Part shown: piece after piece, positions 1 to 54,140 of the stretch | Numbering within the stretch: position 1 is the first letter of the stretch | Layout: the number at the start of each line of letters is the position of its first letter | Assembly: GCA_964594415.1 (NCBI GenBank) | Contig: CAZQLQ010000006.1 | Location: 1-54,140 of the forward strand | Length of the DNA: 54,140 bases | From: an uncultured Candidatus Saccharibacteria bacterium | Lineage (GTDB): Bacteria; Patescibacteriota; CPR2; UBA1875; CAIMLA01 | Direction of reading: 5' to 3' | Translations under genes and position numbers: made by a program | The notes under the pieces: generated by a model | The model's input: the letters and a program-made list of their open reading frames with translations, nothing else | What the model was told of the DNA's origin: nothing | The model's database searches: none

Positions 1-470
1 TATTTTGTCATCCTGAGGGAGCGGAGCGATTCGAAGGATCTAGAGATCCCTCGACAGGCTCGGGATGACCACAGCACTATAAAAAGTGCTGGGCGAAGCA
101 GAGATACAGGTAGATCCCCGCGTGCGCGAGGATGACAAGAAGGGCAGTTCTCACATTCGTTCGAACGATAACCACGTTGTCACCCCTGGCGACATTCCAG
201 GGGTCTATACAAATAGAAAATGGATTCCTGGGCTTGAGACCAGGAATGACAAAAGATAAATAATGTCATTCCCGTGAAAACGGGAATCCAGATCCCCGCG
301 TGCGCGAGGATGACAAAAAACGCTTGAAGAGTAGTTCTCGGCTTCGCCTCGAACGATATTCTTCGAGTGAAGCGAGAAGTTACCCATTTTAGTAGTTCTC
401 ACATTCGTTCGAACGATAGAAGTGTTATCCTGAAGGAGCAAAGCGATTGTAACAGACTCCTGTATCAATC
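1..470. repeat. Mosaic cluster of short palindromic REP-like repeats (BIME-like)
   Basis: Recurring units: gttctc(acattcgt/ggcttcgcc)tcgaac at 147, 334, 395; gatccccgcgtgcgcgaggatgac at ~114 and ~291; gtcattcccg..cgggaatcca at ~265; gtcatcctgag..gaaggatct at 7. Positions 1-61 are identical to 10930-10990. Confidence 0.9.
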
Positions 471-490
471 AATAATCTACCAAGATAAAC

Positions 491-937
491 TTAGATATCT
501 GTTCCGGTGATTGCCATAATAAGCATTGCGATAGCTACAAAAATTATTGCAACATAATATTGCCATGGCTGTTTTTTGTAATATAGGACACCTAAGGCTG
601 CGAAGGTAATAAGAACCCCAGATGCATAAGAAATTGCTGGCCATTGATAAAAGGTGATACCAGATCCGACCATGATAATAGCAAATGGGACCGTTAGAAA
701 TGTCGCTTTTACTAAAGTAGAAAACTTTGTCAGAAAAGTTAGGCAGCCGAATATAAGAAAGACAATAATTGCAGCAACTGGCATCTTGATTGCTGGAATA
801 TCTCCTTCTTTAATAAATAAACCTAAGAATCCAACTATTCCTGCAACCATCATAAATGCAATGATTAGTAATACGAAGCCGAAAAACAAAACCGAAATAA
901 CTGATAAAATATTCTTCTTTGTAAGATACTTTCTCAT
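491..937 (-). CDS. Hypothetical multi-pass membrane protein
   Basis: 148-aa ORF, several hydrophobic segments, SD (aggaggagg) upstream. Confidence 0.75.
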   Translation of the reverse strand: MRKYLTKKNILSVISVLFFGFVLLIIAFMMVAGIVGFLGLFIKEGDIPAIKMPVAAIIVFLIFGCLTFLTKFSTLVKATFLTVPFAIIMVGSGITFYQWPAISYASGVLITFAALGVLYYKKQPWQYYVAIIFVAIAMLIMAITGTDI

Positions 938-1200
938 AAATCGCCTCCTCCTTTACCTCTTCTGAAAATGTCAATTATTGACAAAACTATACCAATTCCC
1001 ATAAAGCTATATCCAACAACCCTGTCGTTAATGAAAAACATTCCAGCCAAGACAAAAACAAATGCGAGAGCCGATAACCTTGATAACTTTTCCCTCTTCT
1101 TTTTCCTAGTAGAGGCTACAAGGTAGGCAATAATTGCCAAGACAATAATTGATATTAGAATATATAGTTGCGAAACATTCAAAACGCCTCCTATTATCAA
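934..1200 (-). CDS. Small membrane protein (3 TM); start uncertain
   Basis: TM1, basic linker RKKKREK, two more TMs; overlaps the next gene by 4 nt. Confidence 0.7.
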   Translation of the reverse strand: MIIGGVLNVSQLYILISIIVLAIIAYLVASTRKKKREKLSRLSALAFVFVLAGMFFINDRVVGYSFMGIGIVLSIIDIFRRGKGGGDL

Positions 1201-1217
1201 TATTATAACAGATTAAA

Positions 1218-1964
1218 TCAGTGATTCGTATCGCTTGCGGGCTCTTTTATTCTTGATTTTGCCTTGACGCATTCATGATATATAGGCGCTATCTTAAATG
1301 CCAGTATGAAAGCAAATATTATTGCAAACCCACACATTATTGAGGCTATTGCTACTCTAGCAATCGGGATCAAAATATATACTAAAGTAAGCGGCAAAAT
1401 AAAAGACAGATAGCCAATTATAAACCAGAATAATGCCCTCTTTGTCATCCTTTTCTTATTATCGGACCTGATTCCACTGAGTGCTTCCCAGATACCGAGT
1501 AATAAAAATCCAAAGTAATAATAACCGTACAACGAATGAATACTTGAGTTAATATGAAAAATGATATAATTTCCGCCACAAGTGGCACCGTTTATTGTTT
1601 CGGGAACAAACACAAAAAAGGCCACAAAAGCTATTGCGATAAAAAAACCTAGTTTTAAGAATCTGGAATTTTTGTTTAGCTTAGTTATCAGGTAATATCC
1701 GAGAACTGGCAAAAAAGTGATTACGAAAAGACCGATTCTTGACCAAAACAGGGGACTCAGTCCACCACATATCTGGTATTCAGAAAGTTGAAAAATTGCC
1801 AAGAAAACAAGAGCCAAGACGATACCGACATCAGAGCCTGCCTTACGGCTTTTTATAAATACATATATTGCCAGCCCCATCTCAATAACAAACGTCGCTA
1901 TCATTATAGGCGGTGAAAAACAATACAGCGTAGTGGTTCCCTTTTCTCTATCTTTTAGATCCAT
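1218..1964 (-). CDS. Multi-TM membrane protein, resembling a stand-alone 7TM sensor (HisKA_7TM-like) domain
   Basis: 248 aa, about 7 hydrophobic helices, FQLSEYQIC motif, SD ggagg; no kinase domain. Confidence 0.65.
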   Translation of the reverse strand: MDLKDREKGTTTLYCFSPPIMIATFVIEMGLAIYVFIKSRKAGSDVGIVLALVFLAIFQLSEYQICGGLSPLFWSRIGLFVITFLPVLGYYLITKLNKNSRFLKLGFFIAIAFVAFFVFVPETINGATCGGNYIIFHINSSIHSLYGYYYFGFLLLGIWEALSGIRSDNKKRMTKRALFWFIIGYLSFILPLTLVYILIPIARVAIASIMCGFAIIFAFILAFKIAPIYHECVKAKSRIKEPASDTNH

Positions 1965-1988
1965 TTTTCCTCCAGTATTTATTTTAAA

Positions 1989-2594
1989 TTAAAATAGATA
2001 GGGAATGATTCCTCTAGCAACTAGATTTGTAATAATTAGTGCGAATGTCAGGTCGGCTAAAATAATAATTTTGTTCATCTTCACAATAGGATATTTTATT
2101 GCCGCCAAAAAAAGAATCATAATATCGTTTGGTAAAGGTAAAATGCCAATATATATAAATGCTATTACTGGAGTAGCTTTGCCCAGCCACTCTTTACTCT
2201 TAAAAAACTTGGCGAATCCGTTTATCTTTTTATCCCATTCGCCTGTTACTAACTCCCTGCCCTTCGTCCCGATATAGAACATAATCATATCTCCAATGGC
2301 CAAACTGACTCCCGCAACAATCCCCAAGATAATCGGATCGACGCCACCCGCTACGAGAGTAATAAGCAGACCGATAAAAGTCGCCGAGCCTCCCGCCGAA
2401 AAACCACCGAAAAAAGAAACAAAAAAAGCTAATATATAACTGTTATGAATGCCTATGATATCTACAATTTGAGCCGGTCCCACCAGAGACACCAAGACAA
2501 AAACTAATACTAAAAAAGCAATCAATAATATAAATTCTAGCACCCTGCTAGTATTTTTTTTATTGATAAGACCTTGATTCATATTTCCTTGCAA
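1989..2594 (-). CDS. DedA/VTT(SNARE-associated)-like membrane protein
   Basis: Hydrophobic ORF with GxAIGD-x-x-MFYIG and PLPND motifs typical of VTT domains. Confidence 0.6.
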   Translation of the reverse strand: MQGNMNQGLINKKNTSRVLEFILLIAFLVLVFVLVSLVGPAQIVDIIGIHNSYILAFFVSFFGGFSAGGSATFIGLLITLVAGGVDPIILGIVAGVSLAIGDMIMFYIGTKGRELVTGEWDKKINGFAKFFKSKEWLGKATPVIAFIYIGILPLPNDIMILFLAAIKYPIVKMNKIIILADLTFALIITNLVARGIIPYLF

Positions 2595-2697
2595 ACCACA
2601 TCTCCATAATTATAAAAAGTATATCAGAGTTTAATTCATTGAAACAGAATCAAGGCGCTTAAAATCTATAAGTAATGAGGCTATACGAACCAATGCA

Positions 2698-3471
2698 CTA
2701 CATATACGTTGTATATAGCGCATGATAGCCAAAAAGAATACAGTTAAATCTTCTTAATACCCATGCCACTAGTAAAATTCCAGCAATAAACATAAAAGCT
2801 TGCCAACCAAAATTTACTTCATCATTTTGTTTTTCCATATCTGCAAACAGGTCGTGCATAGAAATATAAAGAAACCATCCTGCCAAAATTGCCATAAAAA
2901 TTGGAACGATATTATAGATATCCTCTTTTAAATAATAACCAATTCCTGCGCCAATTATCGTTGGAATGGTCCACAAAATATTCAGCATTAGAGCCTTTTT
3001 TCTAGTTAATCCTGAATGAATTAATTTTCCAAATACCCCGATTTCGTGAGGGATGTCACTAATAGCCAAAAAAATTGCAATTCTCAGCCCGTGAGCATAA
3101 TAGGAAGCAAAAACCGCAATCAATCCCCCAAAGATTAAGTTATGAATAATACTGGTAACTCCTAGTGAATAAATAACAGATTTTGCCCCCTTATCATTCT
3201 TGCTTTCGTGTTTCTTTAGCCAAAGTTCAAAAAGAAACACGGCAGAAATAGCAACCACAAACCATACAAGAGCGACTGTATAAATAAAAGGGATCAGATC
3301 TGGAAGGATATCCAGAAGTGCAGTAGCTAGTAATACTCCAGCTAGAAGCGGAATCAGATAGCGCATAAGCTTTTTAGTTCTTTCATTATGGAACAGAACA
3401 ATTGCGCCTCCACCAACCGAAATGACTCCATTGATAAACGCAAGTCCTAAAATAGTTATAAACTCTTTCAT
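2698..3471 (-). CDS. ZIP family metal transporter
   Basis: AGVLLATALLDILP, IIHNLIFG, DIPHEIGVFG and FLYISMHDL motifs. Confidence 0.85.
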   Translation of the reverse strand: MKEFITILGLAFINGVISVGGGAIVLFHNERTKKLMRYLIPLLAGVLLATALLDILPDLIPFIYTVALVWFVVAISAVFLFELWLKKHESKNDKGAKSVIYSLGVTSIIHNLIFGGLIAVFASYYAHGLRIAIFLAISDIPHEIGVFGKLIHSGLTRKKALMLNILWTIPTIIGAGIGYYLKEDIYNIVPIFMAILAGWFLYISMHDLFADMEKQNDEVNFGWQAFMFIAGILLVAWVLRRFNCILFGYHALYTTYM

Positions 3472-3630
3472 ATCACCCTAATTGCTTTAAAATGTTTTTT
3501 AAATAGATAAAATATAATATTGATAGTTTTAGCTGCTCTAAGTTTTAGTTGATTATCAAACAAACTGAAACAAAAAATAAGTTCGTACAATCAAAAGATT
3601 GTGAGCAAAATTTACAGATAAGCCTAAAAA

Positions 3631-4395
3631 CTATTTATTACTAATCTTCTTTGCAATCCTATCTATCCCGCTATTTTCAAACGCACGGAGAACCTCTAAA
3701 GGAATAGCGAAGATAACCGTATTTGACTGATCAGAAGAGAGATCGTTTAAAGTATTAAGCGTTCTAAGATGTAGAGCACCATCGGCTTCCGATAAGGTTT
3801 TTGCGGCTTTGGCCAAATTGGTGGAAGCAATCACTTCACCTTCTGCTTTTGTGATGACCGCTCTCTTTTCTCTTTCTGCTTCTGCTTGTTTTGCTATAAC
3901 TCTCTTCATATCTTCAGGCAAAACGACATCTTTCAAGTCAACATTATCAACCTTGATACCCCAAGGATCAGTAAGTTTATCTACAATAGTTTTTATCTGA
4001 TTTGAAACACTATCTCTTTCGGAAAGAAGGGTATCTAAGTCAACCGAGCCTACAATGTTTCTCATCGTTGTTTGTGCTAACTGAGAAATCGCATAGTAAA
4101 AGTTTTCTACTTCCAAAACAGCTTTTGAGACATCATCTACTTTATAGTAAATAACCGCGTTTATACCTACCGAGATATTATCCTTAGTAATTGCTTCCTG
4201 GTTTGGAACGTCAACAGCTTTTACCCTTATGTCTACTTTCGTCATAGATTCAATAATGGGGATGATCAATCTCCACCCCGGTTCAACTATTTTCACAAAT
4301 CTTCCAAGTCTAAACTTCACCCCTCGTTGGTATTGATTTACCTGCCTGATGCTGACCAAGATTATTCCCAAGACAATTCCCAAAAAATACCACAT
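3631..4395 (-). CDS. SPFH/band 7 (stomatin-like) protein
   Basis: N-terminal TM; QEAITKDN, AQTTMRNIVG, AKQAEAERE motifs. Confidence 0.92.
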   Translation of the reverse strand: MWYFLGIVLGIILVSIRQVNQYQRGVKFRLGRFVKIVEPGWRLIIPIIESMTKVDIRVKAVDVPNQEAITKDNISVGINAVIYYKVDDVSKAVLEVENFYYAISQLAQTTMRNIVGSVDLDTLLSERDSVSNQIKTIVDKLTDPWGIKVDNVDLKDVVLPEDMKRVIAKQAEAEREKRAVITKAEGEVIASTNLAKAAKTLSEADGALHLRTLNTLNDLSSDQSNTVIFAIPLEVLRAFENSGIDRIAKKISNK

Positions 4396-4569
4396 AATAT
4401 CTCCTTTTTATGTTTTTATTATAGCACAAGCAAAAGCGAGGACAATTCTATTCTATTTTACAATTTCAACCTTATGTATAATAATTTATAAGTATACAAT
4501 CTTGTTAAAACGAAATAATATGGAAACCGACAATACTTTATCTTATTAACTTATAACCCATAAGAAGAA

Positions 4570-5442
4570 ATGAGAATAACAAGAATAGCTAGAAGCTTAA
4601 TTAAATATTTTTCTAAATATATCTATAAGATTGTTTTAGTAATAGGATTGCTCTATCTTTTTATTTTGTTAATTTCGTACTTTTATCAAGAAAAACTGAT
4701 ATTCTACCCACAACCCATAAGAGAACAAGTCGTGGAAGCGCATAAACAAAATGGGGGAAATGTAGAGGAACTGAGCATCAGAACCTCTGATGAAAACCTA
4801 CTCAACGGATGGCTTGTCAATAATACTAATCAGAAAAAAAGTCCTTTGGTAATATATTTTGGCGGAAATTCCGACGAAGTCTCATATATGATTAGCGAAT
4901 CAAGAAAAACCGAAAACTGGGCATGGGCACTTGTAAACTATAGAGGCTTCGGTGCAAGTACCGGTACCCCAAACGAAGAAAATTTGTTCAAAGACTCTCT
5001 TGCGATTTATGATCATCTATCGGCCAGGGAAGACATCGACAACGAAAAAATAATCGTTTTTGGAAGAAGCCTAGGAACTGGGGTAGCAATGTATGTTGCC
5101 CAGAACCGAAAAGTACAAGGAGCAATACTTGCTACTCCTTATGATAGTATCACTAGCGTAGCTCAAGAAAAGTATCCCCTCTTACCTATTACCTTTATTT
5201 TGAGAAATAACTTCGATTCTCTTTCGAGGGCAGAATTTATTGAGATTCCCGTTCTAATAATTGCTGCAAAAAACGATGAAGTCATACCAATTGCTCATAC
5301 TGAAAGGTTAGCCGAAGAACTAGAAGATAATTGCGACTTTAAGACAATTGAAAATACTGGACACGAAACAATTAGCGACAGTCCCTTATATTTTGACTAC
5401 ATCAATCAGTTTCTAAAACAATTTATTTCTGAGGGTACTTAG
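4570..5442 (+). CDS. Alpha/beta hydrolase (ABHD13/Bem46-like) with N-terminal TM
   Basis: YFGGN, NYRGFG, GRSLG nucleophile elbow, D-EVIP, GHE. Confidence 0.9.
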   Translation: MRITRIARSLIKYFSKYIYKIVLVIGLLYLFILLISYFYQEKLIFYPQPIREQVVEAHKQNGGNVEELSIRTSDENLLNGWLVNNTNQKKSPLVIYFGGNSDEVSYMISESRKTENWAWALVNYRGFGASTGTPNEENLFKDSLAIYDHLSAREDIDNEKIIVFGRSLGTGVAMYVAQNRKVQGAILATPYDSITSVAQEKYPLLPITFILRNNFDSLSRAEFIEIPVLIIAAKNDEVIPIAHTERLAEELEDNCDFKTIENTGHETISDSPLYFDYINQFLKQFISEGT

Positions 5443-5446
5443 AACT

Positions 5447-5917
5447 CTAAATCTGAGCAATTATAACCGTATAGTTTTTTCCATATTTTTTGGCGCACTT
5501 CGGACAATAAACATACCACATATACCATTTTTTAATTTTAAGCCCTTTGTTCTTGGCATATTTTTCGAAGTCCGCTGTCCACTTCCCCGTATCCTTGTAC
5601 GGCCCTTCATAAACCTTGCTTAAAAATTTTCCAGACAAGGTGTTGTTTTCAGCACCTGGAATTTCTCTGTCAACAGCAAGATAGATATCCATATTTGACT
5701 TTGAGATATGGTCTGATAAACAGAGATTGTCTGGTATGGTAGCCTCAGCACTTTCAACAAGATTCACCAATTTTGTCATTGCTTTTCCAAAACCAATCGG
5801 CATATAGAGAAAGGTCCTCACTTTTCCCTTGATGAATTTCTTGTCTTTCCATTCAAACTCTTTTTCATCCCATGGCTTGGGATCAAACTTAGGGCAGCAA
5901 ACATCTTCACTTTTCAT
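5447..5917 (-). CDS. Conserved hypothetical protein (CCPKFDP...CPKCAKKYGKNY family)
   Basis: Recognisable conserved N- and C-terminal Cys motifs and KVYEGPY; SD ggagg. Confidence 0.75.
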   Translation of the reverse strand: MKSEDVCCPKFDPKPWDEKEFEWKDKKFIKGKVRTFLYMPIGFGKAMTKLVNLVESAEATIPDNLCLSDHISKSNMDIYLAVDREIPGAENNTLSGKFLSKVYEGPYKDTGKWTADFEKYAKNKGLKIKKWYMWYVYCPKCAKKYGKNYTVIIAQI

Positions 5918-6027
5918 ATTTACCTCCTTTTTTATAGTTATATTATACTATTCAAAAAACCAACTTGAAACAGATAAAAAGGAGCGACTTTTTGTCGCTC
6001 CTAATTTTTAAGAATTATTTTTTGTTA

Positions 6028-6711
6028 TTATATACCGTAAAACAAGCGAATAAACCAACCAAGTAAAGTAAATCCTTCGTCCTCGGCGTCAAGCTGGTTT
6101 GCTAAATTCAGATTTTGAAGTTCTAAAACATTAATTTGATTTTGGATCTCGGTTTTGTCGCTTTCGTTACTTAGTTTTGTCATGATTTGCTGGAGTTCCT
6201 GAATCCTTAATTGATTTTGTTCCATGACTTTCTTAACTTCTTTTATCTGCTTATAGTTGGGCCCTATAAAGAATTCGGCGAATCCAGTTCTGCTTTGAAT
6301 CTTATCCATTGCCTTATTTGCATCATCTTCTGCTTGATTTTGTTCCTTTGCAATATTTCGAATTTGATCGCCAATGCCTTGATCGTTCACACGATTCGCA
6401 ACTGTGAGCATCCCCTGGACAGCTTTCGCCACTTCACTTGAACGGCTTCCGGCAGTTTCGTTTTTTACTTCGTATTTTTGTTTGGATGCCTCAATGTCTT
6501 GCTCAGTTTGGGCCTGAATCTGTTCTTCCGTTTTTGTTTGAGTTTGGATCTGAGATTCCTCGCCTTGGTTATTAGTCTGAGCTTGAACCTGGTTTGATAC
6601 GGCATTTACGCTTTTTGTAGTTGTCGCTTGATTAGCGTTATTAGAAACAGCAAACACTACTGCAGGTAACGCAAACAAAGTTAATACAACCATGGTTATC
6701 CCTTTTTTCAT
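6028..6711 (-). CDS. Secreted/anchored Q/E-rich coiled-coil hypothetical protein
   Basis: Start refined to MKKGITM after SD ggaggga; signal peptide, QTQ-rich linker, C-terminal LLGWFIRLF. Confidence 0.8.
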   Translation of the reverse strand: MKKGITMVVLTLFALPAVVFAVSNNANQATTTKSVNAVSNQVQAQTNNQGEESQIQTQTKTEEQIQAQTEQDIEASKQKYEVKNETAGSRSSEVAKAVQGMLTVANRVNDQGIGDQIRNIAKEQNQAEDDANKAMDKIQSRTGFAEFFIGPNYKQIKEVKKVMEQNQLRIQELQQIMTKLSNESDKTEIQNQINVLELQNLNLANQLDAEDEGFTLLGWFIRLFYGI

Positions 6712-6942
6712 CTTCCCTCCTTTTATTTCCATTATTATACCCCCCCCTAAATCATAATCAATATTAATTAGTCTGATTAGCAATAGTTTCCTTAAGAAAT
6801 TTGGTCAAGATTTGAAAAATAATGGGCAGAAAGACAAAGATCAGCCCTATCAACATAACGCCAGAAGAGTCATCGGTCTATACAATATAAGTAAAAAACG
6901 GCATAAACTATCACCCTGGTTGAATAACCACCATACTAGAAT

Positions 6943-7386
6943 TTATTCTTTAGATAAAGGGGTGTGAGTACGTAGGTTAACAATTATTTGAATAATTAAA
7001 AGTCCGAGCATTATCGCACCCCCCATTTGGGAGTAGTACCTCCAAGTCATTATCACAAATCCATAATTCATCGCGTAGTACAAAAATAAGTACGGTGTTA
7101 CTTGTTTCCAATATTTCTTCATATTTTCACGGAAAGGAATTTTCCATACATAGTCATAAAGATACTCCAGAGCTAGAAATGCCAAGAATATACCCAAAAA
7201 GATACTATATCGCACCGATTGCTGTTCCTGCTGAACCAAAAATATTCCATAGATAGCCGGGATTGCCAAAATGAAATAGAGTTTCCCAACCCGTTGTAAA
7301 ATAGTCATATTCTTTCGAATCAAAAAGATGAATATTAAATATAGATTATTTATTAACCCTAGAATGAAAAATAATTCTTCTAACAT
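6943..7386 (-). CDS. Hypothetical membrane protein (leaderless)
   Basis: 147 aa, about 4-5 TM; TATAAT lies 6 nt upstream of the ATG. Confidence 0.75.
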   Translation of the reverse strand: MLEELFFILGLINNLYLIFIFLIRKNMTILQRVGKLYFILAIPAIYGIFLVQQEQQSVRYSIFLGIFLAFLALEYLYDYVWKIPFRENMKKYWKQVTPYLFLYYAMNYGFVIMTWRYYSQMGGAIMLGLLIIQIIVNLRTHTPLSKE

Positions 7387-7440
7387 ACCATAATTATACC
7401 CCTTTTATGCCAAAATGTTCCAACAGCAAATTTGGTATAT

Positions 7441-7464
7441 AAAAAATGACCTTGTTAAGCCATT
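7441..7464 (-). terminator. Intrinsic terminator candidate
   Basis: aatggc-ttaacaa-ggtcatt hairpin followed by a T-run on the minus strand. Confidence 0.5.
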
Positions 7465-7469
7465 AATTT

Positions 7470-7535
7470 ATGGTGGACTACATAAGACTTCATTGGAACC
7501 AGATTGTGAAGGAGATGTCGAAATGGCAGGAACTT
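7470..7535. other. Degenerate tRNA-Ala 3'-end-like relic / conserved short coding frame, copy 1
   Basis: atggtggac..a.gact..gaacc resembles 9401-9426; the + frame reads MVDYIRLHWNQIVKEMSKWQEL. Confidence 0.5.
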
Positions 7536-7546
7536 TGCGAAGTGAT

Positions 7547-8191
7547 TCATGAAAATAGTTCCTTGATATCCTGCAACGATACGAAATTCTTATAAGCAAC
7601 CTCTTTTAAGTATTCTTCTGACGTATGGACGCTTAGCCCTTTGCCCGTAGCGATGAAGATATCAATATCATTTTCACCATCACCGACGAAATAAATATCT
7701 TTGATTGATACACCGTTCTTATCAGCGATTTCGGTGACCTGTTCAACTTTTATCTGACCCTGTTCGTGAATCCGTTGGTCAATCCTTGAAATGATTCCTT
7801 CCTCGTCAAATATTATCTCCGCATTTGAATAATAACCGTCAGGTTTTAACCTTTTCGCAATTCCTTCGACAAAGAACTTGTTTGACCCAGAAACCAAATA
7901 TATTAAGAATCCCCTGCTTCTTAAAAATTCAAATAATTCTTCAACCCCTTCTCGAACATCAACTTTTTCATAAACCTTTTTGAGATTTTCCTGGGTGGCA
8001 TTTCCACTGTCCCTCCAAATACCAACCAGTTCCCTCTCACCCTCTTCAAAAGTGATCTTCCCCGAAAAAGTATTTTGGTAAAGTTCAACGTGCTTCACTA
8101 CGGGACAGTTTAACCCTTCCGTTAATAGCAACCAGGAATTGCCATCTATTAACGTCCCATCGATATCAAAACAAATTATCTTCTTTTGCAT
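7547..8191 (-). CDS. HAD-IB hydrolase (phosphoserine phosphatase-like), leaderless
   Basis: DIDGT motif I, VSG motif II, K, GDGEND motif IV. Confidence 0.9.
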   Translation of the reverse strand: MQKKIICFDIDGTLIDGNSWLLLTEGLNCPVVKHVELYQNTFSGKITFEEGERELVGIWRDSGNATQENLKKVYEKVDVREGVEELFEFLRSRGFLIYLVSGSNKFFVEGIAKRLKPDGYYSNAEIIFDEEGIISRIDQRIHEQGQIKVEQVTEIADKNGVSIKDIYFVGDGENDIDIFIATGKGLSVHTSEEYLKEVAYKNFVSLQDIKELFS

Positions 8192-8197
8192 AACAAG

Positions 8198-8233
8198 ATA
8201 TTAACACAAAAAGAAGCATTTCTGCTTCCTTTG
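8198..8233 (-). promoter_or_regulatory. Terminator plus extended -10 promoter module, copy 1
   Basis: Hairpin gaagc-agaaat-gcttc plus T-run, then TG-T-TAATAT, 6 nt, ATG(8191). Confidence 0.7.
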
Positions 8234-8263
8234 TTTGTTCCAACCAGGTAATCTTTGGTTAAT

Positions 8264-8329
8264 TTGTTGGACTACTTGAAAAATAGTTGGAACGATTTGA
8301 TCAAGGAGTTGAGAGAATGGGAGAAGTTG
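8264..8329. other. Relic / conserved short coding frame, copy 2
   Basis: + frame LLDYLKNSWNDLIKELREWEKL aligns without gaps to copy 1. Confidence 0.5.
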
Positions 8330-8335
8330 AACCAA

Positions 8336-8974
8336 CTATACTTTAGCGGCAATCTCAGTTAACGACGCAATTTTGTTGTCTACACCCTGATACTTATTTT
8401 TTCTGTCAATCAGTAAACCCCCCATACCAAGTTTCCTTGATGCAAGAATATCATCTTCGTGGGAATCACCGACCATCAGAGCCTCCCCTGGTTCAACACC
8501 GAGCTTTTGGAGTGCTGTGTTAAATATCCGACCATCTGGCTTGATACACTTGCAATCATAAGAAGTCACAACTACATCGAACAGATTTGAGATATTATAC
8601 CTATCTTGGAGAGACTTATAGCTCGGATAACTTGTGTTTGTTACTAACCCCAACTTATATTCTGATTTTAACTCCTTCAACACGTTTAGAGTTTCAGGGA
8701 AAGGAATGGCTAATTTGTTACCCTCAACTAAAAGACTACTCAATCCATCGACTAATTCTTCTTCGGGTTTAATGTTTAAGTCATTGAGAAGATTCACAAT
8801 TGAGTCGTTCAGTGTGTCAACTTTTTCAAGCATTAAATGCTTTTCAAATTTCTTTAAAAAATCATAATCATCAAAACTCATACCAATTATATTTGCCAAG
8901 ACGCCGAAAGGGTGTGGTGTTTTGTCGGTAAAAAATAGCGTGTCCCAACAATCAAAAATAATAGCTTTTATCAT
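8336..8974 (-). CDS. HAD-IA hydrolase, leaderless
   Basis: FDCWDT motif I, VTN, KPD, GDSHEDD; start refined to MIKAIIF. Confidence 0.9.
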   Translation of the reverse strand: MIKAIIFDCWDTLFFTDKTPHPFGVLANIIGMSFDDYDFLKKFEKHLMLEKVDTLNDSIVNLLNDLNIKPEEELVDGLSSLLVEGNKLAIPFPETLNVLKELKSEYKLGLVTNTSYPSYKSLQDRYNISNLFDVVVTSYDCKCIKPDGRIFNTALQKLGVEPGEALMVGDSHEDDILASRKLGMGGLLIDRKNKYQGVDNKIASLTEIAAKV

Positions 8975-8980
8975 AAGGAA

Positions 8981-9014
8981 ATAATAACACAAAAAGAGGT
9001 ATTTCCACCTCTTT
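8981..9014 (-). promoter_or_regulatory. Terminator plus extended -10 promoter module, copy 2
   Basis: gaggt-ggaaat-acctc plus T-run, TG-T-TATTAT, 6 nt, ATG(8974). Confidence 0.7.
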
Positions 9015-9032
9015 ATTCTAGTGGTGTAATAA

Positions 9033-9203
9033 TTAGATCTTATTATTCTTAATGTATTTGAATGTTGTGATTATGATGGGTAGAAGAACGATAATAAAAC
9101 CAAGTAATGCAACGCCTGGAGCATCATCCTTTTCACCAAATTCGAGCAGTGGCGGCATTAAAAACACTAATAACAATATACTTAAAAAAATAGCTTTTTT
9201 CAT
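9033..9203 (-). CDS. Small 2-TM protein (DDAPG motif), 56 aa
   Basis: Start refined to MKKAIF; TM-GEKDDAPG-TM. Confidence 0.65.
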   Translation of the reverse strand: MKKAIFLSILLLVFLMPPLLEFGEKDDAPGVALLGFIIVLLPIIITTFKYIKNNKI

Positions 9204-9211
9204 TAATATAA

Positions 9212-9246
9212 AGAATAACACAAAAAGAGGCATTTCTGCCTCTTTT
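9212..9246 (-). promoter_or_regulatory. Terminator plus extended -10 promoter module, copy 3
   Basis: gaggc-agaaat-gcctc plus T-run, TG-T-TATTCT, 8 nt, ATG(9203). Confidence 0.65.
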
Positions 9247-9272
9247 CTTTCCAACAATTTTTTTGGTCCAAA

Positions 9273-9345
9273 TGGTGAACCCTACCCTCCTTCGTAATAC
9301 TACGGAACGGGCAGGCAGGACTTCCTCCAGAGGCGGATAAACTTC
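9273..9345 (-). pseudogene. Degenerate tRNA-Ala 3' fragment interrupted by palindromic inserts
   Basis: tggtgaaccctac-[cctccttcgtaatactacggaacgggcaggc]-aggact versus tggtggaccctacaggact at 9402. Confidence 0.55.
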
Positions 9346-9369
9346 TCGTCCTTAGCAAAATTAACCATC

Positions 9370-9391
9370 AAAAAACCCACCACGTTGGGTG
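9370..9391 (-). terminator. Terminator candidate downstream of the tRNA-Ala locus
   Basis: accca-acgtgg-tgggt hairpin plus TTTTTT on the minus strand. Confidence 0.55.
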
Positions 9392-9401
9392 AGTTGTTTG
9401 A

Positions 9402-9497
9402 TGGTGGACCCTACAGGACTCGAACCTGCCACCTCCTCGGTGCAAACGAGGCGCTCCCCGCCCGTACCGAACGGTACGTTCGGGCGGGTACCAGATG
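9402..9497 (-). pseudogene. 3' part of the outer (split) tRNA-Ala(TGC): D-loop with 32-nt insert, anticodon arm, T arm, acceptor 3' strand and CCA
   Basis: Reverse complement catctggta[32 nt]gagcgcctcgtttgcaccgaggaggtggcaggttcgagtcctgtagggtccacca; lacks nt 1-12. Confidence 0.9.
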
Positions 9498-9501
9498 GAC
9501 T

Positions 9502-9631
9502 TAATAAAATAGAGTTTGCTGAATAATTGGTGGACCTGACAGGACTCGAACCTGCTACCTCCTCGGTGCAAACGAGGCGCTCTACCAGGTGAGCTACAGG
9601 CCCGCGTTATTCAGCAAACTCTATTTTATTA
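9502..9631. repeat. Perfect 25-bp inverted repeat (9502-9526 / 9607-9631) enclosing tRNA-Ala
   Basis: taataaaatagagtttgctgaataa and its exact reverse complement. Confidence 0.95.
9528..9603 (-). tRNA. tRNA-Ala(TGC), intact inner copy
   Basis: 76-nt cloverleaf, G3:U70, anticodon loop TT-TGC-AC, encoded CCA. Confidence 0.97.
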
Positions 9632-9635
9632 TCAG

Positions 9636-9878
9636 TTATTCTTCGATAATTTTGTTTATAAACCTTCTACCAGCCGCCGATTTAAAGTACTTTTCTCTAA
9701 TCAGCGCCTCGTTCAAAGTTTCAACTTTTTCATAGTATTTAATTTTTAATTTACCCTTCATTTTAGAAGTAGTTTTTGTGTGACCTCCGTTATGCTCCTG
9801 CAACCTTCTTTTGAGATTGTTTGTGTATCCTTTATATAAGGTGCCGATTTCGTCTTCTAAGATATATACGTAATACAT
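9636..9878 (-). CDS. Small stand-alone GIY-YIG endonuclease (YhbQ/UPF0213-like)
   Basis: YYVYIL...LYKGYT-NL-RRL-EHN...YYE...EA-IREKYFKS; conserved Y/R/H/E residues present. Confidence 0.92.
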   Translation of the reverse strand: MYYVYILEDEIGTLYKGYTNNLKRRLQEHNGGHTKTTSKMKGKLKIKYYEKVETLNEALIREKYFKSAAGRRFINKIIEE

Positions 9879-9901
9879 GCTTGATATTTTACCACAACCT
9901 T

Positions 9902-9962
9902 AGGCGCTCCCCGCCCGTACCGAACGGTACGTTCGGGCGGGTACCAGATGAGCTAAGGGCCC
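9902..9962 (-). pseudogene. 5' part of the outer (split) tRNA-Ala: acceptor 5' strand and D arm with 32-nt insert
   Basis: gggcccttagctcatctggta[32 nt]gagcgcct; acceptor gggccct pairs perfectly with agggtcc of the 9402 piece; 9902-9950 is identical to 9449-9497. Confidence 0.9.
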
Positions 9963-10169
9963 TCATCGAAATCCGCTGTCAAGCTTCTTAAATAGCTTTC
10001 ACTATTTATTTCGCTTTTACGCGATTTCTCCTCTTCCCCTAAAAATCTACGATTTTTGGGGACCCCACAGAAACGAACTAAATTTCAAAAAATTCTTAAA
10101 ACCTTTTTGTACTTTCGCAACGCTTCCTTTTTCGCAAAAATTTATAATTTTTTGCGAGATGACTTATGT

Positions 10170-10198
10170 ATTTTACTCTTTTAAAAGGATTTTTTCAA
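10170..10198 (-). promoter_or_regulatory. Sigma70 promoter upstream of the split tRNA-Ala/GIY-YIG unit
   Basis: TTGAAA-17-TAAAAT. Confidence 0.6.
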
Positions 10199-10204
10199 GC
10201 TAGA

Positions 10205-10453
10205 TTACATTGCCCCAAGAGAACCGAGTAATCCGTCATAGATGTAATCAGCAACGCCAATCATCACCAGAATAGAGACAATAATCATTAGTGTGCCGAG
10301 AATTCTATAAAAAGTATAGGTCCCTGCCGGGCCAAGGTATTCCTCCGCAAATCCTATGCGAAAAGTATTATCAACAATTTGATGCGTATACGCAACAAAG
10401 CTTGTTCCGAGTGCTATACCAATAATCCCAAAGATAAACTTTCCTATTGTCAT
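10205..10453 (-). CDS. Conserved small 2-TM protein (AEEYLGPAGTY motif)
   Basis: 82 aa, SD aggagg; family recognised as common in CPR genomes (from memory). Confidence 0.75.
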   Translation of the reverse strand: MTIGKFIFGIIGIALGTSFVAYTHQIVDNTFRIGFAEEYLGPAGTYTFYRILGTLMIIVSILVMIGVADYIYDGLLGSLGAM

Positions 10454-10578
10454 ACCCCTCCTGTTGAATTAGTTTACCCGTCGAGAAAATTTCTAATTTT
10501 CTCGATAAAGGAGGAAACGCGATAAGTTGCAGTAATTTTATTATTTAAAATTATGAAACCTGCCAGCAGTTTCCGACG

Positions 10579-10655
10579 TGGTGGGCGATCGAGGACTTGA
10601 ACCTCGGACCTCGTCATTATCAGTGACGCGCTCTAACCACCTGAGCTAATCGCCC
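10579..10655 (-). tRNA. tRNA-Ile(GAT)
   Basis: 77-nt cloverleaf, anticodon arm cgtca-CTGATAA-tgacg, encoded CCA. Confidence 0.97.
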
Positions 10656-10680
10656 GTGAAATCAATTTTCAACACATAAT

Positions 10681-10709
10681 ATTTTACCAAATAAAGGGCA
10701 ATATTTCAA
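10681..10709 (-). promoter_or_regulatory. Sigma70 promoter of tRNA-Ile
   Basis: TTGAAA-17-TAAAAT about 25 nt upstream of the tRNA. Confidence 0.65.
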
Positions 10710-10765
10710 CAAGTAAGTGAGATGTACAAAAAGTCCATCGAAAGTAATATAAGGTTTAAGATGGA

Positions 10766-11230
10766 GCAGTTCTCACATTCGTTCGAACAATAAACCCCTT
10801 GAAAAACTGTTCGTCCCGAGGACCGACTATTTTAAAAAGAAGTTCAGTTTTTCTTGAACTTTGCATCACTTTCTTTCAAGAGAAAGTGAGAAAAGAAATT
10901 AGATTCTTCGACTTCGCTCAGAATGACACTATTTTGTCATCCTGAGGGAGCGGAGCGATTCGAAGGATCTAGAGATCCCTCGACAGGCTCTCCGACGGAG
11001 TCCGACACGAACTCATCGGAGTCGTCGGACGGGATGACATAGGGAAGGAGTGGATCCCTGGAATGACGCCAGGGATGACCACAGCACTATAAAAAAGTGC
11101 TGGGCGAAGCAGAGAAATAGGTAGATCCCCGCGTGCGCGAGGATGACATAGGGAAGGAGTGGATCCCTGGAATGACGCCAGGGATGACAAAAAACATTAT
11201 AAAAGTAGTTCTCTGATTCGCCTCGAACAT
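10766..11230. repeat. Second mosaic cluster of REP-like palindromes
   Basis: Same units as 1-470; direct repeat of about 40 nt (catagggaaggagtggatccctggaatgacgccagggatgac) at ~11038 and ~11146; 10795-10839 matches 54087-54131 with one mismatch. Confidence 0.9.
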
Positions 11231-11264
11231 GATTGGCATTGTAAAGATGCGGGGGTAAACAATT

Positions 11265-11293
11265 AAAAAACTCCACACAAGGCGGAGTTTTTT
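11265..11293 (-). terminator. Bidirectional-type terminator just downstream of the 16S processing stem
   Basis: aaaaaactcc-acacaaggc-ggagtttttt. Confidence 0.7.
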
Positions 11294-11297
11294 CGGC

Positions 11298-12938
<1,641 letters not shown>

Positions 12939-13027
12939 TACTAAACTTTAGACGCATAAAAGATTACATAGCTCATTACTGAGCTGTTTTTATGCTCATT
13001 TTTTATTCATTTGTCTAAAGCAAAACA

Positions 13028-13056
13028 ATATTATCAATTTTGAGGTAAAATGTCAA
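13028..13056 (-). promoter_or_regulatory. 16S promoter
   Basis: TTGACA-17-TAATAT. Confidence 0.75.
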
Positions 13057-13103
13057 GCATAATTTAAGAAATTATTTGCCTCGAAGCCTTAACAGAAATT
13101 ATC

Positions 13104-13541
13104 TTACCTTTTCTTCTTCTTAGGAAGCCATTTTTCCTTGCGCTGAATGTTTCTAAAATCAAATATCTCTTCCTTTATTTTCTTTCTTCTGTGATAAAGA
13201 AAATAAAAATTATACCCAACGACTGTTAATAGTATCAGATAGCTCCAAATTCTCCATGACAAAGTGGCAAGACGCTCAAAACGGAAAAACCAGAATACAA
13301 GTCCTACTAATACAATACCTCCATTAACCCAAATGAACTCAGAAGCATATTTCTCGATTGGCCTATCAGTTTTTGATTGTTTATAAAAATAGAAATAAGC
13401 AAAACAAAATACATAAATAAGAAAAATATATAACCCGAGCCAATACCAAATAGCTTTTGTATCAGGAGGGACGGAGAAAAAATATTCTGTATTAAATCTA
13501 GACAAAAAATTAGTTATTTTCGTCGTCATCATCACCACCAA
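13104..13541 (-). CDS. Hypothetical 3-TM membrane protein; start uncertain
   Basis: Three hydrophobic segments, basic C-terminus WLPKKKKR. Confidence 0.75.
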   Translation of the reverse strand: MVVMMTTKITNFLSRFNTEYFFSVPPDTKAIWYWLGLYIFLIYVFCFAYFYFYKQSKTDRPIEKYASEFIWVNGGIVLVGLVFWFFRFERLATLSWRIWSYLILLTVVGYNFYFLYHRRKKIKEEIFDFRNIQRKEKWLPKKKKR

Positions 13542-13734
13542 AATAATCTATTTCCGTGTCACAGTGTGAACAATAAATTCTGCCGTCTTCGTTTATCATC
13601 CTGTTGCCGCATTTTTCACAAATAGGAGAAATAAACCCATCCTCATCATCCATAGCAGTCGCATTGTCCAGCTTAATTATTAATTCATCACCGCTTATAT
13701 TTTTCTGCTCTTCTATTCCCATATCCACCTCCAA
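13510..13734 (-). CDS. Small Zn-ribbon protein
   Basis: CEKC...CSHC, acidic tail, SD ggagg. Confidence 0.65.
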   Translation of the reverse strand: MEVDMGIEEQKNISGDELIIKLDNATAMDDEDGFISPICEKCGNRMINEDGRIYCSHCDTEIDYFGGDDDDENN

Positions 13735-13840
13735 GCTTATTATACCTAAAACCAGGCATAAATAAAGAGATTTTCAAACAATTAACGAAAAGGTCAAAGA
13801 TGACCCCTTCGTTAATAATTAGTATTTTGTACTTATTTGT

Positions 13841-15742
13841 TTATTTTTTGTTTTTACCGTTTCCGTTGCCGCCCTTTTTCTCGATCGTTACAACAGGCTC
13901 TTCTTCCTCTTCAGGTTTTTGTACCCAGAAAAGATACCCGCCTAGTGCTAGAAGGAAAATTAAAGCGATGATCCCCCAGGTAGGGAATTCTTTTTCGTCG
14001 CTTTCATTGTCCTCTCCGTCTATAGGAGCAGTGGTATCGGTTGTACTGTCAGCTTTTACTTCTCCAGTTACCTCAGTCGTATCCCCTTCGCTGGCATTAA
14101 CAACCTCACTTGTTGAAGCACTGCCAGAATAATAAGAATAAGAGTAAGTAACAGGTTTTGCCGCAGGAACAGAAATATAAACAGGCATTGTTGTGGTTTC
14201 ATTCCCAGCTGCATCAACAACAATAATCTGATATGAATAGGTCTTCCCCTTTAATACTGTACCGTCCTCAAAATAATTTACTTTTCCTGGATTAAAAGTA
14301 ACAGTTTCTGAACCTGACTTCCTGATTATTTTTATGTGATCAAAAGTCGCAGCGTCTGGATTTGTCCAACTGATTATGACGCTATTGCTAGTTTGTGAAT
14401 ACCTAATTACTAAATTGTTAGCTGCACTAGGCGCCTTGGTATCAATAGTTAGCTCTTCATCGTAAGTAGCTTTGTTCCCATAGACGTCTTCCGTGTCCAA
14501 AACTACGTCATGCAGTCCTTCTTCCAAAACATCAGCGATTTCAATAGTCCAAGTATTACCATTTATTGTAGCTTCGCCACCTATATCCTCACCGTCAATA
14601 GTAATCCACAGTGTAGCTTCCGGATCATCAATAGTTCCTGAAAGAATTGGGCTTGTACTATTAACAGCCTTGGTGACCAAAGCTGCTTTAGGAGCCGTAT
14701 CGTCAATTTTTATCGTTTGAATCTTTGAACTTTTTCCGATTATTTTTGAAGCGTCTATGTCGAATAATATATAGCTTATCTCATAGATTCCACCTTTTAT
14801 AATGTTCATTTCCTCAAAGACTATTTCTAAACCGTTTTTTATTTCTTCTTTTTCTGAAGAAAAATCTTCTGGGTTTTCTGGATATCCGATTACCAAAACG
14901 CTTGCATCGGTGATAGCAAGATCAGCTAGCTCTTCGCTGGTCGCAAGCAACTCATCAGCCTCATCACCATCAATCATTATATCTGCAGGATTGATAGCTG
15001 CTTTATCTTTTCTGGAAATTAGAGTATAAATCTTTGCCTCATCGTTACTGACATCATCATAAAGATTGCCTTTGATAGTTACCGTATCATCAAAAGATTC
15101 AGTAGCCCCATATATGGCTTCGGGAGTGGTTCCCGTAACGTCTAGGCTAGTTTCCGCAATTGTGATAACTTGAGAAACAAGGCTTTGTCCAATTTTTACA
15201 AAACCCTCTTCTACGTCATCTAAATCGGGACCAGAATATACATAATACGAGACACTATATACACCTTTTTTTGCAAAGGTTAATTTGCCTGAGTCTAGGT
15301 AGCCAAGGCCTTCTATGTCATCTTTCTTTGAATCTAACGAAAATCCATCGTCATTACCAAAAGCAATAACTAGGTCGTCAGAATCTACCAAAGCTTTTTG
15401 TTCGCTGTCTGATGATAAAACCTCTACCCCATCAGCTTCTAGATTTGTCGAGTCAATTGCAACAGGATTGGAAGGAACAGTCACATCCTTAATAACTCCA
15501 TAAATCCTAGCATCGTTTTCCTCAACATCCTCAAAAACCGTTCCCTGAACTTTCACTCCGAATTCAAATTCGGTATTGAGCCCTTGAATCAAACTGTTTC
15601 CCTCAATTGATGGAGTTACAGTCAAATTCGTCGTTGTTATAGGGGCCGAAGCATAAGCGCTACCGACACCTAGAAATGCTAATTGCATAACCAAAAGAAC
15701 ATTTGTAGCAATAGCAATTTTTCGCATTATCCCTTTTAACAT
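13841..15742 (-). CDS. Surface protein: signal peptide, duplicated acidic domain, Ig-like, FN3, S/T linker, C-terminal TM
   Basis: DDTAP..SPILSGTIDD (Ig-like), SWTNP...YSYQIIVVDAAGN (FN3), TM FPTWGIIALIFLLALGGYLFW. Confidence 0.85.
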   Translation of the reverse strand: MLKGIMRKIAIATNVLLVMQLAFLGVGSAYASAPITTTNLTVTPSIEGNSLIQGLNTEFEFGVKVQGTVFEDVEENDARIYGVIKDVTVPSNPVAIDSTNLEADGVEVLSSDSEQKALVDSDDLVIAFGNDDGFSLDSKKDDIEGLGYLDSGKLTFAKKGVYSVSYYVYSGPDLDDVEEGFVKIGQSLVSQVITIAETSLDVTGTTPEAIYGATESFDDTVTIKGNLYDDVSNDEAKIYTLISRKDKAAINPADIMIDGDEADELLATSEELADLAITDASVLVIGYPENPEDFSSEKEEIKNGLEIVFEEMNIIKGGIYEISYILFDIDASKIIGKSSKIQTIKIDDTAPKAALVTKAVNSTSPILSGTIDDPEATLWITIDGEDIGGEATINGNTWTIEIADVLEEGLHDVVLDTEDVYGNKATYDEELTIDTKAPSAANNLVIRYSQTSNSVIISWTNPDAATFDHIKIIRKSGSETVTFNPGKVNYFEDGTVLKGKTYSYQIIVVDAAGNETTTMPVYISVPAAKPVTYSYSYYSGSASTSEVVNASEGDTTEVTGEVKADSTTDTTAPIDGEDNESDEKEFPTWGIIALIFLLALGGYLFWVQKPEEEEEPVVTIEKKGGNGNGKNKK

Positions 15743-15967
15743 TTTTCCTCCTTTTATCTTTGAATCCTTAAGTTATTCTGAGAAAAGTTGAAGAATCTTT
15801 GAAATACTTCAATAAATCCAGTATAACTTTTTTTATAAACTTTCTAATACTAATAGACAATTAATGATTTGTTTTGTTTTTATTATTTATTTATTTCGGA
15901 AATAGACAAACTAAAAACCGAACACCCTCCCTCCAAGTTGTATATTTTTTGACAATAAAAACTTCGA

Positions 15968-16068
15968 GGAACTGTGATCGGTTTCACCACTTGCTATTTC
16001 CCATAGGCACTTGTGAACAACCGAGTCCAACAACAGTATCGCACCCATAAGTCAAAGCAATCACTTCC
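15968..16068 (-). ncRNA. Candidate c-di-GMP-II-like riboswitch (variant), leader of the 633-aa surface protein
   Basis: P1 ggaa-gtga/tcac-ttcc, P2 tgct/agca, TGA/GGA K-turn-like element, P3, loop tcggt..ttcac complementary to 3' gtgaa-accga. Confidence 0.55.
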
Positions 16069-16168
16069 TTATATAGATATATAGATTTGTGATTAAAATT
16101 TGTTTTTGTTTTGCTCAGGTTTTGTTTTTATTTCTGTACCCCTTGTTTCCAAAAGGTTTGTAAAATTG

Positions 16169-16196
16169 ATTATAACAACATTACAGATTATGTCAA
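16169..16196 (-). promoter_or_regulatory. Sigma70 promoter upstream of leader A
   Basis: TTGACA-16-(TG)TATAAT. Confidence 0.7.
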
Positions 16197-16264
16197 CATT
16201 CAAAACCAACTATATTTATAGAAACTGCTATCAGCTTAAACAAAAATCGGTTGGGCGAAAAGAA

Positions 16265-16432
16265 CTAGTCCTTTTTAAAAAACTTTGTTTTTGCCGTACT
16301 ATAAACTTCCCCGCCTTTCTTATAAGCCTTTCTTGGAACAGTAGAAACAGAGGAAAGCAGATTCTTTGCCTTATAGACAACAAACCTAACAGACTCTTTT
16401 CTTGATCTGTTTTCAGATGATTTTCTATCCAT
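16265..16432 (-). CDS. Putative 55-aa basic peptide (below the ORF-track cutoff)
   Basis: AAGGAGG SD, ATG, MDRKSSENRSRK...KFFKKD. Confidence 0.4.
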   Translation of the reverse strand: MDRKSSENRSRKESVRFVVYKAKNLLSSVSTVPRKAYKKGGEVYSTAKTKFFKKD

Positions 16433-16612
16433 AGGTGCCTCCTTCTTTGTTAGTTTGCTTGCTTTTATTTTACCAAGTAGCTGATAAATAACAACTAGAC
16501 AAAATTTTGTTTATTTCGTATCAGTTTTAAATACTTTTATTTTTCTAACGCAGTGTGAAGTTCTCAAGATTAATAGTTCTCGTAATCACTCAATCGGTAA
16601 TCTCTATTTTAA

Positions 16613-16632
16613 AAGGGGCCTTACGGCCCCTT
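16613..16632 (-). terminator. GC-rich hairpin after the InlB-repeat gene
   Basis: aaggggcc-gtaa-ggcccctt followed by tt. Confidence 0.7.
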
Positions 16633-16638
16633 AAGTTT

Positions 16639-18837
16639 TTATTTCTTGTTCTCTTCTTCATCTGTAAACAACCAGTAGATTGCTGTAAGAATCAGTATTG
16701 CCAATGGAACAATCGCCCAATACCATTTACAGAATATAGTGTCTTCATACCCGTCGTGTAGATATTTATGAATCAACCAAGCTGCTAAACCAAACACTAC
16801 AGGCCAGGCATATAGAAGTTTAGCTTTTCTTTCCTTGTTGTGTTCATATCCATAGTATACAGAAGTACCAGCAACAAGGATTAATAGAATAATCCACCAC
16901 CAAGGACAAGCTCCTTTATCTTCTGTAGCCGTACCCTTGACCTCCTCTGCCTTCGTAGTTGTAGTAGTCTGAGGAATTGTTGTAGTAGTTGTGGTGGTAG
17001 TTGTGGTAGCGCTAGTTACACCTGTCGTACCAGCCACTCCAGTAGCAATTACTATTGGAGTAATTGGGGTAGATGGGCTAGTCGTAGGCGTAGTAACTAA
17101 TCTCCACTGAGCAACCAACGTTTTCCCGCCTAATGGCATCGTAGATGGAAATGCCGGAGACCATCCAGTAAATATATAGCCAGGCCTTGTTGGATTTGCT
17201 GGAGCAGAAATACTTGAGCCATAGTCAGCAGTAATTGGAGCAATTTCCGAACCCCCATTTGTGTCGAAGTAGATAGTATATTTGTTCGCTATCCATTTAG
17301 CGTACAGCGTCATATTGCTTTCTACGTCATCGTTAAAGTCCCAGGCGCTTGTAAGCGCCGAGTCAGAATACCAACCGTCAAAAGTGTAGCCTGGTTTTGT
17401 TGGATCTGTTGGCTCTATAATCTCATCTCCATCTTCTACTTGCTGGCTGTCAACAGGAGTTCCACCGTTTGAATTGAATATCACCGTATATGCTTCCTTG
17501 ACCCATTTTGCGTATAGATCGGTCTCGCCTGTTACTCTCATAGTTGAGAAGTTCCATGGTTGCGCAAAAGTATTGTCGTCCAGATACCAGCCAGAAAAAA
17601 CATAGTGATTTCTTGTCGGATCTGTAGGCTTTGTAATCAATTCGTTATATATAACATCCATATCGTCTATATGCGTTCCGCCGTTTGAATGAAAATCAAC
17701 CTCATAAGTATTTATCTGCCACTGCGCGTAAAGAGTGACGTCTTGCGACATTGTTATTTCATCGCCTTCAGAATATGTAGTACCGGTCCCGTCGGCTTTT
17801 GTATTCCAGTCATTAAACGTATAACCGGTTTTATATAGTCCTGCATCATTGCCATAGACTTCAATCTCTGTGCCATAGTCATATGTCCTGTTTGAGTCAG
17901 GAACAAGACCGCCAGTATTTCCATTACCATTATAGGCAAGAATGTACCTATTGAGGCCCCATTTTGCGTATAACGTTGTATTCGCATTTACTACGTCAGT
18001 AGTAAAGTTCCAATCATCAGTACAACAAGCATCCTTGTACCATCCGATAAAGTAATAATTAACTTTTGTTGGATCTGTAGGTTTTGTAATTGTGTTTCCA
18101 TATTGAACATTCGTGATAGGAGATACGCTACTTCCTCCTTTAGAGTCAAAGGTTACAGTATAAGTGGCTTTAGCGGCTGCGTTGACATATATATTATCAA
18201 TGCTATTATAACCATCATTATTTATTGTTCCACTTCCTGCTGCCCTATGATTGCTAGAAATCTGCCATCTTAAAATCACTTTAGCCTGATTGTCTAATGC
18301 TGAAGGGAGTGTAAGATTATTCAATGCCCCGCTGTTGTTCCAGCTTGCATTAGTAATTTGATAATCACTTCCGCTCACCTTTGTCCATGTGCTTCCATTA
18401 TTTAGGCTGTAATCGATATGAAAGTCTCTAGGACCATCATTTTCACTTCTTTGCTTTGATGACAAAGTCAAAGTTTTATAGCCGGTTGTGCTAAACTCAA
18501 TATACCAATAATTAGCGTTATATCCGCTATTGTAGTCCCAATCTTTTGCTGCCGCTGCTTTGTCAGTGCCTGAATCGATACCATTCGAATCATACCTTTC
18601 CCCACTCAAATGATCGCCTTCTAGTTCACTAATTCCAACATTTGCTGCAATACCAACATCCGCATATTTATCCGCTGAACCACTTGGGAAAGTCCAACCG
18701 ACTATTGTAGTTGTCGGAACTACTGCAAACGCTGGTGTAACGCCAAGAAAAAATAAATTTAAGACCAAAAGCGTTGACGTCACCACTGCAAAAATATCTT
18801 GCATCCTTTCTTTTAGATTTTTCGTCCTTACCCTCAT
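16639..18837 (-). CDS. Surface protein with 5 InlB B-repeat (Listeria-Bacteroides repeat) domains, T-rich linker and 3-TM C-terminal anchor
   Basis: Repeats Y-x-V-x-F-x-S-N-GG...P-T-K...F-x-GWY...LYAKW; N-terminal signal peptide. Confidence 0.9.
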   Translation of the reverse strand: MRVRTKNLKERMQDIFAVVTSTLLVLNLFFLGVTPAFAVVPTTTIVGWTFPSGSADKYADVGIAANVGISELEGDHLSGERYDSNGIDSGTDKAAAAKDWDYNSGYNANYWYIEFSTTGYKTLTLSSKQRSENDGPRDFHIDYSLNNGSTWTKVSGSDYQITNASWNNSGALNNLTLPSALDNQAKVILRWQISSNHRAAGSGTINNDGYNSIDNIYVNAAAKATYTVTFDSKGGSSVSPITNVQYGNTITKPTDPTKVNYYFIGWYKDACCTDDWNFTTDVVNANTTLYAKWGLNRYILAYNGNGNTGGLVPDSNRTYDYGTEIEVYGNDAGLYKTGYTFNDWNTKADGTGTTYSEGDEITMSQDVTLYAQWQINTYEVDFHSNGGTHIDDMDVIYNELITKPTDPTRNHYVFSGWYLDDNTFAQPWNFSTMRVTGETDLYAKWVKEAYTVIFNSNGGTPVDSQQVEDGDEIIEPTDPTKPGYTFDGWYSDSALTSAWDFNDDVESNMTLYAKWIANKYTIYFDTNGGSEIAPITADYGSSISAPANPTRPGYIFTGWSPAFPSTMPLGGKTLVAQWRLVTTPTTSPSTPITPIVIATGVAGTTGVTSATTTTTTTTTTIPQTTTTTKAEEVKGTATEDKGACPWWWIILLILVAGTSVYYGYEHNKERKAKLLYAWPVVFGLAAWLIHKYLHDGYEDTIFCKWYWAIVPLAILILTAIYWLFTDEEENKK

Positions 18838-19135
18838 ATATCCCCCTTTCCTTTCCCCTCCTGCTTAATATTCTATAAATCAACTATTATCTATTAAATA
18901 AATAAAATTATTTTGAGATCTTGAAAAAGTGATAGAAAATTCGTGTATATCAAAAAATAACAGAATTTCTGTGCATTCCGCTCCTATATAAGCTCAATAT
19001 TCAGGTTTTTAGTATTTGTGAGAGCTTATGATTCGAAGCAGTCACGATATAAAAAGTATATAATTCCAATGTAAAACATTTTGCTTTTTTGTTTTTATTT
19101 CTGAAACCCTCGACAAATTCCGAAGGATATGGCCT

Positions 19136-19164
19136 GATAATACACCTAAGACCAAAAAAAGTCA
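19136..19164 (-). promoter_or_regulatory. Sigma70 promoter giving a 5' leader of about 290 nt for 16639-18837
   Basis: TTGACT-17-TATTAT. Confidence 0.55.
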
Positions 19165-19179
19165 ATAATAAAGGAAAAA

Positions 19180-19908
19180 TCAATACCCTGGGGTCGGATC
19201 GATCCTTTCAATAAAATCAGCTGAGGTGTCTGAATCGGTCCCCAAATGTTCTCTTTCTAATGAGTGACCTTCATCCACATCAATACATGCCGGGTCAAAT
19301 ATCTCAGTATCGTCTCCATAGCTAATTTGATCCACTATATCGCCTTTATCGTCCCTGAGTATCACCCGATCTCCGCTGTTGCTCATTCGATCATGACTAC
19401 CCGAAAGATTTATCTTTACAACGTTATCTTCTGTTATATTTTCCCAAAAATGCCAAGTATCATTACCATGGGATAAAAGTGCAAAGCCATAAGCCGGTAT
19501 TTCGACATTTGAATTTATAATGCTTGGCCATGAATCGCCCGAAATAGACCATTTTTTCAAGCTTATTGCAACTCCTGTCGGGTTATAGAGTTCAACCCAT
19601 TCATTATCATCCTCCCTTTCAAATCTAGAGCAATCATTATCATTAAAGATTCGGCACCCGGTATCGTAATAAACCTCGTTGATAAGCACTTGCAGCTCTG
19701 GCAATTCATTTTCTCCGGTGGTGATAATGTTATTTGAAATCGTTGCCGTATCAGAGAAGTAACTTCCAGTGGAACCAATAGTAACAGCAGCCGTAATCAA
19801 AATAATATAAAGGCATTTAAAAATATTTTTCAAATTATTTTTAGTAGAGTAACTCATTCTTTTCTTTTGTTTCGCTTTTCTCTTTCTTTTTTGTCTTAAT
19901 TTTTTCAA
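19180..19908 (-). CDS. Lamin-tail-domain protein with SipW-class signal peptide (true start probably 19857)
   Basis: GSTGSYFSD signal motif; LINEVYYD...EWVELYNP...GDRVIL...VDQISYG (LTD). Confidence 0.85.
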   Translation of the reverse strand: MKKLRQKRKRKAKQKKRMSYSTKNNLKNIFKCLYIILITAAVTIGSTGSYFSDTATISNNIITTGENELPELQVLINEVYYDTGCRIFNDNDCSRFEREDDNEWVELYNPTGVAISLKKWSISGDSWPSIINSNVEIPAYGFALLSHGNDTWHFWENITEDNVVKINLSGSHDRMSNSGDRVILRDDKGDIVDQISYGDDTEIFDPACIDVDEGHSLEREHLGTDSDTSADFIERIDPTPGY

Positions 19909-20404
19909 GCTCTTTTTTGATTTTCCCTATTTCTCCATAAATAATAATAAGAGCTGGGATAAGAATAAATAGGACAAGACCCTTTGGCGTCTTTAGGAAT
20001 GATACCGCATTGCCGATATAAGGAACGCTATAAACTACTTTTCCAATTACGTTCTCTTTAATTACTTTTTCTGAGTCAGCAGATTTATTGGCATCACCTT
20101 TGACAATATAAAAGGTTGTATCTCTTTCTTGCTCAATACCTACAATTCTATGAGTAACCGTATCTGTTTCGTTTGATATCTTAAAAGTAATAATGTCGTT
20201 TATGCTATAAACATCCTGCTTTCTGTCCAAAACTACACTGTCCTTGCTGAACTCGGGTTCCATACTTCCAGATCTCACCACAAACATTCTATAACCGCTA
20301 ATTTCAAAAGAAGAAAAAATAACAAGCAATGCCATAATAGCCAATAAAATATAGGCGATAAAGCTTACTGTATTTACTAATATTGAACCCTTTTTAATTG
20401 CCAT
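19841..20404 (-). CDS. sipW: Signal peptidase I, SipW type
   Basis: VRSGSMEP, TVTHRIV (Ser-His type), VKGDAN, GKVVYSVPYIG. Confidence 0.88.
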   Translation of the reverse strand: MAIKKGSILVNTVSFIAYILLAIMALLVIFSSFEISGYRMFVVRSGSMEPEFSKDSVVLDRKQDVYSINDIITFKISNETDTVTHRIVGIEQERDTTFYIVKGDANKSADSEKVIKENVIGKVVYSVPYIGNAVSFLKTPKGLVLFILIPALIIIYGEIGKIKKELEKIKTKKKEKSETKEKNELLY

Positions 20405-20436
20405 TTTGCTGTTTTCTCCTCTTTTATTTTTATTAT

Positions 20437-20468
20437 TATACAGCAGGGTGTTAAGGCCCTGCTGTATA
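20437..20468. other. Strong intergenic hairpin between the tasA-like gene and sipW (no minus-strand U-tract)
   Basis: tatacagcaggg-tgttaagg-ccctgctgtata. Confidence 0.75.
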
Positions 20469-20478
20469 AATACGCGAA

Positions 20479-21411
20479 TTAGGATTTGATATAATCGACA
20501 AGCCCTGTTTCAAACAAATAATCAGCTGGGTGCCAACCGATCATTTGACTACCATTGAAGTCGCTTGACTTTACTAACCATATCTTAGCATTTGAGAAGC
20601 TACCAAGATTTTGATCGAAGGTGATTGTCAGACTTCCTCCACTTGAAACACCAGTATTTAGCAAGACAGATCCTGCACCTGGCCAAGGATCATTATATTT
20701 GATCAGGGAGTAATCTCCGGCTGGCAAACCTGTTGCTGTGAATGTTCCCTTGAAGGTAGAATCCATTACCCCGTAAGATAGGGTTCCCTTGATGCCATCC
20801 TGAATAACATCCCAATTCGGCTCCCCTGTTTTATTCTCCAATACTAGGTTACCGCTTAGCTGCTCACCCATTATCTCAATATTAAACACTAGGGTTTTGT
20901 CCTGATAAGTATTATCAGCGGTATCCTTCATCTTGTAACTTTCAGTAACATACATTACATAATTTTCGGTATTAGTATCAGCAGGAAGCATTCCTAAAAA
21001 CACTTTTGAATTATTAACGCCGTTTAAAGTTACATCGTAGTTATAGATTGCTTGTTTCCAGTAAAAAATGCCGTTCTTTTTGATCTCTACCGATAGACCA
21101 TAAAGTATTTGCGTACTCAAGTTGCCAACATCATTTGGAATAATCACTTTCTTAGTTATGTTGGCGGGATTGCTTCCGTTTGCATTATCTACTTTAAGGT
21201 TGCCGTACTTTACATAGCCCGGCTTCATATCAGTCAAATAGAACGGATTCAAAACGTCACTTCCCTCATCGTTAACTACAATATCCAATGTCCCAGTTGA
21301 CAATGTATTCCCGTTTATTTCAGCCGTGTCGCTAAAAAGTGCTCCGGTTGCACTAATCGACAACGCAGCTACTGAAGCAATAGTAAACAAACTCATTAAA
21401 ATTCGTTTCAT
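20479..21411 (-). CDS. TasA/CalY (camelysin)-like protein with SipW-class signal peptide
   Basis: MKRILMSLFTIASVAALSISATGALFSDTAEINGNTLSTGTLDI, MKPG motif; start refined to the ATG after SD aaaggtgg. Confidence 0.85.
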   Translation of the reverse strand: MKRILMSLFTIASVAALSISATGALFSDTAEINGNTLSTGTLDIVVNDEGSDVLNPFYLTDMKPGYVKYGNLKVDNANGSNPANITKKVIIPNDVGNLSTQILYGLSVEIKKNGIFYWKQAIYNYDVTLNGVNNSKVFLGMLPADTNTENYVMYVTESYKMKDTADNTYQDKTLVFNIEIMGEQLSGNLVLENKTGEPNWDVIQDGIKGTLSYGVMDSTFKGTFTATGLPAGDYSLIKYNDPWPGAGSVLLNTGVSSGGSLTITFDQNLGSFSNAKIWLVKSSDFNGSQMIGWHPADYLFETGLVDYIKS

Positions 21412-21531
21412 ATTACCACCTTTCTTTTTTAAAATTAATAAATCGTTTTTGGCTTCTGTTTCAAAGCTGTCGACCATAGCTTGCCCTCAAAACAAAAACC
21501 GATCAGATTCTCTCCAGATTTAAAATATCTC

Positions 21532-21640
21532 GAGAAAATGTGACCGGTTTCATTTATATCCGTAGAAATAATTACTTACTCCACAAGAACAACTGCAATT
21601 TGCAACCTTACATTCATTGCATCAATTTTTACACATTCTC
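21532..21640 (-). ncRNA. Possible degenerate c-di-GMP-II-like leader of the tasA-like operon
   Basis: TGC-AAT-GA / GGA-GTA-AGTA core and 3' TGAAACCGG, P1 gagaatgtg/cacattttctc; pseudoknot partner poor. Confidence 0.35.
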
Positions 21641-21743
21641 TTTTTTAGTTTTTTAGCTATTTGTATTTTGATGTTATACCTAAAATTTTACCTTGTCAAT
21701 GGCAAAAAATGATGAATTTAGCAAATTTGTATAAACAATTTTC

Positions 21744-22052
21744 TTATTGGCAACTCTCTGGTCTAAAGATAAAAAAAGGGGTGCTGTCTGTAGACAGCAC
21801 CCATATTGGTACACCTATTTTAATTAATCTTTTTACTTGTTTGAATTTTTCTATTTCTTGTTTTTCTTTTTTTATCATATTTACTTTTTTCCTGAAGCTC
21901 CGCTCAACAGGATTGGGGTAATTTGCCACCAGCCTTTTAGGCTGAATCTCTTTAAAGCATTTCCTGCATATTTGGAACCCCTTTTTTGTTGTTTTGATTT
22001 GTTCCCCACAAATCCCGCAATAGTTCTTCATCCTTTTATCCGCTTTAGCCAC
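21744..22052 (-). CDS. Small Zn-finger hypothetical protein
   Basis: CGIC...CRKC; SD aggagggg, GTG start. Confidence 0.5.
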   Translation of the reverse strand: MAKADKRMKNYCGICGEQIKTTKKGFQICRKCFKEIQPKRLVANYPNPVERSFRKKVNMIKKEKQEIEKFKQVKRLIKIGVPIWVLSTDSTPFFIFRPESCQ

Positions 22053-22289
22053 AAAACCCCTCCTTTAAAGGAATAATTTAATGGAAAACGAAAGCCAGTT
22101 CTCCTTTTGTCGGGATTGGTGGGAAATTACAACTATTTTTCCTTGAAGTTTGAGTAGCAAACCAGCGGATAACTGCATAGCGCTTTTTGTCCTTCATATT
22201 GTCACGAAATCTACTTCCCGCTGATTTTATTTCGTTGGCTTCATTATGATACAAAAGACCACCTCAATTCAATTATTTACAGTTTGACA

Positions 22290-22580
22290 TTAGAGTATGA
22301 CTCTTAATACTCTTGGTTCCTCTCCATGCGTACGCTGAACCCCTATTTCTTCATTTATCAAGCTAGCCATACTTGGACTTTTTGGAACCACTGCATTGCA
22401 ATGAGGACACCTACTGTGCTTACTGGGAGATGATTTTGAATTATGACTACGACCACAGTTAGAACATTCAAACCTATAATGCTTCATGAACCCTTTTTCT
22501 AAATCTTTTGCCCAAGACACAATTCCTACTCCTTTTAAATCTAGCGGACACAATACAAAAGCTCTTACCCAGGATACCAA
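22290..22580 (-). CDS. Small Zn-ribbon hypothetical protein
   Basis: CSNC...CPHC. Confidence 0.5.
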   Translation of the reverse strand: MVSWVRAFVLCPLDLKGVGIVSWAKDLEKGFMKHYRFECSNCGRSHNSKSSPSKHSRCPHCNAVVPKSPSMASLINEEIGVQRTHGEEPRVLRVIL

Positions 22581-22670
22581 TCTCTGCCAGTAAGATTCAC
22601 AACATCCCTCCTTAATAAGTAGACTCCGCTATTCGCCCTCCTTTCACCCGAAAACAACAAGTGAGAAATT

Positions 22671-22886
22671 TCAATAATCCAACATTGCATCCTCGATCGG
22701 ACGTAGATCCTTAAACAATTTGGACGCTACAATCGGTGGTTTAACTAGAGCCCTAGACCTAGCTTTTGAAATTGCCTCTTTGATAATCAAAGTACTTGAA
22801 TCAATATAAACTGGGCCTAGATTCAGCGATTTAAGCACTAAATTTAATTGATCAAAAAGTTCTTGATCCAAGGGTATCCCCTCCAA
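22671..22886 (-). CDS. Hypothetical protein
   Basis: 71-aa ORF co-oriented with neighbours; no recognised motif. Confidence 0.35.
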   Translation of the reverse strand: MEGIPLDQELFDQLNLVLKSLNLGPVYIDSSTLIIKEAISKARSRALVKPPIVASKLFKDLRPIEDAMLDY

Positions 22887-23030
22887 CCAGATTCTCTGAG
22901 TAAATAGGACCTAGCCATAATCCCCTTCAAAAAAAAGCATAAGCACCACCCCCTCACTAATTATCAATGTTCAATAAATAAAGCTAACGCTAAATTAAAA
23001 CTAACACTCATGAAAAACCATGTCAATAAA

Positions 23031-23059
23031 AAATAAGCGGGAGGGTGAACCGCTTATTT
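23031..23059 (-). terminator. Terminator after the NTG-repeat operon
   Basis: aaataagcgg-loop-ccgcttattt followed by a T-run on the minus strand. Confidence 0.75.
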
Positions 23060-23086
23060 CTTATCATATATAATGACTAATAACTT

Positions 23087-23986
23087 CTATACGGCCTTAT
23101 GTATCTTTTGCTGATGTCTTACTCTGATTGCATAGAAAGCAAGGTAGGCAATAACAATTTCTGCAATTATTACCTTGTCATACCCTTCGGCAAACCAGCC
23201 TATTCCTGTGCCATAGTGAGCAATCGTATGAACTATCCATGCTAAATATCCAAAAACTGCAGGCCATAAATACCAGAGACCCAAAATACCTTTTGGATTT
23301 TCTGTTCTAGATAGATAAAATCCGTATCCTCCTAGAAGAACTGCTAGTGCAATAACTATTGCGATACACCAAGGACAATTTTGCTCATCCCCTATCAGAA
23401 CATTTCCAGTATCAGCTCCTTTAATATCCTCGCTTCCTAAAGCGATTATCTCATTATCAGTACTTTCATTGTCTGACTCAGCAAGAGTTTGCTCAACTCC
23501 GTCAGATCTGTATGTTGCTACAAAACTACCGGAATACCCGCTAGTATGGATATTCACGCCACCGCCACTAGTTGTAATCTTTATCGTGCCACCCGAGGGA
23601 GAAGTAATTACAGTAGTTTTGGGGTTTGTGGTAGTTGTAGTAGTAGTTTCATTGTCATTGTCGCCGTCTTCGCTATTTATAGAACAATAATTGACTTCGT
23701 TAGTAACACTTAGAGAAACGTCAATATCTCCGGTTTTTACGCTGCCATCACCGGTATTTCCGTTTGCAGTATTTTCTCCAGTACTTATCTTAAGATCGAT
23801 TTCATTATCAATTGCTGCGTTATTTTCAACCTCTATCTTAGTTCCATTTTCTACAGAAATAATTGTTTTATTTACTGAGTTATAGCCTGTAATCTCATTT
23901 GAGATGTCAGCCGCCAGAGCAACCCCCCCTACCAGAAATACAGCAAAAATTGGGATAATTAATATTTTTTTACGTTTTGTTTTCAT
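23087..23986 (-). CDS. NTG-repeat protein 3: signal peptide, 1 repeat, T-rich linker, 3-TM anchor
   Basis: ISNEITGYNSVN...STGENTANGNTGDGSVKTGD; C-terminus homologous to that of 16639-18837. Confidence 0.8.
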   Translation of the reverse strand: MKTKRKKILIIPIFAVFLVGGVALAADISNEITGYNSVNKTIISVENGTKIEVENNAAIDNEIDLKISTGENTANGNTGDGSVKTGDIDVSLSVTNEVNYCSINSEDGDNDNETTTTTTTNPKTTVITSPSGGTIKITTSGGGVNIHTSGYSGSFVATYRSDGVEQTLAESDNESTDNEIIALGSEDIKGADTGNVLIGDEQNCPWCIAIVIALAVLLGGYGFYLSRTENPKGILGLWYLWPAVFGYLAWIVHTIAHYGTGIGWFAEGYDKVIIAEIVIAYLAFYAIRVRHQQKIHKAV

Positions 23987-24044
23987 GGCAGCCTCCTTTC
24001 TAATAGGTGACCCTCACTACGGCGCCAACTTTTTATGACCCATT

Positions 24045-26213
24045 TTATGCTCCACTTTTCTTTTTTTTGCCAAAATAAACTGAAAGAAACGAAAGATAAA
24101 CTATTGTCAGAAACGCCAGAATTTGCATCTTGAATTTACCCAGCATAGACAAAAAGTTGTTAGAATCGTTTGTCTGACTAATCGTATTAACACCAAGAAC
24201 GCTACTTCCTCCATCCTGGTTGCTGTTGCTTGATGCCAGAAGAACTGCATTGTTATCATTATCAGGTAATATATTTTCTAACGCTATTGATCCGTCTACA
24301 GGAACCTTCACACCTGCCGAAGTGAATATTTTAAACACACTTGAGTCAACTGGTTCAGTAGAAATATGGATTTCTGTAGGAATTTGGGTAATCACTTGCG
24401 TTGTTGCAGTAGTTTGCGCTACCTCTTTTTCTACATCTATGTTTCCATCCCAGTCCCCAAAGATATTTACTACCAGGAATACGAACTTTTTAGCCACTAC
24501 ATTAACATTCATAATGTTTGCGATGTTGGCAAGTACATTAGAGTCACCTGTTGTTATATTCCCGTTTCCGGTATTATAGTCTGCCTTGTTATCGCCGGTG
24601 TTTGCAGTGATTGAAATATTATTAGACAAAACTCCTTCATTTTCGTTGTCTATATCAATTAAGCTTGATGCATCTACCGTTGCCGTATTTTCTGACTCGG
24701 CTCCGGTATTTTCGTTAGAAGCTGCAAGGTTGCAAACATTTTCACTATCACAACCGTTATTTACTATCCCTAGATAAGGAGACAGGAGATTTTCTCCTGA
24801 CCATTGACCCGCTACATTTACTATGAAGAAAAATATAGTATCTCCTATCAAGTTTTGATTTAAAAGGTTGCTTACACTCAATTCCGTGTTTACGTCACCA
24901 GTTTGGACCGAACCACTACCAGTATTATATCCGCTTGTGTTATCACCTGTATTATTAGCAATCTTAATATTATTTAAGACTTCTGCATTATTATCGTTAT
25001 CGATATCTAGTGCATTATTTACGTTCGCTGAAGATATATTACTCGAATCAAATCCTGTGTTTTCATTACCTGCAGTTATCGCACCACCGCTATTATTTGA
25101 ATTAATCGAATTCCCTGCCAGGCTTTTTGGTATCAATAAGTCCCCTAGCCAATCCCCAAAAATGTTTAATACGCCAACAACCCCAAGATCAGAAGCAGTA
25201 AAGGAGCTGTTAATGAAATTTAACAAGTTCAGCGATACATTAGAGTCACCAGTAGTTACGTTGCCGTCGCCTGTATTGTAACTGGCGTCATTATCGCCTG
25301 TATTTGATTCGATATTAAAATTATTTGAAGCGTTCGCATCATTATCGTTATTCACAAACGTTGAGTTGTTAGTATTGATAATGGCCGAGTTAGTAGATTC
25401 GGCACCTGTATTTTCGTTTTCTGCACCAACCCTACTACCAGTCAAGGTATATTTTTCACCAGAATTAGGGTCAACGAGATAATTACCAAATAGATTCCCT
25501 GCAACATTTTCAAAAAGGAGTTTTATCTCTCCACCAGGGAGTGCAACAAAAGCGGTATTAATCATATTTAGAATAGAGAGAATTATATTTGAATCCCCTG
25601 TCTTCACGCTTCCGCTACCCGTATTGTAGTTGGCATCGTTATCTCCGGTATTTGAAGAAACAACAAGGCCATTATTTACTTCCGCCTGATTATCGTTATT
25701 TACCACTAGTTTGCTAGCATCCAATACAACCGCCTCGTTCACTGAACCCGCTCCAGTATTTTCGTTACTAACGCCAGACTCTGTTGATTCGGATCCGCTT
25801 CCTTCAGCTAAAGTAGGAATAGTTTGTCCCGACTCAGCTCCCAGATCTCCCGCAACCTCTTCATTTAGAGGACAGGACTCTGATGGATTAGCGGTAGACG
25901 AACCAGTATCTGCCGTAGGAGCCGTATTTTCGGTAGGATTGCTTGTACCCTGGGTATCGCCGGTAGTTCCCGAATTTGTTTCCTCGCTCCCAGGCAAAGC
26001 AGGAGCTGTTGGCGAGACTGGAGTCTCAGGTGCTGTCGGAGCTACTATGACTTTCGGGGTAGTAGTTGGCGTAGTCGGTAATGCTGGACGGACTGGAGCC
26101 GCAGGCAATTGAGGAGCCTCCGAGAAGGCAAGACCTAAAGGAGCCACAACTAACAAAACAGTCACAAAAGCTGTGCCTAATCTTTTTAATCTTATTAATA
26201 ATCTTGTATTCAT
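24045..26213 (-). CDS. NTG-repeat protein 2: signal peptide, P/T-rich region, 4 repeats, C-terminal TM
   Basis: Four copies of NENTG-x-x-S-x-N...NTGDN-x-x-x-YNTG-x-G-x-V-x-TGD. Confidence 0.85.
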   Translation of the reverse strand: MNTRLLIRLKRLGTAFVTVLLVVAPLGLAFSEAPQLPAAPVRPALPTTPTTTPKVIVAPTAPETPVSPTAPALPGSEETNSGTTGDTQGTSNPTENTAPTADTGSSTANPSESCPLNEEVAGDLGAESGQTIPTLAEGSGSESTESGVSNENTGAGSVNEAVVLDASKLVVNNDNQAEVNNGLVVSSNTGDNDANYNTGSGSVKTGDSNIILSILNMINTAFVALPGGEIKLLFENVAGNLFGNYLVDPNSGEKYTLTGSRVGAENENTGAESTNSAIINTNNSTFVNNDNDANASNNFNIESNTGDNDASYNTGDGNVTTGDSNVSLNLLNFINSSFTASDLGVVGVLNIFGDWLGDLLIPKSLAGNSINSNNSGGAITAGNENTGFDSSNISSANVNNALDIDNDNNAEVLNNIKIANNTGDNTSGYNTGSGSVQTGDVNTELSVSNLLNQNLIGDTIFFFIVNVAGQWSGENLLSPYLGIVNNGCDSENVCNLAASNENTGAESENTATVDASSLIDIDNENEGVLSNNISITANTGDNKADYNTGNGNITTGDSNVLANIANIMNVNVVAKKFVFLVVNIFGDWDGNIDVEKEVAQTTATTQVITQIPTEIHISTEPVDSSVFKIFTSAGVKVPVDGSIALENILPDNDNNAVLLASSNSNQDGGSSVLGVNTISQTNDSNNFLSMLGKFKMQILAFLTIVYLSFLSVYFGKKKKSGA

Positions 26214-26240
26214 TTAGACCCCCAATTAATTTATCTGGCG

Positions 26241-26268
26241 CTGGTAAGGCTCAATTGAGCCTTACCAG
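26241..26268. repeat. Perfect 28-bp palindrome between NTG genes 1 and 2
   Basis: ctggtaaggctcaattgagccttaccag. Confidence 0.9.
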
Positions 26269-26281
26269 ACCTAATCAAATA

Positions 26282-26872
26282 TTAGTTTACCTCAACATCA
26301 CTTGTGTTTACGGTTGTACTAAAATCGATAGTTACAGAGGAATCGCCTGTTTCGACGCTTCCATCACCAGTGTTGTAACTCGCTCTATTGCCGCCAGTTG
26401 TTGCTTCTATGTAAGCATCATTTGATACGCAAGCCTTATTCTCTACTTCTATCTCGAGACGATTGTTTTCGTCAATCTTAGCGATATTTGTAGACTCTGC
26501 TCCTGTAGTTTCATTGCTGATACTATAAGAAGCGCCGCAAGTGCCACCACATCCAATGCTTTCAACATCGATTTCTGTGCCGTTAGCTTCGTTTGTAGCG
26601 GTAATGCTTACGTCTGCATCACCAGTCATCACTTCGCCGTCCCCAGTGTTTTTATTTGCTTTATTATAACCGGTAGCAACTGTGCCATTAACACCATTAT
26701 GTAGTCTAACGCTGTTCTCAACTTCGACTTCTGTCTTGTTGTTTTGGTCAACCTTAGCTACGTTTAATGAACCGTATCCGGTCTCTTCGTTACCTATAGA
26801 TGCCATTGCAAAGCCTGATAGTAAGCTTACTCCAACCCCGGCAATAGCGATTTTTTTAGCTAGATCTCTCAT
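26282..26872 (-). CDS. NTG-repeat protein 1: signal peptide plus 2 repeats, no anchor
   Basis: Start refined to MRDLAKK (SD ggagg); two repeats linked by CGGTCG. Confidence 0.85.
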   Translation of the reverse strand: MRDLAKKIAIAGVGVSLLSGFAMASIGNEETGYGSLNVAKVDQNNKTEVEVENSVRLHNGVNGTVATGYNKANKNTGDGEVMTGDADVSITATNEANGTEIDVESIGCGGTCGASYSISNETTGAESTNIAKIDENNRLEIEVENKACVSNDAYIEATTGGNRASYNTGDGSVETGDSSVTIDFSTTVNTSDVEVN

Positions 26873-27034
26873 TTCATTCACCTCCCTTCTTAAATAACTT
26901 TACCTAATCAGTTAGGAGAAATAAGATGAAGGATAATTCCTCAAAATAGTTCGCCCAACTGCCGACCGTACATTTTAGCGGAGATTTTAAAAACCGACCA
27001 TATATCTAGACGTGGTGTTACAGAGTAACTGTTA

Positions 27035-27157
27035 GAAACAAGTCGGTTTCACTATTTGCGCTTCTCTATTTTGGAGTCCTCAGTGCTAGATCTTGTGACC
27101 AATCCCTTCTGAAAAGTTTGAGTTACATAAGCCCTGAGTCAAAGGCGCCCTTATTCC
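27035..27157 (-). ncRNA. Candidate c-di-GMP-II-like riboswitch (variant), leader of the NTG operon
   Basis: P1 ggaataag/cttgtttc, P2 gcgc/gcgc, TGA/GGA, P3 ctcag/ctgag, loop TTGG-TCAC complementary to 3' GTGA-AA-CCGA. Confidence 0.65.
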
Positions 27158-27225
27158 ATATTATTAAATTTTCGAATTTCGGCTTTCATTAGTATTTTTG
27201 TTTTGGTTTTTGTCTCCTTACGAAC

Positions 27226-27255
27226 ATTATAGATACAAAAAAATCCCTATGTCAA
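27226..27255 (-). promoter_or_regulatory. Sigma70 promoter upstream of leader B
   Basis: TTGACA-18-TATAAT. Confidence 0.65.
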
Positions 27256-27357
27256 GGACTTTCTTGTGAGCCCATACAAATTAAGCACAAAATCATTTTT
27301 TTTCAGCTAAAAATCAACTAAAAATAAGCCGTCAAAATTCATAGTTTTGATTTGTTT

Positions 27358-29859
27358 TTATAGATCCAGGGATGGCTCTTCTGCATCAATTTCCTGTTCT
27401 TCAACACAAGCCACCGAGGCAATATAATCATTTTCATCTATTCGCATAATTCGAACGCCCTGGGTGGCTCTGGATATTTTTGAAATTGACTTGAGAGGCA
27501 CGCGAATTACTTGCCCCTTGCTAGAAATTACCATTACGTCTTCGCCAACTGAGGTAATCACCCGAACATCTACCATTTTTCCTGTTTTTGTGGTTACTAC
27601 TCCTGCTTTAATGCCCACTCCGCCCCTGTTATGGCTAGTGAATTGTTTTAGCTCAGTTCTTTTGCCATATCCGTTTTCCATCATAACCAAAAGCTCTGCG
27701 TCATTTATAACAATATCCATTCCAACTACTTTATCGTTTTTCTTGAGCCTAATTCCACGAACGCCCCTCGCGCTTCTTCCCATTGGTCGAACGTTTTTCT
27801 CGCTGAATCTGATCGCCTGAGCAAGGCTTGTAGCCATAATTATTTCATCATTTCCAGAGGTCTGCTTGACCCACCTCAGCTCATCACCCTTATCAAGTCC
27901 AATCGCTATAATTCCGGTCTTACGAATATTTTCAAACGCAGCAACCGAGGTTTTCTTCACCGTTCCCAATGTTGTTGCCATCATTAAAAATTTATCTTTT
28001 TCAAACTTCTCAATATTAATAATCGAAGTTACTTTCTCTTCAGGAGCAAGCTGAACCAAGTTTACGACTGGCTGACCTTTTGCTGTTCTTGAAACCATCG
28101 GAATCTCCCAAATCTTGATTTGGAAAACTCTACCAAGATTCGTAAACAACAAGAGATTGTCATGATTTCTCGTTTGAATTAGTTGCTGAACGACATCTTC
28201 CTCTTTGATCCCTCCTGTAACCCCTTTTCCGCCCCTTCCTTGAGATTTATAGGTAGAACTAAGCATCCTCTTGATATAACCACCATTTGTGAGGGTTACT
28301 ATCACATCTTCGTTTGGAATCAAATCTTCTTCGTTGAATTTATTTAAAGAATGACCGACTAGTTTTGTTCTTCTTTCGTCGCCATATTTTTCTTTGATCT
28401 CAATCAATTCGTCTTTGACTACTGCAAGTATCTTTTCTTCATGTGCAAGTAAATCCTCAAGATAGGCTATCAACTTCTGAAGTTCATTATATTCATCCTC
28501 TATCTTTTTTCTTTCAAGCCCAGCCAGGGTTCTCAGTTGCATTGCGAGAATTGCAAGAACCTGAGGCTCCGAAAAACCAAATCTGCTCATTAAGTTTTGC
28601 TTGGCTTCTTCCTGACTCGAGCTCTCCTTGATTGTCTGAATTACTTCGTCAATATTTTCAAGCGCCTTGATAAGCCCCTCTAAAATATGTGCGCGGTCTT
28701 TAGCTTTTCTAAGTTCAAACTCGCTTCTTCTTGTTACAATAATCTTCCTATGCTTAATAAACTCCTCAAGGATCATTTTAAGATTAAGAAGTCTTGGCTG
28801 AATACCGTCTACAAGAGCAATCATATTAAAGCCAAAAGACGTTTGCATCGACGTCAACTTGTAAAGCTGGTTTAAAATCTTATTCGCATAAGCATCTTTT
28901 TTGAGCTCAATAATTATTCTGACCGAAGTCTTCCTATCCGATTCGTCCCTAATATCCGAAATACCAACGACTTTCTTCTCTTTTACAAGTTCTGCAATTT
29001 TGGTAATCAAACTAGCTTTATTTACCTGATAAGGCAATTCGGAAATGAGGATATGCTGGTCTCCGCGTTTTCCCTCTTCTATTTCGGCTACTGCACGCAT
29101 TATAATACTTCCTCGCCCGCTCGCATAAGCAAGTTTGATCTGCTCGGGATCAAATATTTGTCCTCCTGTAGGAAAATCAGGACCAACAATATGCTTCATC
29201 AGATCGTCTATAGTCGCATTTTCGTTGTCTATAAGCTCAATCAAGCCGTTTACTAGCTCAGATAAGTTATGGGGCGGTATATTTGTCGCCATACCAACTG
29301 CAATCCCCATTTGGCCGTTCAAAAGCAAAACAGGAAGGCGAGTAGGGAGAATCTTTGGCTCCTTAAGAGAACCGTCATAGTTGGGTACGAAGTCAATAGT
29401 ATCCTTATCTATATCAGATAGCATTTCTTCAGCGGCCTTGGTCATTCTGGCTTCGGTATAACGCATAGCTGCAGCAGAATCTCCGTCCATCGACCCAAAG
29501 TTACCTTGTCCATCAACTAGAGGGTAGCGCATTGACCAGTATTGCGCCATACGAACCATAGATTCATAAACAGCTGAATCCCCATGCGGGTGATACTTAC
29601 CCAAAACTTCACCGACAATTAACGCAGATTTACGAAATTTGGTATTTGAACGAATCCCAAGAACGCTCATTGCGTATAGAATACGGCGATGAACCGGCTT
29701 CAAACCATCGCGAACATCAGGTAGAGCTCTCGATACTATAACGCTCATAGCGTAGTCAAGAAAGCTCTCTCGCATCTCAAGGCTTATTTCACGATCTTTT
29801 ATATATCCTATCTCTTCACCAATTGTTAATTGGTTTTCACTTCTTTCTTTTTTTGCCAT
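27358..29859 (-). CDS. gyrA: DNA gyrase subunit A
   Basis: [14 protein letters not shown] catalytic Tyr, GyrA-box QGRGGKG, CTD blades. Confidence 0.98.
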
Positions 29860-29887
29860 TACACTTCCATTTCAGATTTATTTTTAA

Positions 29888-31942
<2,055 letters not shown>

Positions 31943-32114
31943 TTATCGTTTCTTCCTTTTTTATAGCACAACCTTAACATATCACTTTTAAAAGTGATTA
32001 CACTTAATTAATTACATATGTAAAATACATACTTTTATAAGAAAAGTATACACTTATTTTATCCCTTATGCAAGGTCAATAGTGCTTAAAAAATAAATTA
32101 AAGAGTGCCAAAAT

Positions 32115-34166
32115 TTACCCCAATTGTTCTTTGAGGCTGGCAATCTCCTTATCAATATTCTTTAATTCAATCTCGTATTTTTCGAGTAATTTTTTATTCG
32201 TTTCTCTAGTTTTTATAAATTCTTCATATATTCTGTTTGAGTTCACTACAATATTGGCCTTCTTTTCTGATTTTTCATTTATTTCCTCATGAAGATTTTC
32301 TATTTTGCGAATATTCTTGTTCAGCTGTCTGTTAAGATCGTTAACGAGATCCAGGGTTCTCTTCCTGTAATTTTCTATAATTTTGTGAGCAGACTGTAGT
32401 GCTTGCATCTTGTCATTAATCGCTGCGCTATGTCTGACTTGCTTCAAATTATCCATTCTAATCTTTTGTAGCTGAAGCTCTCCAACTAAATAAGTCATAT
32501 TTGATATCAATTGGCTCAGAGCCTTTTCTTTGCTAATTTCAATAATAAATAAGCTATTCAACCCGTTTCTTATTTTAAAAGTCCTACTATAAATATCTTG
32601 GCTGCTTAATATTTCCTTTATAAGAATTTGCTTGATTCTTTCCTGTTCGACAAACAAATCAATATATCTATCAAATTCTTTTGAACCAAAAACATGAGTC
32701 AGAATTTTCCGCACAATGTTTTCGCTCAAATGTTTTTCCCTTGCTTTTACGTCAAATATTCGCCTAAGTTTGTTTTCTAAGACTAGCCTGATATGATTCT
32801 CATTTGAAATTTCAACGTCTATTTGATTCCTTGAAATAGTAATTTTTTCCTTATCATGAGCGACCTCTTTAATGCCAAGTTTGGCACAGAATCTCTTCTC
32901 AAAGTCATCAGCTTCTTTGACAAGTGAGGCAAGATAAGAGATTTCCGACATCGATGAAGCCAATTCTTCGATTTTGGGGTTTATCGAATTGTAAAGACTT
33001 AGAAATCTTGCTAAATCGGGCTGGAACAAAGAATCAATGCTAGAAAGGCTTTCTAAATTTTTGGCATAGCCATCCATTAATAAGTTGAATTCTTTGCTCT
33101 TGCTTTCTATTGAAGAAAGTTTTTCAAAATATTCAGCCCTTGAAATATCGTCAACCCTTTTTTCATTAACTATTTTTTCTGAAAAGTTTTTGTGGGTCTC
33201 GACATTTTTTTTATTTTTTTCATTTTCAACTTTTAGTTTATTAAATACTTCTCTTTCCTCTAAAGCTAGCTTGTTATTCGCATAATGAAAATTTTTGTAT
33301 CCGGTAACAATTTTGGAAAGAAGATCCTTTCTGAGGCTCGAAATAAAATTCTCTCCAACAGCAGTTACCGCGACTAATTGACCGTTTTTGCTAATCATAA
33401 TGTCATCATGCAATATACTGTCTTTTATCCGTTTTAAGACTTCTTCATTACTGTTAATCCTAATAATTTCAACTAAATCGTTTTTGGCTTTAAAAATTCT
33501 AAAATAGGTTTTCGGCACCGAATTCTCTGAATTTGAAGCAAAATACTCTTTGTTTGCAGCATCCAAAATCTCTTCCTTGGCTTTTTTAAGAATCTTATCG
33601 CCCGCAATACTTGTTGGAACCAACTTTCTTCCTCTACCCAAAACAATTTCTTTCTTTAAAAAAGCCGCATAAACGTCTTGCAGGATTGAGCTAGTTGAAT
33701 CAAGAAGCATATACAGATCGTTTGACAGATTTGGTTCTTTCGAGCTTAGAATCCTAATTAATCTTCCTTCACGATCTTCATCGTCAAATTTTTCTATACC
33801 CATTTCTGTAAAAAAAGTGTTTACCTTCGCCTTGATCAAGTTTTCGGAAGAGCCTATTAGCTCTTTCCTTGCACTTATTAACTCATCAACATACTCTTTG
33901 TACTGGACTGGTGTTTTGCCCTGTTTAGCAAGCATTGCCAACGCATCTACTATGAGGTCCACGTTTTTCCCATCACGAAGAGATTTCTTAAGATCGATAA
34001 TTTCTTTGACCACTTTAAGAACTTCCGGATCAAATAAGCTGATCTTACTAGACAATTCATTATACCTCTTATGAGCCAAAAGAAATTCTTTTTTATATGC
34101 TTCTAGCTCTGTCTTGAATTCAGGTATTAACGAACTCTCACTATTTGTATCTCTTCCCTCCTTCAA
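32115..34166 (-). CDS. Large coiled-coil hypothetical protein
   Basis: 683 aa, K/E/L-rich heptad character; starts 9 nt after the ATPase stop. Confidence 0.75.
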   Translation of the reverse strand: MKEGRDTNSESSLIPEFKTELEAYKKEFLLAHKRYNELSSKISLFDPEVLKVVKEIIDLKKSLRDGKNVDLIVDALAMLAKQGKTPVQYKEYVDELISARKELIGSSENLIKAKVNTFFTEMGIEKFDDEDREGRLIRILSSKEPNLSNDLYMLLDSTSSILQDVYAAFLKKEIVLGRGRKLVPTSIAGDKILKKAKEEILDAANKEYFASNSENSVPKTYFRIFKAKNDLVEIIRINSNEEVLKRIKDSILHDDIMISKNGQLVAVTAVGENFISSLRKDLLSKIVTGYKNFHYANNKLALEEREVFNKLKVENEKNKKNVETHKNFSEKIVNEKRVDDISRAEYFEKLSSIESKSKEFNLLMDGYAKNLESLSSIDSLFQPDLARFLSLYNSINPKIEELASSMSEISYLASLVKEADDFEKRFCAKLGIKEVAHDKEKITISRNQIDVEISNENHIRLVLENKLRRIFDVKAREKHLSENIVRKILTHVFGSKEFDRYIDLFVEQERIKQILIKEILSSQDIYSRTFKIRNGLNSLFIIEISKEKALSQLISNMTYLVGELQLQKIRMDNLKQVRHSAAINDKMQALQSAHKIIENYRKRTLDLVNDLNRQLNKNIRKIENLHEEINEKSEKKANIVVNSNRIYEEFIKTRETNKKLLEKYEIELKNIDKEIASLKEQLG

Positions 34167-34175
34167 ATGTGTTTC

Positions 34176-36632
34176 CTACAAATCTTTATTAAATTTCGCA
34201 TTTATTTCATTGTTAACTATATCACGTTGTATGCCGTACTTCAAACGAGATAATTCTTTGATTGCTTTACCCAACTCGTTATTTGGATTAGGAGGATAAG
34301 GATATCCACTCATGCTAAATGGAACGGACGGCTTTGAGCCGATAAGCACCTTTGCTATACTTGTATAATTTTCCATATTTATAAGATCGCTTTCATTGAA
34401 TATCGGCGTAAATTGTTTTGCCAGATATTCAGCATCATCGTTCCCGACTCTAAACGATATCAAGTTGCCAACGTTACCAAATACTGCATTGCGAATCTCG
34501 TCTTTCAGCTGTCCTATAAACTGGTTTGCCACAGTAAGATTTAAACGAAATTTTCTTGCCTCTGAAAGAATGGAGGCAAAGGAGTCTGTCGCAAAATTCT
34601 GAAACTCATCGACATAAAGATAGAAATCTTTTCTCTGTTCTTCCGGAATATCAGCCCTTGACATAGCTGCCATCTGAATCTTCGCTACCAAAATCATCCC
34701 GAGAAGCATCATATTCATCTCGCCAATCTCTCCCTTGGAAAGGTTTACTAGCAATATTTTCTGTTCGTCCATAATCTTTCTAAGGTTGAGTACCGATTTA
34801 TTTTGGCCGAGAATATTTCTCATTGTAGCATTTGTCATAAAAGCACCGAATTTACCGACAAACCATCCGAGCATTTCGGATTTGTGAAAATCACTTGTTT
34901 GTCCCATCTCGTTCACCCAGAAATTACGAACAAAAGGGTCCTCAACATACTTAAGTTTTTCTTTCATAAATTCATCGTCGGTAAATATTCTTGGAATTTC
35001 AATGAAGGTTCCTCCGTCAGCACCTGACATCAGAAGCAAAGCCGCATTCCTAAACCAATGTTCAAATCTTGGCCCCATTATTCCTGTATGTCCAGGGTCA
35101 TAGAGCCGATATAGCATCGCTATTGCTTCTTGGATTACAAAATCTTTCTCCTCTTGAGTTTGCGCAGAAAAAAGGTTTATGCCGATAGGACGCTCAACAT
35201 CGCTAGCGTCGAATAAAATAACATCTTCCGCTCTTTCTTTTGGAATATACGGCAAAATGTGTTCTTCTAGATCTTGTCCATGAGGATCGATGAAACAAAC
35301 TCCTTTACCTTCTTTGATATCCGAAATAATCATATTGGCCATCGTAGTAGTCTTGCCGGATCCGGTCTGTCCTATTATATAAACATGGCGGCGGCGGTCG
35401 TTTTCTGCAATGCGAATTACTTTGTCTTCGCCCCTAAAATAACTGTGACCGATTATTACTCCAGTTTCCGAAACGAAAGTGGGCGGGGCTGCTTTTTTTG
35501 ACGGTAGCCAGCGAATCCCTGGAGTAGTCACTAAATAGTTCGGCAGATGAAATATTGTTGCAAGCTCCTCGGTATTCAGTATTAATTGACGACCACCGTA
35601 AAACCAAGAAAAAATATCAGATTTGAAAAAACGATTATGAAAAAACCTAAATATATAATCGGTTGCTAATTTGTCTGCATTAACTTCTTCAAAATGAAAA
35701 CTATTCATATTTTTGTTTCCAAACTGCTCAAACGCAGAACAAATGTCTCTAACAATAGCGTCCGACCTTGTCTTTGAAGAAGTTGAGGCGATAACCCTTA
35801 TAACAGTTTCTAGATTGAGCTTGGAGGATTTTTTCTCAACCAGCTTAATAGTCTCTTCCTCCATCGGAGTCAAACGATAATTTTCTTTATCATCCGCTTC
35901 TTTTACTAGTGCAGCATCTACTAAATCGGTCATCAAAGAGGTACTTCTGTTCCCCTTTTGCATGCTTTTTGCTACTTGATTCGCCCTCATAGAATGTCGA
36001 TGACTAGTAGGTCTAAAAAGTATCTGTATCGCAGCTCCTTCCTCTTTATCTAGCTTAAATAAGGAGTTAGTAAGGCTTTCAAGCGGTTCGCTATCAAGCT
36101 CATGATAAGTTCTAAAAGGGAAATAATAAGGCTTCGTAGCAAGAAGTTCTCCTCCCGAAATGTTTTCTAGCCCCCAACCTTCGTAAAAAATATTATGCTC
36201 CTCGCTGCGCTCTATATGACAATCAGGATATTGTGCGCTTATGTTTTTTTCTACCAGATCCAAATAAGCGAAAGGTACTGCAAAGTAAAAGAATATTTCG
36301 TTGTGCTTAGCTACTATTTCGGCAGCGATATGGGGGGTACCAACAAAATAATTCCTGATAAACCTATGCCTATTATAAGTAACCCCAATATTTGAGTAAA
36401 ATGTTTCCGCAACAGAAATTACTTCTTTTAGTGCATCCCTATTATCCCTAGATTGGCCATGATTGTCTTTGGATCCACTATCCCTTGGTACCGTAATAAG
36501 AAGAGGAACCATCTTCAATGATCTTTCAATCTGTTTCTTCCAATACTTACTTCTTCGAAATACCAAAAAAGCAATAACCAATACTACCGTTAACGCCAAA
36601 AAGATTATTAATAATAATGAATAGAACTGCAT
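34176..36632 (-). CDS. VirB4/TraG/HerA-like P-loop ATPase with N-terminal TM (CPR type)
   Basis: Walker A GQTGSGKTT, IDPHG, Walker B LYVDEFQNF, SEARKF...ANQF. Confidence 0.9.
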   Translation of the reverse strand: MQFYSLLLIIFLALTVVLVIAFLVFRRSKYWKKQIERSLKMVPLLITVPRDSGSKDNHGQSRDNRDALKEVISVAETFYSNIGVTYNRHRFIRNYFVGTPHIAAEIVAKHNEIFFYFAVPFAYLDLVEKNISAQYPDCHIERSEEHNIFYEGWGLENISGGELLATKPYYFPFRTYHELDSEPLESLTNSLFKLDKEEGAAIQILFRPTSHRHSMRANQVAKSMQKGNRSTSLMTDLVDAALVKEADDKENYRLTPMEEETIKLVEKKSSKLNLETVIRVIASTSSKTRSDAIVRDICSAFEQFGNKNMNSFHFEEVNADKLATDYIFRFFHNRFFKSDIFSWFYGGRQLILNTEELATIFHLPNYLVTTPGIRWLPSKKAAPPTFVSETGVIIGHSYFRGEDKVIRIAENDRRRHVYIIGQTGSGKTTTMANMIISDIKEGKGVCFIDPHGQDLEEHILPYIPKERAEDVILFDASDVERPIGINLFSAQTQEEKDFVIQEAIAMLYRLYDPGHTGIMGPRFEHWFRNAALLLMSGADGGTFIEIPRIFTDDEFMKEKLKYVEDPFVRNFWVNEMGQTSDFHKSEMLGWFVGKFGAFMTNATMRNILGQNKSVLNLRKIMDEQKILLVNLSKGEIGEMNMMLLGMILVAKIQMAAMSRADIPEEQRKDFYLYVDEFQNFATDSFASILSEARKFRLNLTVANQFIGQLKDEIRNAVFGNVGNLISFRVGNDDAEYLAKQFTPIFNESDLINMENYTSIAKVLIGSKPSVPFSMSGYPYPPNPNNELGKAIKELSRLKYGIQRDIVNNEINAKFNKDL

Positions 36633-36657
36633 AATTCTTCTTATTTATTCCTTTTTC

Positions 36658-37017
36658 TTATTTCTTAACATCAACACCAAGGCTCTTTAAATACTTTTTC
36701 TGAAGACCCTCAACATCTTGCTCTTCTCTATATGGATTATTTTTGTCTTCCTCCATAATTTTTTCCGCTTCCTTAACATAGGAAACACTCTCTTCTTCGC
36801 CTTTTTCAATAATGACGCTGTTACCCTCATTATCTGCGTCAATTATCTCAGCACTTTGATCAATCAGTTGTTTGGCCGCTGCGACGTTGCTAGCGATTTC
36901 TTCAAAAGATACTACCGGATTTGATTCATAAGACTTTTTAAGAGTTTCGTGTTTATCGGGGACTGTTAAAGATTCCGTATCTTCTTGCCTAGCTTCTATC
37001 TTACGTTCATTTTCCAT
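36658..37017 (-). CDS. Small acidic hypothetical protein
   Basis: Start refined to MENERK after SD ggagg. Confidence 0.7.
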   Translation of the reverse strand: MENERKIEARQEDTESLTVPDKHETLKKSYESNPVVSFEEIASNVAAAKQLIDQSAEIIDADNEGNSVIIEKGEEESVSYVKEAEKIMEEDKNNPYREEQDVEGLQKKYLKSLGVDVKK

Positions 37018-37028
37018 TTCGCCTCCTA

Positions 37029-38837
37029 TTAATAATGCACTATCACCGGTGTTCCTACTGGAGCCCAATCGTAAATAAACTTTGCGACATCATAAGTAGC
37101 ATTTACACATCCATGGGAACCATTCCATTTATAATCCATACTCCCAAATGTAGTTCTCCAGTAAGCCTCGTGGATTGAATAACCCCCGCCTTTAAACCAA
37201 GTTACCCAGTGGACATTCGGCAAGTCGTAATAGTCAACGCCGGGAGTTCCTCCTGTCATTCTAGTTACCGCTGTCTTTCCAGTAACAAGCCAAGTACCAA
37301 CAGGTGTGGAATGGTAAAGGTTTCCTGTAGTGATTTTCCAACTTCCGACAGCCTCCCCTCCTTTGAGATACGCCGTCATTGTTTGAGTTGAAATATTTAC
37401 ATCGATATATTTATCCCAATTCGCAACAGTTACATATTCATAAACAACTTTTGGATCGACTACGTACGTTGGAATCTCCAATCTTACCGATTCCTGTATT
37501 GAGAGCTTATCCGCAATATTCTTGCCTAGAACCTCGGTGTTAACTGCAAGTCCGCTCTTCCCTTCTTGGATGACTGTCTGCTTATCGCCATTCTCAACCC
37601 TTATCTTTTTATTCACCGTCGCTATGTCAATCTCTGACTGTAAAAAGGAAAAATAGTTTACCATTTTAGCCGTATCTATGACCAAAGTGTACTTGGTTTC
37701 ATCAACTTTTTTGGAATAAGAAATCCACGAGGATATCGTTTCTTTGTCAGGAGAATAAATCTTCCCGTTATAAGCCAATAGAATTTTCTTATTCATTATT
37801 TTTTGTGTTTCCAGGATGGTTTCTTCGGCTGAATTATCGATGACCGCTGGCTCTACCTGTTTTGTCGCAACTGTGATCTGGGTTTGGCCAAAATTTTTTA
37901 TTGCGCTTAATACATCTGCGCTAAGTTTAGAAACAACGACCTCCCGTCCATAAACTGCCGGTATGAGTGTCACGACACCATTACTGACAGATACCTCGGA
38001 ATCCCTAGCAGTAATATTTATGTTATCTACAATTCCTTGCACAAAAGTATTTACTGCATCATTATCAATCTCATAACTTGGCTGTACCTGAAGATCAGAA
38101 CTTTTTGTGATTATCTGATCATTCACGAAAGATACTTTGTTGAATAATAGCTTTATTCTAGTGATATAATTTCCGAAGTAAGAGCTGGTTCTGCCTTTTG
38201 AATAAGCGCTAAGCGCCATAGTTTCACTATTGAAAACGATTCCTAGGTCCTCAGCCTTTGCTTGATACGTCTGGTCTGGTCCTTTTATAGTTATTACACT
38301 ATTATTTATTTTTTTCGTAATCAACCCTTGGACCTCGCTCATTGTCTTTCCACCGGCATCAATGCCCCAAACTGTAACTCCCGGGAAAACTTTATTTTCA
38401 TAGATAAACTTGTCAGCGTAAGCGGCTCCTGCTAAGGAAATCGTTATAAAGGATAAGACTATAACCGTAGTGCTCCAAGCCATAATCTTACGATGAATTT
38501 TTTTCTTTTTAGTCAAAACTTTTTTAGGTTTAGCTTTCTTTTTGCTGACTTCAGCTACGCCAAACTCTTTAAATTTTTTTTCTAAAACCTCTTTCTCTTT
38601 TTGTTCCTCATCCGTATCCCTGATTAGCATTTTCTGCTCTTCTTTCTTTAAAAAAGAAAGTAATCCCCGTGATTGTTTTTCTGCTATAATCGGCTTTTCT
38701 TGTTTGCTTTCTGCCTCAAATGAAGCTTCTTCCCTCTCAGAAACTAAACGTGAAAGCTGGAGAATATCGTCTTTAACGGACTTCGAATAATTGTGCTTTT
38801 TTATATCAAAAAATTTCTTATTTGTTTCCTGATCCAC
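37029..38837 (-). CDS. L,D-transpeptidase (YkuD) with PG-binding/VanW-like region and N-terminal TM
   Basis: IDVNISTQTM, TPVG, IHEAYW...GSHGCVN catalytic motif. Confidence 0.92.
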   Translation of the reverse strand: MDQETNKKFFDIKKHNYSKSVKDDILQLSRLVSEREEASFEAESKQEKPIIAEKQSRGLLSFLKKEEQKMLIRDTDEEQKEKEVLEKKFKEFGVAEVSKKKAKPKKVLTKKKKIHRKIMAWSTTVIVLSFITISLAGAAYADKFIYENKVFPGVTVWGIDAGGKTMSEVQGLITKKINNSVITIKGPDQTYQAKAEDLGIVFNSETMALSAYSKGRTSSYFGNYITRIKLLFNKVSFVNDQIITKSSDLQVQPSYEIDNDAVNTFVQGIVDNINITARDSEVSVSNGVVTLIPAVYGREVVVSKLSADVLSAIKNFGQTQITVATKQVEPAVIDNSAEETILETQKIMNKKILLAYNGKIYSPDKETISSWISYSKKVDETKYTLVIDTAKMVNYFSFLQSEIDIATVNKKIRVENGDKQTVIQEGKSGLAVNTEVLGKNIADKLSIQESVRLEIPTYVVDPKVVYEYVTVANWDKYIDVNISTQTMTAYLKGGEAVGSWKITTGNLYHSTPVGTWLVTGKTAVTRMTGGTPGVDYYDLPNVHWVTWFKGGGYSIHEAYWRTTFGSMDYKWNGSHGCVNATYDVAKFIYDWAPVGTPVIVHY

Positions 38838-41217
38838 TTCTTACTTTCCCTCCATTTGCTTCTATTAGCGAAATTATTTTATTGGTCACAATATCAATAT
38901 CATTTTCATTTAATGTCTTCTTTTCGCTTTGTATATCTATTCTAATAGTAATGCTCTTTTTGTTTTCACTTAGAAGCTTGCCCCTGTATATATCAATCAC
39001 TTCTGTGCTTGATACTAGCTCATCTGAAGAGTTGACGATATCCAATAAATCTTGAACATTTTTATTATTATCCACAATAAAGGAAATATCCCTTACTACC
39101 TTTGGAAATTTGCTGAATGCTTGGTAGCTTACTTCTTTAGTTTTGAAAGAGAATAATTTATCGAGGTCTATCAAGAAAACCGCTGCATCTTTTTTGATGT
39201 CGAAGTCATTCAATATCTGTCTTTTTACTTCACCAATAGAGCCTATAACAACTTCTCCCATTATGATATCGCAAGCCCTTCCCTGATTATATATAGTATT
39301 TTCGCTTGGGCGAAATTCAATTCTTTCAGACGTAAAGCTATTACTTGCCAGCAAATTATCAACCAACCCCTTAGCCACATAAAAGTCATTTCCATCTGTA
39401 TATGTTATCGGCCAGCTTATTCCTCCAATCACCCCCCCAGAAAGCCATTTTCTTTCTTCTGGAAGTTCTTTTTCACTTTTATTGACAAAAACATTACCGA
39501 TCTCAAAAAATTGCAAAGTTTCTTTATTAAACTGATTATTTCTTAAAGCCGTTAAAATACCTGGAAGCAGACTAGTTCGCATATACTCCTGGGTAGAAAC
39601 CAAGGGATTTGCAATCCGTGGAGCCATTGAGATGTTTTCCCCAATATCAATAAGTTCTTTCTTGCCGAGAAAAGAATAAGTAAGGATTTCAGTCATACCC
39701 AGAGAGGAAAGAAGTGTTCGAATCCCTTTAGTAAATTGATACATTTTATTTTGCTTAGGTATCGTATCTCCGGTGGATGGCAACGTGGAGGTAATCCTAT
39801 CGTATCCATAGATTCTTGCAACTTCTTCGTAAACATCCGCTGATACAAGAATATCTTCTCTCCACCATGGAGGTGTAACTATAAATTTATCGTTATTTTT
39901 ATCGATCTTAAAACCAAGACTAAGAAGGATACTCTCTATCTCTTCAAGAGAAATACTTGATCCTAAAAATTTATTAATTTTACCAGAATCTACTTCTAAA
40001 GAACCAGCTTCTTTCTTTTTCTCAAATACATCTATCTTGCCCGAACAAACCTCTCCGTTAGCAATTTCAGCAAGTAAATGCGCCGCATGGTCTATCGCAA
40101 TATCGGGAAGATTAAAAGGAACACCTTTTTCAAATCGAGCGACCGCCTCGGTTCGAAGACCTAACGCTCTTGCCGTTCTCCTAATTGAAGCCTTATTGAA
40201 AACAGCTGCCTCAACAAGTATATTTTTCGTATTTTCGTCTATCTCAGAATTATTTCCACCCATTACTCCCGCAATAGCTATAGGCTTCTCCTTGTCTGCT
40301 ATAAGCAACATTCCATCTGCGAGGTCTCTTTCTTCACCATCTATTGTGGTTAGTTTTTCTCCATTTTTTGCAGCACGAACGATTATCTCTGCCTTTCCTT
40401 CCTTCTGATCTATTTTGTCTAAATCAAAGAAATGAAGAGGCTGGCCAAGCGCCAACATAACATAGTTTGATATATCAACCAGGTTGTTAATTGGACGAAT
40501 TCCACACGAGCTAAGTTTTTCTTTAAGCCAATCCGGCGATTCAGATATGGTTAAGTTTCTCACGATTCTAGCCTCGTATCTTGAGCATAAACTAAAATCT
40601 TCAACAACTACATTTGCAATATCATCGGTTTTTTGATCTACTTCTCTCAAAGTTGGTAATTTCGTCTTTAGTTCTGCCTTAAGACAAACCGCAACCTCTC
40701 TTGATAATCCCAAGACGCCCATACAGTCAGGACGATTTGCAGGAATATTAACATCTATGATTTCCTCGGCTTCTAGGTGTCCACTAAGCTTATCTCCAAT
40801 TACTGATTCAGACGGCAAGACCATAATCCCATCATGATCATCACTTATCCCAAGCTCTTTTTCGCTACAAATCATACCTTCTGAATCTATACCTCTTAGC
40901 GTTGCTTTTTTTATCTCAAAATCACCGATCTTTGCACCAACCAAAGCAACAGGGACTTTTTGCCCTTTTTCTAAATTTGGTGCACCACAAACTATTTGTA
41001 GCTCTTTATCTCCCACATTTACTTGTGCCACTCTTAGCTTGTCTGCATTTGGATGTTTCTCCACTCTCAGCACTTCGCCGACAACAATATTTTCAAAACT
41101 GGCGGCAGAAAGTACTTCCTCCACCTCAAGACCAACCATAGTCAGCTTGTCTGCGATACTACCTGCGCTTTCATTTGTTTCAACAAATTCTTTCAACCAA
41201 TTATAAGGTAACTTCAT
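38818..41217 (-). CDS. pheT: Phenylalanyl-tRNA synthetase beta subunit
   Basis: KHPNADKL, CGAPN, NRPDC, RFEKG, C-terminal FPKVVRDIS (FDX-ACB). Confidence 0.98.
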   Translation of the reverse strand: MKLPYNWLKEFVETNESAGSIADKLTMVGLEVEEVLSAASFENIVVGEVLRVEKHPNADKLRVAQVNVGDKELQIVCGAPNLEKGQKVPVALVGAKIGDFEIKKATLRGIDSEGMICSEKELGISDDHDGIMVLPSESVIGDKLSGHLEAEEIIDVNIPANRPDCMGVLGLSREVAVCLKAELKTKLPTLREVDQKTDDIANVVVEDFSLCSRYEARIVRNLTISESPDWLKEKLSSCGIRPINNLVDISNYVMLALGQPLHFFDLDKIDQKEGKAEIIVRAAKNGEKLTTIDGEERDLADGMLLIADKEKPIAIAGVMGGNNSEIDENTKNILVEAAVFNKASIRRTARALGLRTEAVARFEKGVPFNLPDIAIDHAAHLLAEIANGEVCSGKIDVFEKKKEAGSLEVDSGKINKFLGSSISLEEIESILLSLGFKIDKNNDKFIVTPPWWREDILVSADVYEEVARIYGYDRITSTLPSTGDTIPKQNKMYQFTKGIRTLLSSLGMTEILTYSFLGKKELIDIGENISMAPRIANPLVSTQEYMRTSLLPGILTALRNNQFNKETLQFFEIGNVFVNKSEKELPEERKWLSGGVIGGISWPITYTDGNDFYVAKGLVDNLLASNSFTSERIEFRPSENTIYNQGRACDIIMGEVVIGSIGEVKRQILNDFDIKKDAAVFLIDLDKLFSFKTKEVSYQAFSKFPKVVRDISFIVDNNKNVQDLLDIVNSSDELVSSTEVIDIYRGKLLSENKKSITIRIDIQSEKKTLNENDIDIVTNKIISLIEANGGKVRSGSGNK

Positions 41218-41229
41218 AACACTTTCTCT

Positions 41230-42228
41230 TTAAAATTGTTCCAAAAATCGCGTATCCGGATGCCAAAAAAATCTTACATCAGGTATCCCGTACTTTATCA
41301 TTGCAATTCTCTCAACCCCCATACCGAAAGCAAAGCCAGTATACTCCTCTGGATCTATTCCCATATTAATTAGTACTTGGGGATGAACCATTCCAGAACC
41401 CAGGAGTTCAAGCCATCCCGTATAACCGCAAGATCTACAACCCTTCCCACTGCAATGAGGACAGCTTGCGTCCATCTCGGCGCTTGGTTCAGTATATGGG
41501 AAGAAATTAGGGCGAAAACGAGTCTTAGTTTCGGAGCCAAATATTTGCTTCGTAATCATTTCAAGAGTTCCTTTGAGGTCACCAAACGTAATATTCTTGT
41601 CGACAACAAGCCCTTCTATCTGGTGAAAAACCCAACTATGAGTTGCATCTTCATTTTCATTTCTATGAACTTTCCCTGGAGAAATTATTCTAATCGGAGG
41701 CTTATTTTGCTCCATGTATCTAATTTGAACTGACGAAGTATGTGTTCTCGGTAAATTGCCATTCGTGAGATAAAATGTATCCTGCATATCCCTAGCTGGG
41801 TGATCGGCATGCATATTCAATGCCTCAAAGTTATGCCAGTCATCTTCCACTTCAGGGCCATCTACAATTTCGTAGCCTAGAGAAGAAAAGATGGTAAGTA
41901 ATTCATCCATAATTCTATTAATCGGATGTATGTGACCGATATTGTAAAGTCGCCCTGGTGCAGTAACGTCAATAAAAGGCAGCTCAAGAGAGCCAAGGGT
42001 TTTTTCTTTTTCTTCAATTAAAACGTTTATCTCTTTCTGTGCATTATTTGCCAAGGCGCCTATTTCTTTTCTTTCGTTTATCTCAAGAGTACCTAGACTC
42101 TTAAGAATAGTTCCCAGTGAGCTTTTTCGCCCAAGATATTTATGCCTGACCGCTTCCATATCGCTTGATTTTGCAAGAGCAATTTCTTTCTTTGCCTCTT
42201 CAAGAATCTCTAAAATTTCTTCTTTCAT
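41230..42228 (-). CDS. pheS: Phenylalanyl-tRNA synthetase alpha subunit
   Basis: HPARDMQDTF, RTHTS, FHQIEG, FFPYTEPS, GFAFGMG. Confidence 0.98.
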   Translation of the reverse strand: MKEEILEILEEAKKEIALAKSSDMEAVRHKYLGRKSSLGTILKSLGTLEINERKEIGALANNAQKEINVLIEEKEKTLGSLELPFIDVTAPGRLYNIGHIHPINRIMDELLTIFSSLGYEIVDGPEVEDDWHNFEALNMHADHPARDMQDTFYLTNGNLPRTHTSSVQIRYMEQNKPPIRIISPGKVHRNENEDATHSWVFHQIEGLVVDKNITFGDLKGTLEMITKQIFGSETKTRFRPNFFPYTEPSAEMDASCPHCSGKGCRSCGYTGWLELLGSGMVHPQVLINMGIDPEEYTGFAFGMGVERIAMIKYGIPDVRFFWHPDTRFLEQF

Positions 42229-42344
42229 AAAAATTTCTTCTGTAAATCATTAATAATAAAATTGGCTCTCATCCATAGTAAAGAATACACTAAAAAATGC
42301 TTCCTTGTAAAGCACAAACTCATATTTATTAGCATCTAAAGAGG

Positions 42345-42743
42345 TCAGAATCTACGAGGACGATTTTCGCTACGCTTAGTCGTCGAGCCGAAGTAAATAT
42401 CTAATGCTATTAACGAAACAGCGATAATCGCTACATCCCACCAGACGAGGAGGTCAAACCAGCCAAGGAGGAGAACAGAAACAGCAAGCAAGCCGACAAG
42501 AAGTCCTTGCCTCATAGAAATCTTTCTGTTTCTGAAGATAGCTTCGTTATTTGACGCCTTTCTTCGCAATAAATAACTAACTATGCTGAAAAGGAAAAAA
42601 ATCGAAAAAAAAGCCGATATTATCAGAGTAAAAACTAAAAAATTATTTTCACCCGGAGCCGTTTTCGTCAAAATCAACAAAACAACTATCGAAAAAATCA
42701 CAAATCCGGAAAACATAAACTTTATAAAGGGCCTACTTTCCAT
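42345..42743 (-). CDS. Hypothetical 4-TM protein, leaderless
   Basis: SMRQGLL motif; TG-T-TAACAT lies 6 nt upstream of the ATG. Confidence 0.75.
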   Translation of the reverse strand: MESRPFIKFMFSGFVIFSIVVLLILTKTAPGENNFLVFTLIISAFFSIFFLFSIVSYLLRRKASNNEAIFRNRKISMRQGLLVGLLAVSVLLLGWFDLLVWWDVAIIAVSLIALDIYFGSTTKRSENRPRRF

Positions 42744-42781
42744 AAAAATATGTTAACACAAAATTGGAATATTTTTTATTT

Positions 42782-43819
42782 CTAAAAATCGCTGTTTGGT
42801 TTGTCCAGTTCGAACAATTCCGAACCGATTGATTCTCCAGTAATTTTCATTACATCCTTATCAATCTTGGCGTATTCCTTATAAGCATTATTGTAGGTGT
42901 TCACTGTAGTTCCGAGGTTATCGCCAAGCTTCTTGAAATAAGATTCATACGAACTGAGATGCGTACCTAGCTTATGAATGTTCGCAACAATATCCTTTAC
43001 AGATTCTTCTACCGCAAGTGCTCTGAGGCCCTGAAGAACGGTCTGCAGATAAGCCGCAAATGAAGTTGGAGAAACTATTATGACTTTTTTTTCCTTGAAG
43101 GCATACTCTATCAAATCTCTAGTATTTACTTTCAGAGCTCCTATTTGATTGACTAAAAGGTCATAATATATACCCTCAGACGGGATAAACATAAAAGCAA
43201 AGTCCATAGTACCTTCTTTTGGTCGTATATATTTTGCAGTTTCGTCAATTCTGTTTTTGAGATCTTGCTTAAAAGCTTTTTGAAGAATCTCTCTCTTGCT
43301 CTCATCTTTTTCTTCGATAATCTTATTGTATTTCTCAAGCGAAAACTTTGAATCAATTGGAATTATTTTATCTTTAATAAAAATTACCGCATCGACAATT
43401 TCACCGTTTTTAAAGCCATATTGCATTTTATACTGATTTGGCTGAAAAAGGTTTTTAAGTAAAGTTTCAAGATAATATTCGCCCAAGATTCCTCTTTGCT
43501 TTGGATTCTTGAGTACCTGTTCGAGCCCGTTTAATTGCTCCGCCACTCCAACAATCTGCTTATTCGTATCTTCTAGCTTCACAAGTTTTTCAGTAACATC
43601 CCGAATGATTCCAGTGCTCGAACGGAATTGCTGCTGGAGAGCTTCGGTCGTTTTATCTAATCGTTCGTGCATGCCTTGAATGTTCTGGTTTAACATAACC
43701 AAAGAAGCGTCGTCCTTCTTTCGAGATAGTACTTCTAGTTTTTGACTAATAAAATAGGCAAGCATAGCGAAACCCAAAACAATCAGGCCGACAATAATCA
43801 AAAAATAATTCATATCCAT
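42782..43819 (-). CDS. rmuC: DNA recombination protein RmuC, leaderless
   Basis: KQRGILGE, PIDSKF, FAFMFIPSE, IVSPTS. Confidence 0.93.
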   Translation of the reverse strand: MDMNYFLIIVGLIVLGFAMLAYFISQKLEVLSRKKDDASLVMLNQNIQGMHERLDKTTEALQQQFRSSTGIIRDVTEKLVKLEDTNKQIVGVAEQLNGLEQVLKNPKQRGILGEYYLETLLKNLFQPNQYKMQYGFKNGEIVDAVIFIKDKIIPIDSKFSLEKYNKIIEEKDESKREILQKAFKQDLKNRIDETAKYIRPKEGTMDFAFMFIPSEGIYYDLLVNQIGALKVNTRDLIEYAFKEKKVIIVSPTSFAAYLQTVLQGLRALAVEESVKDIVANIHKLGTHLSSYESYFKKLGDNLGTTVNTYNNAYKEYAKIDKDVMKITGESIGSELFELDKPNSDF

Positions 43820-43862
43820 AGCTTAATTCTAAGTCTATTGTTTTTATTTACAAGTAGACAAT

Positions 43863-44144
43863 TTATTTTAACTGGACTCCCTCTATCGCTTGGTCAGTCA
43901 ATATAAAATGCTCGCTCTCCGACCTGCCCTCCGTAACAATAAAAGTAGTAGAGGTAGTAGAACTAGCCGCATTTATTGATTCTTCAGATAATTTTTTATT
44001 CAAGAAGTATACTAAAGCCATACTAATACAAATAACAAGAATCAAAAGGAATATAAAAATTACAAAAAAGATCTTTTTGTATCCCTTGAAAAAATCAAAT
44101 GTTTTCCTTAGATGCTTTTTCATCTTACAAATATTACTATTCAT
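43863..44144 (-). CDS. Small single-TM hypothetical protein
   Basis: Basic N-terminus, TM, S/T-rich tail. Confidence 0.55.
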   Translation of the reverse strand: MNSNICKMKKHLRKTFDFFKGYKKIFFVIFIFLLILVICISMALVYFLNKKLSEESINAASSTTSTTFIVTEGRSESEHFILTDQAIEGVQLK

Positions 44145-44649
44145 CTTTCTTTTTTACAATATACTGAATGATTGTTTTGGGAATCTTCGCATCAGGTTTT
44201 GTAAGATAGACTTCCTCATGATCTCCAGAAATTTCATACCCATTTTCGATAATAAATTTGTGTAAATTTTTTATTGTCTGTTCCTCTTCGGTATATTTTC
44301 CCTCATACAAAACTCCAGCAACTGTGCCGCCTTTCCAGATCTCCATATTGACAGAAATATCAGGATTCTTTTGGATTAAGTCGCTTTCCGTAACATAATC
44401 CGGAATTTCAACGCCCCAAATACCAGTCCATTCATTTTTTGGCTTCAAATGGGCATCAGGCCAAAAAGCGCTTAGTTTTCCAACCTCCATTTTGATGCCT
44501 TTCGGTTTAAATGTTTTGAATTTAGTTCCATAAACAGTTCCATAAAGTGCCCCTAATGCATCCTCGGAATCATTAGGGTCTCCGATTGTCGTAACAGTAA
44601 GAACTTTTCTATCTTTTATTGTATAGATTTCCGGAATAAATGCCTTCAT
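44137..44649 (-). CDS. GyrI-like small-molecule-binding protein
   Basis: ALYGTVY, LYEGKYTEE, HEEVYLT..TIIQY. Confidence 0.8.
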   Translation of the reverse strand: MKAFIPEIYTIKDRKVLTVTTIGDPNDSEDALGALYGTVYGTKFKTFKPKGIKMEVGKLSAFWPDAHLKPKNEWTGIWGVEIPDYVTESDLIQKNPDISVNMEIWKGGTVAGVLYEGKYTEEEQTIKNLHKFIIENGYEISGDHEEVYLTKPDAKIPKTIIQYIVKKKDE

Positions 44650-44669
44650 GCTTCCTCCTTTCTCATTAA

Positions 44670-44927
44670 TTAGTTATTGATCGTAGTTGAGGGAATTATT
44701 TTTTTATTCCCTTCATCAGTTAATTGTTGAGTAAAAGATCTGCCATCGGGAGTTGTACAGATTGGGGGATACATCTCCATAATTGGGTATCCTTGATTTG
44801 CGCATTCTTCAAAGCTATCAATATTTCTTATCCTCCTATCTTTTACCCAAAATAGGATAAACCCCAACACCATAATTGCAAGCAGAATAATGACAAACCA
44901 GACTATCCCATTACTTTTCTTAATCAT
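44670..44927 (-). CDS. Small anchored protein with C-x3-GYP-x-ME-x-YP-x2-C-x2-PDG motif
   Basis: TM followed by FEECANQGYPIMEMYPPICTTPDGRSF. Confidence 0.75.
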   Translation of the reverse strand: MIKKSNGIVWFVIILLAIMVLGFILFWVKDRRIRNIDSFEECANQGYPIMEMYPPICTTPDGRSFTQQLTDEGNKKIIPSTTINN

Positions 44928-45011
44928 TACTATTTTCCCCTTAAGTTAATTATAACCTAATATTTTGTTGTTGTAGGACGGTTTTGGCGTTAAAATATTA
45001 CTGGAGACATT

Positions 45012-46751
45012 ATGAATACTTCTCTTATAAATAAACTTACAAAAATAATTCTTTGTATTTTCGTATTCGTTTTGATGCCAGCGCCCAAACAAGCCATTGC
45101 AAGATCCGTAATAACGGATTGGTATATAAAAGATATGCATTCTGACATAATAGTAAATGAAGACTCTTCACTTCTTATTACCGAAACGATTATTGCCGAC
45201 TGTGGTAATTTGCCAGATAAACATGGAATTTTTAGAATCCTACCGACTATTTATAAATCCGGGCTGAAGGCTACCAAAACTCCGGTTGAGCTTATTAGCA
45301 TTGAAGACGTTTATGGGACAAGGCTTCCCTTTACTACAATTAACGATAGCCTAAACCATACTACTACTTGGAAGATAGGAGATCCCGATGTTACTGTGAC
45401 TGGAGAAAACTCCTATGTCATTACCTATCTTGTCAAAAATACTATTCGCTTTACAAATGAAAGTTTTGACGAGTTTTATTGGAACCTTAGCGGAAATTAT
45501 TGGGATATTGAGATTGATAGCTTCTCTTCAACGATTTATTTTCCCAATTCAATAACTAAGGAAAATGCGAAACTTAACTTATACAGTGGGAAAAAAGACG
45601 AAAATACTAATATGTATTCAACCTATAAATGGGAAGATGATAATACCTTGACTATAAGTTCGACAAAAACTCTTCCCGTAAGAACCGGCATTACGGCATC
45701 GGTTACTTTCCCTAAGAACATAATCAAACCTTACGAAATAACTTTCATTGAACAATATGGTGAGTATTTATTTTTGATGCTCCCGTTCTTTTCAATTATT
45801 ATTTGTTTGCTAGTTTGGAGAAAATATGGCAAAGACCCTGTCATCAATCCTACCATCGCTCCTGAATTTGAAATTCCAGAAAACTTCTCGCCAATCGAAA
45901 TGGGAATGATATATACAGACGGAATAATGAAAAAAGAATTCATATCCGCCTCGATAATAAGACTGGCAGTAAAAAAGCTGATAAAAATTGACGAAATAGA
46001 ACCGCAGGGACTATTTGAATCAAAGGATTTCAAACTTTCCTTAATAAGTAAGGATTTTTCAAAGCTAAATATAATCGAGATAGTCTTAATAAATAAACTA
46101 TTTGGAGATGATAAAAAAGAAATTACTATTTCAAGTCAAAAAAATAAATTCTATAAAAAAGTAGAAGAAATTTCTAAACAAGTCAAAGAAGATTTATATA
46201 AGAAAAACTTACTACTGAAAAGCTCTAGAGTTCTTCAGGCAATTTTTATTGGAGTTTCTGTTTTTCTATTTTTCTTTGGTGTAGGTATCGGCTCTGTTTC
46301 GATTTTTGGCAGTATCGGGATGATGGTTTCAGCGGTTATTTTCTTTATTTTTTCATTTTTCATGACAAAAAGAAACATAGAAGGCGCTGAAATGAAAAGA
46401 AGAATTGAAGGATTCAAGCTTTATCTCCAAACTGCAGAAAGATATAGACAAAAGTTTAATGAAAAAGAAAATATTTTTGATGAATTTTTGCCATATGCGA
46501 TTATGTTCAATATGACCAAGGAATGGATTAAAAAGATGAAAATTATGTATGGAGAAGAAAAATTTAACTCTTATGCGCCGTACTGGTACACTAGCTTTAG
46601 CTCTGGTGCCTTTGACGCAAATACCTTTACTGATTCCATTCAGAGCTTATCATCTGAAATAGCATCAGACTTATCTTCTTCTCCTTCGGGATCTGGCGGA
46701 GTCGGTGCTTCCGGAGGTGGCGGTGGAGGTGGCGGTGGAGGTGGCTGGTAA
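45012..46751 (+). CDS. DUF2207 family membrane protein
   Basis: HGIFR, FYWNL-GN-W, F(K)LYL..E..LPYA, C-terminal GGGGGGGGGGW. Confidence 0.92.
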   Translation: MNTSLINKLTKIILCIFVFVLMPAPKQAIARSVITDWYIKDMHSDIIVNEDSSLLITETIIADCGNLPDKHGIFRILPTIYKSGLKATKTPVELISIEDVYGTRLPFTTINDSLNHTTTWKIGDPDVTVTGENSYVITYLVKNTIRFTNESFDEFYWNLSGNYWDIEIDSFSSTIYFPNSITKENAKLNLYSGKKDENTNMYSTYKWEDDNTLTISSTKTLPVRTGITASVTFPKNIIKPYEITFIEQYGEYLFLMLPFFSIIICLLVWRKYGKDPVINPTIAPEFEIPENFSPIEMGMIYTDGIMKKEFISASIIRLAVKKLIKIDEIEPQGLFESKDFKLSLISKDFSKLNIIEIVLINKLFGDDKKEITISSQKNKFYKKVEEISKQVKEDLYKKNLLLKSSRVLQAIFIGVSVFLFFFGVGIGSVSIFGSIGMMVSAVIFFIFSFFMTKRNIEGAEMKRRIEGFKLYLQTAERYRQKFNEKENIFDEFLPYAIMFNMTKEWIKKMKIMYGEEKFNSYAPYWYTSFSSGAFDANTFTDSIQSLSSEIASDLSSSPSGSGGVGASGGGGGGGGGGGW

Positions 46752-46763
46752 AGATTGACTTTT

Positions 46764-46793
46764 AAAAAAAGTGGCACAAAAGCCACTTTTTTT
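46764..46793. terminator. Bidirectional terminator between convergent genes
   Basis: aaaaaaagtggc-acaaaa-gccacttttttt. Confidence 0.85.
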
Positions 46794-46794
46794 G

Positions 46795-47529
46795 TCACAA
46801 CCCAGACTGGCTGTCTGAGCTTGGATTCTCTTTCATTTTTTGTAACACAATACCTTTTAGGGTTTCTGCACTAATCTTACTCATTCCTGGAATATTGATT
46901 CTATTGCCATAAGAGCCAACCCCTGCGTCTTGATTTTGATTAGTTTTAGAGACGATTGCAAAAACGTCACCCCAGTCGTATTCTTTTTTTCCTCCTAGGA
47001 TTCCCTTGCCACCACCATCTGAGGCATTCTCAATCCGGAGCGTAGCCAATCCAAATATTCTGTCAAATAAATCTTGTTTTACAAAAATATTCTGGATTAC
47101 TCCGTAGGGCAAATTATGTTGCTTCTTGGAAATTACGCCCTGCCTAACAACAAAAAACTTGTCATCTGTTGAGTAATGGAAATTTGCCCGTATTAAGGCA
47201 TTTATAATTAGAGAAACCGGAATCATCGCTATTAGATATGGGAACCAATAACCGAAGAAAATAGCTATAATTGAAACAAAAATGATAATAATAAAAGTCT
47301 TGAAAATCCATAATCTGGTTATTGGATATTCTTTTTCGGTTGCAATAATGCCTGAGGCTTGAGAGATGTTAGTAAGAGGGGTTACCGATTCAAATGCTTC
47401 TTCTATGGCGCTACTTTGCCATCCCGCCTGCAATAGTGAGCTTATTATTTTTTCTTTGCTTACACCCCTTGCAAACTCGGAGTTAATATAATTTACTGCT
47501 TCGTTGTTTTCCATTTCATTTCCTTCCAA
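46795..47529 (-). CDS. Bacterial PH-domain (bPH_2/YdbS-like) membrane protein
   Basis: RQGVI...LPY..IQNIFVKQDLFDRIFGLA. Confidence 0.85.
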   Translation of the reverse strand: MEGNEMENNEAVNYINSEFARGVSKEKIISSLLQAGWQSSAIEEAFESVTPLTNISQASGIIATEKEYPITRLWIFKTFIIIIFVSIIAIFFGYWFPYLIAMIPVSLIINALIRANFHYSTDDKFFVVRQGVISKKQHNLPYGVIQNIFVKQDLFDRIFGLATLRIENASDGGGKGILGGKKEYDWGDVFAIVSKTNQNQDAGVGSYGNRINIPGMSKISAETLKGIVLQKMKENPSSDSQSGL

Positions 47530-47532
47530 AAG

Positions 47533-48105
47533 CTATTTATTTGTTGCCTGAACCGGGGAATCAGAGGCTGAAGGCGTTGTCGCTTTTTTCCCAATTCGTT
47601 CACTCACTGTTTCTAAAAGTTCCTTCCTTAGTCCATCAGCCGCCTCTTTCTCTACTCCGTCAATATGAGCAGCCATTCCTGATGATATTGTCGCGCTCGA
47701 TAAATGCACGTCATATAGCCCAAAAATCCTATCTAATAAGTCTTGATCAACATACACATCCTGAATTCTTTCATAAGGAATTGTTATCTCACTTGGAGTA
47801 ATCGGCCCTTTTCTTATAACTATATAATCAGGTGTTAGGTCATAAAAATAAACCGCATAATACCATTTCTCATAAAAATAAATTGTAGAGGTGACTAGTA
47901 AAAAAATCGCAAAGATTACCGAATATGTTGCCCATGAAATACTTCGAATCCCCTCATCAAAGGCAGAAATCGAGCCAAAAGTAAATACAAAGATAATCAT
48001 TATTATAAATATTATCCATATATAGACCGAGGATAATGTCTTCTTTATAACTTTTTTTGTACTTAATGGGAACTGTTCTCTCGTCTTGCTTGTCACTACT
48101 CGCAT
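47533..48105 (-). CDS. Bacterial PH-domain (bPH_2/YdbS-like) membrane protein
   Basis: RKGPI...IPYERIQDVYVDQDLLDRIFGL. Confidence 0.88.
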   Translation of the reverse strand: MRVVTSKTREQFPLSTKKVIKKTLSSVYIWIIFIIMIIFVFTFGSISAFDEGIRSISWATYSVIFAIFLLVTSTIYFYEKWYYAVYFYDLTPDYIVIRKGPITPSEITIPYERIQDVYVDQDLLDRIFGLYDVHLSSATISSGMAAHIDGVEKEAADGLRKELLETVSERIGKKATTPSASDSPVQATNK

Positions 48106-48214
48106 AATTTCTCCTTTTAAAATAACATAACTACTTCAATATAATAGTTTGAATAAATAGCTTTTTCAATAAATTTTGAAAAACTTCTCTATAATTATAA
48201 AAACCATAACGACT

Positions 48215-48790
48215 TTAGATCTCCTCGCCTTTCCTGAGAACGATATGTGAAGCACCAGTAAAATCAACTAAAGTTGAAGGCTCGGATTCTAAAATACCGC
48301 CATCAACATAAAAATCAGCATTTTCTCCAAAATAATCTATCGCCTCATCTATGTCTTTTGCTGGTTTTTGCCCTTCAGGATTCGCACTTGGTGCGACAAG
48401 AGGACCGGTTTCTTGGATTAATCCGACCAGCTCACTATCATTAGAAAAACGAAAAGCGATAGAATTCGCACCCCTGTGGAGATACTCAAATTTATCCCTT
48501 TCTACAGGTAAAATTACACTTACCTTTCCTGGCCAATGTTTCTGGAGAAATTCTAATTTTTCAGCACTTAAGCTAACTTTAAATTTTTCTAAATCAAAAA
48601 AGGAACCGATAAGAACGATTAATGGTTTCTTCGAATTTCTATCCTTAATCTCGTATATTTTCTCAACTGCTTTCCCATCAAGAGCTTTTGCCACAACGCC
48701 ATATATAGTGTCTGTTGGGATAACCCCGACACCACCACTATCTAATATTTCGGCAATTTCTTTTGAATTAAAGTCTTTAAAAATTTTCAT
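48215..48790 (-). CDS. tsaC: Threonylcarbamoyl-AMP synthase (Sua5/YrdC)
   Basis: PTDTIYG, IKDR-x-x-KPL, WPG, APSAN, STLVD. Confidence 0.93.
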   Translation of the reverse strand: MKIFKDFNSKEIAEILDSGGVGVIPTDTIYGVVAKALDGKAVEKIYEIKDRNSKKPLIVLIGSFFDLEKFKVSLSAEKLEFLQKHWPGKVSVILPVERDKFEYLHRGANSIAFRFSNDSELVGLIQETGPLVAPSANPEGQKPAKDIDEAIDYFGENADFYVDGGILESEPSTLVDFTGASHIVLRKGEEI

Positions 48791-49340
48791 AAATTGTTTC
48801 TTGAATATTACGAAAAATATTTAAGCCTTCTTCAGAAACTATCGTTTCTATGAATTGTTTTTTATCAGCTTCAGAAAGAACCAAAAGATCGTCAATAGGC
48901 CAAGCTTCAAACCCAATAGCGTGACCCTCCTCAATCTCAAGGGCCTGAACTCCCTTATCATAAAAAACGGCATAAACCGCGCGAATGACATTATTAATCT
49001 TATGTGTAATTGGATCGCTCCTGTTACTTCTAAGCATTTTGATAAATATTAGATCTTCTTTTTTTACTTTTACGCCAGTTTCTTCTTCAATTTCCCTTAG
49101 CGCTGCTTTTTCGTAACTATCTCCGATCTCAACATGTCCTCCAACTGTAGCATCTAGCAGATTTGGAAAAGTATCTGCTTTTTCCGAACGGCGTTGGAAA
49201 ATAATTTCATTTCTGGGAGTAAAAAACCAAACATGAATCTCTTGATGAAGCAGTCCCTTGGAGTGAATAGTCTCTCTAGACTCTTGTCCAATGATATTGC
49301 CCTCTTCATCAACAACATTTTTTTTACGAGTATCTTTCAT
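48777..49340 (-). CDS. NUDIX hydrolase (IDI-like)
   Basis: GGHVEIGDSYEKAALREIEEETG Nudix box. Confidence 0.9.
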   Translation of the reverse strand: MKDTRKKNVVDEEGNIIGQESRETIHSKGLLHQEIHVWFFTPRNEIIFQRRSEKADTFPNLLDATVGGHVEIGDSYEKAALREIEEETGVKVKKEDLIFIKMLRSNRSDPITHKINNVIRAVYAVFYDKGVQALEIEEGHAIGFEAWPIDDLLVLSEADKKQFIETIVSEEGLNIFRNIQETIYENF

Positions 49341-49418
49341 ACTTCTCCGAACAATTCTACAAATTAATATAAATTAAAACCAAAAACCTATAATCCATTA
49401 TTTACATAGCAATATTTC

Positions 49419-49608
49419 TGATCGGGGCGGCGGGATTTGAACCCACGAGCCAATAGTCCCTTGTCTAGGACATAAAATAATATCTTGGTCGGGGATGCGA
49501 GACTCGAACTCACGACCTCAGCGTCCCGAACGCTGCGCGCTACCAACTGCGCTAATCCCCGATTTTAAATTATGTCCTAGACGCGCTACCGAGCTGCGCT
49601 ACGCCCCG
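49419..49608 (-). pseudogene. Outer tRNA-Pro-like gene whose anticodon arm is replaced by a 13-bp stem enclosing an intact tRNA-Pro
   Basis: Acceptor cggggcg/cgccccg plus A73, D arm gcgc/gcgc, T arm gtggg-TTCAAAT-cccgc; inverted repeat 49463-49475/49570-49582; ends in TCA, not CCA. Confidence 0.85.
49486..49561 (-). tRNA. tRNA-Pro(CGG), intact inner copy
   Basis: 76-nt cloverleaf, anticodon arm cagcg-TTCGGGA-cgctg, encoded CCA. Confidence 0.97.
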
Positions 49609-49716
49609 TAGCTTCATATTTTACTCCTCTAGCTTAATTTTTTGAAGTACTGAAATTCACGTTATGTGACAAATTCAGAAAACTAACCTATAATCTTAAG
49701 CTATAAGGGAGGATAT

Positions 49717-50877
49717 ATGAAAAAAACATTGGCAATATTTTTCGGTGGCCCCTCAGTAGAACACGACGTATCAGTTATTTCTGGCATTCAAGCATATAAT
49801 AACGCGAACTCAGATAAATATAATAAGATTGCAGTTTATTGGTCACGAGACGGGCATTTCTACATACCAAAACAAGCCAAAAACATAAAAGGCTTGAGCG
49901 ATTTCAAGGAACAGTTTAAGACGCTTTTTTCTGAAAAAATAAGAGTAATTCCTGATCGGAAAAGTCTTAAGATAGACCAAAAAGGTTTTAGTATTTCATC
50001 TAAATCAATTAACGTCGATGTAGTTTTGCCGGTCTTTCATGGAACTACTGGAGAAGATGGATCTGCACAAGGTCTATTTGAAACGATGAACGTGCCATAC
50101 TGCTTCTCAGGAGTAACAGCATCAGCGATAGGAATGGACAAGATCATTTTCAAATCATTAATGCAAGCAAATAAAATTCCTGTTCTAGATTTTACTTATG
50201 CTGATAAAAATAGTGGCATAAATAAGCTAATTGAAAAGTTTTCGTTTCCACTAATTGCAAAACCGGCACATCTCGGCTCCAGTATAGGAGTAAAAAAAGT
50301 TGAGAATCTAAGAGAGTTAGATGATGCGCTTAAGATTGTTTTCGAGCTTGATACAAAGGCAATAATCGAACCCTATCTTGGAAACATGTTCGAAGTGAAT
50401 TGCGCAGTCTTGGGTTCTTCCTTCAATCCAGAAAAGATCAAAACATCCGCTTGCGAACAACCGATGACCAAAGAAGAAATTTTGACTTTTGAAGATAAAT
50501 ATTTGAGAGGCGGTAAGGGAGCAAAAGGTAAACTCAAGTCTGAATCCTCTTCGGGTATGGCCAGCCTGGAAAGAAAGATTCCTGCCGATATCCCAAAAAA
50601 AACAGAGGAGTTCATCAGAGAGACAGCTAGGAAAATATTTGAGGTTTGCGGATGCTCAGGAACAATGAGAGTTGATTTTATGATAGATAAGAATACGAAT
50701 GAAATTTATGTTACCGAAATAAACACAATACCCGGTTCTCTTTCCTTTTATCTCTGGGAAGCCACGGGGATAAGTTTCCCTGAGCTAATCGATAAATTGG
50801 TGGAGATCGCTGAGAATGAATTCAATTTCAAAAGCGGATTACTTAGAAGCTACGAATCTTCTCTACTTAACGACTAG
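49717..50877 (+). CDS. ddl: D-alanine--D-alanine ligase
   Basis: GGPSVEHDVS, HGTTGEDG, KPAHLGSSIG, EINTIPG. Confidence 0.95.
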   Translation: MKKTLAIFFGGPSVEHDVSVISGIQAYNNANSDKYNKIAVYWSRDGHFYIPKQAKNIKGLSDFKEQFKTLFSEKIRVIPDRKSLKIDQKGFSISSKSINVDVVLPVFHGTTGEDGSAQGLFETMNVPYCFSGVTASAIGMDKIIFKSLMQANKIPVLDFTYADKNSGINKLIEKFSFPLIAKPAHLGSSIGVKKVENLRELDDALKIVFELDTKAIIEPYLGNMFEVNCAVLGSSFNPEKIKTSACEQPMTKEEILTFEDKYLRGGKGAKGKLKSESSSGMASLERKIPADIPKKTEEFIRETARKIFEVCGCSGTMRVDFMIDKNTNEIYVTEINTIPGSLSFYLWEATGISFPELIDKLVEIAENEFNFKSGLLRSYESSLLND

Positions 50878-50879
50878 TT

Positions 50880-52220
50880 CTAACTCCAATAAGTATCAGG
50901 CAACTCGTTCTGAATTAGAACAACATCTCTTGACTTCAGTATCCGACCCAACAATTCAGGAGTTTTTTCAGGTGAGCTAGATTCGTAAACCAGAATCTTG
51001 AAACCGCTTTCCTTAATGCCTCTTTTAATAAACCTATGAAGAGTATTTTTTGCAATAATTACGACATCTGCGACCGCAGCAATTTGCCGGCCAAATTCAA
51101 CATTAGAAGATTCTTCAAAATCTCCCTGATCTACAATCCCCCCAGTAACTAAAACCTTTCTGCCTTTTTGTTTTTTTAGATATTCAAGTGCCGATTTTGC
51201 GCTATCTGGGTTTATATTATACGTATCATCTATTATTTTAATATCCCCTTGCACCTGTTCTTCCATACGCCTTTCTAGAGGTTCTATGTTTTGAACGACT
51301 GCCATAATCTCCTTGTGGTCCATACCAAGATTTTTCGCAAGAATAATTGCGCCTGCGATATTTTGTCTAAACGATTCGTTTTTTTGCCAATTTTTATCTA
51401 TTGTCAGATTGACGTCTTTGGAACTAAAAAACTTTGGAGAACCGTCATATCCGACAATCACCCTATTTACTCCTATATTATCTCTGTTTAGAAATTGGGT
51501 CTTTTTCTTCGTAAGCTCAAGGAGTGAAATAAACTCGTTATCAATATCTTCCTGCGTACCAAAAGTATGCAAATGCTGAGGACCCACTGAAGTTAAAACG
51601 ACAATCTCGGGATTAAGCAGTTTTACAAACTTTTCAAAGTCCCTTTTATGATATTCACCAAGCTCTACAAGATATATCTCGGTATTCTTATCTAGACTGC
51701 CTAAGATATCGTCTGATATCGAAACAATGGTGTTGTGATTTTCAATTGGGGTTTGTACATTAAACTTTTCAGACAAAATTAAGTTTGAAAAGTGTCTAAT
51801 TGTAGATTTTCCGTAACTGCCAGCGATAGCGACGACTTTACACCTCGTTTCAATAAGCTTTTTCTTGGCTTTTCGAATTAGGAAGAACTTATAGACAAAA
51901 TCGATAGGAGCAAGGACTAGAGCCGCATCAAGAACGAACAATGGTATCAAAACAGTAAATAAGCCCGTAAAAATAAATCTGTTGATCAGAAAAGGGTCAA
52001 AATAAAACATCAAAAAGATTGCCGTGAAGAAGAAGGATACTGACAGCAATAAGCTTGCTTTGGCTCTGGGCGTCCAATTAATTTTTCCCACCTTTTGAAA
52101 GCCTCTTTTGAAAAATCTCTTCTTGATCCATTTGCAATATTCTTTGCAAGAGTATTCTTCCAGCTGAAGAATGTAGACAAAATCAACAAAAGGGAATAAG
52201 TTATTTAGAACTTTTTTCAT
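50880..52220 (-). CDS. murF: MurF-like Mur ligase with N-terminal TM region
   Basis: IAGSYGKST P-loop, DDTYN-x-NP, LVTGGIV. Confidence 0.85.
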   Translation of the reverse strand: MKKVLNNLFPFVDFVYILQLEEYSCKEYCKWIKKRFFKRGFQKVGKINWTPRAKASLLLSVSFFFTAIFLMFYFDPFLINRFIFTGLFTVLIPLFVLDAALVLAPIDFVYKFFLIRKAKKKLIETRCKVVAIAGSYGKSTIRHFSNLILSEKFNVQTPIENHNTIVSISDDILGSLDKNTEIYLVELGEYHKRDFEKFVKLLNPEIVVLTSVGPQHLHTFGTQEDIDNEFISLLELTKKKTQFLNRDNIGVNRVIVGYDGSPKFFSSKDVNLTIDKNWQKNESFRQNIAGAIILAKNLGMDHKEIMAVVQNIEPLERRMEEQVQGDIKIIDDTYNINPDSAKSALEYLKKQKGRKVLVTGGIVDQGDFEESSNVEFGRQIAAVADVVIIAKNTLHRFIKRGIKESGFKILVYESSSPEKTPELLGRILKSRDVVLIQNELPDTYWS

Positions 52221-52917
52221 TTATAAACCCCCTTATGACTCCACAAAATAAATTTGAGTTTTCTAGATGTGCAAAATGTCCATTCTTAGGCAAAATCTTC
52301 AACTCGGAATTTGCAATCGTTTTGTGCATTTTTTTAGCGGTACGAACCGAAACCTGGTTGTCATTTTCGCCGATAATCAGCAAAACCGGTTGATCAATTT
52401 TCTTCATAAAAGGTAGCAAGTCAAAATTGATTGCTAACTTAAATATTTCTCTCATATCGCCAGCATTTTTATAATCTTCCGAACTGATTTTATCCTTGAT
52501 GGTCTTTGCAAAAGGAACTTTTTCGCGATCAATACCGATTTTAATTGCTAAATAATTCATGGACTTGAAAAATGAGGCTTTTTTAGTGTTTGGCTCTTTG
52601 AATCCTGGAGTCCCATATAAAATCAATTTATCAATTCTTGCGTCTAGACCCGAAAGTACGATAGCAACTCTGCCCCCAAAAGAGTGTCCAATAACGGCTA
52701 GTCTCTCGATTTGCAAAAGATCAATTTGCTTCTTTACCCATTCGGCATAATCCAGAACTGTCCAAGCGTCCTTAGGGGTTGGAGCAACCCCAAAACCCGG
52801 AAATTCTAAAGTATAACAGTTAAATTCATTCTCTAAATTATGAATAACCAGATCCCAGCTATCGCTCGTTTCCATCCAACCATTTAAAAACAATATGTTT
52901 CTTTTATTTCGATTCAT
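52201..52917 (-). CDS. Alpha/beta hydrolase
   Basis: GHSFGG, GENDNQV, GHFAH. Confidence 0.9.
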   Translation of the reverse strand: MNRNKRNILFLNGWMETSDSWDLVIHNLENEFNCYTLEFPGFGVAPTPKDAWTVLDYAEWVKKQIDLLQIERLAVIGHSFGGRVAIVLSGLDARIDKLILYGTPGFKEPNTKKASFFKSMNYLAIKIGIDREKVPFAKTIKDKISSEDYKNAGDMREIFKLAINFDLLPFMKKIDQPVLLIIGENDNQVSVRTAKKMHKTIANSELKILPKNGHFAHLENSNLFCGVIRGFINEKSSK

Positions 52918-52920
52918 AAC

Positions 52921-53541
52921 TTAAAAGAATTGATTTTTTCTTTCTTCCTCAATAGTTGTCTCTCTCATGTGTCCAGGGTAAACCCTTATTTTACCGTCTA
53001 GAGAAAGTAGCTTGCTCAGACTCTCCCCCATCTCCTTTGGACTTGAATATGGCAAATCCAGCCTCCCATAGGTGTGATAAAAAAGTGTGTCCCCACTAAA
53101 AAGACTATTATCTACAAGGTAGCAAACGCCACCGATCGTATGGCCTGGTGTTGCAATAACTTTAATCCGATATTTTCCAAATATGAGCTCGTCTTTTTCT
53201 GCTATACCATTAAGCTCAGTTTTAATATCCGGTATCTCCTCCCCCCATATTTTACTTTGTCCAGCCATATCTTTAACTAGCTCGATATCATCTACTCCAA
53301 TATATACTTTTGTATCAGGAAACTCCTTCTTCAACCCGTCAACACCCATCAGATGATCAAAGTGTCCGTGTGTAAGTAAGATATATTTGAGTTTCATATT
53401 TTCAATTTTATTAAGCTCAGCAATAATCCGTTCCGACTCGTCACCCGGATCAACTATTAGAGTTTCTCCATCTAAAAGACTAGCAATATAACAATTTGTT
53501 CCAATAGGTCCAACAACAAGTTTTTTTATATTTATATCCAC
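52921..53541 (-). CDS. MBL-fold metallo-hydrolase (glyoxalase II-like)
   Basis: THGHFDH, TPGHT, FSGDTLF, YPGH. Confidence 0.92.
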   Translation of the reverse strand: MDINIKKLVVGPIGTNCYIASLLDGETLIVDPGDESERIIAELNKIENMKLKYILLTHGHFDHLMGVDGLKKEFPDTKVYIGVDDIELVKDMAGQSKIWGEEIPDIKTELNGIAEKDELIFGKYRIKVIATPGHTIGGVCYLVDNSLFSGDTLFYHTYGRLDLPYSSPKEMGESLSKLLSLDGKIRVYPGHMRETTIEEERKNQFF

Positions 53542-54005
53542 CTTATAACCAACTTTCTCTTTATTTTTCTTTTTGGATTAACTTTTCTGGGCAAGTGATT
53601 ATTGACGTATTCTTTCCAATTTGCCTTAAGCCATTTTTTTTGTTCTTTAATTTCTTTTTCTAGGCCTCTTTTTACGAGCTCTCTATCTACCGCTCCCCCT
53701 GCATGGGGATGATCATATTTCCTCACTAACGGCGAATGGAAGCCATGAGTGTAATGAGCCAACTCATGCGCGATAGTGGCAGTAACTATAAATTCCGGGA
53801 TACTTTCATCTTTGAAAAGGCTGTTTATAGTAATAATCGTTTCTGCGTGTTCTCCAAATCTTTTATTCCCTTGCTTAATCGAACCTAGCCGATTCCGAGC
53901 TTTTCTACCCCAAACAATCATCACATCATTAAGCTGAGGGACGTCAGAAAAATACTTGTCCCACACTTCATCAAGCTTCGAAAATAACCAGTTATCGTCT
54001 CGCAC
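53532..54005 (-). CDS. SprT-like zinc metalloprotease domain protein, leaderless GTG start
   Basis: HELAH...HPH motif; TG-C-TAAAAT lies 6 nt upstream. Confidence 0.8.
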   Translation of the reverse strand: MRDDNWLFSKLDEVWDKYFSDVPQLNDVMIVWGRKARNRLGSIKQGNKRFGEHAETIITINSLFKDESIPEFIVTATIAHELAHYTHGFHSPLVRKYDHPHAGGAVDRELVKRGLEKEIKEQKKWLKANWKEYVNNHLPRKVNPKRKIKRKLVIRWI

Positions 54006-54055
54006 CGCACTATTTTAGCACAAAATACTAAACTTTTCGATTACGAAGAGCGTTT

Positions 54056-54140
54056 TTAGTTCTCGGCTTCGCCTCGAACAATACCCCCCCTTGAAAAACT
54101 GTTCGTCCCAAGGACCGACTATTTTAAAAAGTTATTCTTT
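54056..54140. repeat. Start of a third REP-like mosaic cluster
   Basis: gttctcggcttcgcctcgaac plus a 45-nt block matching 10795-10839. Confidence 0.85.

Follow-up and report, generated by a model that had tools for sequence, protein, structure and literature searches.

A strongly remodelled c-di-GMP-II fold and probable c-di-GMP ON switch in the leader of a surface-protein operon from Patescibacteria

Does the minus strand of the 54,140-nt stretch of DNA analysed here (the window) hold, in the 476 nt that separate gyrA (27358-29859) from a 199-aa open reading frame (26282-26881), a riboswitch of the c-di-GMP-II class, and if so what would it sense? An initial annotation had read this leader, hereafter leader B, as a c-di-GMP-II-like element controlling an operon of NTG-repeat genes, and had suggested that it might respond to a different or host-derived signal. 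The core of that reading holds: the leader of the NTG operon carries a c-di-GMP-II-like aptamer that has an additional hairpin between P3 and P2, and the two ends of the interval originally given for it coincide exactly with the outermost bases of P1, on its 5' strand and on its 3' strand (Table 1). The TTGACA/TATAAT promoter placed upstream of it and the operon placed downstream are likewise present. In our judgement leader B is a genuine, strongly remodelled c-di-GMP-II fold and most likely a c-di-GMP ON switch; to the claim that it is a c-di-GMP-II-class riboswitch which turns transcription on we would assign a probability of about 0.72.

Table 1. Coordinates of leader B, its operon and the two other leaders of the window.
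Feature	Position	Strand	Remarks
Sigma-70-type promoter of leader B, TTGACA-18 nt-TATAAT	27226..27255	minus	12 of 12 consensus matches; best of the promoter scan
5' leader ahead of the aptamer, ACAAAAACCAAAACAAAAA...	27158..27219	minus	A/C-rich and G-poor; sequence reading
Putative aptamer B, divergent c-di-GMP-II-class fold	27035..27157	minus	from GGAAUAAG to CUUGUUUC
P1, GGAAUAAG / CUUGUUUC	27150-27157 / 27035-27042	minus	8 bp including 2 G-U
J1/2	27149	minus	G
P2, GCGC / GCGC	27145-27148 / 27058-27061	minus	4 bp
Kink-turn, bulged strand CUUUGA (CUU-UGA) / opposite GA	27139-27144 / 27077-27078	minus
P3, CUCAG / CUGAG	27134-27138 / 27079-27083	minus	5 bp
31-nt insertion, 5' half of P3 loop	27103..27133	minus	ends in hairpin CUUUU-CAG-AAGGG adjoining UUGGUCAC
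Pseudoknot 5' strand UUGG-UCAC, P3 loop	27095..27102	minus	complementary to 27043-27052; invariant in B-type leaders
Extra hairpin P2a, CUC-CAAAAUA-GAG, then AA	27064..27076	minus	between P3 3' strand and P2 3' strand
Pseudoknot 3' strand GUGA-AA-CCGA	27043..27052	minus	two unpaired A's inside
Intrinsic terminator of leader B	26989..27050	minus	RNAfold -17.5 kcal/mol
Terminator 5' arm GAAACCGACUUGU	27038-27050	minus	overlaps pseudoknot 3' strand and P1 3' strand
Terminator 3' arm AUGGUCGG, then UUUUU	26989-27001	minus
Conserved box GGUCGGCAGUUGGGCG	26952..26967	minus	22 nt past the U-tract of leader B; GGTCG[AG] count
Operon gene 1, secreted NTG-repeat protein	26282..26881	minus	open reading frame, 196-199 aa
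Operon genes 2 and 3	23087..26213	minus	722 aa (24045-26213) and 299 aa (23087-23986)
Copy C	21494..21640	minus	P1, UGAAACCGGUCAC box and terminator kept; upstream of tasA-sipW-LTD genes
Copy A	15913..16068	minus	aptamer 15968-16068 and terminator; upstream of 633-aa Big_13/fn3 surface protein

Aptamer B contains every c-di-GMP-II element in the canonical order of the RF01786 consensus. As in RF01786 and its crystal structure 3Q3Z (Clostridium acetobutylicum), the succession is P1, J1/2, P2, kink-turn (NNUGA / GA), P3 and pseudoknot; in printed Rfam alignments the family consensus reads P1(11)-A-ggC-gaUGAa-P3(8 bp, loop UgUAUuUGGGCACuUu)-gGA-Gcc-AGUgGUGCAACCGgC-P1', and the kink-turn of B, CUUUGA with GA, matches its gaUGAa / gGA. 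The eight-pair P1 of the initial annotation and the complementarity it had noticed between loop and 3' tail are both borne out; two of the P1 pairs are G-U. Loop UUGGUCAC, which lies in the 3' part of a 50-nt P3 loop, forms 8 of 8 pairs with the tail, and its UUGG-UCAC corresponds to the RF01786 consensus UUGGGCAC. In RF01786, too, a loop of the form U-U-G-G-N-C-A-C pairs with a 3' tail G-U-G-N-A-A-C-C-G-R (tail consensus GUGCAACCG) that has two unpaired A's, A-A-A-U-R stands ahead of the tail (AAAUA in B, between the P2 3' strand and the pseudoknot tail), the terminator overlaps the 3' end of the aptamer, and surface or pilus genes lie downstream.

Leader B departs from RF01786 in having a 4-bp P2 (2-3 bp in the family), a P3 of only 5 bp, a 50-nt P3 loop with a small hairpin of its own (16 nt in the family), a hairpin between the kink-turn GA and the P2 3' strand, a G at J1/2 and a host among the Patescibacteria (CPR). 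An alternative P3, UUUUCAG/CUGAGGA, which is also the stem in the minimum free energy (MFE) structure, was dropped because only CUCAG/CUGAG was matched in four related leaders (L039, L060, L110 and L112, numbered as in our collection of related loci). The hairpin 5' of UUGGUCAC in the P3 loop is common to leaders of the B lineage (CUUU-CAGC-AAAG in L001, CUU-ACAGA-AAG in L110, CUUUC-GACAUA-GAAAG in L112), a likeness drawn by eye and of modest support.

The extra hairpin reported between P3 and P2 is P2a, and it covaries in orthologues. Its position may change the architecture of the junction. In a k-junction as described by Lilley, an extra helix lies on the non-bulged strand of a kink-turn, between the G-A pairs and the C helix (PMC4316175). 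Aptamer B has this layout at the sequence level, GCGC-CUU-UGA...GA-[CUC..GAG]-AA-GCGC: a 3-nt bulge followed by G-A on one strand, G-A opposite, and a hairpin on the non-bulged strand before P2. Since P2a occupies just this place, with P2 as the C helix, we infer that it would turn the kink-turn into a k-junction, a likeness known from sequence alone. Here nature would appear to have exchanged a simple kink-turn for a three-way k-junction inside a single riboswitch family, an example useful for RNA structural biology.

The similarity of leader B to curated c-di-GMP-II models is present but far below the curated threshold. A scan of the window at Rfam gathering thresholds returned 16S rRNA and tRNAs only, and leader B was absent from it as well as from a whole-window Rfam scan at E <= 10. 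In a 1-kb search B did match RF01786, at 17.7 bits (E 1.1) against a gathering score of 53.5, so some model similarity exists; the match aligns just P1 and the 3' tail. B also falls below the thresholds of the variant models RF03169 (c-di-GMP-II-GAG; gathering score 40 bits) and RF03170 (c-di-GMP-II-GCG), which together with RF01786 form clan CL00127 and are sequence variants of the same fold. Its best clan match is RF01786 rather than either variant, whereas copy A is closest to RF03169 (18.9 bits, below its gathering score); both lie far below threshold. In Rfam's E-value mode the sole riboswitch-type matches of B and A were to the c-di-GMP-II clan, copy C (21532-21640) had no match to it, and six related extended leaders searched in this mode within 26 kb had none at E <= 1. 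The Rfam scores of B, A and C are by themselves insignificant. Because the curated score test failed, we file B as a structural variant rather than as an annotated family member.

What ties leader B to the c-di-GMP-II family is a chain of intermediates, compact and extended. Scanning metagenomes with the pattern TTGGTCAC-N(15-45)-AAATNGTGAAACCG, derived from B, returned 93 loci, among them 68 compact RNAs that share a single spacing of 38 nt and the UCAC/GUGA pair. Sixteen of the compact RNAs were run against Rfam; 12 reached the RF01786 gathering score (54.7-67.3 bits) and one more (L040) passed the RF03169 threshold, so that 13 of the 16 reach a gathering score of the clan. The initial annotation had singled out UCAC/GUGA as a covariant of the canonical pair. 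With compact carriers passing gathering scores it is instead a common compensatory variant of a known family and a usual family state. The same scan returned L039, L064 and L060, extended like B, and L035, which resembles copy A, all below Rfam thresholds. Insertions of the B type occur in L039, L064, L060, L013, L035, the orthologues L001, L110 and L111, and L112.

Orthologous leaders are found on contigs encoding NTG proteins 81% and 73% identical to that of the window (L001, L002, L003) and on contigs whose GyrA is 95%, 89% and 76% identical (L110, L111 and L112). The promoter of leader B is kept in L110, L001 and L111, and A/C-rich, G-poor tracts resembling that of B occur in copy A, L001, L110, L112 and L035. 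L013 is a TasA leader in the NCBI metagenome-assembled genome GCA_002338125.1, with the same synteny (pheT-YkuD-...-gyrB-gyrA-leader). The kink-turn deviates in some members: L060, copy A and L035 have AA for GA, and L013 is without a recognisable UGA. The motif is absent from the leaders of more distant NTG-protein homologues (L004, L006 and L011), and the TasA leaders of L012 and L015 have a terminator alone. A scan of viral contigs gave no matches, and a scan of a genome collection with a three-box pattern derived from A and B gave a single match, in an Echinicola enolase gene, which we dismissed as chance. An entire remodelled branch of this familiar riboswitch class thus escapes the curated covariance models, and a dedicated model probably would reveal many more such riboswitches in genomes of the candidate phyla radiation.

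In order to assess the fold itself, we aligned 12 leaders of the extended type by hand on structure, using N padding to hold the columns, and counted base pairs; a MAFFT alignment of the extended leaders was set aside because its middle was structurally wrong. The helices of the hand alignment are anchored between the invariant boxes UUUGA, UUGGUCAC, GA and AAAUR-GUGAAACCG. Standard pairs fill 96.4% of 364 cells, compared with 33-48% when the partners are slid, and both sides have changed in 24 of 41 pairs, counts that lean towards the model because the alignment was fitted to it by hand. None of 500 shuffles equalled any of the pairing measures. In this hand-fitted alignment P1 is 92% paired with seven pairs changed on both sides, P2 100% with five, P3 97% with seven, and P2a (helix 5) 100% with five of its six pairs so changed. 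The versions of P2a include CUUCUU/AAGAAG in L001, GAAC/GUUC in L013, CGAA/UUCG in L039, CUCAU/AUGAG in L060 and CCUU/GAGG in L112. Within the extended set the pseudoknot shows no covariation because its strands are invariant; relative to the family consensus, the G-C to U-A change of the pseudoknot in B is compensatory and is shared with members that reach the gathering score. The fold predicted for aptamer B is thus supported by compensatory changes in four helices, P1, P2, P3 and P2a.

These data also bear on the simplest objection, that the likeness is accidental and the region an ordinary AT-rich 5' UTR, which has a hairpin resembling a terminator but lacks conserved structure. The Rfam E-value of about 1 would fit such a reading, as would single-sequence MFE folding, in which B does no better than shuffles (z = +0.63), although an uninformative z-score is expected of a pseudoknotted, multi-branched RNA; the structural evidence for B is comparative rather than thermodynamic. 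Set against this, the boxes persist in orthologous leaders, whose helices covary, four of them in all. The window has a single instance of the two-box pattern TTGGTCAC..AAATNGTGAAACCG, and 100 shuffles gave none; the 3' box with terminator arm, TCGGTTTTT, occurs three times and again in 0 of 100 shuffles, all three sites being minus-strand leaders behind the three best minus-strand promoters. Moreover, when a covariance model of our own (R1), built from 55 distinct compact members, was run over the 54-kb window, it ranked B first (25.9 bits, E 2e-5) and copy A second (23.2 bits, E 1.3e-4), though the score of B counts for the 3' box alone, since B is placed in the wrong register with P2a taken as P1/P2, and is partly by construction, since the compact members were picked with B's own two boxes. 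Like RF01786, R1 aligns just the 3' third of B; copy A it aligns correctly (P1, P2, UUUGA, P2 3' strand and tail), and copy C scores 10.2 bits (E about 1). Chance resemblance, refuted by the shuffle tests of the boxes and by the pair counts of the 12-leader alignment, is scarcely credible.

The ligand pocket was compared with that of 3Q3Z. In 3Q3Z the ligand is contacted by A13, A14, U37, G39, U60, A61, C68, A69, A70, C71, C72, G73 and A74 (PMC7288161). About 9-11 of these 13 contact identities are kept in leader B, the correspondence of J1/2 to A13/A14 being uncertain. The numbering was placed on B by way of the 3Q3Z sequence, with 13 of 13 listed letters matching at an offset of 6, and we take the two unpaired A's of GUGA-AA-CCGA to be A69 and A70 of PDB 3Q3Z. 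On this assumed mapping B keeps U37, G39, the A after P2, A69, A70, C71, C72, G73 and A74. C68 is replaced by A together with its pairing partner, as it is in compact members that pass the gathering score. As far as sequence can tell, the ligand pocket of B appears essentially conserved, with one debatable position.

That position is J1/2. Its base in B is G, as had been folded originally, and a single G where most members have A arguably speaks against c-di-GMP, as the A13/A14 region contacts the ligand in 3Q3Z. Among related leaders L110 and L112 share this G, L001 and L111 have A, and L039 and L060 have GA; of the 55 compact members, 38 have A in the aligned column, 9 have G, 7 have U and 1 has C. 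With nine of these members and two orthologues carrying it, the G appears to fall within family variation.

The extended aptamers of the CPR type could nevertheless combine the same fold with a changed ligand, another cyclic dinucleotide or related nucleotide that might be host-derived. Such a change might be marked by the G that B, L110 and L112 carry at J1/2, by CCAA in L112 or by the CGG-UUGU-UCAC loop of copy A. The G is found in three of four B lineages at a region of ligand contact in 3Q3Z, copy A and its orthologue in L112 both conserve a 4-nt insertion adjoining two ligand-contacting A's, and Rfam already separates variants of the class as RF03169 and RF03170. However, most contact nucleotides are unaltered, the nine compact members with G otherwise look canonical, and the sister lineage L001/L111 has A at J1/2 with the rest of the aptamer unaltered. 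We regard a changed ligand as rather unlikely. Somewhat bolder is the idea of a Patescibacteria-specific remodelled c-di-GMP-II branch, marked by the k-junction and an enlarged P3 loop, in which at least one sub-type has shifted or lost its specificity for c-di-GMP; candidates would be the B type with G at J1/2 and copy A, whose CGG-UUGU-UCAC loop can pair two ligand-contacting adenines. Were this true, which we think unlikely, these episymbionts would adjust their TasA-like fibres and surface proteins to some other nucleotide signal, which the host might supply.

The other two leaders of the window raise the further question of whether leader B still binds anything. Copy A is without the P2a hairpin, its pseudoknot loop reads CGG-UUGU-UCAC, and it has a near-identical orthologue in L112 (20396-20497). 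In copy C we found no UUGGUCAC, pseudoknot partner or recognisable P2/kink-turn; because the partner and the P2/kink-turn are missing it is probably degenerate instead of a third working copy, and its 3' box and P1 3' strand include 23 nt identical to the intact TasA leader of L035. Leader B might by the same token be a relic aptamer without ligand, a constitutive attenuator or one modulated otherwise (by temperature, protein or transcription speed), in which P1 and the pseudoknot compete with the terminator and no small molecule is involved. A copy in the same genome that has lost its core yet keeps P1, 3' box and terminator, the large insertions in B, and a second conserved box past the terminator that has no part in the riboswitch model are all compatible with this. 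Against it stand UUGGUCAC, GA and AAAUA-GUGAAACCGA, which are invariant across B orthologues at 76-95% GyrA identity while compensatory substitutions alter the surrounding helices and loops. Such an invariant core amid compensatory helix changes argues for purifying selection on the pocket, and makes a relic quite unlikely in our view.

In copies A, B and C the 3' end of the aptamer doubles as part of the terminator: GAAACCG... and the P1 3' strand serve as 5' arm in a hairpin closing with (G/U)UCGG-UUUUU (RNAfold energies of -29.5 and -28.8 kcal/mol for A and C; see Table 1 for B), and compact family members carry the same terminator design. Because aptamer and terminator of leader B exclude each other, a bound ligand should let RNA polymerase read through. 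We infer, accordingly in conditional terms, c-di-GMP as ligand and switching of the ON type. Transcription would start at about 27219 from the consensus promoter, and the aptamer would fold into P1, P2, the kink-turn with its extra hairpin, P3 and the pseudoknot of UUGGUCAC with GUGA-AA-CCGA. With c-di-GMP bound, the pseudoknot and P1 would sequester GAAACCGACUUGU, AUGGUCGG-UUUUU would then be unable to build the terminator, and RNA polymerase would enter the three-gene NTG surface-protein operon; with no ligand the terminator would form and transcription would end at about 26989.

The genes under these leaders fit such control. Gene 1 of the operon, whose true start is probably the ATG at 26872 behind GGGAGGUG, specifies a protein with only 8 homologues among 5.8 billion proteins. 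All three NTG operon proteins are secreted or membrane-anchored, consist of NENTG.../NTGDG..TGD repeats and belong to no Pfam or NCBIfam family; the 722-aa and 299-aa products each end in a membrane segment at the C terminus. Copy C is followed by genes for a TasA-family protein, for a signal peptidase of the SipW type (TIGR02228, 98 bits) and for a lamin-tail-domain protein; the extended relatives L013, L035 and L064 also sit upstream of TasA-like genes, and compact relatives sit upstream of genes for signal-peptide proteins and PilT-like ATPases. In Clostridioides difficile, c-di-GMP-II riboswitches precede adhesin and pilus genes, which are induced at high c-di-GMP (PMC11477304). The Cdi2 ON switches in front of CD2831, CD3246 and the type IV pilin operon share the action proposed for B; phylum and target proteins differ, the presumed targets here being the NTG-repeat proteins, a Big_13/fn3 protein and, together with SipW peptidase, a TasA-like fibre protein. 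Because these leaders precede genes for secreted or surface proteins, and for TasA/SipW in the sister copies, much as the class II switches of C. difficile precede adhesin and pilus genes, the c-di-GMP reading is favoured, and this classical gene context likewise tells against a changed ligand. Cyclic-di-GMP-type control of surface proteins and TasA-like fibres is thereby indicated in ultra-small, probably host-attached bacteria, and the NTG-repeat proteins gain a functional hint, being co-regulated with adhesion or biofilm factors.

The nature of the host bears on where the signal might come from. The earlier description of a reduced-genome organism is reasonable: the nearest named GyrA relatives are annotated as 'Patescibacteria group bacterium' (74% identity), relatives lie on contigs of 0.72-0.85 Mb, and homologues of the TasA-like protein are named candidate division WWE3, Paceibacterota and Patescibacteria. 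It had also been noted that the window has no diguanylate cyclase, and this stands: among about 44 open reading frames of the window scanned with Pfam there was no GGDEF, EAL, HD-GYP or PilZ domain, and a motif screen of all CPR-type related loci saw no c-di-GMP enzyme. The different or host-derived signal drawn from this does not follow. A missing cyclase could be counted in favour of a changed ligand, but it is uninformative here, since 54 kb is a small part of a 0.7-0.85 Mb genome, too small to show absence from the genome, and groundwater metagenome-assembled genomes of ultra-small organisms (Patescibacteria/DPANN) are reported to carry genes for diguanylate cyclases (PMC9938205); with most ligand contacts apparently conserved as well, the host-derived or different ligand is unsupported. 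Our literature search returned no paper joining Patescibacteria, c-di-GMP and riboswitch.

The box downstream of the terminator of leader B recurs elsewhere. GGTCG[AG] lies within 70 nt past the terminator in 14 of 78 distinct leaders, compared with about 2.5 expected, and the leaders that carry it are mostly of the CPR type.

Some of the leaders related to the c-di-GMP-II-like riboswitches of the window share a sequence element beyond the aptamer and terminator. This element, the box GGUCG(G/A)C(A/G)G(U/C)U(U/G)GG, lies 9–23 nt past the terminator U-tract in CPR-type leaders, and on other contigs it is carried by the orthologues of copy B (the leader of the NTG operon; L001, L110 and L112), by the TasA-type extended leaders L035, L013 and L064, and by L003, L039 and L012. 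A GGUCG box following the terminator was found in 14 of 78 leaders, compared with ~2.5 expected. Being a repeat of the terminator's 3' arm, the box is complementary to the 3' end of the aptamer.

Leader features of the window
Feature	Position	Strand	Remarks
Riboswitch copy A	15913-16196	-	12/12 promoter with TG extension upstream
A/C-rich, G-poor tract ACAAAAACAAAAC...	27158-27219 (copy B), 16075-16165 (copy A)	-	between predicted transcription start and P1
CUCC tract AAUCUCCGC	26978-26986	-	directly 3' of copy B terminator U-tract
Box GGUCG(G/A)C(A/G)G(U/C)U(U/G)GG	26952-26967 and ~21470-21488	-	conserved across CPR-type leaders
Copy C	21494-21699	-	P1 5' strand, box UGAAACCGGUCACAUUUUCUCGA and terminator retained

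The CUCC tract of copy B has counterparts in its relatives (CUCUCC in L001, UCUCC in L003 and UCCCC in L110) and shows complementarity to the Shine-Dalgarno sequence GGGAGG (26879-26888). As the two are paired in the minimum free energy fold of the full B leader, this predicted structure suggests that a second, translational layer of control is possible. On the 5' side of P1, the A/C-rich tract measures 40–90 nt and recurs in L001, L110, L112 and L035; a small conserved hairpin, CUUUUGGAAACAAGGG, stands ahead of it in copy A and L112.

Copy A, which lies upstream of a Big_13/fn3 surface protein gene, does not form the extra P2a hairpin of copy B, and after P3 it has AA in place of GA. Its pseudoknot loop, CGG-UUGU-UCAC, includes a 4-nt insertion, and two U's of this loop could pair with the two adenines that serve as ligand contacts in the canonical fold. 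L112 carries a nearly unchanged counterpart of the entire copy A aptamer (20396-20497), with GyrA identity between the two organisms at only 76%.

Gene order around gyrA is likewise shared between organisms. The window carries pheS-pheT-YkuD transpeptidase-small ORF-DUF8128/HerA-like ATPase-(683 aa)-gyrB-gyrA-riboswitch (27358-42228, minus strand), and the order from pheS to the riboswitch is common to the window, L112 and L013, with the 683-aa gene missing from L013. Downstream of the gyrA-adjacent riboswitch, the window and L112 have the NTG operon, whereas L013 has tasA-sipW.

Copy C, upstream of the tasA-sipW-LTD genes, has the appearance of a decayed aptamer with its attenuator retained. 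Within 21494-21699 on the minus strand UUGGUCAC is absent and neither P2 nor the kink-turn is recognisable; the terminator is predicted at -28.8 kcal/mol, and the box UGAAACCGGUCACAUUUUCUCGA shows 23-nt identity with the intact TasA leader of L035. Around the start of the TasA-like gene (21412-21477, minus strand), the mechanical ORF start, an ATG at 21477, falls within the conserved GGUCGAC box. Translation probably begins instead ~66 nt downstream, at the internal Met of MKRILMSL..., with an AAAGGAGG of its own.

Pairs of class II aptamers, separated by a few hundred nt, occur on some environmental contigs; in L040 (409-877), L059, L078 and L086 a small conserved ORF (MPQCPYPE...) lies between the two. 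In L064 (~3400-3700) a second aptamer 3' end, GUUGUGAAACCGGCC, lies just 5' of the extended-type aptamer.

Elsewhere in the window, on the minus strand (8992-12860), the 16S rRNA gene (11401-12860) is followed by tRNAs at 10582-10655 and 9531-9603, and no 23S rRNA gene is present ahead of the next protein genes, so the rRNA operon appears to be split. The tRNA at 9531-9603 has a tRNA-like neighbour at 9405-9477, which scores below threshold (24.1 bits) and matches it with 95% identity over 55 nt. The stretch 9449-9497 is repeated perfectly at 9902-9950; this 49-nt repeat contains an internal palindrome. Several families of short dispersed repeats (1-430, 10766-11232 and 54057-54131) cluster at the two ends of the window and beside the 16S/tRNA region, including a 61-nt perfect repeat (1-61 and 10930-10990) and further copies of 45–57 nt with 96–98% identity and the cores GGATGACA and TAGTTCTC...CGAACGATA.

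Follow-up and report, generated by a model that had tools for sequence, protein, structure and literature searches.

The window, that is, the entire stretch of 54,140 nucleotides that was analyzed, carries a bacterial 16S rRNA gene, ddl, murF and peptidoglycan genes and has a GC content of about 37%. The best named relatives of its Ddl protein are found in the "Patescibacteria group", and no exact-protein matches to its NUDIX and GIY-YIG proteins are on record. Surrounded by genes for NUDIX, Sua5/YrdC-family, Ddl and Mur ligase proteins, one tRNA-Pro gene lies inside another (49608..49419, minus strand). We read this nest directly from the sequence and confirmed the anatomy that had been claimed for it, namely an outer tRNA with an acceptor stem of 7 bp, D and T arms, and a 13-bp stem that encloses a complete inner tRNA.

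The inner gene (49561..49486, minus strand) is called by ARAGORN as a complete tRNA-Pro(CGG) and matches the Rfam tRNA family with 65.2 bits (E = 3.5e-14). It is canonical, with G37, A73, a C1:G72 pair and an encoded CCA. On the same strand it is preceded by a leader of 8 nt, TTTAAAAT (49569..49562), which pairs partly with the trailer of 10 nt that follows, AGATATTATT (49485..49476). Leader and trailer are in turn bordered by the arms of a perfect 13-bp inverted repeat, GTCTAGGACATAA on the left (49582..49570, minus strand) and TTATGTCCTAGAC on the right (49475..49463, minus strand). In the window, the repeat occurs at two places, both at this locus, and it runs on imperfectly to the ends of the inner tRNA (22 nt, 86%, with 76 nt between the arms).

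The outer gene is divided by this insert. Its 5' part comprises tRNA positions 1-26/27 (49608..49582, minus strand; CGGGGCG-TA-GCGC-AGCTCGGTA-GCGC-G), and beyond the right repeat arm follow the T arm (49446..49430, minus strand; GTGGG-TTCAAAT-CCCGC) and the 3' end with the acceptor strand CGCCCCG, A73 and then TCA (49429..49419, minus strand). The acceptor strands pair at 7/7 positions, C1:G72 and A73 are present, the D stem has 4 bp and the T stem 5 bp with a TTCAAAT loop, so that the outer copy retains the arms and the discriminator base of a functional tRNA. It has no seven-nucleotide anticodon loop; the repeat and the inner tRNA stand where the anticodon arm would be. The outer 3' end reads TCA and does not encode CCA, whereas CCA is present in the inner gene and in the tRNA-Pro gene of the nearest related locus, L121. 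An extra 16 nt, AAGGGACTATTGGCTC, are located at the place of the variable loop (49462..49447, minus strand), where L121 has AGGTC. The outer variable region thus measures 16 nt instead of about 5 nt (11-12 nt more than normal), only its last 5 nt or so resemble a variable loop, and in the minimum-energy fold the extra 16 nt pair with the D-loop region. ARAGORN did not call the outer gene, even in intron mode; both ARAGORN and Rfam call the inner gene alone, although the outer T arm is matched in the Rfam scan. Where the outer gene shows an apparent anticodon stem, TCTAG/CTAGA, the L121 orthologue has CATCG/CGATG, and TCTAG/CTAGA may therefore be part of the inserted repeat and not of the old gene.

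A promoter-like site (TTCAAA-17 nt-TAAAAT; 49646..49618, minus strand; 9 of 12 matches) precedes the outer gene and aligns with the promoter region of L121. Its -10 box, TAAAAT, ends 9 nt upstream of the outer 5' end, as had been stated before, and the site is conserved in L121. From these features, transcription from the promoter-like site of the resident tRNA-Pro should run through both outer halves and the inner tRNA between them and yield a single transcript, and the earlier suggestion of one shared RNA holds up to this extent. In prediction, the 190-nt RNA adopts the nested shape with a free energy of -83.3 kcal/mol (z = -4.4). The leader-trailer duplex of the inner tRNA-Pro reaches -27.0 kcal/mol, compared with a median of -8.8 kcal/mol (sd 6.9) for 136 tRNAs of related loci. 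Six duplexes are stronger: five of them, from four loci, belong to nested or partly duplicated copies and the sixth to the Ala gene of locus L128. The seven strongest duplexes among the 136 tRNAs span -27 to -38 kcal/mol and all come from nested genes, and of the nests described below, the tRNA-Pro nest of locus L180 is the one that is not among them. The first 26 nt of the outer gene match ordinary tRNA-Pro genes exactly in at least 120 genomes from several phyla, and the outer 5' half is therefore a normal tRNA-Pro half. Given this identity, the strength of the duplex, the z-score of the fold and the conserved promoter-like site, the nested architecture is beyond chance.

Comparison with L121, whose Ddl is 74% identical, allowed us to ask which of the two genes is the resident. 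At the corresponding place in L121, an intact tRNA-Pro(CGG) stands alone, upstream of and divergent from ddl and behind an alignable promoter. In this orthologous comparison, for which L121 is the one informative locus, the L121 gene agrees with the outer halves at 49/52 positions (26/27 and 23/25) and with the inner gene at 42/51 (22/26 and 20/25). The L121 gene is thus closer to the outer halves, which points to the outer gene as the orthologous resident and to the inner gene as an incoming member of another tRNA-Pro lineage. Inner and outer genes are merely about 79% alike, which argues against the inner gene being a fresh local duplicate. We regard it as probable that the outer gene is the disrupted resident and that the inner gene is the working copy. 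Of an upstream copy in L121, 9 nt remain. The flanks of the L121 tRNA show no similarity to those of the inner or outer gene beyond that of shuffled sequences and thus give no date for the insertion. In Ddl relatives at a greater distance (52% identity; L125-L127), the surroundings of ddl contain no tRNA.

A sister structure, comprising a nest, a GIY-YIG gene and hairpins, interrupts a tRNA-Ala gene of the same window (9962..9402, minus strand). The 5' part of the outer tRNA-Ala (9962..9902) contains a GC hairpin of 32 nt in its D loop (9941..9910). It is followed by an open reading frame for a GIY-YIG protein of 80 aa (9878..9636; Pfam GIY-YIG, 2e-14) and by a perfect 25-bp inverted repeat (9631..9607 and 9526..9502), between whose arms lies a complete inner tRNA-Ala (9603..9528). 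The 3' part of the outer tRNA-Ala (9497..9402) contains the hairpin again (9488..9457); all these features are on the minus strand. The hairpin-bearing remnant at 9402-9477 is itself called as tRNA-Ala by ARAGORN.

Further nests were found elsewhere. A contig scan with the outer 5' 26-mer returned ordinary tRNA-Pro genes (Nitrospirota, Chloroflexota, Gemmatimonadota and others) and no nests. Nests are present among 80 metagenomic loci that we fetched via an alignment of nuclease homologues. L128 contains a tRNA-Ala nest with a 27-bp repeat, in which the outer copy lacks positions 1-9. In L180, a tRNA-Pro(UGG) (3780-3854) lies in an outer tRNA-Pro (3635..3908) that is broken just past the anticodon loop, and a tRNA-Phe nest stands beside it. 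L150 and L152 carry tRNA-Pro(CGG) nests that are identical in two different samples. In L183, an outer tRNA-Arg bears in its D loop a hairpin-like repeat that encloses an inner tRNA-Arg, and a second hairpin is present in the T loop of the outer copy. The architecture hence occurs in independent assemblies and for four isotypes, Ala, Pro, Phe and Arg. Outer copies are intact in the Pro nest of the window and in that of L180 (acceptor, T arm and CCA); in L146, L179, L190 and L150, mutations affect conserved T-loop positions or the acceptor stem. Such a range from intact to decayed is what one would expect if the outer copies are scars that differ in age. From nest to nest, the repeat arms show no relationship in sequence. 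The Ala repeats of the window and of L128, which are orthologous, are separated by two substitutions and an indel, and both repeats are still perfectly complementary. Unshared arm sequences together with retained complementarity suggest that pairing is what is required of the arms, and not a site for a transposase or another binding protein. The inserts of L150, L159, L180 and L128 that lack an open reading frame matched no known RNA family in Rfam.

The GIY-YIG protein belongs to a large family that is closely tied to tRNA genes. It consists of the bare 80-aa domain, its nearest solved structures being UPF0213 proteins and then SLX1; NCBIfam has no model for it, and a profile search retrieved 5,909 cluster representatives at E <= 1e-10. 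In 55 of the 69 assessable loci, a tRNA on the same strand starts between -30 and +45 nt from the nuclease stop codon. The nuclease frame overlaps the tRNA in 45/69, and in 37/69 the UAG formed by U8, A9 and G10 of the tRNA serves as the stop. A conserved hairpin, CCCGCCCG...CGGGCGGG, adjoins 56 of the 69 nuclease genes, and it was not found in 120 tRNA-Pro loci from outside the CPR. It usually interrupts a second copy, partial or complete, of the adjoining tRNA, most commonly in the D loop at 21|22 (GGTA|hairpin|GAGC) and more rarely in the T loop at 56|57 or at positions 9-14. Both orientations of the hairpin are found, in keeping with a DNA element. Nucleases that are 75-79% identical are located at different isotypes. 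Overall, Ala, Ile, Thr, Val, Phe, Lys, Arg and Asp genes are hit, with similar D arms in the loci that we read; a generic feature of tRNAs is therefore likely to be the nuclease target, judging by these sequences. Beside many GIY-YIG genes, the intact tRNA copy keeps the D-loop sequence of the interrupted one, so that the simple homing logic in which a disrupted site confers immunity is incomplete. Scans of viral contigs with the 3' half of the inner tRNA and with the hairpin gave no hits and hence no sign of a phage vector.

It had been suggested that the Pro nest is a nuclease-less relative of the element at tRNA-Ala. In sequence, the two have little in common: the Pro insert contains no GIY-YIG gene, the sole family member of the window being the one at 9878..9636, 39.6 kb away, and it contains no copy of the conserved hairpin, whose two matches in the window are both at tRNA-Ala. 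Nor did we find a second copy of the Pro cassette in another context. In architecture, the Pro nest resembles the other elements in that an intact tRNA and an interrupted copy of the same isotype share one locus, and in that the inner tRNA is held within a long leader-trailer inverted repeat, as in the Ala nests of the window and L128 and in the Arg nest of L183. As the insert has neither the nuclease gene nor the hairpin, the kinship rests on this architecture. The suggestion is essentially favored in this form, as kinship by shared architecture and by co-occurrence, the latter biased in that the comparison loci were mostly chosen for their GIY-YIG gene.

On balance, we favor the view that the Pro nest is a self-compensating, homing-like insertion, in which the inner tRNA replaces the broken resident and the repeat acts as a clamp for folding or processing. 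Following a break, the resident tRNA-Pro would have been repaired from a cassette donor, for which its outer halves would have provided the homology. The insert of 114 bp would have replaced the anticodon arm and thereby destroyed the resident, and would have brought a complete but promoterless tRNA-Pro(CGG) between inverted-repeat arms. The resident promoter could then transcribe the whole nest as one RNA. In this RNA, the leader-trailer helix (13 bp perfect, about 19/22 overall) would stack on the acceptor stem of the inner tRNA, might keep the latter from mispairing with the approximately 79% identical outer halves and could provide a double-stranded handle for RNase III. After putative cleavage there, RNase P and 3' trimming would release a normal tRNA-Pro, and the outer pieces would be anticodon-less by-products, that is, waste. 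In model bacteria, pairing between leader and trailer may impede RNase P, which counts against the reading of the repeat as a clamp. We tentatively suggest that a GIY-YIG-type nuclease drove the Pro insertion. The nest would then be one of a wider population of small elements in these bacteria that hit the loops of tRNA genes and bring a whole or partial tRNA as a replacement; an 80-aa GIY-YIG nuclease and the conserved GC hairpin accompany many of these elements. As a possible but still doubtful generalization, Patescibacteria may harbor a selfish system of tRNA replacement, in which palindrome-tipped elements with a minimal SLX1/UPF0213-like GIY-YIG nuclease break the loops of resident tRNA genes, spread owing to the whole or partial tRNA that they carry with a leader-trailer clamp, use the UAG of positions 8-10 as a stop in many copies and act as a gene drive on tRNA genes.

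The original prediction favored another role for the outer gene, whose two pieces, held together by the 13-bp helix and the acceptor stem once the inner tRNA is excised, would form an anticodon-less mimic of tRNA-Pro and serve anticodon nucleases, ProRS or EF-Tu as a decoy or regulator. In the outer gene, the acceptor stem and the D and T arms are indeed intact along with C1:G72 and A73, the outer gene stands behind the resident promoter and folds well on its own (-51.9 kcal/mol, z = -6.2), and the outer tRNA-Pro of L180 is likewise intact in acceptor, T arm and CCA. However, a recent insertion would leave the outer stems equally intact, and no compensatory evolution could be demonstrated in them. 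The window's outer copy encodes TCA in place of CCA, and with the anticodon it has lost G35 and G36, which are identity elements of tRNA-Pro in E. coli. Decay or truncation of outer copies in other nests and the reduction of the upstream copy in L121 to a mere 9 nt also speak against a conserved function. For an orthologous resident that lacks the anticodon loop and an encoded CCA, and whose counterparts range from intact to decayed, we thus found no support for a decoy and consider such a role very improbable. Misassembly seems more improbable still. The contig is of metagenome type, and many contigs with related nucleases are short, which indicates that such regions are hard to assemble. Yet inner and outer gene have exact runs of no more than 8-9 nt in common, which is insufficient for k-mer joins, a chimera of two tRNA-Pro genes does not give a symmetrical nest whose repeat is perfect, and the nests of L150 and L152 are identical although they come from two different samples. 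We therefore hardly credit an assembly artifact.

Other routes by which the inner gene could have arrived deserve more weight. A small cargo between short inverted repeats is reminiscent of a MITE-like transposon with terminal repeats, mobilized by a transposase acting in trans; it would carry the tRNA as cargo and would have hit a tRNA-Pro gene by chance or through a target preference. The GC hairpin of the sister elements, found in both orientations, also looks like an inserted DNA palindrome. Still, a search around the Pro and Ala repeats revealed no duplication of a target site, the nests that we read had no transposase gene beside them, the arms of different nests are unrelated, and within the window the Pro arm sequence is confined to this locus. 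Moreover, inner and outer tRNA agree in isotype in every nest, a finding more in keeping with homology-dependent repair than with transposition, and we regard a MITE-like origin as unlikely. A mobile element may also be dispensed with if a local rearrangement, for example template switching at the palindrome of the anticodon arm, copied a paralogous tRNA-Pro into the resident. tRNA arms are naturally palindromic, and TCTAG/CTAGA, which forms the outer part of the repeat, could be the old anticodon stem. This explanation has to contend with the recurrence of the architecture for four isotypes in unrelated assemblies, with a repeat that is perfect although the inner and outer genes are only about 79% alike, and with the strong association with a dedicated nuclease and hairpin family; we give it little credence. 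A homing-like, self-compensating insertion accommodates these observations best.

Several known systems share features with the nest. Prophages, ICEs and genomic islands use tRNA genes as integration sites and bring along a copy of the segment that they displace; as in the nest, a tRNA gene is the target, its function is restored by sequence of the element, and the old fragment is left behind. The Pro nest differs in having neither an integrase nor att-type direct repeats, in its size of 114 bp instead of kilobases, in carrying a whole tRNA and in hitting the anticodon arm (the D or T loops in sister elements) and not the 3' end. An integrase-mediated island was accordingly rejected, as there is no tyrosine or serine integrase gene among the neighbors and no direct repeat of the tRNA 3' part. 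Group I introns reside in the anticodon loops of bacterial tRNA genes, sometimes together with a homing endonuclease, and in this placement they resemble the nest. The Pro insert, in contrast, contains no ribozyme: 76 of its 114 nt are tRNA, with nothing else in Rfam, and a scan of 49350-49700 for a ribozyme core returned tRNA and chance-level matches, so that we dismissed a group I intron. In bacterial rRNA operons, RNase III processing stems bracket the rRNAs and likewise form a long leader-trailer helix around a stable RNA within a longer transcript. Such a helix is not normal for the tRNAs of the loci compared here (median -8.8 kcal/mol), and cleavage of the nest's helix is putative.

Phage T4 segB is a free-standing GIY-YIG homing endonuclease gene in a tRNA gene cluster (PMC2330249). 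It resembles the present family as a GIY-YIG gene among tRNA genes that would spread by a double-strand break, the nuclease gene being copied along with flanking tRNA sequence. SegB is a larger, site-specific phage enzyme and is not known to interrupt, partly duplicate or nest tRNA genes; the CPR protein is a bare 80-aa domain nearest to UPF0213/SLX1, and the Pro nest comes without a nuclease gene. Archaeal tRNAs may contain introns with a bulge-helix-bulge motif or be split or permuted (PMC4390854, PMC4033280). There, too, a helix brackets foreign sequence at the anticodon loop or close to it, and some archaeal introns behave as mobile elements. The nest, however, is in a bacterial host, its duplex of 13 bp is free of bulges, and joining the outer halves would yield no anticodon. 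An intron of archaeal or eukaryal type was thus rejected, as the junction is an uninterrupted 13-bp duplex without a bulge-helix-bulge. A further parallel is offered by "fractured genes", in which a homing endonuclease gene splits a host gene and split inteins restore the product (PMC2677866). In both cases, an essential gene is broken by a selfish nuclease element and a built-in device compensates for the damage, the device being protein trans-splicing in fractured genes and a spare copy of an RNA gene in the nest. Insertions in CPR rRNA genes were also among the matches in the literature. A full-text search, with most subscription journals outside its scope, found no description of tRNA-in-tRNA nests or of GIY-YIG genes fused to tRNA genes in these bacteria, in agreement with the earlier statement that no bacterial equivalent had been described. 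The nest can be viewed as a variant of homing and integrative elements and as one tip of a large family that is apparently undescribed.

For annotation, the inner gene should be recorded as tRNA-Pro(CGG) and the outer halves as a disrupted gene. If the proposed interpretation is true, tRNA calls in CPR genomes that are odd or duplicated would find an explanation, as would assembly breaks at these sites. The interpretation would also provide a minimal nuclease of 80 aa with a defined target, a D-arm sequence common to many tRNAs, and natural cases in which a tRNA is released from within another structured RNA. Besides self-splicing introns and inteins, the nests would represent a third solution. 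The tRNA genes of these ultrasmall bacteria would then be a battlefield of tiny mobile elements that survive by making up for the damage that they cause.

The tRNA-Ala locus of the window (9402-9962, minus strand) lies within the 16S-tRNA-Ile-tRNA-Ala spacer, where a GIY-YIG gene and a complete inner tRNA-Ala, with an inverted repeat on both sides, split the outer tRNA-Ala. A direct repeat of about 49 bp at this locus contains a 32-nt GC hairpin, which lies in the D loop. ARAGORN called a second 'tRNA-Ala' here (9402-9477), which is actually a hairpin-bearing remnant and received no Rfam tRNA call at the gathering threshold.

Homologues of the 80-aa GIY-YIG nuclease led to 80 metagenomic loci (L128-L207), 69 of them assessable, in which the usual order is tRNA positions 1-21, the GC hairpin, positions 22 to about 31, the 80-aa nuclease ORF and a complete tRNA (for example L164, 2928-3301, and L195, 2917-3313). 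A 10-nt overlap of ORF and tRNA is frequent in this layout, and the ORF stop coincides with U8-A9-G10 of the tRNA in 37 of the 69 loci. RNase P cleavage would thus strip the stop codon from the nuclease mRNA. The mirror order also occurs, with a complete tRNA followed by the ORF and a hairpin-interrupted tRNA copy. The hairpin site is the T loop (between positions 56 and 57) in L197 (2927-3300) and L178 (2871-3310), whereas L182 (2860-3351) has a second tRNA copy of full length with the hairpin in its D loop. A second, different GIY-YIG family of 91 aa was found in a further locus, L208 (1697-2114). Its ORF also runs into the tRNA, and an incomplete copy of tRNA-Ile is interrupted near position 13|14 by a different hairpin, TCCGACGC...GCGTCGGA.

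With respect to the tRNA, the conserved GC hairpin is found pointing either way. Comparison of 57 distinct hairpins from L128-L211 and the window showed that the outer 8 bp are constant and that the inner stem is variable yet paired, with an asymmetric inner bulge of AAC on one side and GTT on the other.

The 16S gene of the window is followed on its 3' side by tRNA-Ile and then tRNA-Ala (9400-12860); a 23S gene is absent from the 9.4 kb downstream. An ORF for a small membrane protein of 82 aa (10453..10205) lies between the two tRNA genes, and L128 and L208 again have a small membrane-protein ORF at the same position. A terminator-like hairpin is found three times on the minus strand (about 8215-8240, 9005-9030 and 9230-9255), each time followed by the identical tail AAAGAGGnnGAAATnCCTCTTTTTGTGTTA, and a motif resembling this hairpin and tail lies 3' of tRNA-Ala in L208.

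The nearest relative, L121 (9849-9888, minus strand), has 9 nt copied from the 5' end of tRNA-Pro, CGGGGTGTA, at the place of the window's outer 5' end, and its intact tRNA begins 31 nt beyond. This copy may be the leftover of an earlier event here. In the window, a 25-nt direct repeat (49371-49395 and 49671-49695, 300 bp apart, 76% identical) encloses the entire unit of promoter and tRNA-Pro nest. Its exact core is 11 nt, GATTATAGGTT (minus strand), and the repeat may be a coincidence of AT-rich sequence or the result of duplicating a -10-like box. Outside the CPR, two Gemmatimonadota loci (L055 and L067) have tRNA-Pro genes that end abruptly directly after the anticodon loop (CCTGCTTCGGGAGC|...), and integrated elements have probably targeted these genes.

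L150 (950-1280), L159 (3400-3565) and L180 (3672-3765) contain GC-rich inserts that lack an ORF and measure about 100-130 nt, either between an intact tRNA and its leftover 3' fragment or within an outer tRNA. They share the motif CGCGAGGCGG and gave no family match in Rfam. L180 (2923-3908) shows three successive events 3' of a 16S gene: tRNA-Ile carries a GIY-YIG/hairpin element, and nests of tRNA-Phe and then of tRNA-Pro(UGG) follow. The outer tRNA-Pro of L180 has the acceptor stem CGGGGCG/CGCCCCG in common with the outer gene of the window. The outer tRNA-Arg of L183 (2567-2775) carries in its D loop a hairpin-like repeat (CCTGCCCGCC.../...GGCAGGCGGGG) that encloses a complete tRNA-Arg(CCG), and a second hairpin adjoins GGTTC in its T loop. 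This locus links the 'empty' hairpins to the tRNA-carrying repeats.
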